A DNA stretch of 61,049 nt, counting the filler, from Hausera hauseri (Eukaryota), in the NCBI GenBank assembly GCA_046269625.1. It is 11 parts of 11 records of this genome, joined end to end, with 100 filler letters (N's around TTAATTAATTAA, not from the genome) between each part and the next. Parts side by side here need not be neighbours in the genome. Positions count along the whole stretch, not along the records: positions 36,554 to 42,248 come from JBJURY010205079.1; 10 more parts are not named here. One strand, written 5' to 3'. Made by a program: the position numbers and the translations under genes. The notes under the pieces were generated by a model. That model was not told the origin of the DNA, ran no database searches, and worked only from the letters and a program-made list of their open reading frames with translations. Position 1 is the stretch's first letter; each line of letters starts with the position of its first letter. Shown here piece by piece: positions 1-61,049 of this stretch.

Positions 1-1449
1 TCATTATCTTTTAAACACTACTGATGCTAACCAACTGTCAGCCCCAGCAATAGCTATACATACACATAGCTGCAATTGCAATATGGAGGGTGAGAGATAA
101 AATGTGGATCAAATCAGCATTCCACGTTTTGTTGAAAGGCTTGTGTGAATGACCCCTTGTAGGTTAAAATAGCAAGGAATCAGTGTTTCTTTAACAATAC
201 CTTTTCCTTGATGAGGGGAGATCATCTGATTAATAAAATTATATTCTCTTTAGAGAAAGTCATAACCCAATGAAAGTGCATTTCAAAGTGCATCAATAAG
301 TCGATATGTATCTTACCGTCTTTCAGATTGCAGCTTCCTTTCACATACTGCCTGGCAGCAAGCAACTACTTTTACAATGAAAGCTACAAGTTTTTTCAGA
401 ACTTTTTAAACCTTTCCTCCAAAGCCTCCCTCTATCAGCTCATCTTTGTTGGTATGAAACAAAGCAAAACTCCCCCTCTCTATTTAGTCTAAGTACAGCG
501 AGCTGATACATTAGTGAAGCTGCTGTCGAAACTAGCCCTGTTAATACGTTTAATTTCATATACAAGAACATTCCAGGACATGCTCTGCTCTTCTTCTTTC
601 CTGTCACAGAAAAAGGAGAGTTGATGCCCCCTCCCCCCTTTCCATCTTTATTATTTTATGTCTTTCATAAAGCAAATAATTAAGATTATTCCACTACTGA
701 TTCAGGCAACAAAAACAAAGCCAAGTTTGAAAAGGAGTAGCAGAGTCACATGCTTGACTTCTTGTATTAGATCAGACTGAGACTCAGACTAAAAAAGGAA
801 ATACTTCCACTCATTTTTTATTACTTTTTATACTTTAACAGCTCCAAATGGAACACTGCTATTTATATTCAAAAAAGAATTCATTCACTGAAATTTGCGG
901 AAGTTTTTAAGATAATACATAAACCATCACCCAAAGACAATTCACAATGCGGTCGACATATACAAAGAAAGAAAAGGTCAGTGGGTTCCCGTCGGCGAGC
1001 AGGGATTGTCGAGTGGCGGTTCTGGCGTTTGATCAACCGGTCGTGCGACCCGATTTTCACCGAGCCTGTGGTTTTGGAACTACCGCGTCCCCGGTAACAC
1101 ACTTCCCCTAACATGACACACTCTTTCCTATTCTTCTTTTTCTTCAAAATAGACACATCCAAACGCATTACACACACGTTAAGGCAACAGTTGAGGATTT
1201 TTCTAGTGAGCTAACTCACCGAATTAACTTTAAAAACTTTATACTAAGCATAAACGGATATCATCTACACTATTCTGATCTAGTATCATCTTTTTTATCC
1301 CCACCTTCACCACTAATAATTATTTTATGTCCCCGCCTATTCCGTGGTTCCGACACAAAATCATCACTAAACGATTCTCGGGAACTCACCGATATTCCCA
1401 CCATATATATTCCTCTTAAACAGTCATCTTTAGTCCTGCCTGCAGCATC

Positions 1450-2227
1450 CTTGTTAGCCAATTTCCCAGCGTTGACTATGTTACTGATAAACAGCATCCC
1501 AGTCGTACATGGCTGGAATTCCATGCATAATGGCTAAAATCAAATAAAATCACCGACACTTTCTTCAAGGCAAACATCGTATTAATCCTTTTATCAGCCA
1601 ATCTTAAATCTGCTCGCAAAACTTTCCAAAATTTTTCAAACCGCAGAACTCTTCAATGACGTTTTAAAACTTACCGAGCCTTCTCTGGATAACATTATCC
1701 AAAAATATTTCAACAATTCAATAGGAAATCAAAAACCCTCTGAATTTTTGTAAACGTCTTTAAACCAATTAAACAAGTTAGGAGTGAACCAGACAAACAA
1801 TGCCGATTTATTGTGTAGATATTTCCTTCAATCGTTGCTGAAAGAAATACGCGCCTTACTAACCATCGTTGAAGATACCGCTACGCTAGAAAAGCTAGCA
1901 CAGCTGGCTGATAAAAGCTACGAAATATTATATACACACAATACTCCGATCGTTGCAGCCACATTACAACTCTCTATGACACCACCCAATGCAGAAATCT
2001 TAGCGTTAAATAACCAAATAAACGCTCTCCGGGTTGAAAACACTGAAATACACCAAGCCATTTCTGCTTTAACTTCTAAACTAGATAATCTATCCATGCC
2101 GCGACAAGATCAATTCACAACTAATCGTAGGCGTGCTTCATCGCACAATTCGAGATCCACTAGGTCCCCTACCGTTTCTACCGTTCTACCGTTTCTCGCA
2201 CTAAATCCAATCAGTCCACCGCAATAA
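1450..2227 (+). pseudogene. gag: Gypsy gag (capsid + coiled coil), disrupted
   Basis: 'LLCRYFLQSLLKEIRALLTIVEDTATLEKLAQLADK' aligns with the gag at 22953-23783. Confidence 0.8.
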
Positions 2228-2329
2228 CAACAACAGCCTTTACTACGCTTAATCAAAAATTGCAACAATATTTAATCAAATTTTGTTTCCATACAACAAA
2301 CAAAGATTCAGCATTTTGACCAGCTGGTA

Positions 2330-4730
2330 CAACGTTCCATCACAATCACAGAAAATCCTAGGCCCGTTAGGCAAAAACTCCGCCCAATTTAACCACGCAG
2401 TCGACAGGCAATCCAAGTGGAATTCTCTGCACTTAAGCAAGCTGGCATAATAAAACGCTCAAAATCACCGTGGGCATCAACACTCCACGTCGTCCCAAAA
2501 AAATATGGCACATTCCGCCCATGCGGCGATTGTCGCCAACTTAATAACGTCACTACCATGGATGCTTATCCTCTACCTTTGATTATGGATATACTACATT
2601 CTTTACACAAGACCACAATTTATTCGACTATAGATCGCGAAAAAGCCTACCACCAAATACCGATATCACCCGAATACATCCAAAAAACGGCCATAACACC
2701 TTTTGGTCTCTTCGAATATGCACTCATGCCGTTCGCTTTAAAGAACACAGCACAAACGTTTCAACGACACATTGATTCAGTCCTTTCAGGCTTGCCATTT
2801 GTATATTCGTACATCGATGATATACTAGTCGCATTTACATCGTCCAAATAACACGAAGAACATCTCAGACTAGTTTCCAACGCTTACACAACTACAATTT
2901 GCAAGTGAACTTTTCTAAGTGTTCCTTCTTTCAGAAAAAGGTAAATTTCCTTGGCCATGTCATCACACCTGATGGTCATAGTCCACAGCCTGATAGAATT
3001 CATCAGTTACGAAACATCGAGCTATCAAAAACCACTACTGACATGCGTAGTTTCTTTGGGACTTTGCATTTTATTCATAAATACGTCCCACACTGTAGCC
3101 AGTTAACTGTTCCTTTCGCTCAACTCGGAGCAGGGCCGAAGAAAAAAACATTGGACACCAGAACTTGTAAACCACTTGGACGAACTCCGCGATAAGCTTA
3201 AAACAGTTGAAATCTTAGCATACCCAAAATCTGATGCCCACCTTATTTTGACAACCGAGGCATCAACCACAGCAGTAGGAGCGGTTCTTCACCAAATATC
3301 TCAAGGTACAAATGAGCCACTTGAATTCTTTTCACGTAAGCTCCAGCCATAGGAACGCTATTATTCCACCTTCGATAGAGAACTCTTGTCTATTGCTTTA
3401 GCTCAAACATTTTTCACATTTGCTTATTGCTCGATCCTTCACCATTCAAATGGACCACAAACCTCTCGTTCCCGTAATGAACACGAAACAACCATTCGTC
3501 AAGAACAACATACCTCGTACCTGTCAACATTTAACTTTAAAATTTGTCATATTTCTGGCACAGACAATATAATAGCAGATTTTTATCACGGTCAGTAGGT
3601 GCAATTAGTGTCACACCCATATTCTCCAAAGAACAATTAATCAAAAACTCCCTTTCTGCGGATATTCTTCAACAATGTAAATCAGTACAAATCATAGATG
3701 GCGTAGCCATGGACACGTCGACACCTGGGCAACATTTGCCAATCTTGGCACCTTCTCTACAACAAATAGCATTTAACCATATCCATTCGTTACATCACCC
3801 AAGTACGAAGGCTATATTCCACATCCTCAAACGTCACGTAACTTGGCCATCGATGAGGTCTGACGTTCAGAGTTGGGTTAGACAATGCGTAGCTTGCCAA
3901 AAGTTCAAAATAGCTACGCATCTAAAACCACCATCATTCCATTCCCCTGTACGTCTCGCATTGAATCAGTTCACTTAGACATCGTTAGTCCACCTTCTGA
4001 TAACGGCCACAAATTCGTTTTAACAATGATGGACCGTGCATCTCGACGGCCTGAAGCTGTTCCTTTGCGCTCCATCAATATAGACTCCATAGCCAATGAC
4101 TTCATAAGGATTTCAATTAGCCGGTTCGGTTCGCCGCGTTATATAATTACAGACCAAGGTCTTCAATTTCAATCGAACCGAATGAAGTCTTTAGTTAATC
4201 GACTGGGCATAAATCACATACACACAACCTCACATAATCCCCAGTCGAACGGCTTATTGGAACGTTTCCATCGCACCCTTAAAATATTGTTAAAAATTCT
4301 AGCTGAAACATAAGAACTAGACCACCATCCTTCCATTCGTATTACTTAGGTGGCGCAACACACTGTCTACCACCATTGGTTGCGCACCCGCTGAAGCACT
4401 TTTCGGCACCATAATTCGTGCACTTTTCGAACTAACAGATTTAGATAACACGCCAACTGACGAAACTATTACGTCTGCACAAAATCATTTCATCCAGCTA
4501 TGCCATGATTCTTTCTGCAAAATAATACATGGCGCTAAAATATATCTACCTAACTCGCTATTCAACGCAAAGTTCGTGTGGTTAAAAACCCCTTCATCTT
4601 CTGGATTCCAACCAAAACTATTTAGAACCACTTAAAGTCCTTAATATTACCTCACAGTTACGATACTCAAAAACGATAAAGAACAAAACATGCACATAAC
4701 TAACGTGAAACACACATTCTTCGTTAACGA
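2330..4730 (+). pseudogene. pol: Gypsy pol (RT-RNase H-integrase), frameshifted
   Basis: ORFs 2417-2851, 2899-3195, 3544-3978 and 3885-4313 carry RT, RH, HHCC and DDE motifs. Confidence 0.92.
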
Positions 4731-5635
4731 CACATCGGATTCCTCAGTTGAACCTACACAAACTTTTTTCACTTCTTCAACTCTTCTTCCTACCCACGTA
4801 CAAGACAACATGCTACTCTAAAAGCCGCACTAACTCAAAAAACTACAAAACAACATACCGACCAGTTCTTAATATGTCAAATAAAATTTTAACTTCATCC
4901 AAATGACCTCAGCAGACAGTCATGCAGAAATTCAAACAAAGACAGTTACCTTATTGTTCACACAGACTCAATAGTTCGCATATACCGTTCTGCTTTGTCT
5001 TGCTTTTGCGACATTAATGTCCTGATGGTGTCACTTTTCGTAACGGGTGGTAGTGTGTTGCCGCGGACTCGGGCGCCACCATAATCAAACTGCAGAAGAA
5101 TTTTATAAATTGAATTCAAACCGCAGAATTTTGTAAATTCAATTTTTTCCGAACAATATTCTTTTAAATTGCGATTTCCAGTACGTAGTTAAAGTAATTC
5201 GTCCCATTATCATGCACTACGTTAATATTGCTTTACTTATGAATAAACATTTGGCACATTAATCAATTAAAGAAAACAATAAGTAAAAAATTAAAAATCA
5301 GTAAAAGTTGATAATTTTGACAACTCCTCATATTCTTCTGCATAGAAGCAAAAGGCAAATTGAAGCGCGAAATAATGTTCCATCCAGTGTCAGTACGGAT
5401 AGAAAAGTTCAAAATGATCAGTGTGCACTGCGCAAATATCAAAGACGTCTAAACAAGTGTTTCTTGATTGTAAATGTGAACAGCGGCATCTTGCCAAATT
5501 TCCCTTGGTACAAAACTTTTAATATCCAGAACAAAAACCTGTAAGAAATCTGTAACATGAATAGTGCTGTATATATCAAATTTATATTACGTGTTAATAA
5601 AAAGATTGTTTTTTAGTATTGAACAATAAAGTCTT

Positions 5636-6862
5636 CATAGTAGATAGAAGTGAGCGCTCCATCCAACTTATCTGATTGGTCCGTCGACCAGTTTTCCCCA
5701 CCTGATTGGCTATTCTGAACATTTCACTAAAAATTTCGGATGACCCCTCCCCTCTGGTCGAAAAGGACGTTGAGCAATGGACTTTGGACCAATTGATATC
5801 GATAGCCAGTGACAAGGTGAGCAAAAGTTAATATAGGTGCGGTATGCGAAAAATGTAAGGGAGACGCGCTAGAAGAGGAAGCAAAACAGGAAATGCTCCA
5901 CTTGTAACGCGAAACATGTTGCTAGCACTGAGAAAATGTGTACAAGGGGTAAATCGATATTGGCAATTGCAATGGACACTGTTGCAAGTCGGTCAGACCA
6001 TGGGAACATGGGGAAAAATCCATGGTAAATTTTTAAAGGGGCAAAATTTCCCCATGTTGAAGTCTTCCGGAGATGGAAATTGGTCTAACATTTTGCCCAT
6101 AAGCAGGCGAAAATTTCATATTATAGCCACCTCACGATCAGACAAATGGATCGGGGAGAAAAATGCAATCAAACACATTGTTAAAAAGCCAAAAGCATCA
6201 TCATCATCGAAAAAACGCAATGTTAAAGTCAAAATCATCGTAGTAGGTAGAAGTGAGAGGTCCACCGCACTTCCCAAAAAGTCCTCAGATGGACCAAGTT
6301 TTCCCCACCTATCTCGCAATTCTGAGCATTTCATATTTTGTGGTCGGAAGACCCCCCTAGCCGGAAGCACATGTCATGTATCGCACATGTCACCGATGGA
6401 AATCGGTAGAGCTCGATGAGTGGAGAAAAATTTTGTAGCGCGGCGAGAATCGAAAATGTTACTGGGCGGCGCTAGATGCAAAAGAAGCAAAACAGGAAAT
6501 GTTTTATGAGAAACGAGACACGAGTTACGAATTGCGCAATGTTCGGTGCAAATATCAAAACGATGTCGGGGAATCAAATGCGCACACAATTTCAACTCGG
6601 TCTTACCGTGGGAACATGGGGAAAAATTGATGGGAAAATTTCAAACGGTAAAAATTTTTCATTGTTCAAGTCTTCTGGTTGTGGAAATAGGTTGAGCACG
6701 CAGCCCATCAGTAGTTGAGCATTTCATATAGCCGCCTAACGATCAGACCAATGGATCGGGGTGAAAAACGCAACGAACAAACGAACGAACAAACGCATTG
6801 TTAAAAAGTCAAAACCACCCTTCGTTTTGTTTTGTAAAAAGATGTGTACGACGACGACGACG
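5636..6862 (+). repeat. Two diverged tandem copies of a ~608-bp unit (third copy at 26225-26410); probable Polinton terminal region
   Basis: TGGGAACATGGGGAAAAA at 6001 and 6609, with GGAACATGGGGAAAAA again at ~26335. Units start AGTAGATAGAAGTGAG / AGTAGGTAGAAGTGAG. Polinton capsid genes lie across the adjacent gap. Confidence 0.65.
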
Positions 6863-7030
6863 NNNNNNNNNNNNNNNNNNNNNNNNNNNNNNNNNNNNNN
6901 NNNNNNNNNNNNNNNNNNNNNNNNNNNNNNNNNNNNNNNNNNNNNNNNNNNNNNNNNNNNNNNNNNNNNNNNNNNNNNNNNNNNNNNNNNNNNNNNNNNN
7001 NNNNNNNNNNNNNNNNNNNNNNNNNNNNNN

Positions 7031-7345
7031 ATAATCCGGAGCCAGGACAAATGTGAAGAATGGATAGGTGGACTTGAACAAATCCATCGATATGCAATTG
7101 TTGACGTTTTTGTTTATCAAACCCATGTTGCGTACGATAGATTGCATATATGTGCAAACGTAATCATTAGACTCAAAGTCGTGTTTGTACGTCTCAACGA
7201 AATCCGCATTCCGACCCAAACTAATGTAATTCACATTGCTATGGGTAAAAGTTTCCGAATCGGCGGTATAACTGCCCGTTTGTTGAACAGTCGTTTGAAA
7301 TGTAACGAGAACAAATTTCAGCAATCGCATGTCGCCAACCCGTGC
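7031..7345 (-). pseudogene. Polinton/Adintovirus major capsid (hexon-like) C-terminal fragment
   Basis: 'TYMQSIVRNMGLINKNVNNCISMDLFKSTYPFFTFVLAPDY' closely matches 50050-50190. Confidence 0.8.
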
Positions 7346-7369
7346 GTCCTTCTAAAACGTTGTCGAACA

Positions 7370-8398
7370 GAAATTCAATAAGGTAGCCCGCGTCACATCG
7401 GATATTCACTTCAACATTGTTTATAGATGTAGATGCCACCGATAGGTACATTGGATTATCGAGCTTGACAGTGACATTGTCGCCGGCAGTATACTTGGTG
7501 CTTTCCGGATAAATTGCACGGAGTAGAGGTACACGTACTCCACCGACCAAAATCGGTTCGGTGACGTTCATGTAAATGTACATTTGACTTAGTCCAGTTT
7601 TCAGTCTGGGTTTGAGTGTTGCAACATGTACCGCCGCCGTCTTCGTATTCGTCGATGCCTCAAACCGCTGTTTTTAAAAACCCAACACCATGGCCAAAGC
7701 TTTGTCCAATGAAATGTCAACAATATTCTTAGCCAGTTTAATTTTTAATGTACCCATTTGTATCTGGCTCGAAAACTTTAAATATCGCCTTGTACTTTTG
7801 ATTTGAAGAAAAGTGTTGACAGAGCTGTGCTACAGATTCACGATAGGCATTGTCTCCAATCGATACGTATGACGTTAATAACCTTTCAGTTGTATACGTA
7901 AATTTCACCGTTGTCTGGTAATATACGAGAGTTAATCTAGGAGCAACTATATTTTCACTTTTAATATCTCGACCTTTGTACTTTATTTGTGCATCCAAAT
8001 TTCTGTGCCATCTCAGAGGATTCAAAGGTAACAGTAAATTCGAAATCTGTCATAAAATGTAAGTATTCCCCTAAAATAAGAACACCGATCTTGCCGAATA
8101 TACCGTAATTTGCTTTGGTCATGCAAAAGCCCGATACTCCAACTGTTATTTTATTGTTAGTAAGTGTCAGAGGACAAGAATGTGTTTTGATTTCAGTAAC
8201 AGTCATGTTGTAGGTTATTTTCATACTACCTTTCAATGTCACCGGTGCGTAGGGAAAGTTTAATTCCGTCAGTGCAACCTCCCATTTTACAGCAGATAAA
8301 TCCAAAGGATTGTTCCAATCTACAACGTATTCACTGGCTGAATTGTTTGTACGAGTCATCGTACAACTGTTGCTCGGCAACAATACGTACATACTCAT
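7370..8398 (-). pseudogene. Polinton/Adintovirus minor capsid (penton-like) A
   Basis: N-terminus MSMYVLLPSNS..NNSASEY..W..PL.L..KWEVALTE; C-terminus IYMNVTEPILVGGVRVPLLR..PMYLSV..INNVEVNI. Confidence 0.85.
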
Positions 8399-8443
8399 GA
8401 TCTCGACGATGATGATCATGATAGTAATAACGCAGTTTGTTTA

Positions 8444-8919
8444 TTATCGACAACGACGACGAAAATGTAGCATCAAATGTGTCTTGGCGCCGAACAGAAA
8501 TTTAAAGGGTTTCCAAAATTCGTCTACCATATACACGGAAATACTGTGCACAACATTGTGAAACAACGATAAATACATAGGCAGGATGATATTTACATGA
8601 GCAGTTTCGCCCGGTGTTTTGTACGTGTCCGAATCCCGTCCAATAGAAGCCAATAGTTGCTTACAGTCTCCGCCAACATATAGGGGTTCGGTTAGATCCG
8701 TTAAAATATTGATTCCATGAAATGCTTCGTAGAGACGTGGTTTGTGTTTAGCAACAATGGATCGTCCGCCGCCGCCGGTTTGACCAAATTCTCGTTTCTA
8801 AAAACCCATATTCCGTGTCAATAGTTCATCAAAGGCAAAATGTGTAACATTATCGTGTAGTGTAAACGAAATACGACCATCAGAGTTTAATTCAAATGTC
8901 TTGAGAGCCAATTTAGCTA
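8444..8919 (-). pseudogene. Polinton/Adintovirus minor capsid (penton-like) B, C-terminal part
   Basis: Ends PMYLSL..VHSISVYMVDEFWKPFKF..LMLHFRRR; homologous to 47160-47657. Confidence 0.75.
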
Positions 8920-9019
8920 NNNNNNNNNNNNNNNNNNNNNNNNNNNNNNNNNNNNNNNNNNNNTTAATTAATTAANNNNNNNNNNNNNNNNNNNNNNNNN
9001 NNNNNNNNNNNNNNNNNNN
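8920..9019. other. Artificial contig spacer (N44-TTAATTAATTAA-N44)
   Basis: All-frame-stop linker. Same spacer at about 14979, 19973, 26125, 30465, 36454, 42249, 46791, 50998 and 55847. Confidence 0.98.
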
Positions 9020-9849
9020 GGGTTGTGCTAGTCTGACTAAATTGAGTAATGAGGCATTTGCAATAATCGGTTTGAGGTTTGTGGAAATGTGTGGCAATAA
9101 TAACCACAGTGCATGTCCACGAAGCAACAAAGACGTCTCCTATGAAATTGTTGACAGTATGAACCGTAATCTCCCATCAACTATTGTACATCAGGATTCG
9201 TTACTTAAATCAGCGCTACTCAGCAGCATACCTCTTCAACTGTCTCAACCGTCACCATCCACAGTGAGATTCATACCAAAAATCAATGTCTCCAAAACAT
9301 CCTCTCGGTGGTATAAAATCCATGATGGACCAACATCAGACACTTTTACAACAGAAAGTAAAAATGACATGGTTATTTAAAGTTAACATTGCATGGGTTA
9401 AAACAAGAGTTCTTTTTTTGACATAAAACGAACTGGATGCGGACGACATGACTCTGGTAGAACTTGCTCCAGTCAAAAATTTCCCTTTAATTCGCGATCA
9501 AATGAGCGATAAAAACTGTAAAAATCCTATGAACAGTTATGATATTCAAAGCGTATCGAAATATCCGCAAGTACATGAAACTTCAAAATGGTTGATTTTT
9601 TACATTTTTCAAATTCAAAAAAATGTTTAAATCTTTATTAAAACAAAAACTTTTTTTTTCTCAGTACATTGTTATAAAAATTCAACAATGAAAATACACG
9701 AATTATTTTACATCAAGTAAGAAAATCGTTGGTGAAATGTGATTCCATATTACATGCAACAAAGACTCAAATATAAGGTGAAAACATTTACAAAGACAGA
9801 AATAAAAAGCCTAGGTTTAAAGAACGTAAACAACAATCAATCAGATGCA

Positions 9850-11430
9850 TAAAAAATTTATTTGGAGTGTTCGTATTCCACAAAAATCAGTGGCAATACT
9901 TATGCGTTCTTCGCCAGTGTTTCTCGTTGACGTGCATTATCAGTAACGCCAGTTCTTTCAACATCGGCTTCGTTTGGATTCGTCTCTACAGCCACATTAT
10001 CATCATAACTTTTTGACAAATTAACTAATAGGTCCAACACAGCCCGGTTTTGACACACGACGAATCGACTTATCCAATTGAGCTAATACGTCCGTCAATA
10101 TTCTTTTTGATTTAAATACTTCTCGGTTGTCGAGCTTTTTTGGTGCATATTTACAATGGATTTGTTTCTCTGGGTCACATTATGGAAACTGTGCTTTGAA
10201 TCTAAAGTTAAAGAAATGTGAGATGATTTGGACAAAGACATTGATAATGGTTGGAAAGACCGATGACTAGATGTAATAGGCGAATATGAAATGCTGGAGG
10301 AATTACCGTCTATTCTTTTGAATATAACGATTTAGTTGACATTTTCGGATCGTCCATCAGTTTGGTGGATATTTGATTGGACGAGACTCGTTTCTTTTGA
10401 CATTTCAACAAAGCATTTTCGAGTAAATCTGTTTCGTTGTTCGACGAGCACAATGCATCAACGGATGAAACGGCAGGTGTTAAAGCCGGTGGTTTGTCAT
10501 AAAGAGTATTATCTTTGGATTCATCGGAATGTTCGGACGATAGGAAATTATTCAGAGCATTGTTGGAAATTTCATCGAAATCGGTACAGATTATGAGTTT
10601 TTTTACTCTCACCGATTTCCTTTTCTAGTATTGGGGCTGGTGTGTCATTTATTTTGGATAGGTCCGAATAATCCGGACTATGAGTACTGTCGTCATCGAT
10701 TTTTGTATTTGCCTATTCCACCAAGCGGTCCGATGACCGCTCGCTGCCATCAATACAGTGCACCTCGCTACTGAAGCCTCTCTCCGAATAGACTGTGTTT
10801 CGGCTTTATGGGATTCAACATCGAGTATCGTTATTTTGCTGAATCACAACTTGACTTAATTTTCTTATCCGGTCGACGTCTCTTTCATTTTAATGGAGTT
10901 GGTTTTATGGATTCACTTTTTAGTACTGTACTTTCATCGGATAACGTAGATAAATCCGATTTGGGATTTGGATTCGGCAAAATTTGTCGCTGATGACTGA
11001 CAAATGGTGTTGGGATTGTTGTCAATGAAGGTAGTGACTGGGATGAGATATACCCTGGTGAACTAATATTCATACTCGGTGATGTTGTCGTAACATTGGA
11101 CGATGATGACTTTGGGCTTTGGCTGAATAGGCTTTAAACTGTTTACAGATATATTTGATATTATTGTACTGGTGCATGTCGTTGTTGTTGATCTTTTGAT
11201 AGATATGTTGTGAAACAAGTTACTTAACGCGTTAATTGATGAATAATTGACTGCTAATTTGTTTACAGTACTGCAAGATGAAATGGCAAGTGACGCCGTT
11301 GTCGCCGGAAGAATCGGAGTTACTAGAGATATGTTTGATGAACAAATCGTTCGACTGGATTCATTTGTTGGCGAAGCGATTGCTGAAATCCACTTTTCAT
11401 TGTTAAAACTACTGCTTTGAGTTACGGCAA
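9850..11430 (-). pseudogene. Disrupted Ser/Thr-rich coding-like sequence directly downstream of a Gypsy LTR cap (putative captured gene, unidentified)
   Basis: Consecutive low-complexity minus-strand ORFs 11063-11545, 10885-11073 and 10310-10612. Confidence 0.4.
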
Positions 11431-11434
11431 CTTT

Positions 11435-11537
11435 TGAGTGGAGTCGGACCCGACTATTGATCTGACGTGGCGGCAACGGAAACCCGGCAGCGCCCGACCA
11501 AATAGGCCAAAGAGCACCTGCCGCCGTTGGCACCACA
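11435..11537 (-). repeat. GC-rich LTR start cap (TGTGGTGCC...) inserted in the pPolB 3' end
   Basis: Aligns with 33339-33446 (GCTCTTTGGCCYATTTGGTCGGGCRC..GTTGCCG). Abuts pPolB 'LSCNDDKQTW' with no PPT. Confidence 0.8.
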
Positions 11538-14500
11538 CCACCCACGTTTGCTTATCGTCGTTGCATGACAAAGCGACTTTTGCACTAGTTATTGTGTACA
11601 GCTGGTTCTCAATCGATCAAATGATCGTTTGAGACACAACAACCTTTGATTCACCTTCTTCTTCTTTATAGATACGGCGATAATCACGTGGCTGATTTCC
11701 ATCTGGGACAACTAAACGCCTTTTGCGCGCAATTTTGGTCCACAGTCCGTCAGGAGACTGTAGCACTTTGGGCGCAGGGGTATCCATTCTCGGTACTGAA
11801 CACGGTTTTCGCTTTCATCCTTGAAGCAACCGATTTTGTTCGTGATGGCGTTCCTATACAGCGGATGATTTTGCGGGTAATTGGACGTGTCCAGTAGTCC
11901 ATCTGTCATCATTTTCCGGAGCAGTTGGTCGCGATTGACGTTTTTCAGCTCAAGAAAAAAGCTGTTTGTGTCACCAGCAACGATACTGATCTTACAGCCG
12001 TCTAACATTTGCCGGTAACGTGTTAAGTCGCGATACTGGAGCTCGTATATTCGCAACTTGCTCAGGTCCAATACCACTTTTCCGCTGTAACTTGACCGGT
12101 CCCGAACGACTTCTTCCCGGTGTAGTACCACCGCAATCAATTTATCGGCAATGTGCATTGACCGCCGAAACTGCGCCTTACTCGTGTATGTAACCAGCCG
12201 CTTTTTCGAGTTACATAGGCGCATATTGAGCTGCTTTTCAGATTCTCCACTGTTTTTCCATACAGGAAATTGTTTTTTAGCTTTTTTGTCCTTTTTGAAC
12301 TTTGTGCAAGCTGCAGCTTGTTTCTCCGAATTACCATCGATGTACGCCTTGAATATAGGAGCCTAAGCAAATCGGATTGCGCGATGTAGCCGTATGACGC
12401 GTACACCCAACTGCATGTAAAATTGCAACAGATGCCAATGAACTATGTAATTTTGCTTGGGTTCATACGTCCTAAGCAGCTTTTTCACCTTCGAGCCCAG
12501 CGGACATTGGATAATTGGTTCGACCGGCAGTTCATCCAGCAAGTCATGCAGTTCATCTGGTACCACGAGATCGACCTCCATCAGGTATCGGACTGAGCCT
12601 GCCATGTCTGCTCGTGGTAAGTTGACCATTATGTCGTCCAGATCTTGTCTATCGACTACCCATATAATGAACCGTACGGCAATGGTTGCGAAAGCGCCCA
12701 GCCGTACAGGTTATTAATATCAATATACAGCAGTAATGTGGTATCGGTTGTAGCACTGACTTGATGCTTGCTGACAAAAGTAATGCCACCGAGAATACCA
12801 ACATCAAACAGCCGGTGCACTTCCGGGTCTTGCAGCAGCTCAATGTCTCGATCCATTGATGTTAGAGCTGACGCCCAACTCATTTTTAGTATGGAATAAA
12901 AGTTGAGTGGCTCCAGCCTACCTTCAGCCAAGGCTTTTGCTCTAAACGCTTAAAACACATCGGCTAGCAGGTACACGTCCAGTTTAAGATACTGAAGCAT
13001 GTACTCCAACAGGTTTTTGCAGCCGAGCTCTGCCAAAAACGACTGTTCTTTGTGATATTCTTCTTCTATGATATTGGCCCATTGCGGTGGCAATTCGCTT
13101 GTCGTCTGGAGCTGCTGGTACGATATCGCAAAGTCATACGGGAATATTCCTTTGCTACCCGCAACATGCACATGGAACTGAGTCAATGTTAGTGGCACAT
13201 CTTGCAAGGCATTTACCAGCTTTGCCAGAGATTCATTGAGAAATTGCAATAAATTGAGGAAGCGTACCTGTAACCGGTTAATACGAACAGACAGTGACAG
13301 GTATTTCTTCATCGTAGTCGGAATTGTGGATAGTTCCCAGTGCGGAAAACCGTTTATTGCCAATTTCAGAATATTCTGGCAATCATAGCGCCGAAAGTTA
13401 TGAAAAATCACCGGCAAGGATAGACGCATACGCCTTGCCAAATTGCATAAATTGCATGCTGCTGCCAAATATCAACCGGTCAAATAATCGTGATCCGGTA
13501 CGAGCCGTTCCAATGCATTGAACGGTAATATTTTGTGGCACTGGTAACATTCATCGGTGGTTGCAAACATCAATGGTTTATATTCATCTGTCCACATCAA
13601 GGATTTATTGCTACTTCTACTGTACCAGGGTGCGACTTTCGTTTCTACTATTGTTTTCAACTGATGCAAGAAATCGCATACGCAGTTCCAGTCATGAAAA
13701 ACGTAATATTACTGTTGACCTGAAGCTTTTATTGGGACAACCAGCATGGCAACGGCAATTGTAATATGTTGTGCTGTAGGGTTGCCTCAATATTAGCATA
13801 TACAACGTATGCCGGACTGTCAGTTTTCGACCAGTCACTGAACCTCGGCTCCTTTTTTACTGGCATGACATACATTGTTGTTCTGTTGCATTTTGACTGC
13901 AGAATGTCGCATGCTTTTTTCATGCCGTTTGTGATCTGAAGCCGTGCAGACACACAGGACACCATTTGCATTATATTTGTTTTTTGATAAAATAATCATA
14001 GTCCATGTTCAGCAATCTATCCAAATTTATCACGGCCACGTAAAAATACTTTTCCACCTGCTCCAACAGCAACACATTTACTGGGCGTCCATTTAGATTT
14101 CGGGTTCTATAGATTATATTTACATGGTGATTCTTATAGATTTCTTCATCTACCGGTATTTTAACTATTGAGTTGTACCGAAAAACGTTGATTGACAGCG
14201 TCGGATTGCGCCGTTTAGACTTCGGAATGGTTTTTAGTTTTATCGGCATCCAGCTTTCATCAAAATCCAAATAGGAAAAATACTGCCAATACTGATTTGG
14301 ACGATTTGCATGTTTTCTGTCCACTTTGTCATATTTAAATATCGCCAGAATACTGAAAAGAAAACAATGTTCGTCGTTCTTGTTTTGCACATTTACCACC
14401 GTCAGTGACTGCTTCAGAACTGCAGGTGTCGGTATGAATGATCGCCCGGACAGGTAAATTATATTACTCGACTTTGTTATGATAAAGCGGAGAGTGACAA

Positions 14501-14939
14501 TTTTTATCATTCGCCATCCATTACCCTTTTCGATGTAGTTGGTGATTTTTTTGTCGAGATTTTCGCCTATACCGGCGATAAAATCGTCGGAATAGGGTTC
14601 GACTCGAAGTGACAGGTACCATTGTTTCCTGCCACCCTGCAGATTTTCAAATTCTGCTAGTGCATAATATTGCACTTTGAAGTGGTGTTGGTGGAATTTT
14701 CTTACTTCTGATTTCAACCGTCTGCGCACACTGGACGGAACATGCTTCAGCTGTAGTGTTGTGTTCCCCGACATGTTTACTTTCACGTCCACGTACGATT
14801 TGTTTAGAACGTACTTGACAGTTATAGAAGGTTTCTCCTGCTGCTGCTGTTCGATACTATTTCTGATGCACTCGTTAAGACTTGTGGATGCTTGACGTTT
14901 CTTGCTTGTTGTGGGGATACTGGTTTTTCCTGTCGACAT
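11538..14939 (-). pseudogene. Polinton/Adintovirus protein-primed DNA polymerase B (endonuclease VII-like domain type), frameshifted
   Basis: NVQN..DEHCFLFSILA; CYQC..DHDYLTG..ACNLCN; FHNF..YD; KGIFPY; YLKLDVYLLADVF; YIDINNLYG; NN.LYGK; GDTNSF; LRPKCY; KVALSCNDDK. Confidence 0.93.
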
Positions 14940-15078
14940 TACTATTTCCTTTTTGGACCGCTGAAACTGGTTGAAGTGNNNNNNNNNNNNNNNNNNNNNN
15001 NNNNNNNNNNNNNNNNNNNNNNTTAATTAATTAANNNNNNNNNNNNNNNNNNNNNNNNNNNNNNNNNNNNNNNNNNNN

Positions 15079-15360
15079 CTATTAAATCGTCTATCATCTC
15101 TTCTGCGATTATCTTTCCGGTTTCTATCACTACGATTATTTCGATCATTATTTCTATCATTTCTATCATTGTGTCCGGCATATCTATCAAGTGCCATTTC
15201 TAAGTCTTGTGCCAATTGCAGAGTTCTCTCGAAATTCTTAGGTCTGGCCAAAATCAACCGTTTAACTAAATCTCGGGACCAAATACCATTAATTAATTGA
15301 GTCGTCATCATGACGTCTAGATCTGGCGGGGTTGCCTTCTCCGCAGCATCACTGGTAACT
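15079..15360 (-). pseudogene. gag: Gypsy gag C-terminal capsid fragment with R/D/N-rich tail
   Basis: QLINGIWSRDLVKRLILARPKNFERTLQLAQDLE, downstream of an LTR and PBS. Confidence 0.65.
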
Positions 15361-15480
15361 TGTACCCAGAATTTAAATTTCGGTTCACGACTATATCACA
15401 GTTACTTAATGTAAGTGGCGCTGTTCGCCGGTATGTAGTTAATGAACTCTCAAAAGTAAAGTCTAGCGAGGAGCAAACTG

Positions 15481-15497
15481 TCCTTCTAGGGTCGCCA
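15481..15497 (-). promoter_or_regulatory. Primer-binding site TGGCGACCCTAGAAGGA (tRNA-Arg-like)
   Basis: Starts TGG two bases after the LTR end ...ATAACA. Confidence 0.75.
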
Positions 15498-15499
15498 AA

Positions 15500-16200
15500 T
15501 GTTATATTGGGGTGGCCCTTCTACAACTCCCACTATATAACAATAATTACACTTGAAATTTAATTAAGATCTGTATGCAGGTAAGGTCTACCGTTCTCGG
15601 AAAGACTGTTTGTGCCTTATTTATATTTATATTTTATTTCGATGCAGGGAAATGCGTTTAATTTTGTGCAGGAATCCTTTAAGAAAACTCTACTCTTAGC
15701 TATTAATTTTACTATAGAAGTTTGGACTTAATGTACGTCAAGCCACTTTTAAGAAGCGGTGAAAAACTATAGGGATTTTAAAACAAAATGACCACGAAAA
15801 CTTCAATAAAATAACTGATTACCAAGAGCTGATATAGGATACACAACAATCAATACGTTTCGTCAATGAATATCAGTTTTCTGCGAATTCCGAATCACTT
15901 CTGGACTCTGACTGTTCTCGTTTACTTCTGACTTCTCTTTGTATATATACTCGTTTAATCCAACCACCGGAAATTTATTTTGTTTTTCTATTGCATTTGC
16001 CACATTTATTCTACATATACATAATTGATCCCAATATTCAACTATTTTCCTGCGTACGTTCTATTTACAATAAATCAACCTGCGTCTTATTTACATTTAT
16101 TTTCCACCACTAAAATGTTTTTATTTATTTTCAATTAGGTCAAGAAAATCAATCTAGTGTGGTACTAACTACTCTCGACATGATTCACTACTATTTTACA
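15500..16200 (-). repeat. 701-bp 5' LTR of a Gypsy element inserted in pPolB
   Basis: Minus strand reads TGTAAAAT...ATATAACA. TATA-like TATATATA near 15945, AATAAA downstream, PBS follows. pPolB is interrupted at 16201. Confidence 0.85.
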
Positions 16201-18240
16201 ACACAACATCAAACATTCGGTACATTTCCGGGTCTTGCAATAACTCGATATCCCGATCTAGTGACATCAGAGCTGATGCCCAACTCATTCCGGGTATTGA
16301 GTAAAAGTTGAGTGTCTCCAGCCTATCTTCCGCCAACGCTTTCGCTCGAAACGCCTGGAACACATCGGCAAATAAGTACACGTCCAGTTTAAGATACTGG
16401 AGCATGTAATCCAACATGTTTCTCCAGCCCAGTTCTGCCCAAGATTTTTTTGATCTCCGATATTCATCTTCTGTGATGCCTGCCCATCGCGGCGGTAATT
16501 CCTCTGTTGTCCGGAGTCGCTTACATGATGTTGCAAATTCATATGATAATATTCCTTTGCTGCATGCAATGTGTGGGGAACTACGTTGAGGTTATAGGCA
16601 CATCCGGCAAGGCATTTACCAGCTTCGCCAATGATTCATTGAGAAATTGCAATGAATCAAGAAATCGTACCTAGAACCGGTACTTCAGGTACTTCTCCAT
16701 TGTTGTTGGGATTATGGACAGTTCCCAGTGCGGAAATCCGTTTATTGCCTATTTCAAAATATGGACACAATCATAACCTCAGAAATTATGAAAGATCACC
16801 GGTAGAAATGGCTGCACACGCCTTTTTAAACTGCATGCGTTGCATGCTGCTCCCAGGTATCGACCGGTGAAATGATCATGGTCTAGTATGAACCGTTCCT
16901 GTGCATAAAATGGCAATATTTTGTGGCAGAGGTAACATTCATCGGTGGCAGGTAAAAGCAGTGGTTCATATTCGTCTGTCCATATCAAGTCTTAGTGCTG
17001 TTGATACTGTACCACGGTGCGATTTCCGTTTGTACTATCGTTTCCAACTATTGCGGGAAATCGCGTATACAGTTCCAGTCATGAAAAACTTAGTATTGTA
17101 GTTGTCCGGCGGCTTTTATTGGAACAACCAACACACCGACGGCTATTGGAATGTGATTTTGATCGAATACGTTGTGCTGCGGTAGGATTGCCTCGATATC
17201 GGCATATACCACATACCAGAGTGCCTGTTTTTGACCAATCACTGAATTTCAGTTCCTTTTTGACTGGCATGACGTACATTGCTGTCCCTGATGAATTTTG
17301 TCTGCACAGCGCCACATGTTTTTCCATGTCGTTTTTGACCTGAAACCACGCAGACATGTAGGGCACCATTTACAGTTTATACGCTTTTTGATGAGTTGGC
17401 GGTGATTCATGTTCAGCAGCCTGTCCAAATTGGCTACTGCCATGTAGTGAAATTTATCTGTTTGCTTTAACAGCAACAAATTTACCGAGGGTTTATTCTG
17501 GTTTCGACTGCGATAAATTATATCCACGTGCGGGTTTTTGTATATCTCTTTGTCTGCTGTTGTACCTGAACATGTTGATTGCCAGTGTTGGATTACGCCG
17601 TTCAAAAAGCCGGAATGGTTTTGAGTTTCATCGGCATCCAACATTCGTCGTAGTCTAATTCTGAAAAATACTTACTGTACTGCTTTGGACAATTTGCATG
17701 ATGTTTGGACACTTGATCATATTTCAATATGGCCAGAATGCTGTAAATAAAGCAGTATTCGTCGTTAGTATTTTGTACATTCACTACCGCCGGAGACTGC
17801 TTCAAGAATGCAGGTGTCGGTATGAATGAACGTCCGGACAGGTAAATCATGTCACTCATCTTGGTCAGAATAAAGCCGATAGTGACAATCTTTACAATTC
17901 GCCTACCACTGCCCTTTTCGGTGTAGTTGGCGATTTTTTCGTCAAGCTTTTCGCCGACATTGGCAATAAAATCCTCAGAGTATTGTACGGCTCGATGTGA
18001 CAGGTAACATTGTTTTCTATCACCATGTAGATTTTTAAATTCTGCAAATGCATCATATTGCACTTTGCAGTGGTGTTGTTGGAATTTGGCCACCTCTGAT
18101 TCCAACCGGTGCATCCTTCAATTGCGTTGCTGCTTTCGCCGACATGTCCACCTTTATGTCCACGTACGATCTGTTCAGATCGTACTTGACAGTAATGGGC
18201 GGTTCACGTTCCTGCTGCTGCTGCTGCTTTTTTTGCGTCC
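16201..18240 (-). pseudogene. Second Polinton pPolB copy (N-terminal part), truncated by the LTR insertion
   Basis: Collinear with 12800-14939: NVQNTNDEYCFIYSILA, DHDHFTGRYLGAACNAC, YLKLDVYLFADVF. Confidence 0.92.
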
Positions 18241-18350
18241 ATTAATATTTCCTTTTTGGACCTCTGAAACTGGTTCAAGTGGTCCATGTAGTTGTTGTAG
18301 AATTGTTTATAGTTCACTTGCGTCTCAACTATAGAACTACATAGGCCCGT

Positions 18351-18692
18351 TTACCGTGCACCGTTGTGGTTTTTTTTTGCTATACCATAATACTGCTTCA
18401 TTGCACTATGACAACCATGAACGTTATGCACCTTACAAGTACAGTAACGTGGGTATATGGGGCAATGCACATGCATCATCGTCTTGGACTGCGTGAACGC
18501 ACCGAGATGATGCTTGTGCATCTCATAAAAGTCGGCGTACGGGCACGTGTTTTGAATAAAACTCACGGGACACAGGAACGTGTCCTTGGCCACTGAATAA
18601 TATTTGACCATTTCCTTGCGGCATTGTCCACCCTCATGTGTGCGGGAGACGCAATATATGGGATATTGCGAACATTTCTGAATGATAAACAA
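18351..18692 (-). CDS. Small Cys/His-rich Polinton accessory protein with two C-x2-YP-x-YC-x4-H-x4-C repeats
   Basis: Open ORF upstream of pPolB; internal repeat visible in the translation. Confidence 0.55.
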   Translation of the reverse strand: MFIIQKCSQYPIYCVSRTHEGGQCRKEMVKYYSVAKDTFLCPVSFIQNTCPYADFYEMHKHHLGAFTQSKTMMHVHCPIYPRYCTCKVHNVHGCHSAMKQYYGIAKKNHNGAR

Positions 18693-18857
18693 ATTAAAGT
18701 AAATGTTAAACTAAAAACAAATAAAAATGTATTAATTATAAATAAATAAATTTTACTACAATACAGCATAACTTATTCCCCTTACTGCAGTCTCCGCATT
18801 AGCCTAAATCGGCTATAAACGTTTGTCAACATTACTACCACTACTACTCTAAATCAA

Positions 18858-19127
18858 ATGGAAGAGTATATTGAAAGTGAAATTCAGAGATTGACCGATG
18901 ACATTTTGACCGGACATGTGTTTGACGTACAGTTTTTATGTGAGCTCACAGAAACGAGAATAATGAGCAGGCGAGAGTATATCGAATTGATAGTCAGATC
19001 CCTGTTCGTAAAACGTATCAAGGATGAAATGAGACGAAAACAACAACGACGTATTAATTTCCTCATTGGATTTGTATTTACTGCTTCGCTTTGTATTGTA
19101 ATGAAAAGGTTGATTGACCTTATTTAA
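18858..19127 (+). CDS. Small Polinton accessory ORF with a basic patch and C-terminal transmembrane helix
   Basis: ATG-initiated, 89 aa; RRKQQRR followed by INFLIGFVFTASLCIVM. Confidence 0.45.
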   Translation: MEEYIESEIQRLTDDILTGHVFDVQFLCELTETRIMSRREYIELIVRSLFVKRIKDEMRRKQQRRINFLIGFVFTASLCIVMKRLIDLI

Positions 19128-19233
19128 TCACAAATATATATTATTTGCTATGTTTGTTTTCGTGAATCAATATCATTTATTTGTTACATTTCTGTACAAA
19201 TACATGCGCTTCTTTGCGGTATGACATTACGAC

Positions 19234-19443
19234 ATGTCCCATTTAACGGAACTCATTCGTTTATACCACTCGTTCGACAGTCTCCGGAGTCACCTTTACA
19301 ATCTTGATCGACCGTTACATGATGCACGATACTGTTCGCCTAAAGAAATACGCCGGCGTGCTGAGGATAATTGGAGGGCACGAGAACCTTATCTACGACA
19401 TATGAAGCAGGTTGTTGGTGACATGGAATTTTTTTTTCCGTAA
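19234..19443 (+). CDS. Small putative Polinton accessory ORF
   Basis: ATG-initiated, 69 aa, in a run of compact co-oriented ORFs. Confidence 0.3.
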   Translation: MSHLTELIRLYHSFDSLRSHLYNLDRPLHDARYCSPKEIRRRAEDNWRAREPYLRHMKQVVGDMEFFFP

Positions 19444-19829
19444 GATTTTTTGCATATATGGAAAAATGACGTTGGACGATAATCCTCGTCAAGTACAATT
19501 TATGACCGATTTTGTCAAACGTGGTGGTGGTGGTCAGACGGATTACATTCCTACGTGGCAGTCAGCAGATGAAATTTGCTTGAAGAAATATTGCAAAACG
19601 ATTAATTCCGATGGTCTCAATCATTCTTCTCCTTTGGAATTGGCTAATCCGTGTGGTTTGTGTAATCCGAATTGACTCGAACGATTTAGTAGCAGTAGCA
19701 GTAGTAGTAGCAATTGTACAATACAAAAGAATAAACTTTGTTTTCTCATTACTCAAAACAATCATTATAGTGAGGTAGGTGGGAAATGGTGTTGTCTGAA
19801 AACTAGGTCACAATATTTTCAAAAATAAA

Positions 19830-19950
19830 ATTTGATATATTCAGATAGTGGATAATTTAAATAAAAAGAAATTTGACAAATAAAATAGTGGGTAATTAAT
19901 AATGGGTAATTAAATAGTGGGTAATTTAAATAAACAGAAATTTAATAATA
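19830..19950. repeat. AT-rich short tandem repeats (ATAGTGGGTAATTTAAATAAA-like), probably Polinton subterminal
   Basis: Three to four visible units. Confidence 0.55.
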
Positions 19951-20072
19951 TGTTAAAATTAATAATGAAAAGNNNNNNNNNNNNNNNNNNNNNNNNNNNN
20001 NNNNNNNNNNNNNNNNTTAATTAATTAANNNNNNNNNNNNNNNNNNNNNNNNNNNNNNNNNNNNNNNNNNNN

Positions 20073-23000
20073 GATTCAAATTGTGGACCTTGGTCCGTGA
20101 TGATGAAACGAGGTGATCCAAACCTGCTAATCCATGTGCGAATGAAAACCCTAGCTGTGGTGTCGGTGTTTGTGCTCCGCAGAGGGATGGCTTTTGGCCA
20201 TCGCGAGGAACGGTCCACCATGGTGAGGATGAATTGATGACCGTTGTTTGGAAGAAAAGGGCCAACCATTTCAAAATGCACGGACTCAAAACGCGATGTG
20301 CAGGGGAAGTGGAATAGTGATGGCTTTAAATGCTTAGCTGTTTTGTATTTTTGGCACGCCACACACTCCTTAACCCATGCTTTCACATCAGAACGCATTG
20401 ATGGCCAAATTACTTATCGATGGAGTAGACGAAAAGTGGCTTTAACACCAGGATGGTATGGTAAATGCACGCTGTGAAATGATTGCTTTTGCATTGATGG
20501 TGTTAGAATTATTACGGAATGGCATGGTTTGGAAGTGTCTAAAGCCACGCCGTCAACGATTGTGCAAGACTTATAAGAATTAAACATGTCCTGAGGTGGC
20601 TGGTTCTGTTTAAGTTGGTCTTGCGTAAAAATGGGAGAAAAGTTAATTGAACTAACCGACCTAGATAAAAAATCAGCAACTAAATTGTTAACCCCATTAA
20701 TGTATTTAATATCGAAGTTAAATGTCGATAAGTATAATATTTGTCGTTCTTGGCGTGTGGAAGGGTGTTTCGTGGCCATGATATTATGTAAGGGCTTGTG
20801 ATCGGTTTGTAGAGTGAAATGACGAGCTACAAGTAGGTGTGAGAAATGCCTTAAAGCGAGAACGATGGCCAATAGTTCTCGATCGAACGTGAAATATCTG
20901 GTTTCAGGTGCTGTTAGCTTGCGAGAGAAAAATTCTAATGGTTGATTTTCTCCCTTTTAGATCTGGTGGAGTACAGCGCCTACAGCAGTGGTTGTCGCGT
21001 CTGTGGTAAGGATGAGTTGTGCATCAGGCTTGGGGAAAGCTAGAATATCGACGGTATTGATTCCTTCGCGTAGCTTGTCAAATTTGTCAACCAATTTAGG
21101 TGTCTACTGGATTGGCTGATGTTTTTTGCTGCCGCTTAGGTGTGCGAATGGTGCTGTCAATTCGGAGCAATAACGTACGTATTTATGTACAAAGTGTAGT
21201 GTGCCAAGGAAGCTGCGCATTTCGGTGGTTGTACGTGGCAACTGGGTGTTTTTAAGAGCTTCGAATCGGTCTGATTGGGGAGAATGACCGTCTGGTGTAA
21301 TAATGTGGCCTAAAAGGTTAATGCACTTTTTGAATAAATGTCATTTGTCGAAATTGATTTGGAAATTATGGTGGTTAAGACGTGGAAATATTGCGCGAAG
21401 GTGTTCTTCGTGTTGTTTGGCCCAAGGTGAAACGACTAGAATATCATCAATATAAGGGTGTGCAAACGGTAAATCTAAAAGAATTGAATCAATGTGCAGC
21501 TGAAAAGTTTGTGCGGCATTCCGCAAACCGAATGGCATAAACAGGTATTCATACAGGCCAAAAGGATTAGTTACAGTAGTTTTTTCTATGTCTTCCGGTG
21601 CTACCGGTATTTGATGGTGTGCTTTAGCTAAATCAATGGTTGAATAGATGGTGGTTGAATTAAGACGATGCAAGATATCCTTGATGAAGGTACGCATTTA
21701 TGATAGTCAAGTTGTTCAGCTGTCGGTAGTCACCGCATGGTCTAAAAGTACCGTCTTTTTTGTACAACGTGTAACGGTGATGACCAAGGAGATTTTGAAC
21801 GGCGTACTATGCCGGAGCGTTCTAGTTCAAGAAATTCGGCTTCTACGGCCTGTCTACGACGAGGTGACAGAAGCCGTACCTTTTGGCATATTGGTCGTTT
21901 ATGCTGTGTAACTATATGGTGTAAAGTACTGCTTGAGGGAGTAAACGTACGGTCTTTTCTAAGTACGCGTGGACATGATGTGTTGACGAATTGCTGTAAA
22001 GTTGTAGGTAACTGTGAGAGATTTGGTAGAAGTGGTAAAATGACTTGATTAGTAGCGAATGCAATTTGTGAGTTGTTAGGTAATGTGCAGTCAAGTGGTA
22101 TGTGGTGTAAGACGGTCGAATTGAAAATGGTGTTGTATGAAGTATTTTGTCGAATAAATTAACGTTGGTGGCAGTACCACAATTATCGACATCGAACCTC
22201 AATCAAATATTAGTATTATTATTTAAAAATTTACAAATTGAGTTATTATTATGGAAATTGGAATTATTTATTGACTTTTTTAAGATTGATCTCCGCGTTC
22301 CTGTCGACTGCGCGGTAGTCGAAATGCTATTGCCATGTCCAGAAATGTCGCCAGTGGTGCCGTTCCTCAAACATCGCTGACTGCAGTCAACCAGTAAATT
22401 ATAGTGTGAGAGAAAGTCGGATCCTAGAATTGCCGTCTGGATGTTAGCGACTGTGAACGTCCAGTGGAAAGGTGAAGGAAAATTTGGTAAAGTGAAAGAC
22501 AATTTAGCCATGCCAGAAATGTGCAGCGGTTGGCCTGAAGCAGTGTATAAGGGCTTAAGTCTGAATGGAGAATTTTGTACAGGAAAGGTTTGTGGTAATA
22601 AAGAAATCGCTGCACCTGTATCAATGAGAAAGTCAACAGATTGCGTTGTAGGAGCAGTGATTGTAGCCTTTAGAGTAAAGACAGCAAAAGAGACGTGTCG
22701 GCGTTCAAAAAGTGAAGTAATGTCTTTGCCAGAGTTTGCCGTGACTTCTGGCGGCGAACTTAGTTTTTTTTGAAAGGGTGAATTAGGACGACTATTAGAA
22801 GGAAAGGCAGAACGTCCGTCGTTCGTGTTTGATTTGAAAGTGCAGCCTGGGATACATTTACGAGCTTGGTTTTTGAACCTTGCATGGTAGATGCAAACAA
22901 CGATGTCCGAAGAAAAACATTTGTTATAAAATTTGCACCCTAGGCAGCACTTCTAAGCATTAGTTTTAAATATGCTGTAATAATAGCAGATCGACGAACG

Positions 23001-24160
23001 CGCAGGCAATGGTGAGCGGTTTCTAGACGTAAAACGAACGCGGTCAGCGGCAAAACCCCCTCTGCGCGACAGAGACAATTCGTTTAATTTATTATTATTA
23101 TTGTTGATTGTTGCATGTAGTGCAATATTTTCAGCACGTAGCTGATTAAGCTGTTGTTCTATGGATGTATTATTGGTTTGAATATCGTTAGCGGCAACTG
23201 CTGCTGAAACAACTAATGGAGAAATTACGTGTAGGACGTCGTGTGTCCTATCAGCTAATTCGGCTAATTTCTCAATCAGCGTGGAGTCCTCCACTACGGT
23301 AATTAGGGCCCGGATTTGGATAAATAACGCATTGAGGAAATAGTGGCGCAGTAGTTCTGGATTATGTTCCTTAGTGACGCCGAGGGTATGTAGATGTGCT
23401 AAGAAGGTACGTAAGAATTCTGATGGTCGTTGGGTGCCTATAACGTTGTCGTGGAAGAAACGTTGTATGACTGTGACCATGGAAGGTTCTGTGATCTTAA
23501 GAACTGTGTTGGAAAGTTGGGAATTTGGGTCACGGAGTTCGAAGATTTCGGTGATGTTGTAAATGCGGGTTTTGATGTTATTAGGCAGTAAGAAAAGAAG
23601 GTTATGTGCCTTAGTTAGAGAGTCGATAATGTTATTTGCCTGCAGCCATAGTTGATGGAATTGCAACGAAGTTTTGCTGGATCCTTGGTTGTTAATAAAG
23701 AAGTCGGTGCAGTTTGGCAAAGGAGAGGAAGAGGTAATGGATGGGAGGTTGCTCGCAGGGGTAGAAATGGATTTTTGAAGCAATATGACAGGTTTTGGTT
23801 TCGTGTTGGTTTTATCCGTGGTGTCTGCGGTTGGCGAAGAGTTTATGCCACCCCGGATATGGAGATTTATGTGGAGATAAGTGTGGCTTCAGAAAGTGAT
23901 AGGGTTCCGGTTAGGGGTATTATAGAACCGTTATGTATTATAGAACCGTTAAGTAAGAAAGAAATAAAGGTACGAAGGGTTGCAATATGTAAATGTGGTG
24001 TAGTGAATGTGTAAATGTGTATTATTGAGGAAAAGAAAAATAGAAAGGGGGAAGTAGTATGCCTGGGAGCGTGGTGTGAGGTCAATGCGAAAGGCGCCGT
24101 CTGACCGACCGGCGCATGGGTGACGGCCGGTCCCCCGCCGAGGCGCGGCGGGCCCCAAAT
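20073..24160 (-). mobile_element. Degenerate CsRn1-like Ty3/Gypsy element: LTR end cap, gag, PR, RT, RH, INT (3' end cut by contig end)
   Basis: Gag 22953-23783; CHCC knuckle CIYHARFKNQARKCIPGC; protease FLIDTGAAISLL (~22620); RT YIDD; RH TDHKPL; INT TDQGPQF. Confidence 0.95.
24075..24160 (-). repeat. GC-rich LTR end cap (...CCTCACA)
   Basis: Homologous to 53502-53630 and followed by the same pyrimidine-rich leader; contains hairpin GACCGGC..GCCGGTC. Confidence 0.75.
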
Positions 24161-24169
24161 TGCAGGGTG

Positions 24170-24960
24170 ACCGAGTTTCCCATCAAAAGTGCGGCCATGT
24201 CTTGAGCGTCTTTAAATCGACCGGACTCAATCATGCATTTGGTATAGAGACAATTAATGTATCGATCCTCTGTGTCCAATGATTGGGCCTCGTCCAAATA
24301 ATTACTGGCCAAATGGCGATTCCCAGCATCGTAATAAATACGACCTTTCAGTGCATAGAAGTCAGAGTTGGTGTGATATAGCCGGTTTTCAACGAGCTGT
24401 AAGGCATCCAAAACTCGACCCGTATGACTATAGTGTTGTGCCAGCAGATAATTAAGAAACATTTCGATCGTCGACGGTTCGATCTCGGCATCGACACCTT
24501 CCAATATCTGATATTCGTAAATGTTACGTGTATGTTTTGTAGAGTGTCCCTAGAATATCGACCTTTTCCGGAACGTTGTAGGGAAATTTCAATTGCACAA
24601 ACAACGCCCAAAGTCTCTTGCGAAGGGAACGTTTAATGTAATCATCAGCATATCGCTGAAACTTTTCACAGCGTAGTTTTTTTAGTGGAATCCACCGAGG
24701 CGTAAGTGCTCTCGGGTACTTTGCAATTAATTCATCAAGTAATTTGATAATCATATCCTCGTCATCGGTTACTTGTTTAGACTCCATAAATTTATAGTAA
24801 TAATACTCATTGTCCGGATTTCTATCGATTAATTCTCGAAAGATTTTCTCGGCGTCAGTATATCGATGGAGCCTTAGATAAAGTTCATCCTTGAATTCTT
24901 GGTAATGAAGTTTATCCACGATGCTCGATTCATTGCAATTCAAAAGGCTTAAAGCTTCCT
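24170..24960 (-). pseudogene. NAA15: NatA auxiliary subunit (NAA15/NAT1-like TPR) internal fragment, intronless
   Basis: IVDKL..E.K.EL.L.L.R..DA....[11 protein letters not shown]; YLLAQHY; KGRIYYDAG; LDEAQSLDTEDRYIN. Confidence 0.85.
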
Positions 24961-26124
24961 CAAAATTTCTGCTGGTTAGTAAATATCTCTTGATTCTACT
25001 CAGGGCTTCGTATGGATTATCGTACGATCGTTCAGTCAAGCCCGATTCTTGCCGTTGACTGTGGATGAGACGATTTTTAACACTAAATGCGTCTTTCAAT
25101 CGTTCAAGAGCGAGAATTAAAATTTTCGTATCGTGTTTGTTCGTCAAAGGTGGAAACGGAATGGGCGAATAACGTCTACTGTTAAGCTAGTGCACAGATT
25201 GTGCGTAAATGGCCACACCTTCTTCGTTAACCAAATATGGACCGTCTTTCAAGTAGTTGTTTTGTCTTTCTTGTTCCAATTTCAAGTTCAGACAAGTAAG
25301 TTGACCCAAGATTTTCTTACACACTGTTTTGTCGACTTGCATTCCTTCGGATTCTCTCACGATTGTAATGAGCAGTTTTTGTCCACCAATCAGTCTTATT
25401 CTTCAAGTATCGTAAAATCATATTCTTGACAAGTGCCGGCAAATTTGGCACTTTCCAGGGAATATTAGCCTTCCAACATCGCCATGTTTCACTTAAATGC
25501 TGCAAAATACTTTTAGCTTTCGTTTGTTTAATTCCCTCCGGCATCATATCGACAATATCGTGCATAATCGAAGCCCTTAACTCCAGATCGTAATGAGACT
25601 GAACTTTCTGCTTCGTAACAGTTTTAGCAACGCTCTTAATGTGCCGATCTTTAAATTGCCTTGACAAAAAATTGCCTAACCATCGCTCAAGCAGAGGTGT
25701 GATTCCTCGCAAAAGGAAAAGACACACACGCCACATCGGGGTCCAAAATCCAACACCGGGACCTTTCGTAACATTACCTGTATTGAATCGATAGTAAATC
25801 AAATGTTTCAGATCTTTACACATTCTAATCTGTCTCATCAATTTATATTTGTATCGGTACATGCCCGTCAATTGACCGATATGAGCAAATACGTATTGTA
25901 GACCATCGGCCAGCTGGAATGCATCAATGTTCCCCAAACGATATTGCACGTGACAATCAACGACCAATTTGGTAAATCGTAGAATTTCTCGCATCAAATG
26001 AAATGCATTTCCAAATCGAGACTTCTTTCTTTCTTTAGTCGTTAACGTTTTAACTGGTTTCAAATTGAAATTGAAATCCAAATGCAAATAATTCAAATTT
26101 TTACGATGAATGAGCAAATTCAAC
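24961..26124 (-). pseudogene. PRPF8: PRP8 spliceosomal protein internal fragment, intronless, with stop/frameshift
   Basis: [88 protein letters not shown]. Confidence 0.97.
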
Positions 26125-26224
26125 NNNNNNNNNNNNNNNNNNNNNNNNNNNNNNNNNNNNNNNNNNNNTTAATTAATTAANNNNNNNNNNNNNNNNNNNN
26201 NNNNNNNNNNNNNNNNNNNNNNNN

Positions 26225-26410
26225 ATGTCCTACAAGAAACGAGGCACGAGTTACGAATTTCGCAATGTTTGGTGACAATGTCAAGTGAATGTCGGTGAGT
26301 TGAATGCACACAATTTGAACTCGGTCTGACCATAGGAACATGGGGAAAAATTGACGGGAAAATTTCAAACGGTAAAAATTTCCCATTTTTCAAGTCTGCT
26401 GGCTGTGGAT
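26225..26410 (+). repeat. Third copy of the ~608-bp repeat family
   Basis: Aligns with 6495-6685. Confidence 0.85.
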
Positions 26411-26419
26411 GAATACCTC

Positions 26420-27480
26420 CAAGGTTTAAACGAGCAAAATCAAAGGATTCCAATACAAATTTACGAGTCACCTATTGGCACCCAGAAGACGAAATTTGAC
26501 GTGCAAATGCTACTTTATTCCACACTAGCTGAAAAGGAATTGAGCAGAGTGTTGAAAATAGACATAAGTGAAGATAGGTTAAAGAAATTGATTCCAACCT
26601 TGACCAAGCTATCCAGTGAAAACACCACATACAGTACTGTACTCAAGCTCCTAATAAGAGAATACGGCAAACTACTGAAAAATAAACCAAAAGCGGAAAT
26701 AAAAGTCAAAGTATCATCCGAAGGGATGGACGACAAAAAATTTGAGTGCACTACTTATACCATCGTCGCGGATATAAAACAGCGGATAATTGATAAGGAT
26801 AGTAGGAAAGGAGTTAATTACCGACTCTATTTCAGAGGCAGAATATTAGACGACCTAGAATCCTTAGTACACGTGAGAATCATACCTCTTGAAGAAAACT
26901 GAATAATAGCAGTAGTCGTCAGTGAGAAAACCAAAGATGAAGCTGTCAGGAAGGCGCATACAAAGCATTGCGTCGAAAGAATCATGGGAATTCAAGACGC
27001 CGCAATGTATTTCGAATACTTGCAGACTGATGATGATAAAAATTTAGTCCCTCTAAGCGAAACCTTACCACCAGTAAAAGCGAAACGACCGGTCGGAAGG
27101 CCGAGGAAAATAAAAGAAATTGACTACAATGCAGATCTAATTGGGGAATTGAGAAATTATCAGTACCAACCCCAAGTTCAGATAACGAAGAACTAGTTGA
27201 GCTAATGAAAGACCTAATTAGGATAGTCAACTATACCGGACTCCAAGGCGACATGTTATCTAAGAAGGAAAGGCTAATATATAATATAGCCCTGACAATG
27301 ACGACTTCGCGATTTAAATGATCTAAAAGCACCCTTTCTGACGAAACAATAATTGATAGAATTATGTTAGACAGTCCGATGGAAGAACTAAGGAAAGTCT
27401 TGATATACTTAGAGGTAAGATCCAACCCCCCTCCGAGAAAATGAATTTGACAAGATAATTGGGTTAGCTAGAAAAGCTGC
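26420..27480 (+). pseudogene. Polyprotein region upstream of env: ubiquitin-like domain (~26690-26890) and AT-hook (27083-27109)
   Basis: IKVKV..KFEC..IVADIKQRI..YRLYFRGRILDDLESL resembles ubiquitin (IENVKAKI..QRLIFAGKQLEDGRTL); KRPVGRPRK. Confidence 0.6.
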
Positions 27481-27599
27481 GAGAAGGGTGCCTAAAGAAA
27501 TAAAATGGACTAAATTGTTTGAAAAAGAGGAAAAAATAAAAGGGACTAATAAGATGGAGGACATGATACAAAATATCTCTCCCAACAAAAAAAACAAAT

Positions 27600-29450
27600 C
27601 CAAATGGTTAATCAACTTGCTGACGATAATGATGTTAGTAAAGCAGCTAGGAGCAGTCACCGTATATGACTGCGACAAATTTAAGGTGGGTCAGAGATAT
27701 TTCCTAATGGATCTGGTAGTATGCGAAGATGCCAAACCACACAAGTTGGAAACAAGAGAGAAAAATTATTTCCTGTACCAACAACAAGAACTGATATCGT
27801 TAGACGGAATGGAATGTATTCTGAGACGATCGCGTAGCATTTTTCACTGTGGGTTAGTACACGAACATTCCTCAATAATCAAACCAACAACTTCTCTAAT
27901 TCCCATGAACTTAGAACACCAGCACTGCAAACAAGGTAAGGAGACCGGTAGAGTACAATGGGACAGTATGCAATTGGAAATGCAACCAGGAAAGATAATT
28001 AGGGCATACAAGATAGTGACGGAAAGGTTAGACATGCATAACGGACATTGTCACGGAGCGGAATACGGCACGAGAAAAGGATTGGAAGCAAATGTGGTAG
28101 TCGTGGATTTCTACGAATCGGAGATGCGATCACAGAAAGTAATGTTCCATAGCGTCACTAAGTTATACACTGAGAATCAGAAATGTCATTTACAAGACGG
28201 AACCTGTGCTTTTAGAAGTTCTGTTATAATCTGGGAACCTCCTTCTGGAAGAAGTTGTAATTTTATTAAAATTAAGGAACTGAAGTTTAATGAAACTACG
28301 GGAAAGAGATATGTGCATAAATCAGATACCAACTCGAGGGCGCGCGAAGACGTATTAGAACACATTACACCCACTATATTAATCTCGGATCAGCACGGAC
28401 TGAAATTTATTAAAAAAGGATGATCTCTCGTTGTGACGTAGTGATGTTCGCTGCTAACTATGCAGGATGTTCGAATTGAGGACTACCTGAAAAACAGCGA
28501 TGATTACTTTTATTACAAAGGGCAAGTCGGAATAACGGAATTATATCACAAAATGATAATGAATGACTGTAAATTAGATACCGAAATCATGAGGACGAAA
28601 TTGGCTCAGATATATGCCAACCCAGAATTGGCTTCTTCAATAATTCCTATGAGAGAAAGAATTTTCGGTCGGATTACAGACGAAGTATTGCTAACCTATG
28701 AATGCGAAAACAGAGATGTACCTATCAACGTGGAAGAAAAACGTTGCTTTCAGGAACTTCCGGTTATTTATCAAAATACTTCAAGGTTAGCTATACCGTT
28801 GACGAGAGTGCTATTGGACAATGCAACCAAACCAACCATCCTTAAAGATTGTAAGACGAGTTTAGGAGAACCCATATTTAGGCTGAGTGAAACCGACTAT
28901 GTTAGTTTGCCAAATGGAGGTATTACTGCCGCCCCAAATAAATTGACAGGAACAAATCTTGCCAAAGGAATTACGGACGATAAGTTTCAAGACAACTCAT
29001 CCAAAGGCATATATAGGCCAAAGGAAATCGAAGCTTTCAGGCAATTCCTCGCTTTTCCGCGACAGCGGACGCACGAATTAAATCGGGCCATGGCCTCGGT
29101 AGTAGATGACACACGATATCAAGCCAAATGGGAATCATTACTTGGCGTAAACCATTACCAGCGAGTAACCACAGAAATACTCTACAAAATTTAGGGGAGA
29201 TTTTTGACTTTCGGACAAGTAGCATCCGGAATTTTAGCGATATATTTTCTGATACAAATGACTAAAGCATTCATCCAAGCAGTAATTAATGGGTATGATA
29301 TATTTACATTGACGGGATTTTCTTGCAAAATACTGATTGCAATCATAACATTTTTCGGAAAATTCTTAAAGGCATACAAAGAAAGTAGATGGAAATCGGA
29401 CGTAGAACGCCATGTTGGTTATTATAATCGTAAGCGAAAAATGAGACCTA
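27600..29450 (+). pseudogene. env: Chuvirus/herpes gB-like class III fusion glycoprotein (env), disrupted
   Basis: Signal peptide, then VYDC; ECILRRSRSIFHCG; C...ETG; ANPE; GRITDEVLLTYEC..CFQELPV..P.TRVL; GIY; TM region FGQVASG..INGY..TGFSCKILIAI; basic tail. Confidence 0.85.
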
Positions 29451-30053
29451 TATTCGTGCGGAAACGGAAATTTAAAAAACATAATACACAAAAAAAAACA
29501 ATTCAGATGATGACGAGCCTAAGGGAGGAGAGGTACTGTCAGGAATAAACAGACATAGGACGTACTCTGTCATTAAAGCAGCGTTCCTATACTACCCCCT
29601 ACCGCGCCATTCTACGAAGACTGCGACAAACGATCAATGGGTTCATACCAGACGGAGATTTACAGAAAAACAATTAACGTAGAAGACCCTTATGAAGTAA
29701 CGAAACGTTACGGAATACTACGGAAAATGTGCTACCGACAATCCACAGATGGTCCCAAGATGTTGTATTCTCCAAAAGAACCTCGGAATATAGAAACCAG
29801 ATCAACGGTTTGGGACAATCCAAGGTTAAAAACCTTCCAGAATACTGAACTACATACTAACAATCGAGAACTGTTAATTAGTACGCATGAAGCGGAAGAA
29901 TTACACATAGAAAACAACGAATTATATCCAAACGAAGAATTAAGACAACTATCAGAGAATATAGTATCCTCCCAGAAATCCAAATCAATGGACATAAAAT
30001 ATCGGTAATTAAACGCCCAAAACAGGCAACAAACTGTTTCGGAACAGTAATAG

Positions 30054-30380
30054 AAGGAAGATCTTTTGCCAAAATCATTCTTGAAAATTGGGAAGTTTAC
30101 GCACTAATCGATACAGGTTCTGAGATGTCCTACATTAAAAATGATTCAATACCTCAAGCGTTGAGAGGAAAATTATATCCACCATCTACAAAAAATCCAG
30201 GAAGTACAGGAGCTTTTGGCCAAATGTCAAAACTAATGTTTAAATAGAACCCAGAAGTTCAAATAGTTGGACAGTTTTTCCATCACGAATTTGCAGTCAT
30301 GGAGAAATTAACTGACGACGTAGTTCTAGTATTCGATTCATTAAAAAGATTACCAAATATAGCAATCGACTTACAAACAG
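30054..30380 (+). pseudogene. Retropepsin aspartic protease
   Basis: FAKIILENWEVYALIDTGSEMSYI (DTG at 30110) and downstream VVLVFDSL. Confidence 0.8.
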
Positions 30381-30564
30381 TGAAGCTAATAGAAATCAGG
30401 CCGAATAAAGGCGTGAAAAACGCTAAGGATAGAAAATTTGGATAAGTTTGGATACCCGTAGACANNNNNNNNNNNNNNNNNNNNNNNNNNNNNNNNNNNN
30501 NNNNNNNNTTAATTAATTAANNNNNNNNNNNNNNNNNNNNNNNNNNNNNNNNNNNNNNNNNNNN

Positions 30565-30830
30565 ATGTTTATAATCATCGTGTAACACTGTTTTCTGTGT
30601 CATTTTTTAACTGGTCTATATCTAAAGCACAGTATACATGTTTAAAAGGAGTGGTGAAAGCAGTGAGCCTTGTGGTACCCAGGGACAATTAGTTTCTAGC
30701 TCTGACTACAAGCTGAGTGGGACTTTCCTCTGAAACAAGACTGACTATCCATTGTATGAAGAGCGGGTGTATTTTAGGTTGGATTAGTAGGTGCATAAGA
30801 TTTTCAAAAGGCACTCCGTTGTACCCCAGC
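30565..30830 (-). mobile_element. Decayed non-LTR (LINE) reverse transcriptase fragment
   Basis: Minus strand reads VPQGSLLSPLLLNMYT and FIQWIVS. Confidence 0.6.
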
Positions 30831-31170
30831 TTGCATATCTATCGCCTTTGTGTGAATACATGCAGTGTGAAAACATATATGTAACTCTGCTCACTTAGTC
30901 ATTTGATGATAACCTAAAATAAATCACTAGCATTTCCAGTGGTCAATATAGAAGAACAGGATGACATTTCTAACAGTCAGTTAACATAGAATTTCTCATA
31001 ACTGACAGTAATTTGTTTATCTAGGCAGTCTCTGTAGGATAATTGAATAGGCAATATAAGATAATTGTCTGGTCTATTCTCTGACAAAAGGCAAATCGAA
31101 TGTGCCATCAAATTTTATATGTCTCTCAATTCCCTGCGTAATCTGTTCAATGAATTTATCGATTCCTTTA

Positions 31171-31694
31171 TCATGATGTGTCGGTATACCTTTGCGTTTC
31201 TGAGGTATGTTTGATTGTATGAACAATTGTAGCTGAATTCGTAATCAAACAGATATATGCCAGTCCCTCCTGCATAACAGCAGCCAAATCTGCTTGATTT
31301 GACGCATCACTACATATATCAATGAGATCCAAAGCAACACTATCCCACATCGTTTTGTACAATGAATATTTCGTATTCGGAATTATACTCAAACTGTGAC
31401 AAGCACCCATTTTGACAAATTCGTTTTCTTCAACATTGTGACCTTTGATGATGATTTGTGAACCATTTCCATCATAATCCGTATTTTCCACTTCAATTGT
31501 CAACATCGTTCGAATTTGTTTAACATTTGCCGATCCCGTTGACGATTCATTTTGAACTTTCCGCAATGTCGATGATCGGATTCTGTCACCATATTCTATT
31601 AAATCATACGTTGTCCATAAATCTTTGCCATTTTCTGTATCAGTGTGACTTTTCCATTTTTATTCTTATCAATATATTTATTAACGAGCTTCAT
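31171..31694 (-). pseudogene. PELO: Pelota/Dom34 N-terminal half, intronless, frameshifted
   Basis: MKLV.K..GKVTL..DLWTTYDLI..GD.IRSSTLRKVQNESSTGS; KGHNVEENEFVKMGA.H; WDSVALD; ADLAAVMQEGLA.ICL. Confidence 0.92.
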
Positions 31695-31889
31695 AGCTTC
31701 TGTTTCACAAATCTTACAAAAGAAATCTCTTTTCAAATATTAATCAGTTTGACTTACGTAGAAAAAAATGACGTTCAACAATCGAAATTTAAAACAAACG
31801 TTATATATATATATATATATATATTTGTAAAACATAAACGTTTTATATATTTGTTTAAACAAACTGTAAATATTCAAGGTCGTCAAATC

Positions 31890-33256
31890 CGGCAATAACG
31901 TTGGCGATATAATTTTCCACATTAACAGGGCAAATGCATAAATGTCGGCCGAAAAGAAATGTTCAAATTTAATCGGGCACAGTTTCTGATGGCTGCCATT
32001 CGGGTTACTTGAAAATGTCATGTCCGGTATTGAATTTACCAAACCGTCCAAGTCCGAACAAAGACAATTGACAAGGATTTCCAGTAAACCGAGATCACCG
32101 ATGCATGCTTCACCCGGTTTGATAATGAGAATATTTTTCGATTTCAAATCGCGATGTGCTATCGACGGTTTCCCTTGCGGTCCGCTGACAATTTCGTTAT
32201 GAAGATGGGACAGACCGGCAGCAATCGAGTATGACAATTTAAGACAATCCTTGACTGATACAAATGCCGTGTGGAGATAATCATAAAGCTAACCGAGTTC
32301 GTGATAATGCATTATGAGCCACAGTTGCGTACAACCGAATTGGGATGCCATATCGGATGCGTAATAGCCCAGTATGTTCGGATGACGTAGTAAAAATATG
32401 TTGTAAATATGCGTTTTCCGTGCCCAACTCGTCTCATCGCGACTAGAAAAGATTTTAACGGCGACCAATTCACTGTAATAAGCGCCTTTCCATACTTCAC
32501 CAAATCGACCTTTCCCAATTGCATTGATTAGTTAAACTTATATGGCGATTGTTCGCTGTACGAGAAACGGTATACCGGAACCGCTGCCACTCGTGTATGA
32601 ATCGCACTGTAGAGTCTGCTGATACGGACTGAAGTGCGTCAATCCGTCTTCGGTCGACGGTAGAATGACGCTAAAATTACCGACGTATCGACTACCGCCA
32701 TTCGATTGCAAACATTTGTCGAAGCACGGTTTAGAAAACGACGATGGGGGATTAGCACGAATTTCCGATAGTGTTGTGTTGTTGATTTCTGTCGTTAATG
32801 TTAGGTTGGAATAAATTTTCAAATATTTCGTCAGGTTATTATGATGTTTGCTTGAGATAATTAGGCGAATAATGACGACAAGCATAACCAAAATGCATAA
32901 CGGCAGAATAATTTTCACAGAGATATTGTAGTAATCAAAATCTGCGGTTAATATAGTCTTATGAACTGATAATTCCTCACTGATGTTAGAACTTACGTTC
33001 AAAAAACAACGTTCGAAAGCATAACATCGAATTGATACATTATATCGATTTGAGCAAAAATCTGACAATCGGATGGACTGATTAAGACAGCCGAATAATA
33101 TTTTGGACGATTGTCTATCAAAGGAGTTGTAGCAACCTTAATTTGAGATACAAAAATTCTCAAAACAAACAGTTGAATTACATAAACATCGATAAACCAT
33201 GATTTATGAAGTTTGAAAAATTCGTCATTCATATACACTGTTTTGCCAAAACTCAA
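31890..33256 (-). pseudogene. TGF-beta/BMP type I receptor (ACVR1/ALK2/Saxophone-like), intronless, disrupted
   Basis: TM helix; GS box TSGSGSGIPFLVQRTIA; GKGRFGEVW; [11 protein letters not shown]; IASDM..TQLWLI.HYHE; GKPSIAHRDLKSKNIL; ADIYAFAL. Confidence 0.9.
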
Positions 33257-33338
33257 ATTAATCTTATGAGCATCCTAAATCAGAGCTTCAAAATGAAAAC
33301 CTGTTTCTTTCTTATTTGTAATTTATTTGTAAAATTTT

Positions 33339-36300
33339 CGAGCGGAGAATCGGGCCTAACTATGTATCCGATACGACGGCAACGGACGCCCGGCCGTGCC
33401 CGACCAAATGGGCCAAAGAGCATCGGCTGCGATGGGCACCATCTCACCCCCCGTGGCAAAGGGAAAACTATAAAGATCAAAATAGACGGAAAGAAAAATC
33501 GCTAAACGAAAAAGTGTCTATGTCAGCTGGTCTTAGTGTAAAGAAGACGTTGCGTGCCTTCTACTGATTTTTTATGCTACACATGCTAAATGTGACTCTG
33601 CGTGTTTTGCTTGTATACGATGTGTTTGCTTGCAGAGTTTGAAGTTGGGGAAAAATGTCGGATTTTGTTGTGGGTGTTGTGTCGTGCAAAGACGAGTCAG
33701 AATAAGGAGAAGAAGAAGGTGAAGGAAGAAGAGAGGTTGTTGGAGACAGACGGTTAAAGGTATTCAACAGAGTGTTAGAAGACAGATGGCTAAAAAAAGT
33801 GTAGTGGCGGATAAAGGAGTGGAGACAAAAGTGGCGTAGAAATTGGAATTGTATTATGTGAAAGAGTAGAAGTGGAGGATGAAACAGAGGTAGTAGTAGT
33901 AGAGAGAGGAAGAGAGATAGGGATAAGAGTAGAGCGAGAGAAGAAAGTTGCAAGGCGGAGATGAAAGGAGTAAAAGACGATGTATGAGGAGACAGGGAAA
34001 AAAGGAGCGCCAAAAATGAGGAAGGTTTGGAAGGAGAAAGCGAGAGAGAGAGAGAGAGAAAAGACGCGAAGACGGACAAAACGGAAGAGAGCAAGAAGAT
34101 CGAGAAGGCGAAGAAAGTTGTTGGAAGGTGGTATGCAAGAGGTTGTAATGATGAAAGGGGTAGATGGAGAGATTGGTAATGTCGAAATGGTGTTTGGCGA
34201 AGGAAGTCTTGTCAGAGGAGGAAGCAGGTTGTCCCCAAGGTATTACGGGGGTGTTAAAAGGCTTGAAAATGCAGAATCGGATGGGGAAAAGGGGATGAGC
34301 TGTCAGAAAAAATTGAAATAGAAGTCTTGAGAAAAAAAGTAGGGCAAAGTAGGTTAAAGAATTGAACAGAAATAGTGGGTAAATTTTTGGATTGTTGCGC
34401 ATCGTGTAAAGATGTTTGTGAAAAAGTGGTTTCGATGGGAGATGTATCGTCAATGAAGAAAGCCGGCTTAGCGTTGTTGATGTGGATTGTCACTTCTTTG
34501 TCGTCCTTGAGAATGATGATGTTGTAAGAGTGTAAGCGAATTACTTTATAAGGGCTAACATACTGAGGTTGAAAACCACACGGCGTCTGATTATTTAGCC
34601 ATACAAACTTGACAGTATATAAATCGTCGGGTATGTTGGGTTTATTTCCGTGTAACGGTCTACAATATGAGTCTTTGCTGATCTCAATGAAGTGTCTCTG
34701 GGCCGCTTGTATGGTTTCGTTTGTAGGAATATTGTCCAGCTCTGCCAGCTCGAATAATGGTCTGATAGAAGTACCAAATAATGCTTCTTCAGGACAGCAG
34801 CCTGCAGAAGTAGATGGTGTGTTCCGCCAGCCAAGCAGAACGTACGGAAGTAGTGTAATCCAACTGCGATGGGACTCAGCACGGATTTTGAGAGACTTTT
34901 TCATCGTTCGGTGAAAGCGTTCGAGAAGGCCATTCGATTGAGGATGATATTGTGACGTGTGTATGAGAATAATTCACAATCGATTGACAAGAACTTTAAA
35001 CAGGTTAGATTCGAACTGTGGACCTAGGTCCGAAATAATGTGGCTAGGTGATGAAACTTGCTGATTCAAGTGCGGATGTAAACGTCTGCAATTGTTTCTG
35101 TGTTGATGCTCCGAAGCGGGACAGCCTCTGGCCATCTCGAGGAACGGTTCATCATTGTGAAAATGAACTGATGGCCGCTGTTTAAGGGTAGTGGGCCTAC
35201 AAGGTCAATGTGAAGAGATCCAAAAGGGACGTGCAGGGAAAATAATATAGTGGTGGTTTAAGTGCTTAGTATCTTTGTATTTTTGGCATGCCACACACTG
35301 CCTAACCCATGCCTGCACGTCAGAACGCATTGATGGCCATACAACTTGGTGTTGTAAGAGTCGAAACGTGGCCTTGGCACCGGGATGATGCAACGAATGG
35401 ATGTTATTGAATGCTTCTTTCTGAAGAGATTCGGAAAGGATGATTTTAGGATTATTAGGTTTGAAGGTGTCAAAGGCCACACCGACAATGGTTTTGCATG
35501 ATTTAACAGATTTAAAGATGTCAGGAGGTGGCTGGTTTTGTTGAAGTTTGGACTGAGAGAAAATTGGTGTAAAATTAATCGAGCTGCCCGATCGTGAAAA
35601 ATAAATCAACTACCACATTGTCAACTCCGTTTAGGTGCTTAATTTTAAAATTAAATGTGGACAAATACGATATTTGCCTTTCCTTACGTGGAGAAGACGA
35701 TTTCATGGTGAGCATTTTAATTAAGGGCTAGCGGTCCGTTTGTATTGTAAAGGTTTGTGCGGTTAGCAGATGCTTAAAGTGTTTTACGGCAAGGACCATT
35801 GCAAGCAACTCTCTGTCAAAGGTGGAATAACTTTGCTCTTGTGTTGTGAATTTTCGAAAAAAGAATTCTAATGGCTCATGGGATCCATTTTGACTTGATG
35901 GAGGACAGCACCTGCAGCTGTTGTGGATTTCCACGGTTTTTAGATTACCTCTGAAGTGATCGAAAGTGTTGACTAGCTTGCCGGTCCATTGAATAGGCTG
36001 TTTTCTCTTGCCAGAGCTTATGGATGCAAATGGAGCGCTTAGAGTGGAACAGTGTGGAATATACTTATGAATAAAGTGCAACGTTCCGAGGAAAGAACGC
36101 ATCTCTGATGATGTACGTGGTAGATGTATGTTTTTGAGCTGTGAATGTCCGGAGGAGCTAATAACATGTCCTAGGAAGTTGACTTTATGTTGAAAAAAAG
36201 AGCATTTGGAGAAATTAATTTGCAAGTTGTTTTAATGCAAGTGCTGGAAGATCAAACGTAAGTGTTCGGAGTGTTGTTTCGAGGAAGATGATGCAATTAG

Positions 36301-36453
36301 GATACCATCGATATAGGGATAAGCAAAGTCTAAACCTGAGAGAACTGTGTCAATATGCCTTTGAAAGGTCTGAGAAGCGCTACGGAGTCCAAAAGGCATA
36401 AAAAGGTATTCGAAAAGGCCGAAAGGTGTAATGACAGCCGTTTTCGGAATGTC
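33339..36453 (-). mobile_element. CsRn1-like Gypsy element: RT-RH-INT, Ser-rich tail, PPT (33447-33452) and LTR start cap (33339-33446)
   Basis: ORFs 35728-36225, 35205-35609 and 34254-34904 are homologous to the other copies. Confidence 0.93.
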
Positions 36454-36553
36454 NNNNNNNNNNNNNNNNNNNNNNNNNNNNNNNNNNNNNNNNNNNNTTA
36501 ATTAATTAANNNNNNNNNNNNNNNNNNNNNNNNNNNNNNNNNNNNNNNNNNNN

Positions 36554-37390
36554 TCATCTGCCTTTTATCAGGCGAGGAACGCACAGCTAATGTCGTGATC
36601 TTTTCTTGTTTCTCATCATATTCTTTTTGATTTTGATAACACACATACATTGTTGGTCCTTTTCGTTTCAAGCTATTTAGAAGTTTACCGTATTCTTTTC
36701 GAGATAACGTATAATTAACGCTATATATTCTTCCTCGTGTCACGTTACAGCAAATTCGCTGTTTATCAGTAATGTTACATTTTATTATCGCCTGAGTTGT
36801 TATTTCTTTTATCGTGACGGTCACCCATCGAATATATTCTAGCTCGATCATTGTTATAATTTCGATACAACTTTTTCCACTCTTAAATCCCATCGACCTT
36901 GCGATTAGTTGGCTGATTATTATTTCATCTAAGAGTTTCGTTCATTTTTCGCCTTGTGAGAATTTTTATAGATCTATAAAATTTAGTATATTGACACTTA
37001 TAATAATCTCCTTTTTTCTTAATAAACGTAAAATATATGTATAATGGACACCTGAGTTTTCTACTGTACATTGTGTTTTAGTAATCCTTGGATGTAGCAA
37101 GCAATCGTACTGTCGTTTATTTGGATCACTTCTGTTATTATCCCAGGGTATCACTTGTATTCCTATCATGTACTTCGGGGGTAATTGTCTTGGGGTACTC
37201 CAGATCGTACATTTCTGACCTTGCCTTAAGTATGTTACATTGTATTGTAAACTTTTCATTAATATGTATTCTTTTATAACCGTTGCGTGTCTTATTTTAG
37301 CTTGCTCAATTTCCTGTTTTATCATTTGACCTAGTTTTCCAGGAAGTAATATAATAGTGATCAAAATGAGACCCTTTATTTGATGAGTTC
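36554..37390 (-). pseudogene. Extra ORF downstream of integrase with hydrophobic N-terminus and several Cys; function unknown
   Basis: IKGLILITIILLPGKLG...; ORFs 36966-37364 and 36554-36893. Confidence 0.4.
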
Positions 37391-37499
37391 TATATGTTGA
37401 GTCTACTTTGATTACTTTCTCGCTGATGCTTCGTACTAACTCTCTTTCCTCTTTTCTTAGCTAACTCTCTTTGGCTGCGGATTTACATTTATTAACGAG

Positions 37500-40400
37500 A
37501 ACTTTAAGGGAAACGTTGTTTTTCTTTAAGCAGATATTAGGTAAATCCACCTTTTCTACTTCATGTGGTCCTTATATGATCTATCCAACTTAGAGGTATT
37601 ACCCTGCTTAATTACTGTTGAGTGTAACATTACCTTAGCCCCTATTTTGATTTTCGGCTGCTTAGTTTTCTTATCATAATACTTCTTATATTTCAACTTA
37701 TAAAATTTCTGATTATACCCAATTATTTTATAAACCACTTGGAGGCGCTCTTGCATTAGTTGTGTGTATTCTTCTACTTCCATCAAATGTGAAGTAGATT
37801 TCACGTTAAAATCTAAGTTGATTGGTAATCTGGCATCCCTTGTATACATCAGGTAGAAAGGTGTTTTAGTAGCCTCATGGACCGACGTCTGATTTACAAA
37901 AACATATGTGTTAATATATTCATCCCAATCGTCCTGCCTCGTATTTACTACTGTTTGTAATTTTCCTTTCAAGTCTTCAACATATCATTCCACCATTCCA
38001 TTGTTCTCCGAATGTCCGGGCGTGGACCGTAATTTTAATATTTTCATGACACCGCATATGGCTTGCATTACAGTTCCGGTTAAATTCGATGCTTGATTAG
38101 TTAAGAGGATTTGTAGGGCTCCATAAATGAACACAATGTTCTACGAATTTCTCAGCGATTGTTTCCGCCTTCATATTGGCCATAGGTAAGGCGACAACCC
38201 AACGAATGAAATAGTCAATAAAGACTAGAATATACCTATTTCTATTCCTTGTTAGCGGTAATGGTCCTGTTATATCAATAGCAGTGAACTCAAATGATGT
38301 CGGGGGATTATTCCATACTTTGGTAGGTGCTTTAAATTTGGATCCCGTGTTCTTTCGGGTGACGCATAGTTTGCAGATATCGCACCATTCCTGCACGTCT
38401 TTTGTCATTGTTTACCAAAAGTATTTTTATTTCAATTTACGCACCGTCTTACTTACTGATTGGTGTCCACCGAGTAATCCGTCATGATATTGTGTTAACA
38501 GAACTGCTCTGTTCTTCTTTGGAATTACTAAAGCTGGCCCGTTTTTATGGATAAAATATAGAAATCCTTTAAAATATAGAAATCCTTTGGGCAGGTGGCG
38601 GGCCAATTCTTTATCAGTCGGTATCGTCTTGTCTTGTATATACTTCCTGATGGTTCTTATTTCAATATCTTCGTTTTGATTGGCCCTCATTTTCTCTACA
38701 GATCCGTCCATGCTCCATACGGCTGCCACTACTGCTTTATCTATTTCTGGTTTATTGGGCATTCTTGACAAATAGTCCGCATTTGCGTTTCGTGATCCAG
38801 CTTTATATTGAAAGTTTAACGTGAAAAGTTGTAGTTCTAAAGCCCATCGTAGCAGTCTACTATTTGGATTTTCATGCTGCTTTAACCATTGGAGCGGTCT
38901 ATGATCTGTTTAAATTAAGAGAGGTTTATTTTCACTAATATATGTCGAAAATACTTCCAAGGCGAATATTACTACTAAGAGTTCCTTTTCATTTACTGCA
39001 TATTTGTTCTGATGTTTGTTGAGTTTTCTCGTGGCATAAGCCACTGGTTGCTCCTTTCCATCCACGCCTTTTTGTGACAAAACTTCCCGACTCCGTAATC
39101 GCTTGCATCGGTTGCCAAGATGAACGGCTTGGTCATATCAGGGTAGATCAATATTGGGGCTGTTAATAGTGTATCCTTCAGGTATTCAAAGCTTTTTGAC
39201 ACTCGTTCATCCATAATACTTTCACTAGGTCTTCCCTCAACAATTCATACAAAGGTTTCGCAATTTTGCTGAAATCCTTTATAAATCTTCGATAATAATT
39301 TGCCAGACCTAAGAACCGTGGCAATTCTCTAACCGTACTTGGTTTCGGAAAGTCTCTGATTCTTCCTCATAGTTTATCTTGGGGTTTTACGCCATGTATA
39401 TTGACTCGATGTCCCAGGAAATCCACTTCCGCTTGAGCCTATTATTTCGAATCTATCGAAGAGATCTTGTAAATCCTTCAAATGTTGTTGAAAGTTTGAC
39501 GATTCTATTATGCCGTCAATATACACCATGGCGTGAGGGGGTCTAAGAGTAGGAGTTCTGACCTTTGGAATGTTGGCGGTACATTCTTTAATCCGAATGG
39601 CATTCTGTTAAATTCCCATAATCCTTCACCGATTGAGAATGCTGTCTTCGGTTTGTCTTCACTTCTATTTGCCAATAGCCTTTCTGTAAATCAATAGTCG
39701 TAAATATAGTTGATCCATGTAATTTATCTAATATTTCGATTCTAGGTAGCGAATATGTATCCGTTTCAGTTATTTCATTCAACACTGTGTAATCTATACA
39801 AAATCTCAGTCCCATCTTTTTGACTATCACTACTGGAGCTGTCCATGGGGAGCAATAGTTTTAATTTCTTTGCATTTCTATTATTTTTTCTGCCTCCTGC
39901 TTTTTATCATAAGCTAATCGATATGGCCTTTTCTTTATTGGTTTATCCTGTCCTTCCTTTAACTTAATGGTATGCTGTATTATGTTCATTGTCCCCAGAT
40001 CGTAATCGTTCTGTGCGAATCGACTGTTATTTTTTTAATAATTGGGCTAGTATCTTCTCTTCTTTACTCAAAACCTCGCATTTCTGTAATTTCTCCCAAT
40101 TAATCTTGGTGGTTTCGTTCTTCTTTATCTCTGTCTCTTTCTTTAATTTTTCAGTCATCATTTTTTCTATTTGGTCTACATCTGAAATTACCGAGTTAAC
40201 TTCTTCCTTTATTATTTCCTCAGTAGCCGTTACTTTTCCCAATCTAGTATCTCTGCGTAATCGTTTCTCTTTGTTGTGTTAAATTCTTAAGTGGACTTTC
40301 CGTTCCTTACTCTGTCTACGTGTGGAGCAACAAGGACTTCATATTTTTCCATAACTTGTGGAAATGGCTCAAAGTGTATCACCTCAATTAGTAATTTACT

Positions 40401-40850
40401 TTCTATCTTTCCGGGCACCACTATCTCGGGACGTGATGGAATGATAAGGTCTTTTATTAGTGAGACCGTTTCTTCATGTTGACCTTCACCAAACGACTTA
40501 AGCTGGCCTGTTTTTACATCTATGTAAACATTCTCTAGTTGGCTTAATACATCGCCTNNNNNNNNNNACATCGCATCCAATCAAGATCTCATTGGGCAAA
40601 TTCTCTGCTACCCTTATGGTGTGCTTTAGGATTTGCTTACTGATTTTAATCTCGGCATTCAAGACCATTTTTATCTCTTCTGTGCCAAACGCTCCAATAT
40701 TTACTAGTGTTGTAGTTGGTTCCCTTAATTTTCTTTTTAGTTCTTTTGGCAGTAAACTCTGCCATTATTGTGGTCGTAGATCCTGTATCTAGTAAAGCCG
40801 TCAACGGATATTCATTCACCTTTATTTCTACCTCTAATCTTATGGGTGGC
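37500..40850 (-). pseudogene. pol: Ty3/Gypsy pol of a second family (PR-RT-RH-INT), disrupted
   Basis: ALLDTGSTTTI; RFCIDY..LN..YSLPRI..DLQKGYWQI; FILATDASDYGVG; HDGLLGGH; CKLC; AIDITGPLP..NRYILVFIDYF. Confidence 0.95.
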
Positions 40851-41189
40851 TGCCGTTCGTTCTTATCCTGAGTCTTATACGTAGGTTTATGCTTGTAAGG
40901 TGTTGAATTTTTGTCGAAACTCCGTTTCATCTGTTGTACTTGATGCATGGGGTAAAATCCTGTATGTACAACGTATCGGGGGGCTGATGGATTCGCCCAT
41001 GATTGCTCATTATACCGCTGTCCATGATATTCATCTACTGTATTTAGTTGAGGTAAATCGGTTACCAATCTTTGCCTGTACTTCTGCTTTCGTGATTTTA
41101 GTGCTAACTGTTTGATTTTAGATATATGGTTACTCTTCTTCCGTTTCATATTTATTTTATCATATGTAATGTCTTTATCGTTTAACGTA

Positions 41190-42248
41190 CTGTATGGCAT
41201 ATCTCTTTCTTTTTTCTGTAATACCTTTCTTTTCCATTGGAGTTCATGGTTTGCCAAGAAACAACTAGCTACTTCAGGTATTAATGCTATCAGAATCTTC
41301 CATGAACAGCCTACTGCTGCACGGATTTCATGTCTTACAAAGCGCAGTGAGTACTGTCCGTAAAGCACTAATAATAAAATACGTCTAGAAAACCGGATGC
41401 TGCTTGGCCGAAGTATAAGAATTTTTCCAACATCTACATGACATTTTTTGTTACTTCAAATAATCTCTGCCCATTAAATTTTCCCATTGTATTGATCCTT
41501 CTCCATCCCACATTACTGTCCTAGTTAATTCCGTTATCACCCGCTGTCTCTGTTGTGGAAACAGCAACATCCGTCGGTAATCTTCTAGATTTTGCTGTGT
41601 ATATTCCCCCTTACGATATTCCCGTTAGTGGTTCGAACCTCTGGTTCCTTTTCAGGTTAATCAAGTTTAAAGTCTCTGGTTTAGATACTGTTTCTCTTTT
41701 TGGCATTCTAATCCGTTTTTTCGTCCAGCTTAAACATAGATGACATATTGATAGTACAGTTGTCCAGTTGGGTTGGCTTAGCTTTGGATTTCAACAATAT
41801 TCTTGTTACCGGCATTACATATCTTGCTTCTGCCTAATAAACTACGGGAAATTCTGACGTACACTTCAGTTGGTCTAATTGATACTTCTATCCTACTGGT
41901 TATCAATACCTCACCCATGACTTCCAATTACTCCGTCACCGAAGGGCATCACTGGTGCTACCACGTCCGGATTCGTTATTACTAAGGCCATTTTCTTATT
42001 ATTTCATAATTCAGTTTACACTCGTTCATTATTATTTCTCTGAATAAACTATTAATCTCTTTTCTTACATAGTTGATCACGAAATCAATCTTTTAATCAA
42101 AATATTGCGTTTATTTTATGCCTTTTTCATCTTCATCTTTGTTCCATGTATTTCTTTTACTGATAAGAAAATACCTTTATAACTAGTTCTAGACATTTCT
42201 TTATTACATTTTGTTATCATTCCGGTGGCTTTAAATCGCATCATTTCC
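41190..42248 (-). pseudogene. env: Second gB/chuvirus-like glycoprotein (C-terminal half), upstream of protease
   Basis: Manual translation: IIMNECKL, TNPDVVAPVMP, MGEVL, CTSEFPVVY, MPVTRILL..KPTQLDNC, GGIY, YRRMLLFPQQR, QWENLMG, FGQAASGFL, GCSWKILIALI; collinear with 28460-29400. Confidence 0.85.
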
Positions 42249-42348
42249 NNNNNNNNNNNNNNNNNNNNNNNNNNNNNNNNNNNNNNNNNNNNTTAATTAA
42301 TTAANNNNNNNNNNNNNNNNNNNNNNNNNNNNNNNNNNNNNNNNNNNN

Positions 42349-45300
42349 CCCAAATTTTAAGCCTGTTTCTACCACGTACCATCACATCGTCACTGAACAC
42401 CAAAACCTTGTTAAACAGAAGGTTAGGCCACTTTCTCCACGCAGACGCAAAACTGTAGAATCGGAGTTCAATGAATTAAGAAAGGCAGAAATTATAAGAA
42501 GATCAAAGTCACCTTGGGCCTCACCTCTACACGTAGTGCCCAAGAAGGGCGGTACTTTCAGGCCCTGTGGCGATTATCGCTAGTTGAACACCATTACGGT
42601 AATGGACGCATATCCATTACCGCTCATCAGAGATATCCTACACAGACTCACTGGCAACACTATATTTTCGTCCATCGATCTTCATAAAGCCTACCATCAT
42701 ATTTTTGTCTCACCTGCTGACATACCAAAAACAGCTGTGACAACACCTTTCGGCCTTTTTGAATATGTTTTCATGCCGTTTGACCTAAGTAGTGCCTCCC
42801 GAACATTTCAAAGGCACATAGACACAATTCTCGCTGGTCTAAACTTTGCATTTCCTTACATAGATGACATTTTCCTAGATTTTTCATATCCTAAACAACA
42901 TTCTGAGCACTTACGCATAATTTTTCAACGCCTCCACCAAAATAATTTAAAACTAAATTTCGCCAAGTGTTCTCTTTTCCAACACAAGATCCATTTCCTT
43001 GGTCATTTCATCACCAAATTTGGCCACTCTCCTCAGCAAGACCGCATAACTTAACTTAAGAACATTCAGTTGCCACGAACAACAACTGAAATGCGCTCTT
43101 TTCTTGGCACACTCCACTTTGTTCACAAATATGTGCCACATTGCTTTGAGTTAACCGCACCTTTTGCCTCTATCGTCTGGAAAGAAGAAACAACTAAATC
43201 ACTGGACTCCCGAACGTATCAACCAGCTTGACCATTTACGTGAAAGTTTAAAAACTGCGGAAATTCTAACGTACCCCAAACCTGACGCAGAGCTAATATT
43301 AACCACTGATGCCTCTACCACAGCAGTCGGCTCAATACTGCATCAAATTTCTAATGGCGTCAACGAGCCTCTGGAATTTTATTTTCGGAAACTTACATCA
43401 CCAGAAAGTCGTTATTTAACCTTCGACAGAGAGCTCTTAGCGATAGTATTAGCTCTAAAACACTTCTCGCATTTGTTAATTGCCAGGTCTTTTACAATCC
43501 AAACTGACCACAAACCTCTTATTCACATCATGGGTATAAAAACTCCTTTACCTCGACAAGAATGTCACATATCGTACTTGTCGACATTCAATTTTAAAAT
43601 GGTACATATTTCAGGCACTGACAATTTGGTCGCCGATTTTTTGTCGAGATCAGTTAGTATTATTGGAGTCACTCCAATTTTCTCACAAGCAGTACTTCAG
43701 CAAAATGTACCAGCACACGAAATTCTTAAGTATTTTAAATGGCACCAAATCATCGACGGAATAGCCTATGACACCTCTAAACCCGGTAATCGCAAACCAA
43801 TTTTGTTTTCAACTTTGCAGAAAACTGCACTTCATAACGTACATTCTCTTCATCATCCGGGTGCCAAAGCAACTTTTTGGCTCCTGCAACGTAGTGTTAT
43901 ATGGCAGTCGATGAAATCAGATGTACAGGTGTGGGTTAAGGAATGCGTGGCATGTCAAAAATTTAAAACTCACAAGCATCTGAAGCCACCATTATATCAC
44001 TTCCCTTGTATGTCGCGTTTTGAATCCGTTCATATAGACCTAGTCGGCCCTCTGTCCAGGCAACGGTCATCAATTCATACTCACCATGATGGACCGTTCT
44101 TCTCGGTGGCCAGAAGCCGTTTCATTACGTTCCACCAACACAGACACTATCGCTGAGGTTTTTATCAAAACGTGGATCAGCAGATTTGGCTCCCCTCGCT
44201 TCATAATCATGGACCAAGGTCCACAATTGGAGTTAAATCTCTTTAAATGCTTAGTCAATCGTTTGGGAATTAAACACATACACACCTCCCCATATCATTC
44301 CCAAGCGAACGGTTTACTAGAAAGATTCCACCGCACAATGAAAACCTCATTTAAAATCCTAACTGAATCAGAGCAACTGGACAGCTCTTCTATCTCTTGT
44401 CTTGCTTGGTTGGCGAAACACCCTCCACCACCATGGGTTGTGCACCAGCCGAAGCATTGTTTGGAACGCAAATTCGAGCACTTTTTGAGTTAACTGATCT
44501 GGATGATACACCAGCAGATGAACGGATTCGAAATGCCCAAGATCACTTCGTAACACTAAACAAAGACTCATTTTGCAAAATAGTAAATTATAACAAATCA
44601 AACACCAAATGATTTGTTTACTGCCAAGTTTGTTTGGCTTCGAAATCCTTCACCTGGTGGTTTTCAACCAAAATACGTTGTGCCATTCAAACTGCTTTCT
44701 TTATCGTCTCACACAGCTACAATTCTTAAAAGCGGTAAAGAACAAACTGTTCACATTACCAATTTAAAACCTGCCTTTTTCGTGGACGACTCTCCCCATG
44801 ATACACAAAACAACTCCAATTCCACTGGCACTTTTCTCGATTCTTTTGTTTCTACTCCGTTCCCTGCTAAATCAACAAATCATCAATCACCACCTGGTCC
44901 AATTCCCACTTTTCTTACTAATGTTTCCACCCCTACTTCCAATTCTTTACCTGTTACCTCTCACATCTCATCTTCTACGGCTAACGTTCCATCCACCACT
45001 TCACATTCATCACTTTTTTCTTCGCTCGTCTCAATTCCTACTCCCCTTTTCTCACCTTCCAACTCTACTTCACATTCTCCACTTTCTACTCCTCACTTGT
45101 CATTTTCCATTTCTCACTCCTTATCTTCTTCCTTCACTTCTTCAATTAATCGTTCTTCACAACTCTCACTTCCGTCAACGAAAATAATACCAAACAATGA
45201 ACCCAGAAATACGACAAAGCTTTCACCTCTACGTACATCTCCGCAAATGAACACCACAGGAAAACAGAACACGCAGAGTTACTTTCAGTAAGTACAGTAG

Positions 45301-45547
45301 AGAGCAATATATCGACAAAGTACAACGCCTAGTACACAAAAATCGAGTAGAACACAAACCCATGTCCTTTTTGCGATTTTCTTTTCATATTCTCGCTCTC
45401 TATTATAGTGCCTTTTTTGCTACGAGGGGGGGTATTGTGGTGTCGCAGTTGCGGGCGCCGCCACCACTGACGACAAGTTTTTGGTGACTGAGTGCCTTTT
45501 TGGACAGGTGTTCCACTTGTCCTGATTTTTAGTCCGACTACTCTCGT
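42349..45547 (+). mobile_element. CsRn1-like Gypsy element: RT-RH-INT, S/T/P-rich tail, PPT (GAGGGGGGG ~45424) and LTR start cap (45436-45547)
   Basis: ORFs 42584-43054 (YIDD), 43164-44156 (TTDAS, TDHKPL, HHCC), 44086-44493 and 44614-45291. Confidence 0.95.
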
Positions 45548-46890
45548 CCAAGAATTGAACCGAAGTCAGAAAGATTTTACAAACTCATTGGAGATCGGTT
45601 TGTCAGGGTGATCAAAAGTGCAAAACATTCCTGAGTCAATGAGAGATACATAACTAATGAGTACGAAAGTAAACGCATCATAATTTTAACGTGCAGAAAC
45701 CAGAAATAGCCATAAAAAGAACTACTCATTAAAGAACAATAAAAGTCAATTAAAACCGAAAAGTATCAAGGACACGTCAGTCATGATTCTAATTTTTGAA
45801 TGATATCAAATCGAACAGTAAAAAAGTTCTTTCAGACATTTTAATTCCGAATGTCAATCTCAGCACATTTGAAACAGCAAACATATTGTGTTTGACCTAA
45901 TCTAGCCATTTTCTCAATTCAGACAGATGGACATATGTTGCTGAAATTCTTTACGGTTGACACATTCTCAGTCAGATTTAGCAACGTTATTAATTCTATC
46001 CTAATCCAATTTCTCAATTTGGTTCAACTGATGGTGATTTAATTGACCTGATAATTTAGTTATTTGTAATCCGATTACATAATCTAAAAGGGTTTTCATT
46101 TAGCCGTGTCATACCTTTGTATTTTTGCATTAGCTGAATTTTTCAGTTTCTTATTTATCTACGGGTGTAAACTGGTGCGTAATACTCGAAATAGGTTCAG
46201 TTTCAGTTTTCAGATCAATGACAAAAAAGAAAAAATTAATCAATTTCACTCAACAAATGAAATATTTTATTTGCTTTAAATTATTTGTTGAATTGCAAAA
46301 ATTTATGACAAATTTAACCGTTGTATTCTAATTGTGCTCGGATGATGTTGTTTCGTAATATCGCACTTAACAAAAAATAAAAAATAGTTTTGTAATTTCA
46401 GGGTCATTGTGTACATAGTAGACGAGTGAAGAGGTGCGTTGTACAGCCGATTTACCCGACCTGTTTTTATCTTTAAAAAAAGGCGTAAATGAAAATGTTG
46501 TTTTAATTCACAAAAAAGTTTTTCTTCGAGAATTTTAAACGCCATTTTTTCACGTTGTTTTCGGCAAATAAATTTTTGGCCATACTTATTCGATTCGTTT
46601 TCCCAGAGCTAATTTTTATACAATGGAATTTATTGGAATGGTGCAGGCGTTGGAAATCAAATCCCCCTCAATGATTTATGGTTGCAGTATTGGGAGGAAT
46701 GCGACCCTTTTTGGGGGTGGGTTGGCTCTCCCAATAAATCTTGGTACAGTGATTTCATTCTTCCAAACTAAATCAATTAAGGAACCACTCNNNNNNNNNN
46801 NNNNNNNNNNNNNNNNNNNNNNNNNNNNNNNNNNTTAATTAATTAANNNNNNNNNNNNNNNNNNNNNNNNNNNNNNNNNNNNNNNNNNNN

Positions 46891-47157
46891 TGTCAAACAG
46901 ACTTGGCAACAGACCCAACGTTGGCTCGGGAAATAGTTATCATACAGCCTAAACAAACCGATAAGAAAGCGGTTTGAATCTTGTGCATACCGTGCTTCCG
47001 GTGTAAATAATGTATGGCAAATGGATCTGATGGATATGATTCCGTATGCCAGCATCAACGATGGGAAGCGGTACGTGCTGACATGTATTGATGTGTTTAG
47101 TTGTTTTGCACGTGCAATTTCTGTCAAATCCAAATCGGGTAAAGATATTGCCGATGG
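46891..47157 (+). pseudogene. Polinton retroviral-like integrase (rve) N-terminal fragment
   Basis: VNNVWQMDLMDM..INDGKRYVLTCIDVFS.FA.A..VKSKSG. Confidence 0.85.
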
Positions 47158-47159
47158 AA

Positions 47160-47657
47160 CTGGAAACAGAATTGTGAGTAACCATCAAGGTTGTAGCAAT
47201 TGGCTCTCAAGCATTTGAATTAAACTCTGATGGTCGTATTTCGTTTAAACTACATGATAGTGCTACATATTTTGCGGCTGATTAACTATTGGCACGGAAT
47301 CTGGGTTTTAACAAACGAGAATTGGATCAAACAGGCGGTGGACGGCCCATCGTTGATAAACACAAACCACGTGTCTACGAAGCATTTCATCGAATCATTA
47401 TTTTAACGGATCTAACCGAATCCGTATATGTGGGTGGAGACCGTAAACAACTATTGGCGTCTATTTGACTGAATTCGGACATGTACAAAACACCGGGCGA
47501 AACTGTTCATGTAAATATCATTTGACCCATGTACTTGTCATTGTCTCACAATGTTGTGCACAGTATTTTCGTGCATATAGTAGACGAATTTTGGAAACCC
47601 ATTAAATTTCTGTTTAGAGCCATGACACATGTTATGTTACATTTTCGTCGTCGATAA
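47160..47657 (+). pseudogene. Polinton minor capsid B, C-terminal part
   Basis: Closely matches the reverse complement of 8450-8919; ends LHFRRR. Confidence 0.75.
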
Positions 47658-47708
47658 TAAACAAACTGCGCCATCACTATCATCGTCATCATCATCGTCA
47701 TCGAGATC

Positions 47709-48746
47709 ATGAGTATTTACATGGTGTTACCGAGCAACAGTTGTCCGACGACTAATGTGAACAATTCAGCCAGTGAATACGTTGTAGATTGGAACAATAC
47801 TTTGGATTTATCTGGAAAATGGGAGGTTTCACTGACTAAATTTAACTTTCCCTACGCGCTGGTGACATTGAAAGGTAGTATGAAAATAAGGTACAACAAG
47901 ACTGTTACTGAAACCATAACACATTCTTGTCCTCTGACACTTACTAACAATAAAGTAACAGTTGGAGAATAGGCCACTTGCACGACTAAAGCAAACTATA
48001 GTTCACACGCCAAGATCGGTGTTTTTATTTTAGATCAAAACTTACATTTTATGACAGATTTTGAATTTAATGTCACATTTGAGTCCTCTGAGAAGGCGCA
48101 GAAATTTGGATTCAAAAATACAGAGAACAAAGGTCAAAATATGAAAAGTGAATATGTAATTGATCCAAGAATAAGTCCCGTATATTATCAGACAACGGTG
48201 AAATTTACCTATACAGCAGAAAGGGTGCCAATATCATACTTATCGATTGGAGACAATGTCTATTGCGAATCTGTAGCACATCTCTGTCAACACTTTTTTC
48301 AATCAAAAGTACAAGGCGATATTTAAAGGAAGTACATTAAATTTGAACTGGCTAAGGATACTGTCGATATTTCATTGGACAAAGCTTTGGCCATGGTATT
48401 GGGTTTTGAAAAACAGCGGTTTGAGGCATCGAATACGAAGCCCACGGCACATGTTGCAACACTTAAACCCAAACTGAAAACTGGACTAAATCACGTCACC
48501 AAACCAATTTCGGTCGGTGGAGTACGTGTACTGCTACTCAATGCAATTTATCCGGAAAGCAGTAAGTATACTGATGGCGACAATGTCACTGTCAAGCTCG
48601 ATAATCCAATGTACCTAGCTGTGGCAACTACAACTATAAACAATGTTGAAGTCAACATCCGATGTGACGCGGGCTTTCTTATCGAATTTCCGTACGGTAT
48701 CACAACCAGTCTAACTCTTCTTTTCCGTCGAAACCAACATGATTGA
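47709..48746 (+). pseudogene. Polinton minor capsid (penton-like) A
   Basis: MSIYMVLPSNS...KWEVSL; ends IEFPYGITTSLTLLFRR. Confidence 0.85.
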
Positions 48747-49082
48747 TTCTGAAATCGTGTCCATTTACAGTAAAACCCAACAAGGCGGTGAACTGTCGTA
48801 TTTCGTTGGTAAGCAGTATGGCTCTGGATGGTTGCGCACATTGACAAGTTTAGCATTTTCGGTGTTGAAGTGGCAGCAAAAGGAGCACAGGACGTACTAT
48901 ATAAAAACAAATCGATTTTGCCATCACTGAAGGAACACGCCTTTGACAGAAATGAAAATCGCTGCACCGGGATTCGTTGAATTGGTCAAAAAATAATTCG
49001 CTGGTAGTAGCTATAGAAAACGTGGTATATCAGCCAGCTTTTCTACTATACACAAACATCGTCGTCGTACGATTTTCGATTG
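48739..49082 (+). pseudogene. Small basic core / pX-like ('GasderminX'-type) protein
   Basis: QQGG..YF.G.QYGSGWLRTL motif, located between penton and hexon. Confidence 0.6.
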
Positions 49083-49094
49083 ATTGATAAACAA

Positions 49095-50328
49095 ATGGCA
49101 TCTGAAAAATCTTAATTGTGTATATTCGCCAAAGCCACAATACAAGTTGTTATTGACAGTGCGGCATTTAAAGAAGTCTACCTCATTGATTCTGTTTCAA
49201 CGGACTATAACATTGACATCCAATTCAAAATTATGGTATCGGACAATGAATACCTGTATTTCAACGATATGCTACTCTATGCAAAAATTATTGTTAAAAA
49301 GAATGCATTAACGGTTCTCAATAAAATAGACACTGACACACCGGCCAATTACATTTTCTTCACACTGTTCCAGGAGGCTTCACAGACTCTAAACAGCGCC
49401 AAAATCGAAGGAAACACCAGTCTATACAGTATCAAAGCACTCATTGAAATGGCTCTGAATTACAATACTGACACAAAAACGACTCCTTTGACAAAAACCA
49501 TCGGATATGATGACAATGCAGCAAACCATGAGGCATGGGTGGCAAAATCAAGAGCGCTTACAATGTGTGGATCGCTGTACTTTGACTTTTCGATCAGCCG
49601 AAATACCTGCTGCCCGGTATTAAAGCCATGATTCGGCTCAAACGCAGCTACAATGCCTTTTGTTTGAAAACCACAGTTGCTAATCCCAAACTCATACTGG
49701 AAATTACCGAAGCACGATTATACGTACATCGTGTAATTGTAGAACCATCTGTGCTTATGGGACATCTTTTGGGCTTGGAAACACAAAATGCTTGTTACCC
49801 ATTACAACGCACAGAACTCGTGTTTTACACCATACCCAAAGGTTTGACAACATTTCACAAGGACGCTCTGTTTGGCAACATGAAATTGCCGAAATTTGCA
49901 CTCGTTACACTTCGACGACTACTCAATAAACGGGCCTTCATACCACCGATTCGGAAACGCTTACCCATAGCAAAGTGAATTACATCAGTTTGGGTAAAAA
50001 TGCGGATTTCGTTCAGACATACAAGCAGGATTTCGAGAACGGCGATTAGGTTTGCACATATATGCAATCTATCGTGCGCAACATGGGTTTGCTGAACAAA
50101 AATGTCAACAATGGTAGATCGATGGATTTGTTCAAGTCCACCTATACATTCCCTACCTTTGTCCTGGCTCGAGATTATGACGTTGAACAGACTTAACTAC
50201 CTCATCAGGGAAACCTACGACTGGAGGTTCACTCTGCTAAATTGTTGAAACAGTCTACTGTGATGTACATTTACGGTGTATTTGATACCGAGGTTGAAAT
50301 AACGAAAAACGGAAAAGTCATTGTATAA
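49095..50328 (+). pseudogene. Polinton/Adintovirus major capsid (double jelly-roll, hexon-like), disrupted
   Basis: KS*LCIF...IQ..ID; LYAKI; NYIFFTLF; Y.IKALIE..LNY; IRLKRS...FCL; A.LYV.RV; A.YP; GNLRLEV. Confidence 0.88.
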
Positions 50329-51859
50329 ATTAAACCTTCTTCTTCTTCTTCCGCTTTGTACCATGAAGTAATTTATTACCATCATTACTATTGTGATTAA
50401 ATCACGTTTTACGTTTAACTCAACTGAACTAAGTCACTATGGAAAACTGCTCTTGGATGTGAAATTCCGCGATGTGTTTCAAGTGCACTGTGTGCCGCGT
50501 GACTTGTGATTGCGGAGGTTTCGTCGTCAATACACACAGTTCATCGTTACCGGGCGAATATTGAATTGCAGCGTACGAACATCGAACCGTCGTCAAGGTG
50601 TTTGATCCGCTTGGGTTTTATTACCCGTTATCGTTACTTTCTCAAATTGATAGACAATCATATCACCGTGTTGAATATAATCGACTTCATTATCAACATC
50701 TACTTACCGTATTGTGTGAACATTACTGCCCATTGTGGCATATATTACATACATTATTGTGAACGTATTCCGCTTTTTTGAATGGACAAACAGACAGATT
50801 GTCTTTGTGATTTTGAAATATACAACTTGTTATATTGCTGTTGTGGTTGCTATGTCACATTTGGTGGTGGTACTCATTATTAGTTTGTAGGCAGAGCACC
50901 ACCACCTCGTGAGTAGTAGTACTCAATTATGAGCCCGTCGTAGTTTGTGCGTTCGGTTTTAAGCGTAGCCGTCGTCGTATAAAATAAAATTCACGATNNN
51001 NNNNNNNNNNNNNNNNNNNNNNNNNNNNNNNNNNNNNNNNNTTAATTAATTAANNNNNNNNNNNNNNNNNNNNNNNNNNNNNNNNNNNNNNNNNNNNTTT
51101 TGGTCAATATCCCTGCACCCCGAGAGAAAAATGATTTTTTAGCTGTATTCAACCAAAATCCAACATAAGCCATCTAGTTGGTTGGAATAGCGAAATTACT
51201 CATTATCGTCGTAAGAGTACCTTTTTCACTTTTTACTTCGAGCAATTTTACGATGAGTTTGAAATTCTATGCATTACAGATTACCGCATAATGTTACAAA
51301 GGGCAATAGTTGAAAAATAGCACGATCAATAATTGTAATAAAGATATGTAAATATGTTGATATTAAAATATGAAGAATAAGATCATCAGAAAGGAATTTA
51401 CAAAAACAGTTATTTATTGACCTAGATATTATAGTTTGCAAATAATTCTATATAATTATGTATTTAACCCGAAAATCAATGTTTACGAATGGAATTACGC
51501 TTACAGTTTATTCGAAAAAACTAGCAAAATCTGTCAGTGAATTGCCATTAATTGATAGAAATTATTATCTAATTCTGAAAATTTCTAATGAACATAAAAA
51601 TCGAAAGAAAGGCTTGCATCGATCAGAATATATGAACGATTGAATGTGGATGAAGTAGGAGAGTGTTGTGAAGTAGAAAACTTGATCATATGAAAACGTG
51701 ACTCCAGGTCCGAAGCACTATTACAATGGAGATTGAAAGCGAATTCGATACAAATTCCAGTTCTTTCTTCAAATTGAAAATCTTTCTGACGCTGTACGTC
51801 AGTAATTGTTGTGGTTAATATATTTTGTTATTTAAACTGAGTTTTTCATTGACCATTAA

Positions 51860-52076
51860 CCCTTTGCACTCCGTAGGCGCCGCTATTGCGCCATATGCTT
51901 TCATTGCACTAACTCTGTCGGCGCCGCTATTGCGCCAGTTGCTTTCAGTGCATTTAGAAAAGCCAGTGTAGTTTGCGTTCAATGACTAGCAGAAGTTCAT
52001 TTTTCAGATGCTCCAACGCAAAAATGTCACGGAGTTGCCGCACTCTTGAGTAAAAAAACACTCGGAGTGCAAAGGG
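51860..52076. mobile_element. Non-autonomous piggyBac-type MITE, 217 bp
   Basis: Perfect 14-bp TIR CCCTTTGCACTCCG; TTAA TSDs at 51856-51859 and 52077-52080; internal GGCGCCGCTATTGCGCCA twice. Confidence 0.93.
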
Positions 52077-52447
52077 TTAAGTCAGTCATATCTTTTTGAA
52101 TTTTCAACGCCATATAAAAATTATAAGAATTTGGAATTAGCTCTGAACAGTTCAAAAATATTGATTTGATTTCATTTGCTGAAAGCAAAATGGACTTTTT
52201 AAATAGTTTATAAAAACTCTTTGGAATTTCTGCAAATCATCATAATAAACTTTTTCATTTCGATTAATTCTGGATTATAAAACTGACGACGTTTGTCGTC
52301 TTTCGTAAGAATTGCATTAAACGACATTTTCCATCAGTATACTAGGAAACAGGTCTTCTGGAAACATTGTGAAATGACTTTGATATCCTGCGCGGAAAAT
52401 TGTGAAATGGCTTTCAGTGCTTTCGCATCACCAGAATTATCGAACTG

Positions 52448-52795
52448 TTACCGCCGGATACAATTAACTGGGAATAAATCTTCTTGTCCCGTGTTTACAT
52501 ATCGACCCAAACACCATTCGGGTTCGTTTTTGTCGAAAGAAAGTGTTATGTAATTCTTTTCGAATATTAGTTCATCAATGTTCTGGGCTGTATAATTATA
52601 CATCGTTATCAGATATTCTCCCGGTAGAGAGTCGTTAAGTTCTTTGATGCCCTGTATTGGGTATTCATTGGAAGTTATTGGAGTCGGAGTGGTATAGGAT
52701 GCTTTATCGTTGTATGTTGCATTAGAATTAATCGGCGAAATTGCAGGAAATTCTTTTATCGTTGTACGTAAGGGCTGAACTGTATCATTATCCAT
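52448..52795 (-). pseudogene. C-terminal SH3 domain gene fragment
   Basis: MYNYTAQNIDEL.F....I....EPEWC.G....G.FP.N. Confidence 0.8.
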
Positions 52796-53372
52796 GTCTT
52801 TAACGTTCGACGGTGGATGCTTAAATCTTGCTTTTTTTCAGTAATATCCCGTTCAAGCTTGGGATCCGTTATATGTAAAAGGAAATTCTGGGCTTCCAAG
52901 TATGGGTTATCTGCACTAAAAATCTCTAATTCCATCGAGTGTCCTCAAAAACTGCACAGGTAGATGAAAGAAAAATGATAATGTTTTATCTATGGGACTC
53001 AGAGATAAACCGTCCGACCACCGGAAATGGATGATGATCTATGTTAATGCACTGCCGTTGTTGAGAAAAAACAGCGTGTATGGAAAATGATGGTGGGTCC
53101 AGAAACGACAGCTTCTGGCATCCCACTTCTGACACCAGTGTGAAAATCTGAAAGGTCACGAGTAAAATCTTTTTATCCGAATTATTGGCAACGGGTGACT
53201 GATAAATGGTAGTCGAATGTAACTAAATAATCCATCACGAATTTAATTAAAAATATATCGAAAATGGCATGTATCATATGACTTTTGAAAACTCAAACGT
53301 TGGTCATCTGATAACATTGTCCACCCAGAAAAACGCAAATATTTAAACAACAAGAAATTGAAATTTTTGTTT

Positions 53373-53395
53373 GGTAGACCAATGTGGGCACCACA
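53373..53395 (-). repeat. Truncated LTR start cap (TGTGGTGCCCACATTGGTCTA)
   Basis: Matches the starts at 11537 and 33446 and the CACATTGGCCTA core at ~57555. Confidence 0.55.
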
Positions 53396-53501
53396 GTCTT
53401 GTAAATGTCTGTAGTGTTTATGTGTGATATTTTGATTGTGTACACGTGTTTATTATTTAGAAAAAAGGAAATATGGGGTCAGTGTGTAGTCAGGGATGTG
53501 T

Positions 53502-53630
53502 TGTGAGGTTTCCGCGAACAATGCCGCCTGACCCACTAGCATAGGGTTAGCGACCGGGAGTCCAATCACGCCACAGCGGAGTCGAGTCTCCGGGTTGATC
53601 GAATTCTCATCGAAGGATCCGACCGGGGAA
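53502..53630 (-). repeat. GC-rich LTR end cap (...CCTCACA), followed by the family leader (53400-53501)
   Basis: Aligns with 24065-24130 (TGTGAGGT..GCGAA..GCCG.CTGACC..GCAT.GG). Confidence 0.75.
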
Positions 53631-55477
53631 GAAAGAGCAATTTTACCCTTTTCCTTTTTTACGTTTGATATAGTATCTTTGACTTTTGATATGACCGTCC
53701 ATTGTAAAAACTAGAGTACTGCTATCAGTTGATGTGGTGGTATCTTTGAGGTGTCTTGAAATGGCATCATTAAAGCAACAAAATACGTTTGTTAATTGAT
53801 AATGTGGATAAAATAATTGTAAGTTTGCGTTAGCTTCCTGTTTAATGTTCTCATTGTTAAGCGTTTGAAAATGTTATGATTTCTTAATTAACATAGTCTG
53901 TGTTTCAGTTAGTACTTGTAGTATATTGGAGTCAGTAAGCAAGTTTCTTCCAATGAAATTTATAACGTATTTTGATTTAGTGTTGTACGAAAATATCTGA
54001 AAATAACTGTTAGCAGACAAAGTAAACGTCTTTTTCTTAAAGAGATAAGTGAGTTTTGGTACCGGGTATGTGTTGATTTCATCAAAAAATATTAATGTTT
54101 TTATAAACGTCGACGCGTGTTAGCTGGACATTTACCGTTTTGTCCATATACAATTTCCCCATAAAATCAGTAATCTTTATTCCAGGACTTGTTAGAAAAC
54201 GTCTAACAGTATAGAAAGCATATGGTTTACATACAGCACTTTTAGAGCCATTTAAAATTGTTTTTGGTGTTGATCTTTGACTTATTATCAATACATTACT
54301 TAAAAATATTGTCGTTTTTCGCAATAATTTCTTGGACAATTAATTTGAAATGGCCAGTCAGTCAGTAAATACAACTACATTTTGTGCTTCGGGTGGGAAA
54401 CCTCATAGTGTGAAGGTGCTACAAAACAGATTTTTAAGCTAAAACCATCAATCACTGTTTTATGTACAAATCCACGTTTCTCCTGACAGACAAGTTTGGA
54501 GTCACCTTTCAACTGTGACCTGACAGACAAGCTTGGTGTCTGACCTTTCAGCTGTGAAACAAGAGTGAGGAGGGTTTGAATAAAGTTACCTTACACCCCC
54601 CATCCCCCACCATCCCCACTCCAATTTTGCATACAGTCCCTGGATCAGTTATGTCCCCACTTATTTTTTGTCCCCCTTTCCCCCCAGGTTTATTGACATT
54701 AAAATTATTTTTTTACTATCATGTAATGGTCTGTCATCCATCTCCATTTACTGCAAACAATATCAAGCAAGAAGCGCACAGCAATGGTTTTAGTGGTCCA
54801 TCCAGGCTCAAAAATGGGTACCGGAGAAATTCTATGGGGCGTAATGAACAGATCAGCATTTAACATTTACGCGCAATTAAAACTCCTTTCCTGTGGCGTT
54901 GGACAGTTAAATTTGTGTTGCTTGTGTGTACATGTACACACATGAATGTGTGTTTGTGCACTATTTTGTTACAGAATGCTTGTCCCCTGAAAACTAGTCA
55001 GATTACCCCCGTAAACGTCCTGGATAAAATAGTCACTTTTGGTTTGAAACACCAGCGTGATAACGTATTTTCACAAAAATATTTAAATGAAAACAAGGCC
55101 TTAGTCCCATAGTAGGTAGGCTGAACATACAGTACTATTGGAAATTATCATATAAATGGAAGTCCTGTGCAAATGTTTTGCATGTTCAAAATCTCTTAGC
55201 AGCTGGAAATTGAAAAGGAGCAGTTTGAAAAAAAACTGCCTATGCAAAATTTCAGCTATGAAATTCCTATGCAAAATTTCAGCTACGAAATTCGTATTTC
55301 ATGCTTGCCGGTGCTACTTAATGCATAAACAGTGTCGAGAACCTTGTGATTAGTAACATTTAACAAAACACTCACAAAATTGATCCTGTGTGCAGTGATG
55401 ATGATCCAACATAACTGTATCAATAAAAGTTCCATTTTCAAAAAGGACTTGCTCAGATCTCATCCTCTGAATTTCCC

Positions 55478-55846
55478 TCAGTATCCAACGACTAACAATT
55501 CCAGATGCCTGGTGTATTTTATGTATTCCTCATGCCGTATGGTGTCATGCTTGATGCAGAGTTCTCTCATCCTGTCCATGTGGCTACTTTCATTGATTTT
55601 GGCCCTTAGCTTCTTAATTGCATTAAAGATGTCTGTCACAGCTGCAGATCCTGCCAGCTTGTCTACTTTCTCGCTGCCACTAACCCCTTCGTGGCCAGGC
55701 ACAAAGATGAAAACAGCTTTCTAAATATGACCGCTGTATAGACTTGAGTCACTGCTGTCTTATCAATTCGGTTTAAGTTTTCTTATTCATAGAATCACTC
55801 ATAGACTTAATAAAAACATGGAGAAATGGCAATGAAACAACATAAA
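55478..55846 (-). mobile_element. Non-LTR retrotransposon RNase H remnant
   Basis: FVPGHEGVSGSEKVDKLA (consensus W(V/I)P(G/S)H.G..GNE.AD.LA). Confidence 0.7.
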
Positions 55847-57489
55847 NNNNNNNNNNNNNNNNNNNNNNNNNNNNNNNNNNNNNNNNNNNNTTAATTAATT
55901 AANNNNNNNNNNNNNNNNNNNNNNNNNNNNNNNNNNNNNNNNNNNNGCTCAAAATTTTCACTTATCGTATGTACCTATATTGACACTTATCTTTTTACCG
56001 AGGCTTCGAATAAATTGTCAAGAATTCTATTTCAGTATATCCAAAAATGTATTCATGAGAAAGTTAACTAAATGGTACCCAACATTTGTTAGATCTGCGA
56101 TCGCTGCCACTAACAACTTTTTACCAGATGGTCAAATGTTATTGAACTATATCGCCGTGAATTTTAAACAAGCATATAACACGCGGCAAGACCACAGTTT
56201 TGGTTTTATCGTATGCAACCGATATAGATTCAGTCTTAGTACATCACCAATTCACATATTTCTGAAATTGAAGTTCGTTGTTAAAAAGTTCTCCATCCTC
56301 ATTTGATTGCTTAAAAACTATTTCAGTTTAGGCAATGGTGAGTTTTAAGGCAAAATCGATGTTCGACAATATTTAAAAAAGAACTGCATATTAAACACTA
56401 CCGGAAATTAGACCAGTAATTTTAATTCCAATGACGAAAAAATTTTACAAATATATGCCATTTTTTGGGGGTGACGAGTAATTATAAATATGAACATTCA
56501 TAGTAAATAAGAGCGTCGAGAGGGATTTGCACTGTCACTTTCACCCAACATTGTTTTGTCTTCATTATATGTAATTTGTTATATATATGTATATATGTAG
56601 TGATAAAAGTAAAACAATAATTGAATAATTGTTTTGTATGGTTTCAGAATACTTTTGTCATTTTGTTGAAATAAACATTATATAGCGTTAACTCTTGATT
56701 ACATGTTTTAAATACGAGGATTTTATTTTGGTAACCTCAGAATTCCTTTTTGGTTTCCGTTTAACAAATTTTGGGATGCTGTATATTGTTGATCCATTCT
56801 GGTGCAGAAAAAGTCGAGGAAATTTAATTCCATGAACCTAAAACTACACATGTGTCTAGCAAGAACTGAATTTTTTGTATATTTCAGAGGCATAATTATT
56901 AAACTGGTCGTCAGTAGAGAATTCGGTAAGATGTAAAAGGAATAAAAACTGCCAATGAAACATTATTCCTGATGTGATGTATGAATTTTGAAAACTTCAC
57001 AAATGTACTGAACATGAACAATCATTGATAGAGCACGGATAAAAATGAACAACCAGCTGCACAGGAATTTTGATATTTGACTTTAAATAGAATTCCAAAC
57101 CACATACTTAGAGGTGCTGAAGCAGATGTGCAAAATAATTTTCATTTTCTGCTTATAAATAAAACTTGTTTTAAAGTGCACCAATTGGTTGATGGAGAAT
57201 GGACCCTGATGAATTTCACTGGTTCCTCAGATTGGTAATTTTGATAATTTTGACTGCAAAACATTCTTCGTTATTGACTTGATCTTGCGATAATTTAGCA
57301 TCATCAGTTACTCTAGATAGAGTGAATCGGAGACGAATTCTAATTAATTTTAATCCTGTAGTGATTTGAAAATCCATAAAGGTAAATTTTTATTTAGTTT
57401 TGAGGTGGTTCTAAATAAAATGATCTTGTTAAATTGTCTATTGTGACCGAATGCCACTGACTGCAGCAAAGCCTTCCGAAAGAGAAAAC

Positions 57490-57700
57490 AAGTTCCAGAA
57501 AGCGGTGCAACCAAGGCGAAGCAAACGCACCCAATTGTGCCCGGCCGAAATAGGCCAATGTGCCTCAATGCACGAATGTACCACCTTACTTCTCCTTGTG
57601 GAAAGGTAAAAACCGTAAAGAAATAAAACAAAAACGTCTCAAAAGAAAAGTGTATGTTTTTAGTCTGTTTTAGTTTGGACAAGACGTTGAATATCTGATG
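57490..57700 (-). repeat. 3' end of the CsRn1-like family: U-rich tract, PPT (AAGGAGAAG) and LTR start cap from 57588
   Basis: CATTGGCCTATTTCGGCCGGGCAC core shared with 11435-11537 and 33339-33446. Confidence 0.65.
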
Positions 57701-58247
57701 ATTTTTCCTTGCCATACATACTGAATGTTTTATTTATGTGCCTTGTGTTTGATTGCAGAATTGTACATGTATGCTTAAGTAAAACTTAAGAAAAAAATAA
57801 TAATGTAATCAATATCAATGCAGATCATTTAGATTTAAGACTTTTCCACACAAACTCTCAGGTCTCTAAGCCTTAAACACTGACCGCTGGGTTCCGTGGT
57901 TTCCGGTTTTGTGGTGTCCGGACGTGTTTTGCGAAGCTCTTAAAAACTTGTGTTTATATCTAGTAATTTCTAATGGATTTACAAGGAATCGTACACCTAT
58001 ACTTTTTTATCATATTTATTACAAAGTGCTGCATTGTTTTATAAATATTTGTGAGTTTCAAGATGTCTTTTGATCAAAAGGAATCGGTAAAGTATTAACA
58101 TTGTAATTATCGATATTGTGATTGTGAACATTCCGATCGTCCCACGTGGTGAGTCTCAATTTTACCTGGGCCTCAAGTCTAACAAAGAGACGCTGTCCAT
58201 ATGGGCCACGTAATTGATCGTAGTCCATCCTCAAAAGACATGTAAAC

Positions 58248-59546
58248 ATGTCTTGTTTGGAGGAAGGCGTCACGAATGAGGTGTCAGTCTATACAAGGGA
58301 CAGTCGGCTGCGTCCTACTTCTCTGAAAGACTATTCACTTAACAAAGAAAAAGCAGTCCGAAAAAAACTGAAAGCATGTAACCACTCTCTTGGCTTTACG
58401 CTAAGACGATCAAGTCAGGGGAAGAGCACAACAATTAGCTTTTCTAACACTGTCGAGTACGAAATTTTTCGTACTCAACTAATCCAACATTGCAATGGAA
58501 AAATAGACTCAAGGCTTGACAAATTGGGGGCACATGTGGAGGATGTGGTCATTACTCAAGGAGTAACGATTCACCTATACCACACCAAAAATAAAATTCT
58601 AGTTCAAGGAACTGCGGTTAATGTTGAAGCTTGGCTAGAAACCACATTTAGTAAACTACATGTTTCATCACTGAACGAAATCAAGAGCAATAACTCGATA
58701 ACAGATAACCTAAGTCTGGGCTCACATATTCGTCAAAGTGCAATCGATGTAGTCGCAACCAATAACGATAACGATCTATTTCAAAACGAAATGGCAGTAG
58801 CAGCCAACACCATCAACCAAACATCCAATAACAATGCCGACTACGACCCAAACCCTGTAAATCTCACAGTGGAAATATCCTTACCCAAATATCCCAGCAT
58901 AATTGAATGTGACCTAACGTCTGCAGCTATAAGCTCACCAGCAAGCCTTGGCAATTTCCTGATCGATGCCCTGCTTCATAAACCCATGTTGACGATTGAA
59001 CGTTCCAGAAAGAAAGACACATCCAATGAAACTGATGATCTCACGAGCTTCCCTCCACTGCTGTCACAAACGTCTCGTTGCTGCCAGAAATCACTAAGCA
59101 CCATGGAGTATATCCTGAAGGATGCAATCGATAAAGCTGAAGACAGAATTAAGAGATCTGTAAGTTCAGAAATGGAAAGCTTGAAAAACGAGATTCTGAG
59201 TTTAAAAGCAGAGAACCAGAAAATGAAAAAGGCACTGACCCACCTACAGAACGCATCTGAAACAACCAAAATACCTCCACCAGAAAATTCCACAGCAACA
59301 AAACCTGAAAGCAAAGATGTGAGAGATAAGAAGCAGCAAAATCAGCCTGAAAGGCAAATTAACAAGCAGCAAAGTCAGCCCGAGCAACGCACCACCGAGC
59401 AGGCAAAAGGCACATCACAGCCAATTGAGGTGAAAATCAGCAATAGGTTTGAAGCGCTGCAAAACGATTGTCAACCAACAGGCCGCTCAGTTGCAGAGCC
59501 GAAGCCAAAGGTAAACAAACGTGCTTCTTTATCATTCTTTTGCTGA
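58248..59546 (+). CDS. Probable LINE (CR1/L2-like) ORF1, 3' truncated
   Basis: 432-aa open frame with TIHLYHT.NKILVQG domain, coiled coil and ISNRFEAL motif; LINE-like 5' UTR at ~57860-57960. Confidence 0.6.
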   Translation: MSCLEEGVTNEVSVYTRDSRLRPTSLKDYSLNKEKAVRKKLKACNHSLGFTLRRSSQGKSTTISFSNTVEYEIFRTQLIQHCNGKIDSRLDKLGAHVEDVVITQGVTIHLYHTKNKILVQGTAVNVEAWLETTFSKLHVSSLNEIKSNNSITDNLSLGSHIRQSAIDVVATNNDNDLFQNEMAVAANTINQTSNNNADYDPNPVNLTVEISLPKYPSIIECDLTSAAISSPASLGNFLIDALLHKPMLTIERSRKKDTSNETDDLTSFPPLLSQTSRCCQKSLSTMEYILKDAIDKAEDRIKRSVSSEMESLKNEILSLKAENQKMKKALTHLQNASETTKIPPPENSTATKPESKDVRDKKQQNQPERQINKQQSQPEQRTTEQAKGTSQPIEVKISNRFEALQNDCQPTGRSVAEPKPKVNKRASLSFFC

Positions 59547-59579
59547 TTAGTTAGGGGCTCTGGTGTGTTGAATGTTGTG

Positions 59580-60110
59580 TCTTTGTAGTAGTGGATATCT
59601 TCTTTTTGATGAAGTCAACACCTTGGTGACGTAATTTCTTTTTTCTTTAGTTATGTATAGTAAGGGACTGTGGTGGTGACGTGTCTTTGTATCGGTAGTG
59701 TGTTTGGTGTCGTGTTTAGGGGTATAGAAGAGGGATATTTTCTGGTATGAGGGTGTTTCTTAAGGTTGTTGGTGTGGTTTAAGTCGTGTTTAGGGCCGTG
59801 TAAGTGGGTATTTTCTGTTACAGTCACGTTGCTCTAGGATGCGAGCGTGATTTAGGTCGTGTTCAGGGACACAGAAGCGGGGATATTGGGGCTAAAGTCG
59901 GGTTTTGAGAGAGCAAAGTCAAGGGGGTGACTGAAATATCGGCAAAGTCAAGCGGAAAGGGTGGGTCATGTGACAGGAGAAGAGTACATCAGAAGTGGTG
60001 AGTGAACGAGCCACGTGGGTAAAGACAAGCGGAAGAAGTCGGAACAGGAAACTGGGACATGTGACGTCAGAAAATAAAGTCAAGATGGCCGCTGTACTCG
60101 AGTGGATAAC
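59580..60110. repeat. Probable Polinton terminal region with short tandem repeats and promoter-like motifs
   Basis: AGTAGT at ~59587; GTCGTGTTTAGGG-like unit three times; TGACGT(CA), CGGAAG and AAGATGGC motifs. Confidence 0.4.
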
Positions 60111-60259
60111 GTATACGTATAACAATACACACATTTTATTCACATAAGAACATAACACAGGATATATTTTATTTCAACTTTATTCGACAAAGTATACAAT
60201 ATGTTAACCTATAGGAAAACCGTTCAGATGGTAGATAAAAAACTGGTTGACGGAACGAC

Positions 60260-60736
60260 TGCCACACGGTACTTGGTATTTGGTCTATTAGTCTTTTAAT
60301 GTAAAAGTATGATAGTGAATTTCTGTGTTGCGTGTACGTGTAGACGGCTGACTTGTGTATCTTGAACCCCGTGTTTGTCCCTCCCTGTGGTTGGCGAGTC
60401 TCTAACACTGTCATGAAACTGTCTTTGTCTAATACGTTTTGTTGTTTTATCAGTCCAATTAGAATCTTTCTGTTGGTTAGAATCAATTGCTTTTTCATCT
60501 AGTTTAGACTCAGTCGAAGTAGTGGTGTTTTCCTCAGAGGGACGCTCGAGAGATGTATGCTCTTTTTTCATATGAGACGGCAATTTGTCTACTCGCCTAT
60601 ACATTTGACCACAAATTTGACACGAGTGAAGTATTTTGCCGTGTTTGGCTTCAATATGACGACGCCTAGTTGTAGCCCGTGTGAAACTTTTACCGCAGGT
60701 ATCACAGTTATACAAAGCCATCTGTGGAATATACAA
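60260..60736 (-). pseudogene. Internally deleted Polinton pPolB of another lineage: two N-terminal C2H2 zinc fingers joined to the extreme C-terminus
   Basis: CDTCGKSFTR..RRH..KH..CQICG..H..EH, then DKDSFMTVL..GTNTGFK...VYTYTQHRNSLSYFYIKR. Confidence 0.65.
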
Positions 60737-60739
60737 AAC

Positions 60740-61049
60740 ATGAACACTAAATTATTTTTTCTTAATAACTTCTTTTACAACACTAACGTTTCACTAATAC
60801 AAATACTAAACATAAATTCTTTTACAACTATACCTTTCTTAACAACTTTTCACTAACATTGGATGACTATTTGACTATAAAACGTTAACATTGTTGAATA
60901 TAAAAAAAACCATTAACACTAAACATACATTCTTAACAACTTTACACTATCATTGTTGACTATAAACATAAATTCTTTTACAACAGTATTACATTTTACT
61001 AACATTTCACTAATACAAATACTAAAGATAGATTCTTTTACAACTATAC
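60740..61049. repeat. AT-rich degenerate tandem repeats (TTCTTTTACAACTATAC / CACTAATACAAATACTAAA)
   Basis: Several units visible directly. Confidence 0.75.

Follow-up and report, generated by a model that had tools for sequence, protein, structure and literature searches.

Copy A, located on a 4.2-kb contig (contig A, positions 26225-30464, plus strand) of the studied window, is very probably a decayed and cut-off copy of a multi-copy Ty3/gypsy element of the Burro/GAG-ENV-POL kind, in which a gB-type env precedes the protease and whose intact form likely encodes one Gag-Env-Pol polyprotein. The window is the whole analysed stretch of 61,049 nucleotides, composed of 11 unrelated contigs joined by linkers of N and TTAATTAATTAA. 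The Ty3/gypsy assignment is based on the order of pol domains in a second copy (copy B) and in related proteins rather than on an RT tree. Copy A itself is unable to make the protein. The env-before-pol order as such is already known from planarian Burro and from GAG-ENV-POL errantiviruses, according to the available parts of PMC6431247 and PMC13524379.

Genomic context of the copies

Copy B sits on a separate contig (contig B, 36554-42248, minus strand, 5.7 kb) and represents a separate family. Contig A starts with a piece of a tandem repeat that lies outside the element (26225..26409, plus strand) and is 85% identical over 177 bp to 6509-6685. The repeat unit of about 606 bp recurs at 5878-6483 and 6484-6862 with the spacing of 605-608 bp. 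Copy A abuts this piece directly: the alignment to the unit stops at about 26410, and the coding frame of the element begins there. Hence the junction cuts copy A at this point, and its 5' end, with the LTR, capsid and zinc knuckle, is missing. LTRs or other repeat pairs were not found inside contig A or contig B, both of which are cut off, and no target-site duplication was found on contig A.

Several other sequences of the window were noted. The tandem unit (5878-6862) adjoins a stretch of Polinton-like genes and is covered very deeply in run X1 (one public run, used as contigs only, with 0.40 of the words; possibly the source sample). Decayed Polinton/adintovirus-like stretches at 6809-8919, 11000-18700 and 47200-50200 contain frames resembling polymerase and capsid genes by eye and are repeated at 77-89% identity. 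Four related gypsy-type copies are located at 1112-4310, 20073-23888, 34254-36453 and 42349-45291; they have no glycoprotein match to copy A and belong to a lineage other than that of copy B. The region 24082-26124 (minus strand) consists of two intron-free, broken pieces of host-like genes, which we take to be Prp8 and NAA15, fused together and adjoining the start of a gypsy element. Similarly, 31171-33137 (minus strand) contains an intron-free, broken ACVR1-like receptor followed by another, presumably pelota-like, piece, with a gypsy integrase adjoining. Among the matches listed, protein P0003 is much closer to the ACVR1-like fragment than any named protein. Its best named matches are molluscs (55-58% over the kinase) and a sturgeon record marked as contamination (47%), and flatworms are absent from the 120 entries listed out of 2909.

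Glycoprotein of copy A

The env frame of copy A (27419-29545) comprises 709 residues if the stops at 28421, 28439, 28442 and 29192 are read as X. It matches Pfam family PF24664 (Monjiviricetes fusion glycoprotein) with E-value 7.9e-50 and 170 bits given the cut-off of 27, and each of the three stop-free pieces alone exceeds this cut-off. Hydropathy analysis reveals a signal-like stretch at residues 63-79 (27605..27655, plus strand), with a predicted cut before VTVYDC; the same layout is seen in 13 of 14 relatives scanned. It is followed by the gB/class III fusion ectodomain (27656..29203, plus strand), which contains the four in-frame stops and conserved cysteines. The frame has 16 cysteines, two hydrophobic stretches near residues 597-650 and a basic tail. 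Ten relatives share 14 invariant Cys columns, and 13 of these are retained in copy A. The nearly full-length gB/chuvirus-like glycoprotein with a Cys-rich ectodomain, which had been predicted originally, is thus confirmed. At the sequence level, the PF24664 match and the conserved cysteines make it a gB-type env as in GAG-ENV-POL errantiviruses.

The two hydrophobic stretches (29207..29368, plus strand; Kyte-Doolittle (KD) peaks 1.81 and 2.02) had been interpreted as a TM hairpin. This has to be revised: the 14 relatives checked all show strong hydrophobicity in the first stretch, but just four of them in the second, so one membrane span seems likelier, the second helix likely lying on the membrane. 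A single span is also favored because Pol must be cytosolic.

The claim that the signal peptide is internal to a longer frame stands for the family but could not be derived from copy A alone. Env could start independently from Met 46 or Met 49, so the longer frame of copy A is no proof of an internal signal peptide; the proof is supplied by the relatives, 13 of 14 of which have a hydrophobic stretch before (Y/F)DC. Given this conservation, release from a polyprotein by signal peptidase, as had been suggested, would be the best reading.

Single-sequence structure models were of low confidence (pLDDT 33 for env and 38 for the leader upstream of it). Word-based homolog searches with the env of copy A produced no match, whereas the full HMMER scan did yield relatives. 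Neither viral contigs nor PDB sequences matched it.

Leader upstream of env

The leader (26411..27604, plus strand) consists of abutting open frames with a stop at 26900 and frame breaks near 27190 and 27420, and is likely the C-terminal part of the Gag-accessory region of the polyprotein. Its depth in run X1 is similar to that of the rest of the element. A weak candidate for a ubiquitin/SUMO-like domain (Ubl) was seen at 26696..26962 (plus strand), with Pfam Rad60-SLD_2 and ubiquitin matches both under the cut-off (E-values 0.0016 and 0.0028, respectively). The Atlas match of the leader to the PF11976/PF00240 clusters scores 0.83, that is, below 0.9, and serves as a lead only. The profile built from leaders of two relatives aligns at the same positions, with 11 of 1000 shuffled sequences scoring as high; for the profile of the Ubl domain alone this number is 77 of 1000. 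Further downstream lies an AT-hook motif GRPRK (27083..27115, plus strand; Pfam AT_hook E-value 0.11), which 4 of 14 relatives also have upstream of env. Besides these two features, the leader contains helical stretches.

No capsid or CCHC knuckle was found in the 1.2 kb before env of copy A, the 5' end being cut at 26410. The BCL2-like domain was not detected in the leader (716 and 812 of 1000 shuffles score as high); a helical stretch of fitting length is present where this domain is expected, and the resemblance is by eye rather than by score. The Atlas search with a 43-aa helical piece gave no match. MATH, BIR and ankyrin domains were not detected in the window copies, that is, within contigs of 4.2 and 5.7 kb.

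Linker and protease of copy A

The basic cytoplasmic tail and linker occupy 29369..30040 (plus strand), the frame being interrupted twice, behind the stop at 29546 and ahead of the protease. The retropepsin (30068..30352, plus strand) has one stop at 30245. Its LIDTGS motif is located at 30104-30121, the catalytic Asp being 562 bp past the env stop, in accordance with the distance of about 600 bp noted originally. The Pfam RVP match has E-value 0.005, under the cut-off, and the profile of proteases from nine relatives yields 25.9 bits and E-value 5e-10. The proteases of copies A and B are 30% identical over 63 aa (E-value 4e-6); there is one protease in each copy. The copy A protease best matches the protease nearest to RT in P0126 and P0273.

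There is no RT on contig A. In copy B the RT core begins about 980 bp past the catalytic Asp, and contig A ends at 30464, 354 bp past the Asp. Given the spacing of copy B, the contig terminates about 620 bp short of the RT start, and the absence of RT is therefore expected. The post-protease stretch of copy A could not be aligned to copy B.

The env tail, linker and protease of copy A lie in different frames; hence env-protease continuity in family A is inferred from copy B and the relatives. The same element with the same order might instead start env of family A from its own codon or express pol via programmed frameshift or readthrough, so that the frame breaks would be functional. Indeed, Met 46 or 49 would produce an ordinary signal peptide of 31-34 aa, env stops at 29546, the frames of linker and protease overlap, and slippery-type A/T-rich heptamers exist in copy A. 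However, such heptamers are common along the whole of this A-rich DNA (23 matches), and stops also occur inside the ectodomain and the protease, so that copy A is decayed anyway. Moreover, the tail reads into the protease in one frame in copy B, and no break interrupts the frame in 11 of the 16 best relatives. We thus consider a separate env start or functional frame breaks quite improbable and retain the reading with one continuous polyprotein.

A PTAP motif (29598) in copy A, out of frame with env, and a PSAP motif (40990) in copy B are both placed between the anchor and the protease. P(T/S)AP binds TSG101/ESCRT-I. There are three P(T/S)AP motifs in six frames of the whole window, and simulated linkers contain one in 15 of 3000 cases for copy A and in 9 of 3000 for copy B. 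Tails of this glycoprotein family carry the motif in 20 of 130 cases; P0129 is the sole polyprotein relative with the motif at this place. The literature search on P(T/S)AP in gypsy env tails returned matches that concern retroviruses. The idea that the Env tail substitutes for a missing Gag was dropped, as the relatives have Gag before env and the motif is ordinary in such tails.

Copy B and comparison of the copies

Copy B covers the C-terminal half of env, the anchor, basic tail, PSAP and protease with LLDTGS (40568..42248, minus strand; tblastn to copy A, E-value 2.8e-16). Its stop-free frame 41455-40649 (269 codons) spans the second hydrophobic helix, the tail, PSAP and the start of the protease. 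The much decayed pol (37570..40557, minus strand) contains RT, RNase H and integrase in the Ty3/gypsy order, with Pfam E-values of 9e-4 for RVT_1 (under the cut-off), 7e-24 for RT_RNaseH and 8e-17 for Integrase_H2C2. Overall, the order is env, protease, RT, RNase H, integrase. The PR-RT-RH-IN order was observed in copy B and relatives P0123, P0126, P0136, P0138 and P0273; copy A shows the protease only. The linker between the protease and RT of copy B (40553-40299) is weakly similar to that of P0126 (31%, E-value 0.001), and Pfam dUTPase has no match in it; Burro carries a dUTPase-like domain at this place.

Following the integrase of copy B, the region 37460-36554 (minus strand) is nearly open over about 300 codons and contains 8 Cys and one short hydrophobic segment. 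This frame matches neither Pfam nor the tails that follow the integrase in four relatives; those tails have hydrophobic stretches of their own and match each other weakly. The frame possibly encodes a second surface protein.

Codon-position identity was used in place of dN/dS, since copies A and B are too diverged for the latter. Over 255 aligned codons, which are seven blocks chosen as alignment matches, 95 (37%) encode the same residue, and the base identity equals 55, 65 and 41% at codon positions 1, 2 and 3, respectively, with the background of 28%. At the nucleotide level, blastn finds a 157-bp patch of 62% identity (E-value 1e-5), a 280-bp patch of 56% identity (E-value 0.001) and otherwise weaker short ones. 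Hence the copies are alike mainly at the protein level, as had been noted before. The codon pattern points to an old divergence with selection acting on the protein.

Relatives and phylogeny

The HMMER search against 1.84 billion proteins yielded 461 relatives at E-value 0.001, including 16 with E-values up to 1e-30; the Pfam scan took in 21 of 150 listed relatives. The best 16 are set apart from stand-alone glycoproteins of about 650 aa. In eleven of them env continues in frame into a protease, and the remaining five stop short of the membrane segment or soon past it. Five of the 16 reach RT, and four of those, integrase too. The conserved architecture, proposed originally from the two copies, is well borne out by these proteins. 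CCHC knuckles precede env in frame in 6 of 14 relatives examined, and other Gag signs before env are Retrotrans_gag in P0132 (E-value 2e-4) and an Arc-like capsid in P0139 (E-value 0.007).

In four relatives (P0124, P0125, P0135 and P0139) a BCL2-like domain is located directly before the env signal peptide. It was identified in P0125 with Pfam E-value 9.6e-4 (0.01 against Bcl-xL), in P0139 with E-value 0.055, and in P0135 by a profile with E-value 6e-4; the domain of P0124 was recognised by eye and is itself a part of the profile. These domains presumably carry BH1- and BH2-like motifs. The Ubl domain was also seen among the relatives, and P0273 has an ankyrin domain.

We built the tree of the C-terminal half of env for 60 of 121 eligible rows: 13 rows that we labelled as polyprotein-type, 45 best others, and copies A and B. 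The tree search was a quick one, with no bootstrap. All 13 polyprotein-type rows form a clade with copies A and B, apart from the 45 others (SH-aLRT 99); within this clade A and B are weak sisters (SH-aLRT 82), both on long branches. Since both copies fall within one clade, the env-before-protease order appears to be inherited in it rather than gained independently by A and B, and env-before-pol would be an old design. The original prediction called copy A independent: this holds in that the two copies are separate families at separate loci, but not for their origin, as they share one clade with the polyproteins. For the pol of all five intact relatives tested, contig B is the best match in the window, with 491-615 summed bits versus at most 364 for the four other gypsy-type contigs.

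The best relative, P0123, is an animal-type gag-env-pol polyprotein whose NCBI label reads hypothetical protein and assigns it to a Flavobacteriaceae MAG; we suppose that it is probably a mis-binned animal contig.

Some polyproteins (P0273, P0127, P0124, P0126, P0128, P0131 and P0132) have 2 to 7 retropepsin domains with DTG, some of them after the integrase. Among the 11 top relatives with a protease, six contain two to four protease domains with DTG in each, and P0273 (4,844 aa) has seven, with mutual identity of 20-35%. A limited literature search found no report of duplicated proteases in LTR retrotransposons, and the available part of the Burro description (PMC6431247) does not mention multiple proteases. 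The protease arrays merit separate attention.

Copy number and linkage

Run X1 contains 11,954 contigs matching A and 6,436 matching B at likeness of at least 85%, which cover 30 of 30 bins in each copy; transitions dominate among their differences. In copy A, X1 contigs bridge 29531 to 29612/29682 (tail to linker) and 29880 to 30026 (linker to protease), and one contig links 27036-27366 (the AT-hook region) to 27452-27569 (before the signal peptide). None spans the whole of copy A. Because all bins are covered and contigs joining the parts exist, A and B are multi-copy families and not one-off joins.

These data bear on the possibility that the glycoprotein is an endogenised chu- or nyamivirus gene and that the protease next to it came with a retrotransposon inserted separately. 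In favor of this, the family PF24664 is viral, a tandem-repeat junction is present at 26410, and Jingchuvirales glycoprotein EVEs often adjoin fragmentary LTR elements, according to the available part of PMC10084718. However, copy B has the same order together with pol, env groups with polyproteins and not with stand-alone glycoproteins, and X1 contigs cover all 30 bins and join the tail, linker and protease. Besides, P(T/S)AP occupies the same place in both copies, at the chance frequencies given above, and there is no repeat pair within contig A. Two separate insertions are therefore highly unlikely.

Nor is it easy to regard copy A as an env domesticated by the host as a syncytin-like fusogen, or as a non-autonomous derivative without RT. 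The nearly full-length ectodomain, with 13 of 14 invariant cysteines kept, would speak for this reading; four in-frame stops in env, thousands of divergent contigs in run X1 and the best match of the protease to RT-proximal ones speak against it. Both variants are hardly credible, and a decayed copy of a Gag-Env-Pol element is clearly preferable.

Proposed mechanism

A single polyprotein comprising Gag, Env and Pol would be the product of the intact form. Its Gag part and accessory leader would remain in the cytosol, whereas the internal signal sequence would enter the ER, with signal peptidase cutting upstream of (Y/F)DC. In the lumen the class III ectodomain would then fold, and one anchor helix would bring the chain back to the cytosol, so that the tail, protease, RT, RNase H and integrase would stay tethered to the membrane until freed by the protease. 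Through the P(T/S)AP motif, ESCRT-I might be drawn in for budding, and the resulting enveloped particles would move from cell to cell. Such elements raise the question of how a single chain accommodates cytosolic Gag, a lumenal fusogen and cytosolic Pol, and whether infectious particles arise from it.

As a tentative and rather doubtful extension, judged from sequences, the two families might constitute a compact Burro-like branch present at high copy number in a non-planarian host and forming enveloped particles that bud via PTAP of the Env tail, within a wider clade having arrays of up to seven active retropepsins. In any case, two further multi-copy families are added to a clade known mainly from planarians.

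Comparison with known systems

Nematode NERVs (Sacco et al. 2022) reportedly have a continuous gag-env-pro-pol ORF. As cited in the available part of PMC13524379, they resemble the studied elements in having Env before pol in a metavirus, whereas the nematode ectodomain rows of supplement 2 of that paper are unlike the env of copy A by eye. Anakin, a BEL/Pao element with a chuvirus glycoprotein (PMC12440569, PMC10084718, both in the parts available), shares the glycoprotein superfamily PF24664 and belongs to another retroelement family; the Anakin-style DUF5641-env protein P0153 falls outside the A/B clade. Anakin, where the glycoprotein follows pol, was rejected as a candidate, since env of copy A precedes the protease and groups apart from DUF5641-env. 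Troyka, described in the same part of PMC12440569 as having no env, is not relevant.

Burro/GYPSM1 are giant Ty3/gypsy elements of planarians, exceeding 30 kb with LTRs, and the order given in the available part of PMC6431247 is Gag-CCHC-Ubi2/SUMO-BCL2-Env in frame-PR-RT-RH-IN; the BCL2-like domain before env was already noted there. BURRO1 is transcribed on PIWI loss (PMC8532177), and Burro is also treated in PMC13238120. The studied elements resemble Burro/GYPSM1, as described in the excerpted PMC6431247, in the Env akin to mononegavirus fusion proteins ahead of the protease (between gag and protease in Burro), in PR-RT-RH-IN (copy B), in high copy number and possibly in the Ubl/SUMO-like domain before env (weak in copy A). 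Their relatives share with Burro CCHC knuckles and BCL2-like and ankyrin domains. As to the in-frame Env of the Burro type, the env tail and protease are continuous in copy B and in 11 of the 16 best relatives, and the frame is broken in copy A. In contrast to Burro as excerpted, no BCL2-like, MATH, BIR or ankyrin domains were detected in the window copies, and their env-protease linker is short (about 165-250 aa). The likeness to planarian elements is architectural and by eye rather than a tool-based comparison to the Burro sequence. Because no BCL2-like domain could be detected in copy A, and the size and LTRs lie beyond the contigs, we classify the element as a Burro-like GAG-ENV-POL Ty3/gypsy and not as Burro itself.

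The gB-type GAG-ENV-POL elements have been reported in nematodes, bryozoans and flatworms and are non-monophyletic, according to the available part of PMC13524379. The ENV-POL matches listed there are mostly from free-living flatworms, e.g. Schmidtea with 830 pol and 253 env matches, and genomes of parasitic flatworms on one supplement page have 0-3 pol and 0-1 env matches. The C1a-like env would suit a flatworm, though it is no proof of one; were the host to belong to the parasitic flatworms, the group would have a wider range. The Platyhelminthes C1a GAG-ENV-POL errantiviruses of the excerpted PMC13524379 are intact, in contrast to the decayed window copies; the ENV-POL order and the gB-type ectodomain are common to both. 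Cys spacing and motifs of domains I-II of copy A, compared by eye and unscored, fit six Schmidtea C1a ectodomains (PMC13524379, one page of supplement 2), which by eye are far closer to copy A than the nematode, orthomyxovirus and rhabdovirus rows of the same page.

Follow-up and report, generated by a model that had tools for sequence, protein, structure and literature searches.

A decayed, contig-truncated Ty3/Gypsy copy of Hausera hauseri with a class III env directly before pol, likely of a Burro-like gag-env-pol lineage

Results and discussion

The contig at positions 36554-42248 (5.7 kb, minus strand) of the window, that is, the whole 61,049-nucleotide stretch of Hausera hauseri DNA analysed here, very likely carries one decayed copy, truncated by the contig, of a multi-copy Ty3/Gypsy element in which a class III env gene lies directly before protease, reverse transcriptase (RT), RNase H and integrase. 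This element probably belongs to a published Burro-like gag-env-pol lineage, the intact members of which are encoded in a single frame. The window consists of 11 contigs of 4-9 kb each, joined by 100-base linkers; it is repeat-rich and fragmented, and its content is almost entirely the remains of animal transposons. The contig of the env-pol copy stops at 42248, within env, and therefore nothing 5' of env is visible for this copy; both ends of the element, where the LTRs and the primer-binding site would be located, fall beyond the contig, and a gap of 10 N interrupts the copy at 40558-40567. A second, sister copy (26225-30464, plus strand) repeats the same env-protease order (Table 1).

Table 1. 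Features of the env-pol copy, the adjoining linker and the sister copy (positions in the window)
Feature	Position	Strand	Support or remark
Env, class III (chuvirus G / gB-type), C-terminal ~57%, split over three frames, cut by contig end	41228..42248	-	motifs, tblastn, Pfam, family profile
Env-protease spacer, ~141 aa, open; PSAP near 40990, hydrophobic-Tyr-Pro motif near 40954	40820..41242	-	translation, motif scan
Protease of the retropepsin type (LLDTGS at 40795), continuing in a different frame for its second half; end approximate	40570..40819	-	PF13975 E 6.7e-5, below cut-off
Linker between protease and RT, conserved across relatives	40040..40553	-	family profile E 3e-5
RT and RNase H, interrupted by stops and frame changes	38823..40019	-	domain matches
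Integrase: H2C2 zinc finger, core, C-terminal domain	37482..38525	-	domain matches
In-frame extension past integrase, cut by contig end	36554..37499	-	315 codons, 3 stops, one signal-like hydrophobic segment
Assembly linker (44 N, TTAATTAATTAA, 44 N)	42249..42348	.	contig end; hides 5' part of element
Ubiquitin/SUMO-like domain and AT-hook-like motif, upstream of sister-copy env	26696..27115	+	PF13881 E 0.005, PF00240 E 0.007, PF02178 E 0.2; all below cut-off
Full-length class III env, internal signal-like segment, single frame, 4 internal stops	27623..29548	+	PF24664 166.6 bits; predicted fold
Spacer (PTAP near 29598, LYPNEEL, in shifted frame) and protease (LIDTGS at 30104), to contig end	29549..30464	+	motif scan, domain matches

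The env-pol copy and its sister

The Ty3/Gypsy pol order, protease-RT-RNase H-integrase with an H2C2 finger and an rve core, is present in the env-pol copy; a profile search of the protease-RT linker yielded no dUTPase match. Env ends in two hydrophobic segments, marked by FGQAASG at 41412 and SWKILIAL at 41305, and the second of these, the spacer and LLDTGS are all held by one open frame, 40646-41455 (stop to stop). Thus, the claim in the preliminary description that the transmembrane tail runs in one open frame into the protease stands, but the further claim that this frame continues into Gypsy pol does not: past the protease active site, pol is collinear, not open, with many stops and frame changes. 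This copy is decayed and dead.

All the glycoprotein motifs previously listed for 41190-42248 (minus) were recovered, in three minus frames. A family profile built from 13 relatives only scored 60.8, 59.5 and 41.5 bits against these frames, compared with a best score of 5.1 bits among 300 triplet-shuffled versions (3 frames each), and the three matches follow one another along the profile, from position 262 to 611 of 613. One of the frames alone passes the Pfam family PF24664 (Monjiviricetes_fusion; 29.9 bits, cut-off 27). The proposed collinearity with the plus-strand glycoprotein of the sister copy was likewise confirmed (tblastn within the window, linked E 3.45e-15); that glycoprotein, previously placed at 28460-29400, is indeed present there but is larger than described, occupying 27623-29548 in one frame with its internal stops.

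The fold was predicted for the sister-copy env (X at stops, 111 relatives), not for the broken env of the env-pol copy. The model (mean pLDDT 80.6, pTM 0.51) contains a 48-residue central helix; its best PDB matches are to herpesvirus gB (E 1e-12, with TM-scores of at most ~0.35 among the matches listed), and its best viral matches are to the glycoproteins of chu-like and related negative-strand viruses (E 6e-32, TM up to 0.54). The assignment of env to class III, already made in the preliminary description, holds.

Gene order in relatives and across the family

An HMMER search identified 460 relatives, 16 of them at E<=1e-30; among these 16, 11 are polyproteins in which gag precedes env or pol domains follow it. 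Within the domain census, which comprised 156 proteins (P0049-P0204), env co-occurred with another element domain in 20. Protease, RT or RNase H followed env in 18 of the 20 and gag preceded it in 7, and in none of the 20 was a protease, RT, RNase H or integrase core found before env. Env only was detected in 135 of the 156 proteins, and therefore gag-pol-env elements with env as a separate ORF are invisible to this census. One protein, P0080, is of the BEL/Pao type, with DUF5641 before env.

In intact relatives, env, protease and pol share one common frame. Relative L002 encodes, in one 3,703-codon frame, gag (262-750), env (3775-5565) and then the protease, RT, RNase H and integrase domains, followed by a membrane tail; in L001, the frame spans 3,426 codons and is still open on the 5' side. 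A hydrophobic, signal-like segment lies ahead of the env start in 15 of the 16 relatives checked, where an internal signal cut by signal peptidase would be expected. Env before pol is the native order, as had been proposed, whereas the env-pro-pol polyprotein proposed with it has to be revised, because the relatives have gag-env-pro-pol; given that the contig ends inside env, the appearance of env-pro-pol without gag is probably a truncation artefact.

Because intact relatives carry gag-env-pro-pol in one frame, the junction of env and protease is not a deletion. A junction created by deletion or nesting of two ordinary gag-pol-env copies, or by a chimeric assembly, would suit a stretch as repetitive and fragmented as this one, and single contigs of run X1, which may be from the same source as the window, show local skips around the junction. 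However, the env-spacer-protease arrangement is common to the two diverged copies in the window and is held in one open frame by intact relatives; the distance from FGQ to the protease, ~207 aa in the env-pol copy, is inside the range of the relatives (166-401 aa, measurable in 7 of 16); and diverged X1 contigs tile the protease-spacer-env junction (40692-41048, 66 differences; 41042-41272, 20 differences). This explanation is largely refuted, and we consider it exceedingly improbable. Altogether, run X1 yielded 6,436 contigs along the whole element, of which 5,558 were <95% alike, and these contigs show a family and not one rearranged copy. Among the multi-domain relatives and in the fold model of the sister-copy env, we found neither relatives with gag-pol-env order that would turn the junction into a deletion nor an env lacking a class III fold, the two outcomes that the preliminary description had named as speaking against its own reading.

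The absence of a gag profile match anywhere in the window could also mean that the element lacks gag, as the wording of the preliminary description implies, and is an env-pro-pol element that is non-autonomous or has its gag encoded elsewhere. The sister copy has ~1.4 kb upstream of its env without gag, the first ~200 bases of that stretch resembling a different repeat at 5976-6729. In relatives, however, gag ends 300-1,000 residues ahead of env, the interval being occupied by cargo that includes ubiquitin-like domains, and therefore gag would fall beyond both contig ends; a gag-less element appears very unlikely. Nor does a minimal gag between env and protease account well for the data. The ENV-GAG-POL order with a very short gag exists in two oribatid mites (PMC13524379, in its accessible part), and the spacer of the env-pol copy is open and basic. 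Against this order, that spacer is only ~141 aa long and contains neither a CCHC knuckle nor a gag profile match, none of the 18 relatives' spacers contains CCHC, and a full gag is located upstream in relatives, making this alternative hardly credible. The earlier statement that neither gag nor an LTR separates env from protease is upheld; no long direct repeat is listed on the contig.

The RNase H-integrase region supports placement of the env-pol copy in the gag-env-pol lineage: its identity to 9 lineage proteins is 32-42%, compared with 25-26% to two further gypsy elements of the window. In the tree, a 100/100 branch splits the 9 lineage proteins and the env-pol copy from these two gypsy elements, which are the only two outgroup rows of a tree that carries a long-branch warning on the env-pol-copy row and was built from these relatives and window elements only.

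Several observations on the relatives are recorded separately. Downstream of env, five proteins (P0199, P0052, P0053, P0202 and P0203) have between 3 and 5 aspartic protease motifs, some of which lie past the integrase; zinc fingers and ankyrin repeats are present as well. The best env relative, P0049, is labelled a protein of a Flavobacteriaceae MAG but most likely represents animal DNA in a bacterial bin. Both intact relatives have a separate downstream ORF (L001, 10617-12107; L002, 12085-13473) with a match to an RNase T-like exonuclease, above the cut-off of 24 in L001 (E 1.4e-5, 26.1 bits) and below the cut-off in L002 (E 0.001).

The env-protease spacer and the region past integrase

The spacer is otherwise variable among relatives, but a Tyr-Pro dipeptide occurs in 15 of 17, against 4.83 expected, and none of 5,000 shuffles reached 15; YPx(1-3)[LI] occurs in 10 of the 17 (1.98 expected) and YPxL in 5. 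These figures apply to patterns chosen after inspection and to 17 relatives that are kin. P(T/S)AP is present in only 1 of the 17 but in both copies in the window, where it is paired with a Tyr-Pro-type motif. Such motifs suggest that the spacer harbours either budding signals or a site of protease cleavage. Retroviral proteases typically cut at aromatic-Pro sites, and it is quite possible, if just short of probable, that the spacer Tyr-Pro is such a site, at which the protease would be released from the Env tail, rather than a late domain binding ALIX. The dipeptide is found 11-76 residues ahead of the protease domain in relatives, and it is far better conserved than YPxL or P(T/S)AP. The enrichment of YPx(1-3)[LI] points in the other direction, as does the co-occurrence of the motif with P(T/S)AP in both copies in the window, which resembles HIV p6, where PTAP and LYPXnL are described as recruiting Tsg101 and Alix (PMC2651531, in its accessible part).

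The extension that follows integrase in the env-pol copy has 3 stops in frame, whereas the two remaining frames have 25 and 40. Each of the six full-length close relatives, and L001 as well, possesses two hydrophobic segments after integrase, the first signal-like and the second a transmembrane segment, with an ectodomain between them. The extension is probably the ectodomain of another membrane protein and breaks off at the contig end. No sequence or fold homology was found between this tail and those of the relatives, and therefore the parallel is positional only. Neither the conserved spacer Tyr-Pro nor the post-integrase membrane protein was found described in the literature searched.

A possible route of expression and assembly

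From this layout, we infer a topology, a cleavage scheme and a mode of budding for intact members of the family. The polyprotein could thread the ER membrane in the style of flavivirus or alphavirus polyproteins: an internal signal after Gag and the accessory domains would send the Env ectodomain to the lumen, signal peptidase would free the Env N-terminus, and the Env anchor would bring the chain back to the cytosol. Pol (protease-RT-integrase) would then hang on the Env tail until cut off by the element's own protease, and a further type I membrane protein would arise from a second internal signal past integrase. Budding of Gag would take place through membranes that carry Env, possibly with the help of late-domain-like motifs in the Env-protease spacer, and the outcome would be enveloped particles able to move between cells. 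An infectious lineage is likewise only what we infer; the env-pol copy itself, being decayed, is no longer capable of any of these steps.

A bolder and rather unlikely version of this scheme has Pol entering the particle on the Env tail, not on the Gag tail, with p6-like signals (P(T/S)AP, LYPxnL) located between Env and protease, and a second glycoprotein, released from the same chain past integrase, serving as an attachment partner. If this were the case, retrotransposition would be obligately enveloped, with two-glycoprotein entry from one polyprotein and an assembly unlike that of any orthodox retrovirus.

Other features of the window

The other contigs contain diverse remnants. At 24082-26123 (minus), intronless-looking fragments of Prp8 and a NatA subunit adjoin, directly upstream of a gypsy gag-pol, and at 31171-33137 (minus), fragments of genes for a TGF-beta type I receptor and an eRF1-domain protein lie beside another gypsy integrase. 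At 11700-18300 (minus), a region for protein-primed DNA polymerase B (PF03175), probably Polinton-like, is present in two decayed copies ~3.4 kb apart. Two inverted ORF copies (7031-8898 and 47212-50178), 84-89% alike and with no Pfam match, look like Polinton capsid genes. Finally, a 440-aa open frame at 58224-59546 (plus) has no passing Pfam match and resembles a non-LTR ORF1 by eye.

Comparison with known systems

The accessible part of the account of planarian Burro/GYPSM1 (Arkhipova and Yushenova 2019, PMC6431247, which cites Grohme 2018) describes an env located in frame between gag and pol and related to mononegavirus fusion proteins. Burro also has a ubiquitin/SUMO-like domain upstream of env, to which the weak, below-cut-off match in the sister copy would correspond, and Burro-like Bcl-2 and ankyrin cargo was found in relatives P0050 and P0199; no BCL2 was seen in the upstream region of the sister copy. 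In contrast to Burro as described there, the env-pol copy is compact from env to integrase, has one protease, and is decayed and truncated; neither BCL2, BIR, MATH or ankyrin nor LTRs or the giant size of Burro (over 25 kb) is visible in this copy, the contigs concerned being 4-6 kb long. Furthermore, Burro has a dUTPase-like domain at the position of the protease-RT linker, where the env-pol copy has no such match.

The second published group consists of GAG-ENV-POL gypsy elements with a gB-type env from Nematoda, Bryozoa and Platyhelminthes (Chary and Hayashi, eLife 2026, PMC13524379, in its accessible part). These errantiviruses share with the env-pol copy a Ty3/gypsy pol and a gB-type env directly upstream of pol; any gag upstream would be hidden by the contig end in the env-pol copy, and among relatives it is present in the 7 of 20 multi-domain proteins and in L002. 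By eye, the sister-copy env shares motifs with the six Smed_errantivirus C1a (Platyhelminthes) rows accessible in that paper and not with its nematode C1 env rows, so that the type of env points to flatworms. The published elements are intact, whereas the env-pol copy is decayed. The main text, so far as accessible, contains no mention of polyprotein, fibronectin, late domain, ESCRT, budding or signal peptidase.

Retroelements of other groups bear a more limited likeness to the env-pol copy. The nematode non-canonical ERVs of Sacco et al. 2022 reportedly carry a continuous gag-env-pro-pol ORF. As cited in the accessible part of PMC13524379, these are metaviruses with env before pol, a likeness to the env-pol copy, but the nematode C1 env rows differ, by eye, in lacking the sister-copy motifs. 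The Anakin BEL/Pao elements with a chuvirus glycoprotein (PMC7642597, PMC10084718, in their accessible parts) have an env of the same family (PF24664) in a different retroelement superfamily, and in the BEL/Pao-type protein P0080 env follows DUF5641, whereas in the env-pol copy env lies 5' of a gypsy-type pol. Membership in this BEL/Pao group was rejected on the basis of that position and of the lack of an env match 3' of integrase on the contig; membership among the oribatid-mite ENV-GAG-POL elements was rejected for lack of a short gag between env and protease.

Thus, env before pol, the novelty of which was implied in the preliminary description, was already known from planarian Burro (PMC6431247) and from GAG-ENV-POL gypsy elements (PMC13524379), in the accessible parts of both sources. 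With gene order and layout already in print and the env-pol copy dead, the present case matters little as a gene-order discovery. What it adds to these known systems is one more host genome in which gag-env-pol elements form a large family and, in the conserved motif of the spacer and the membrane protein after integrase, testable handles on the processing and packaging of a membrane-crossing Gag-Env-Pol chain.
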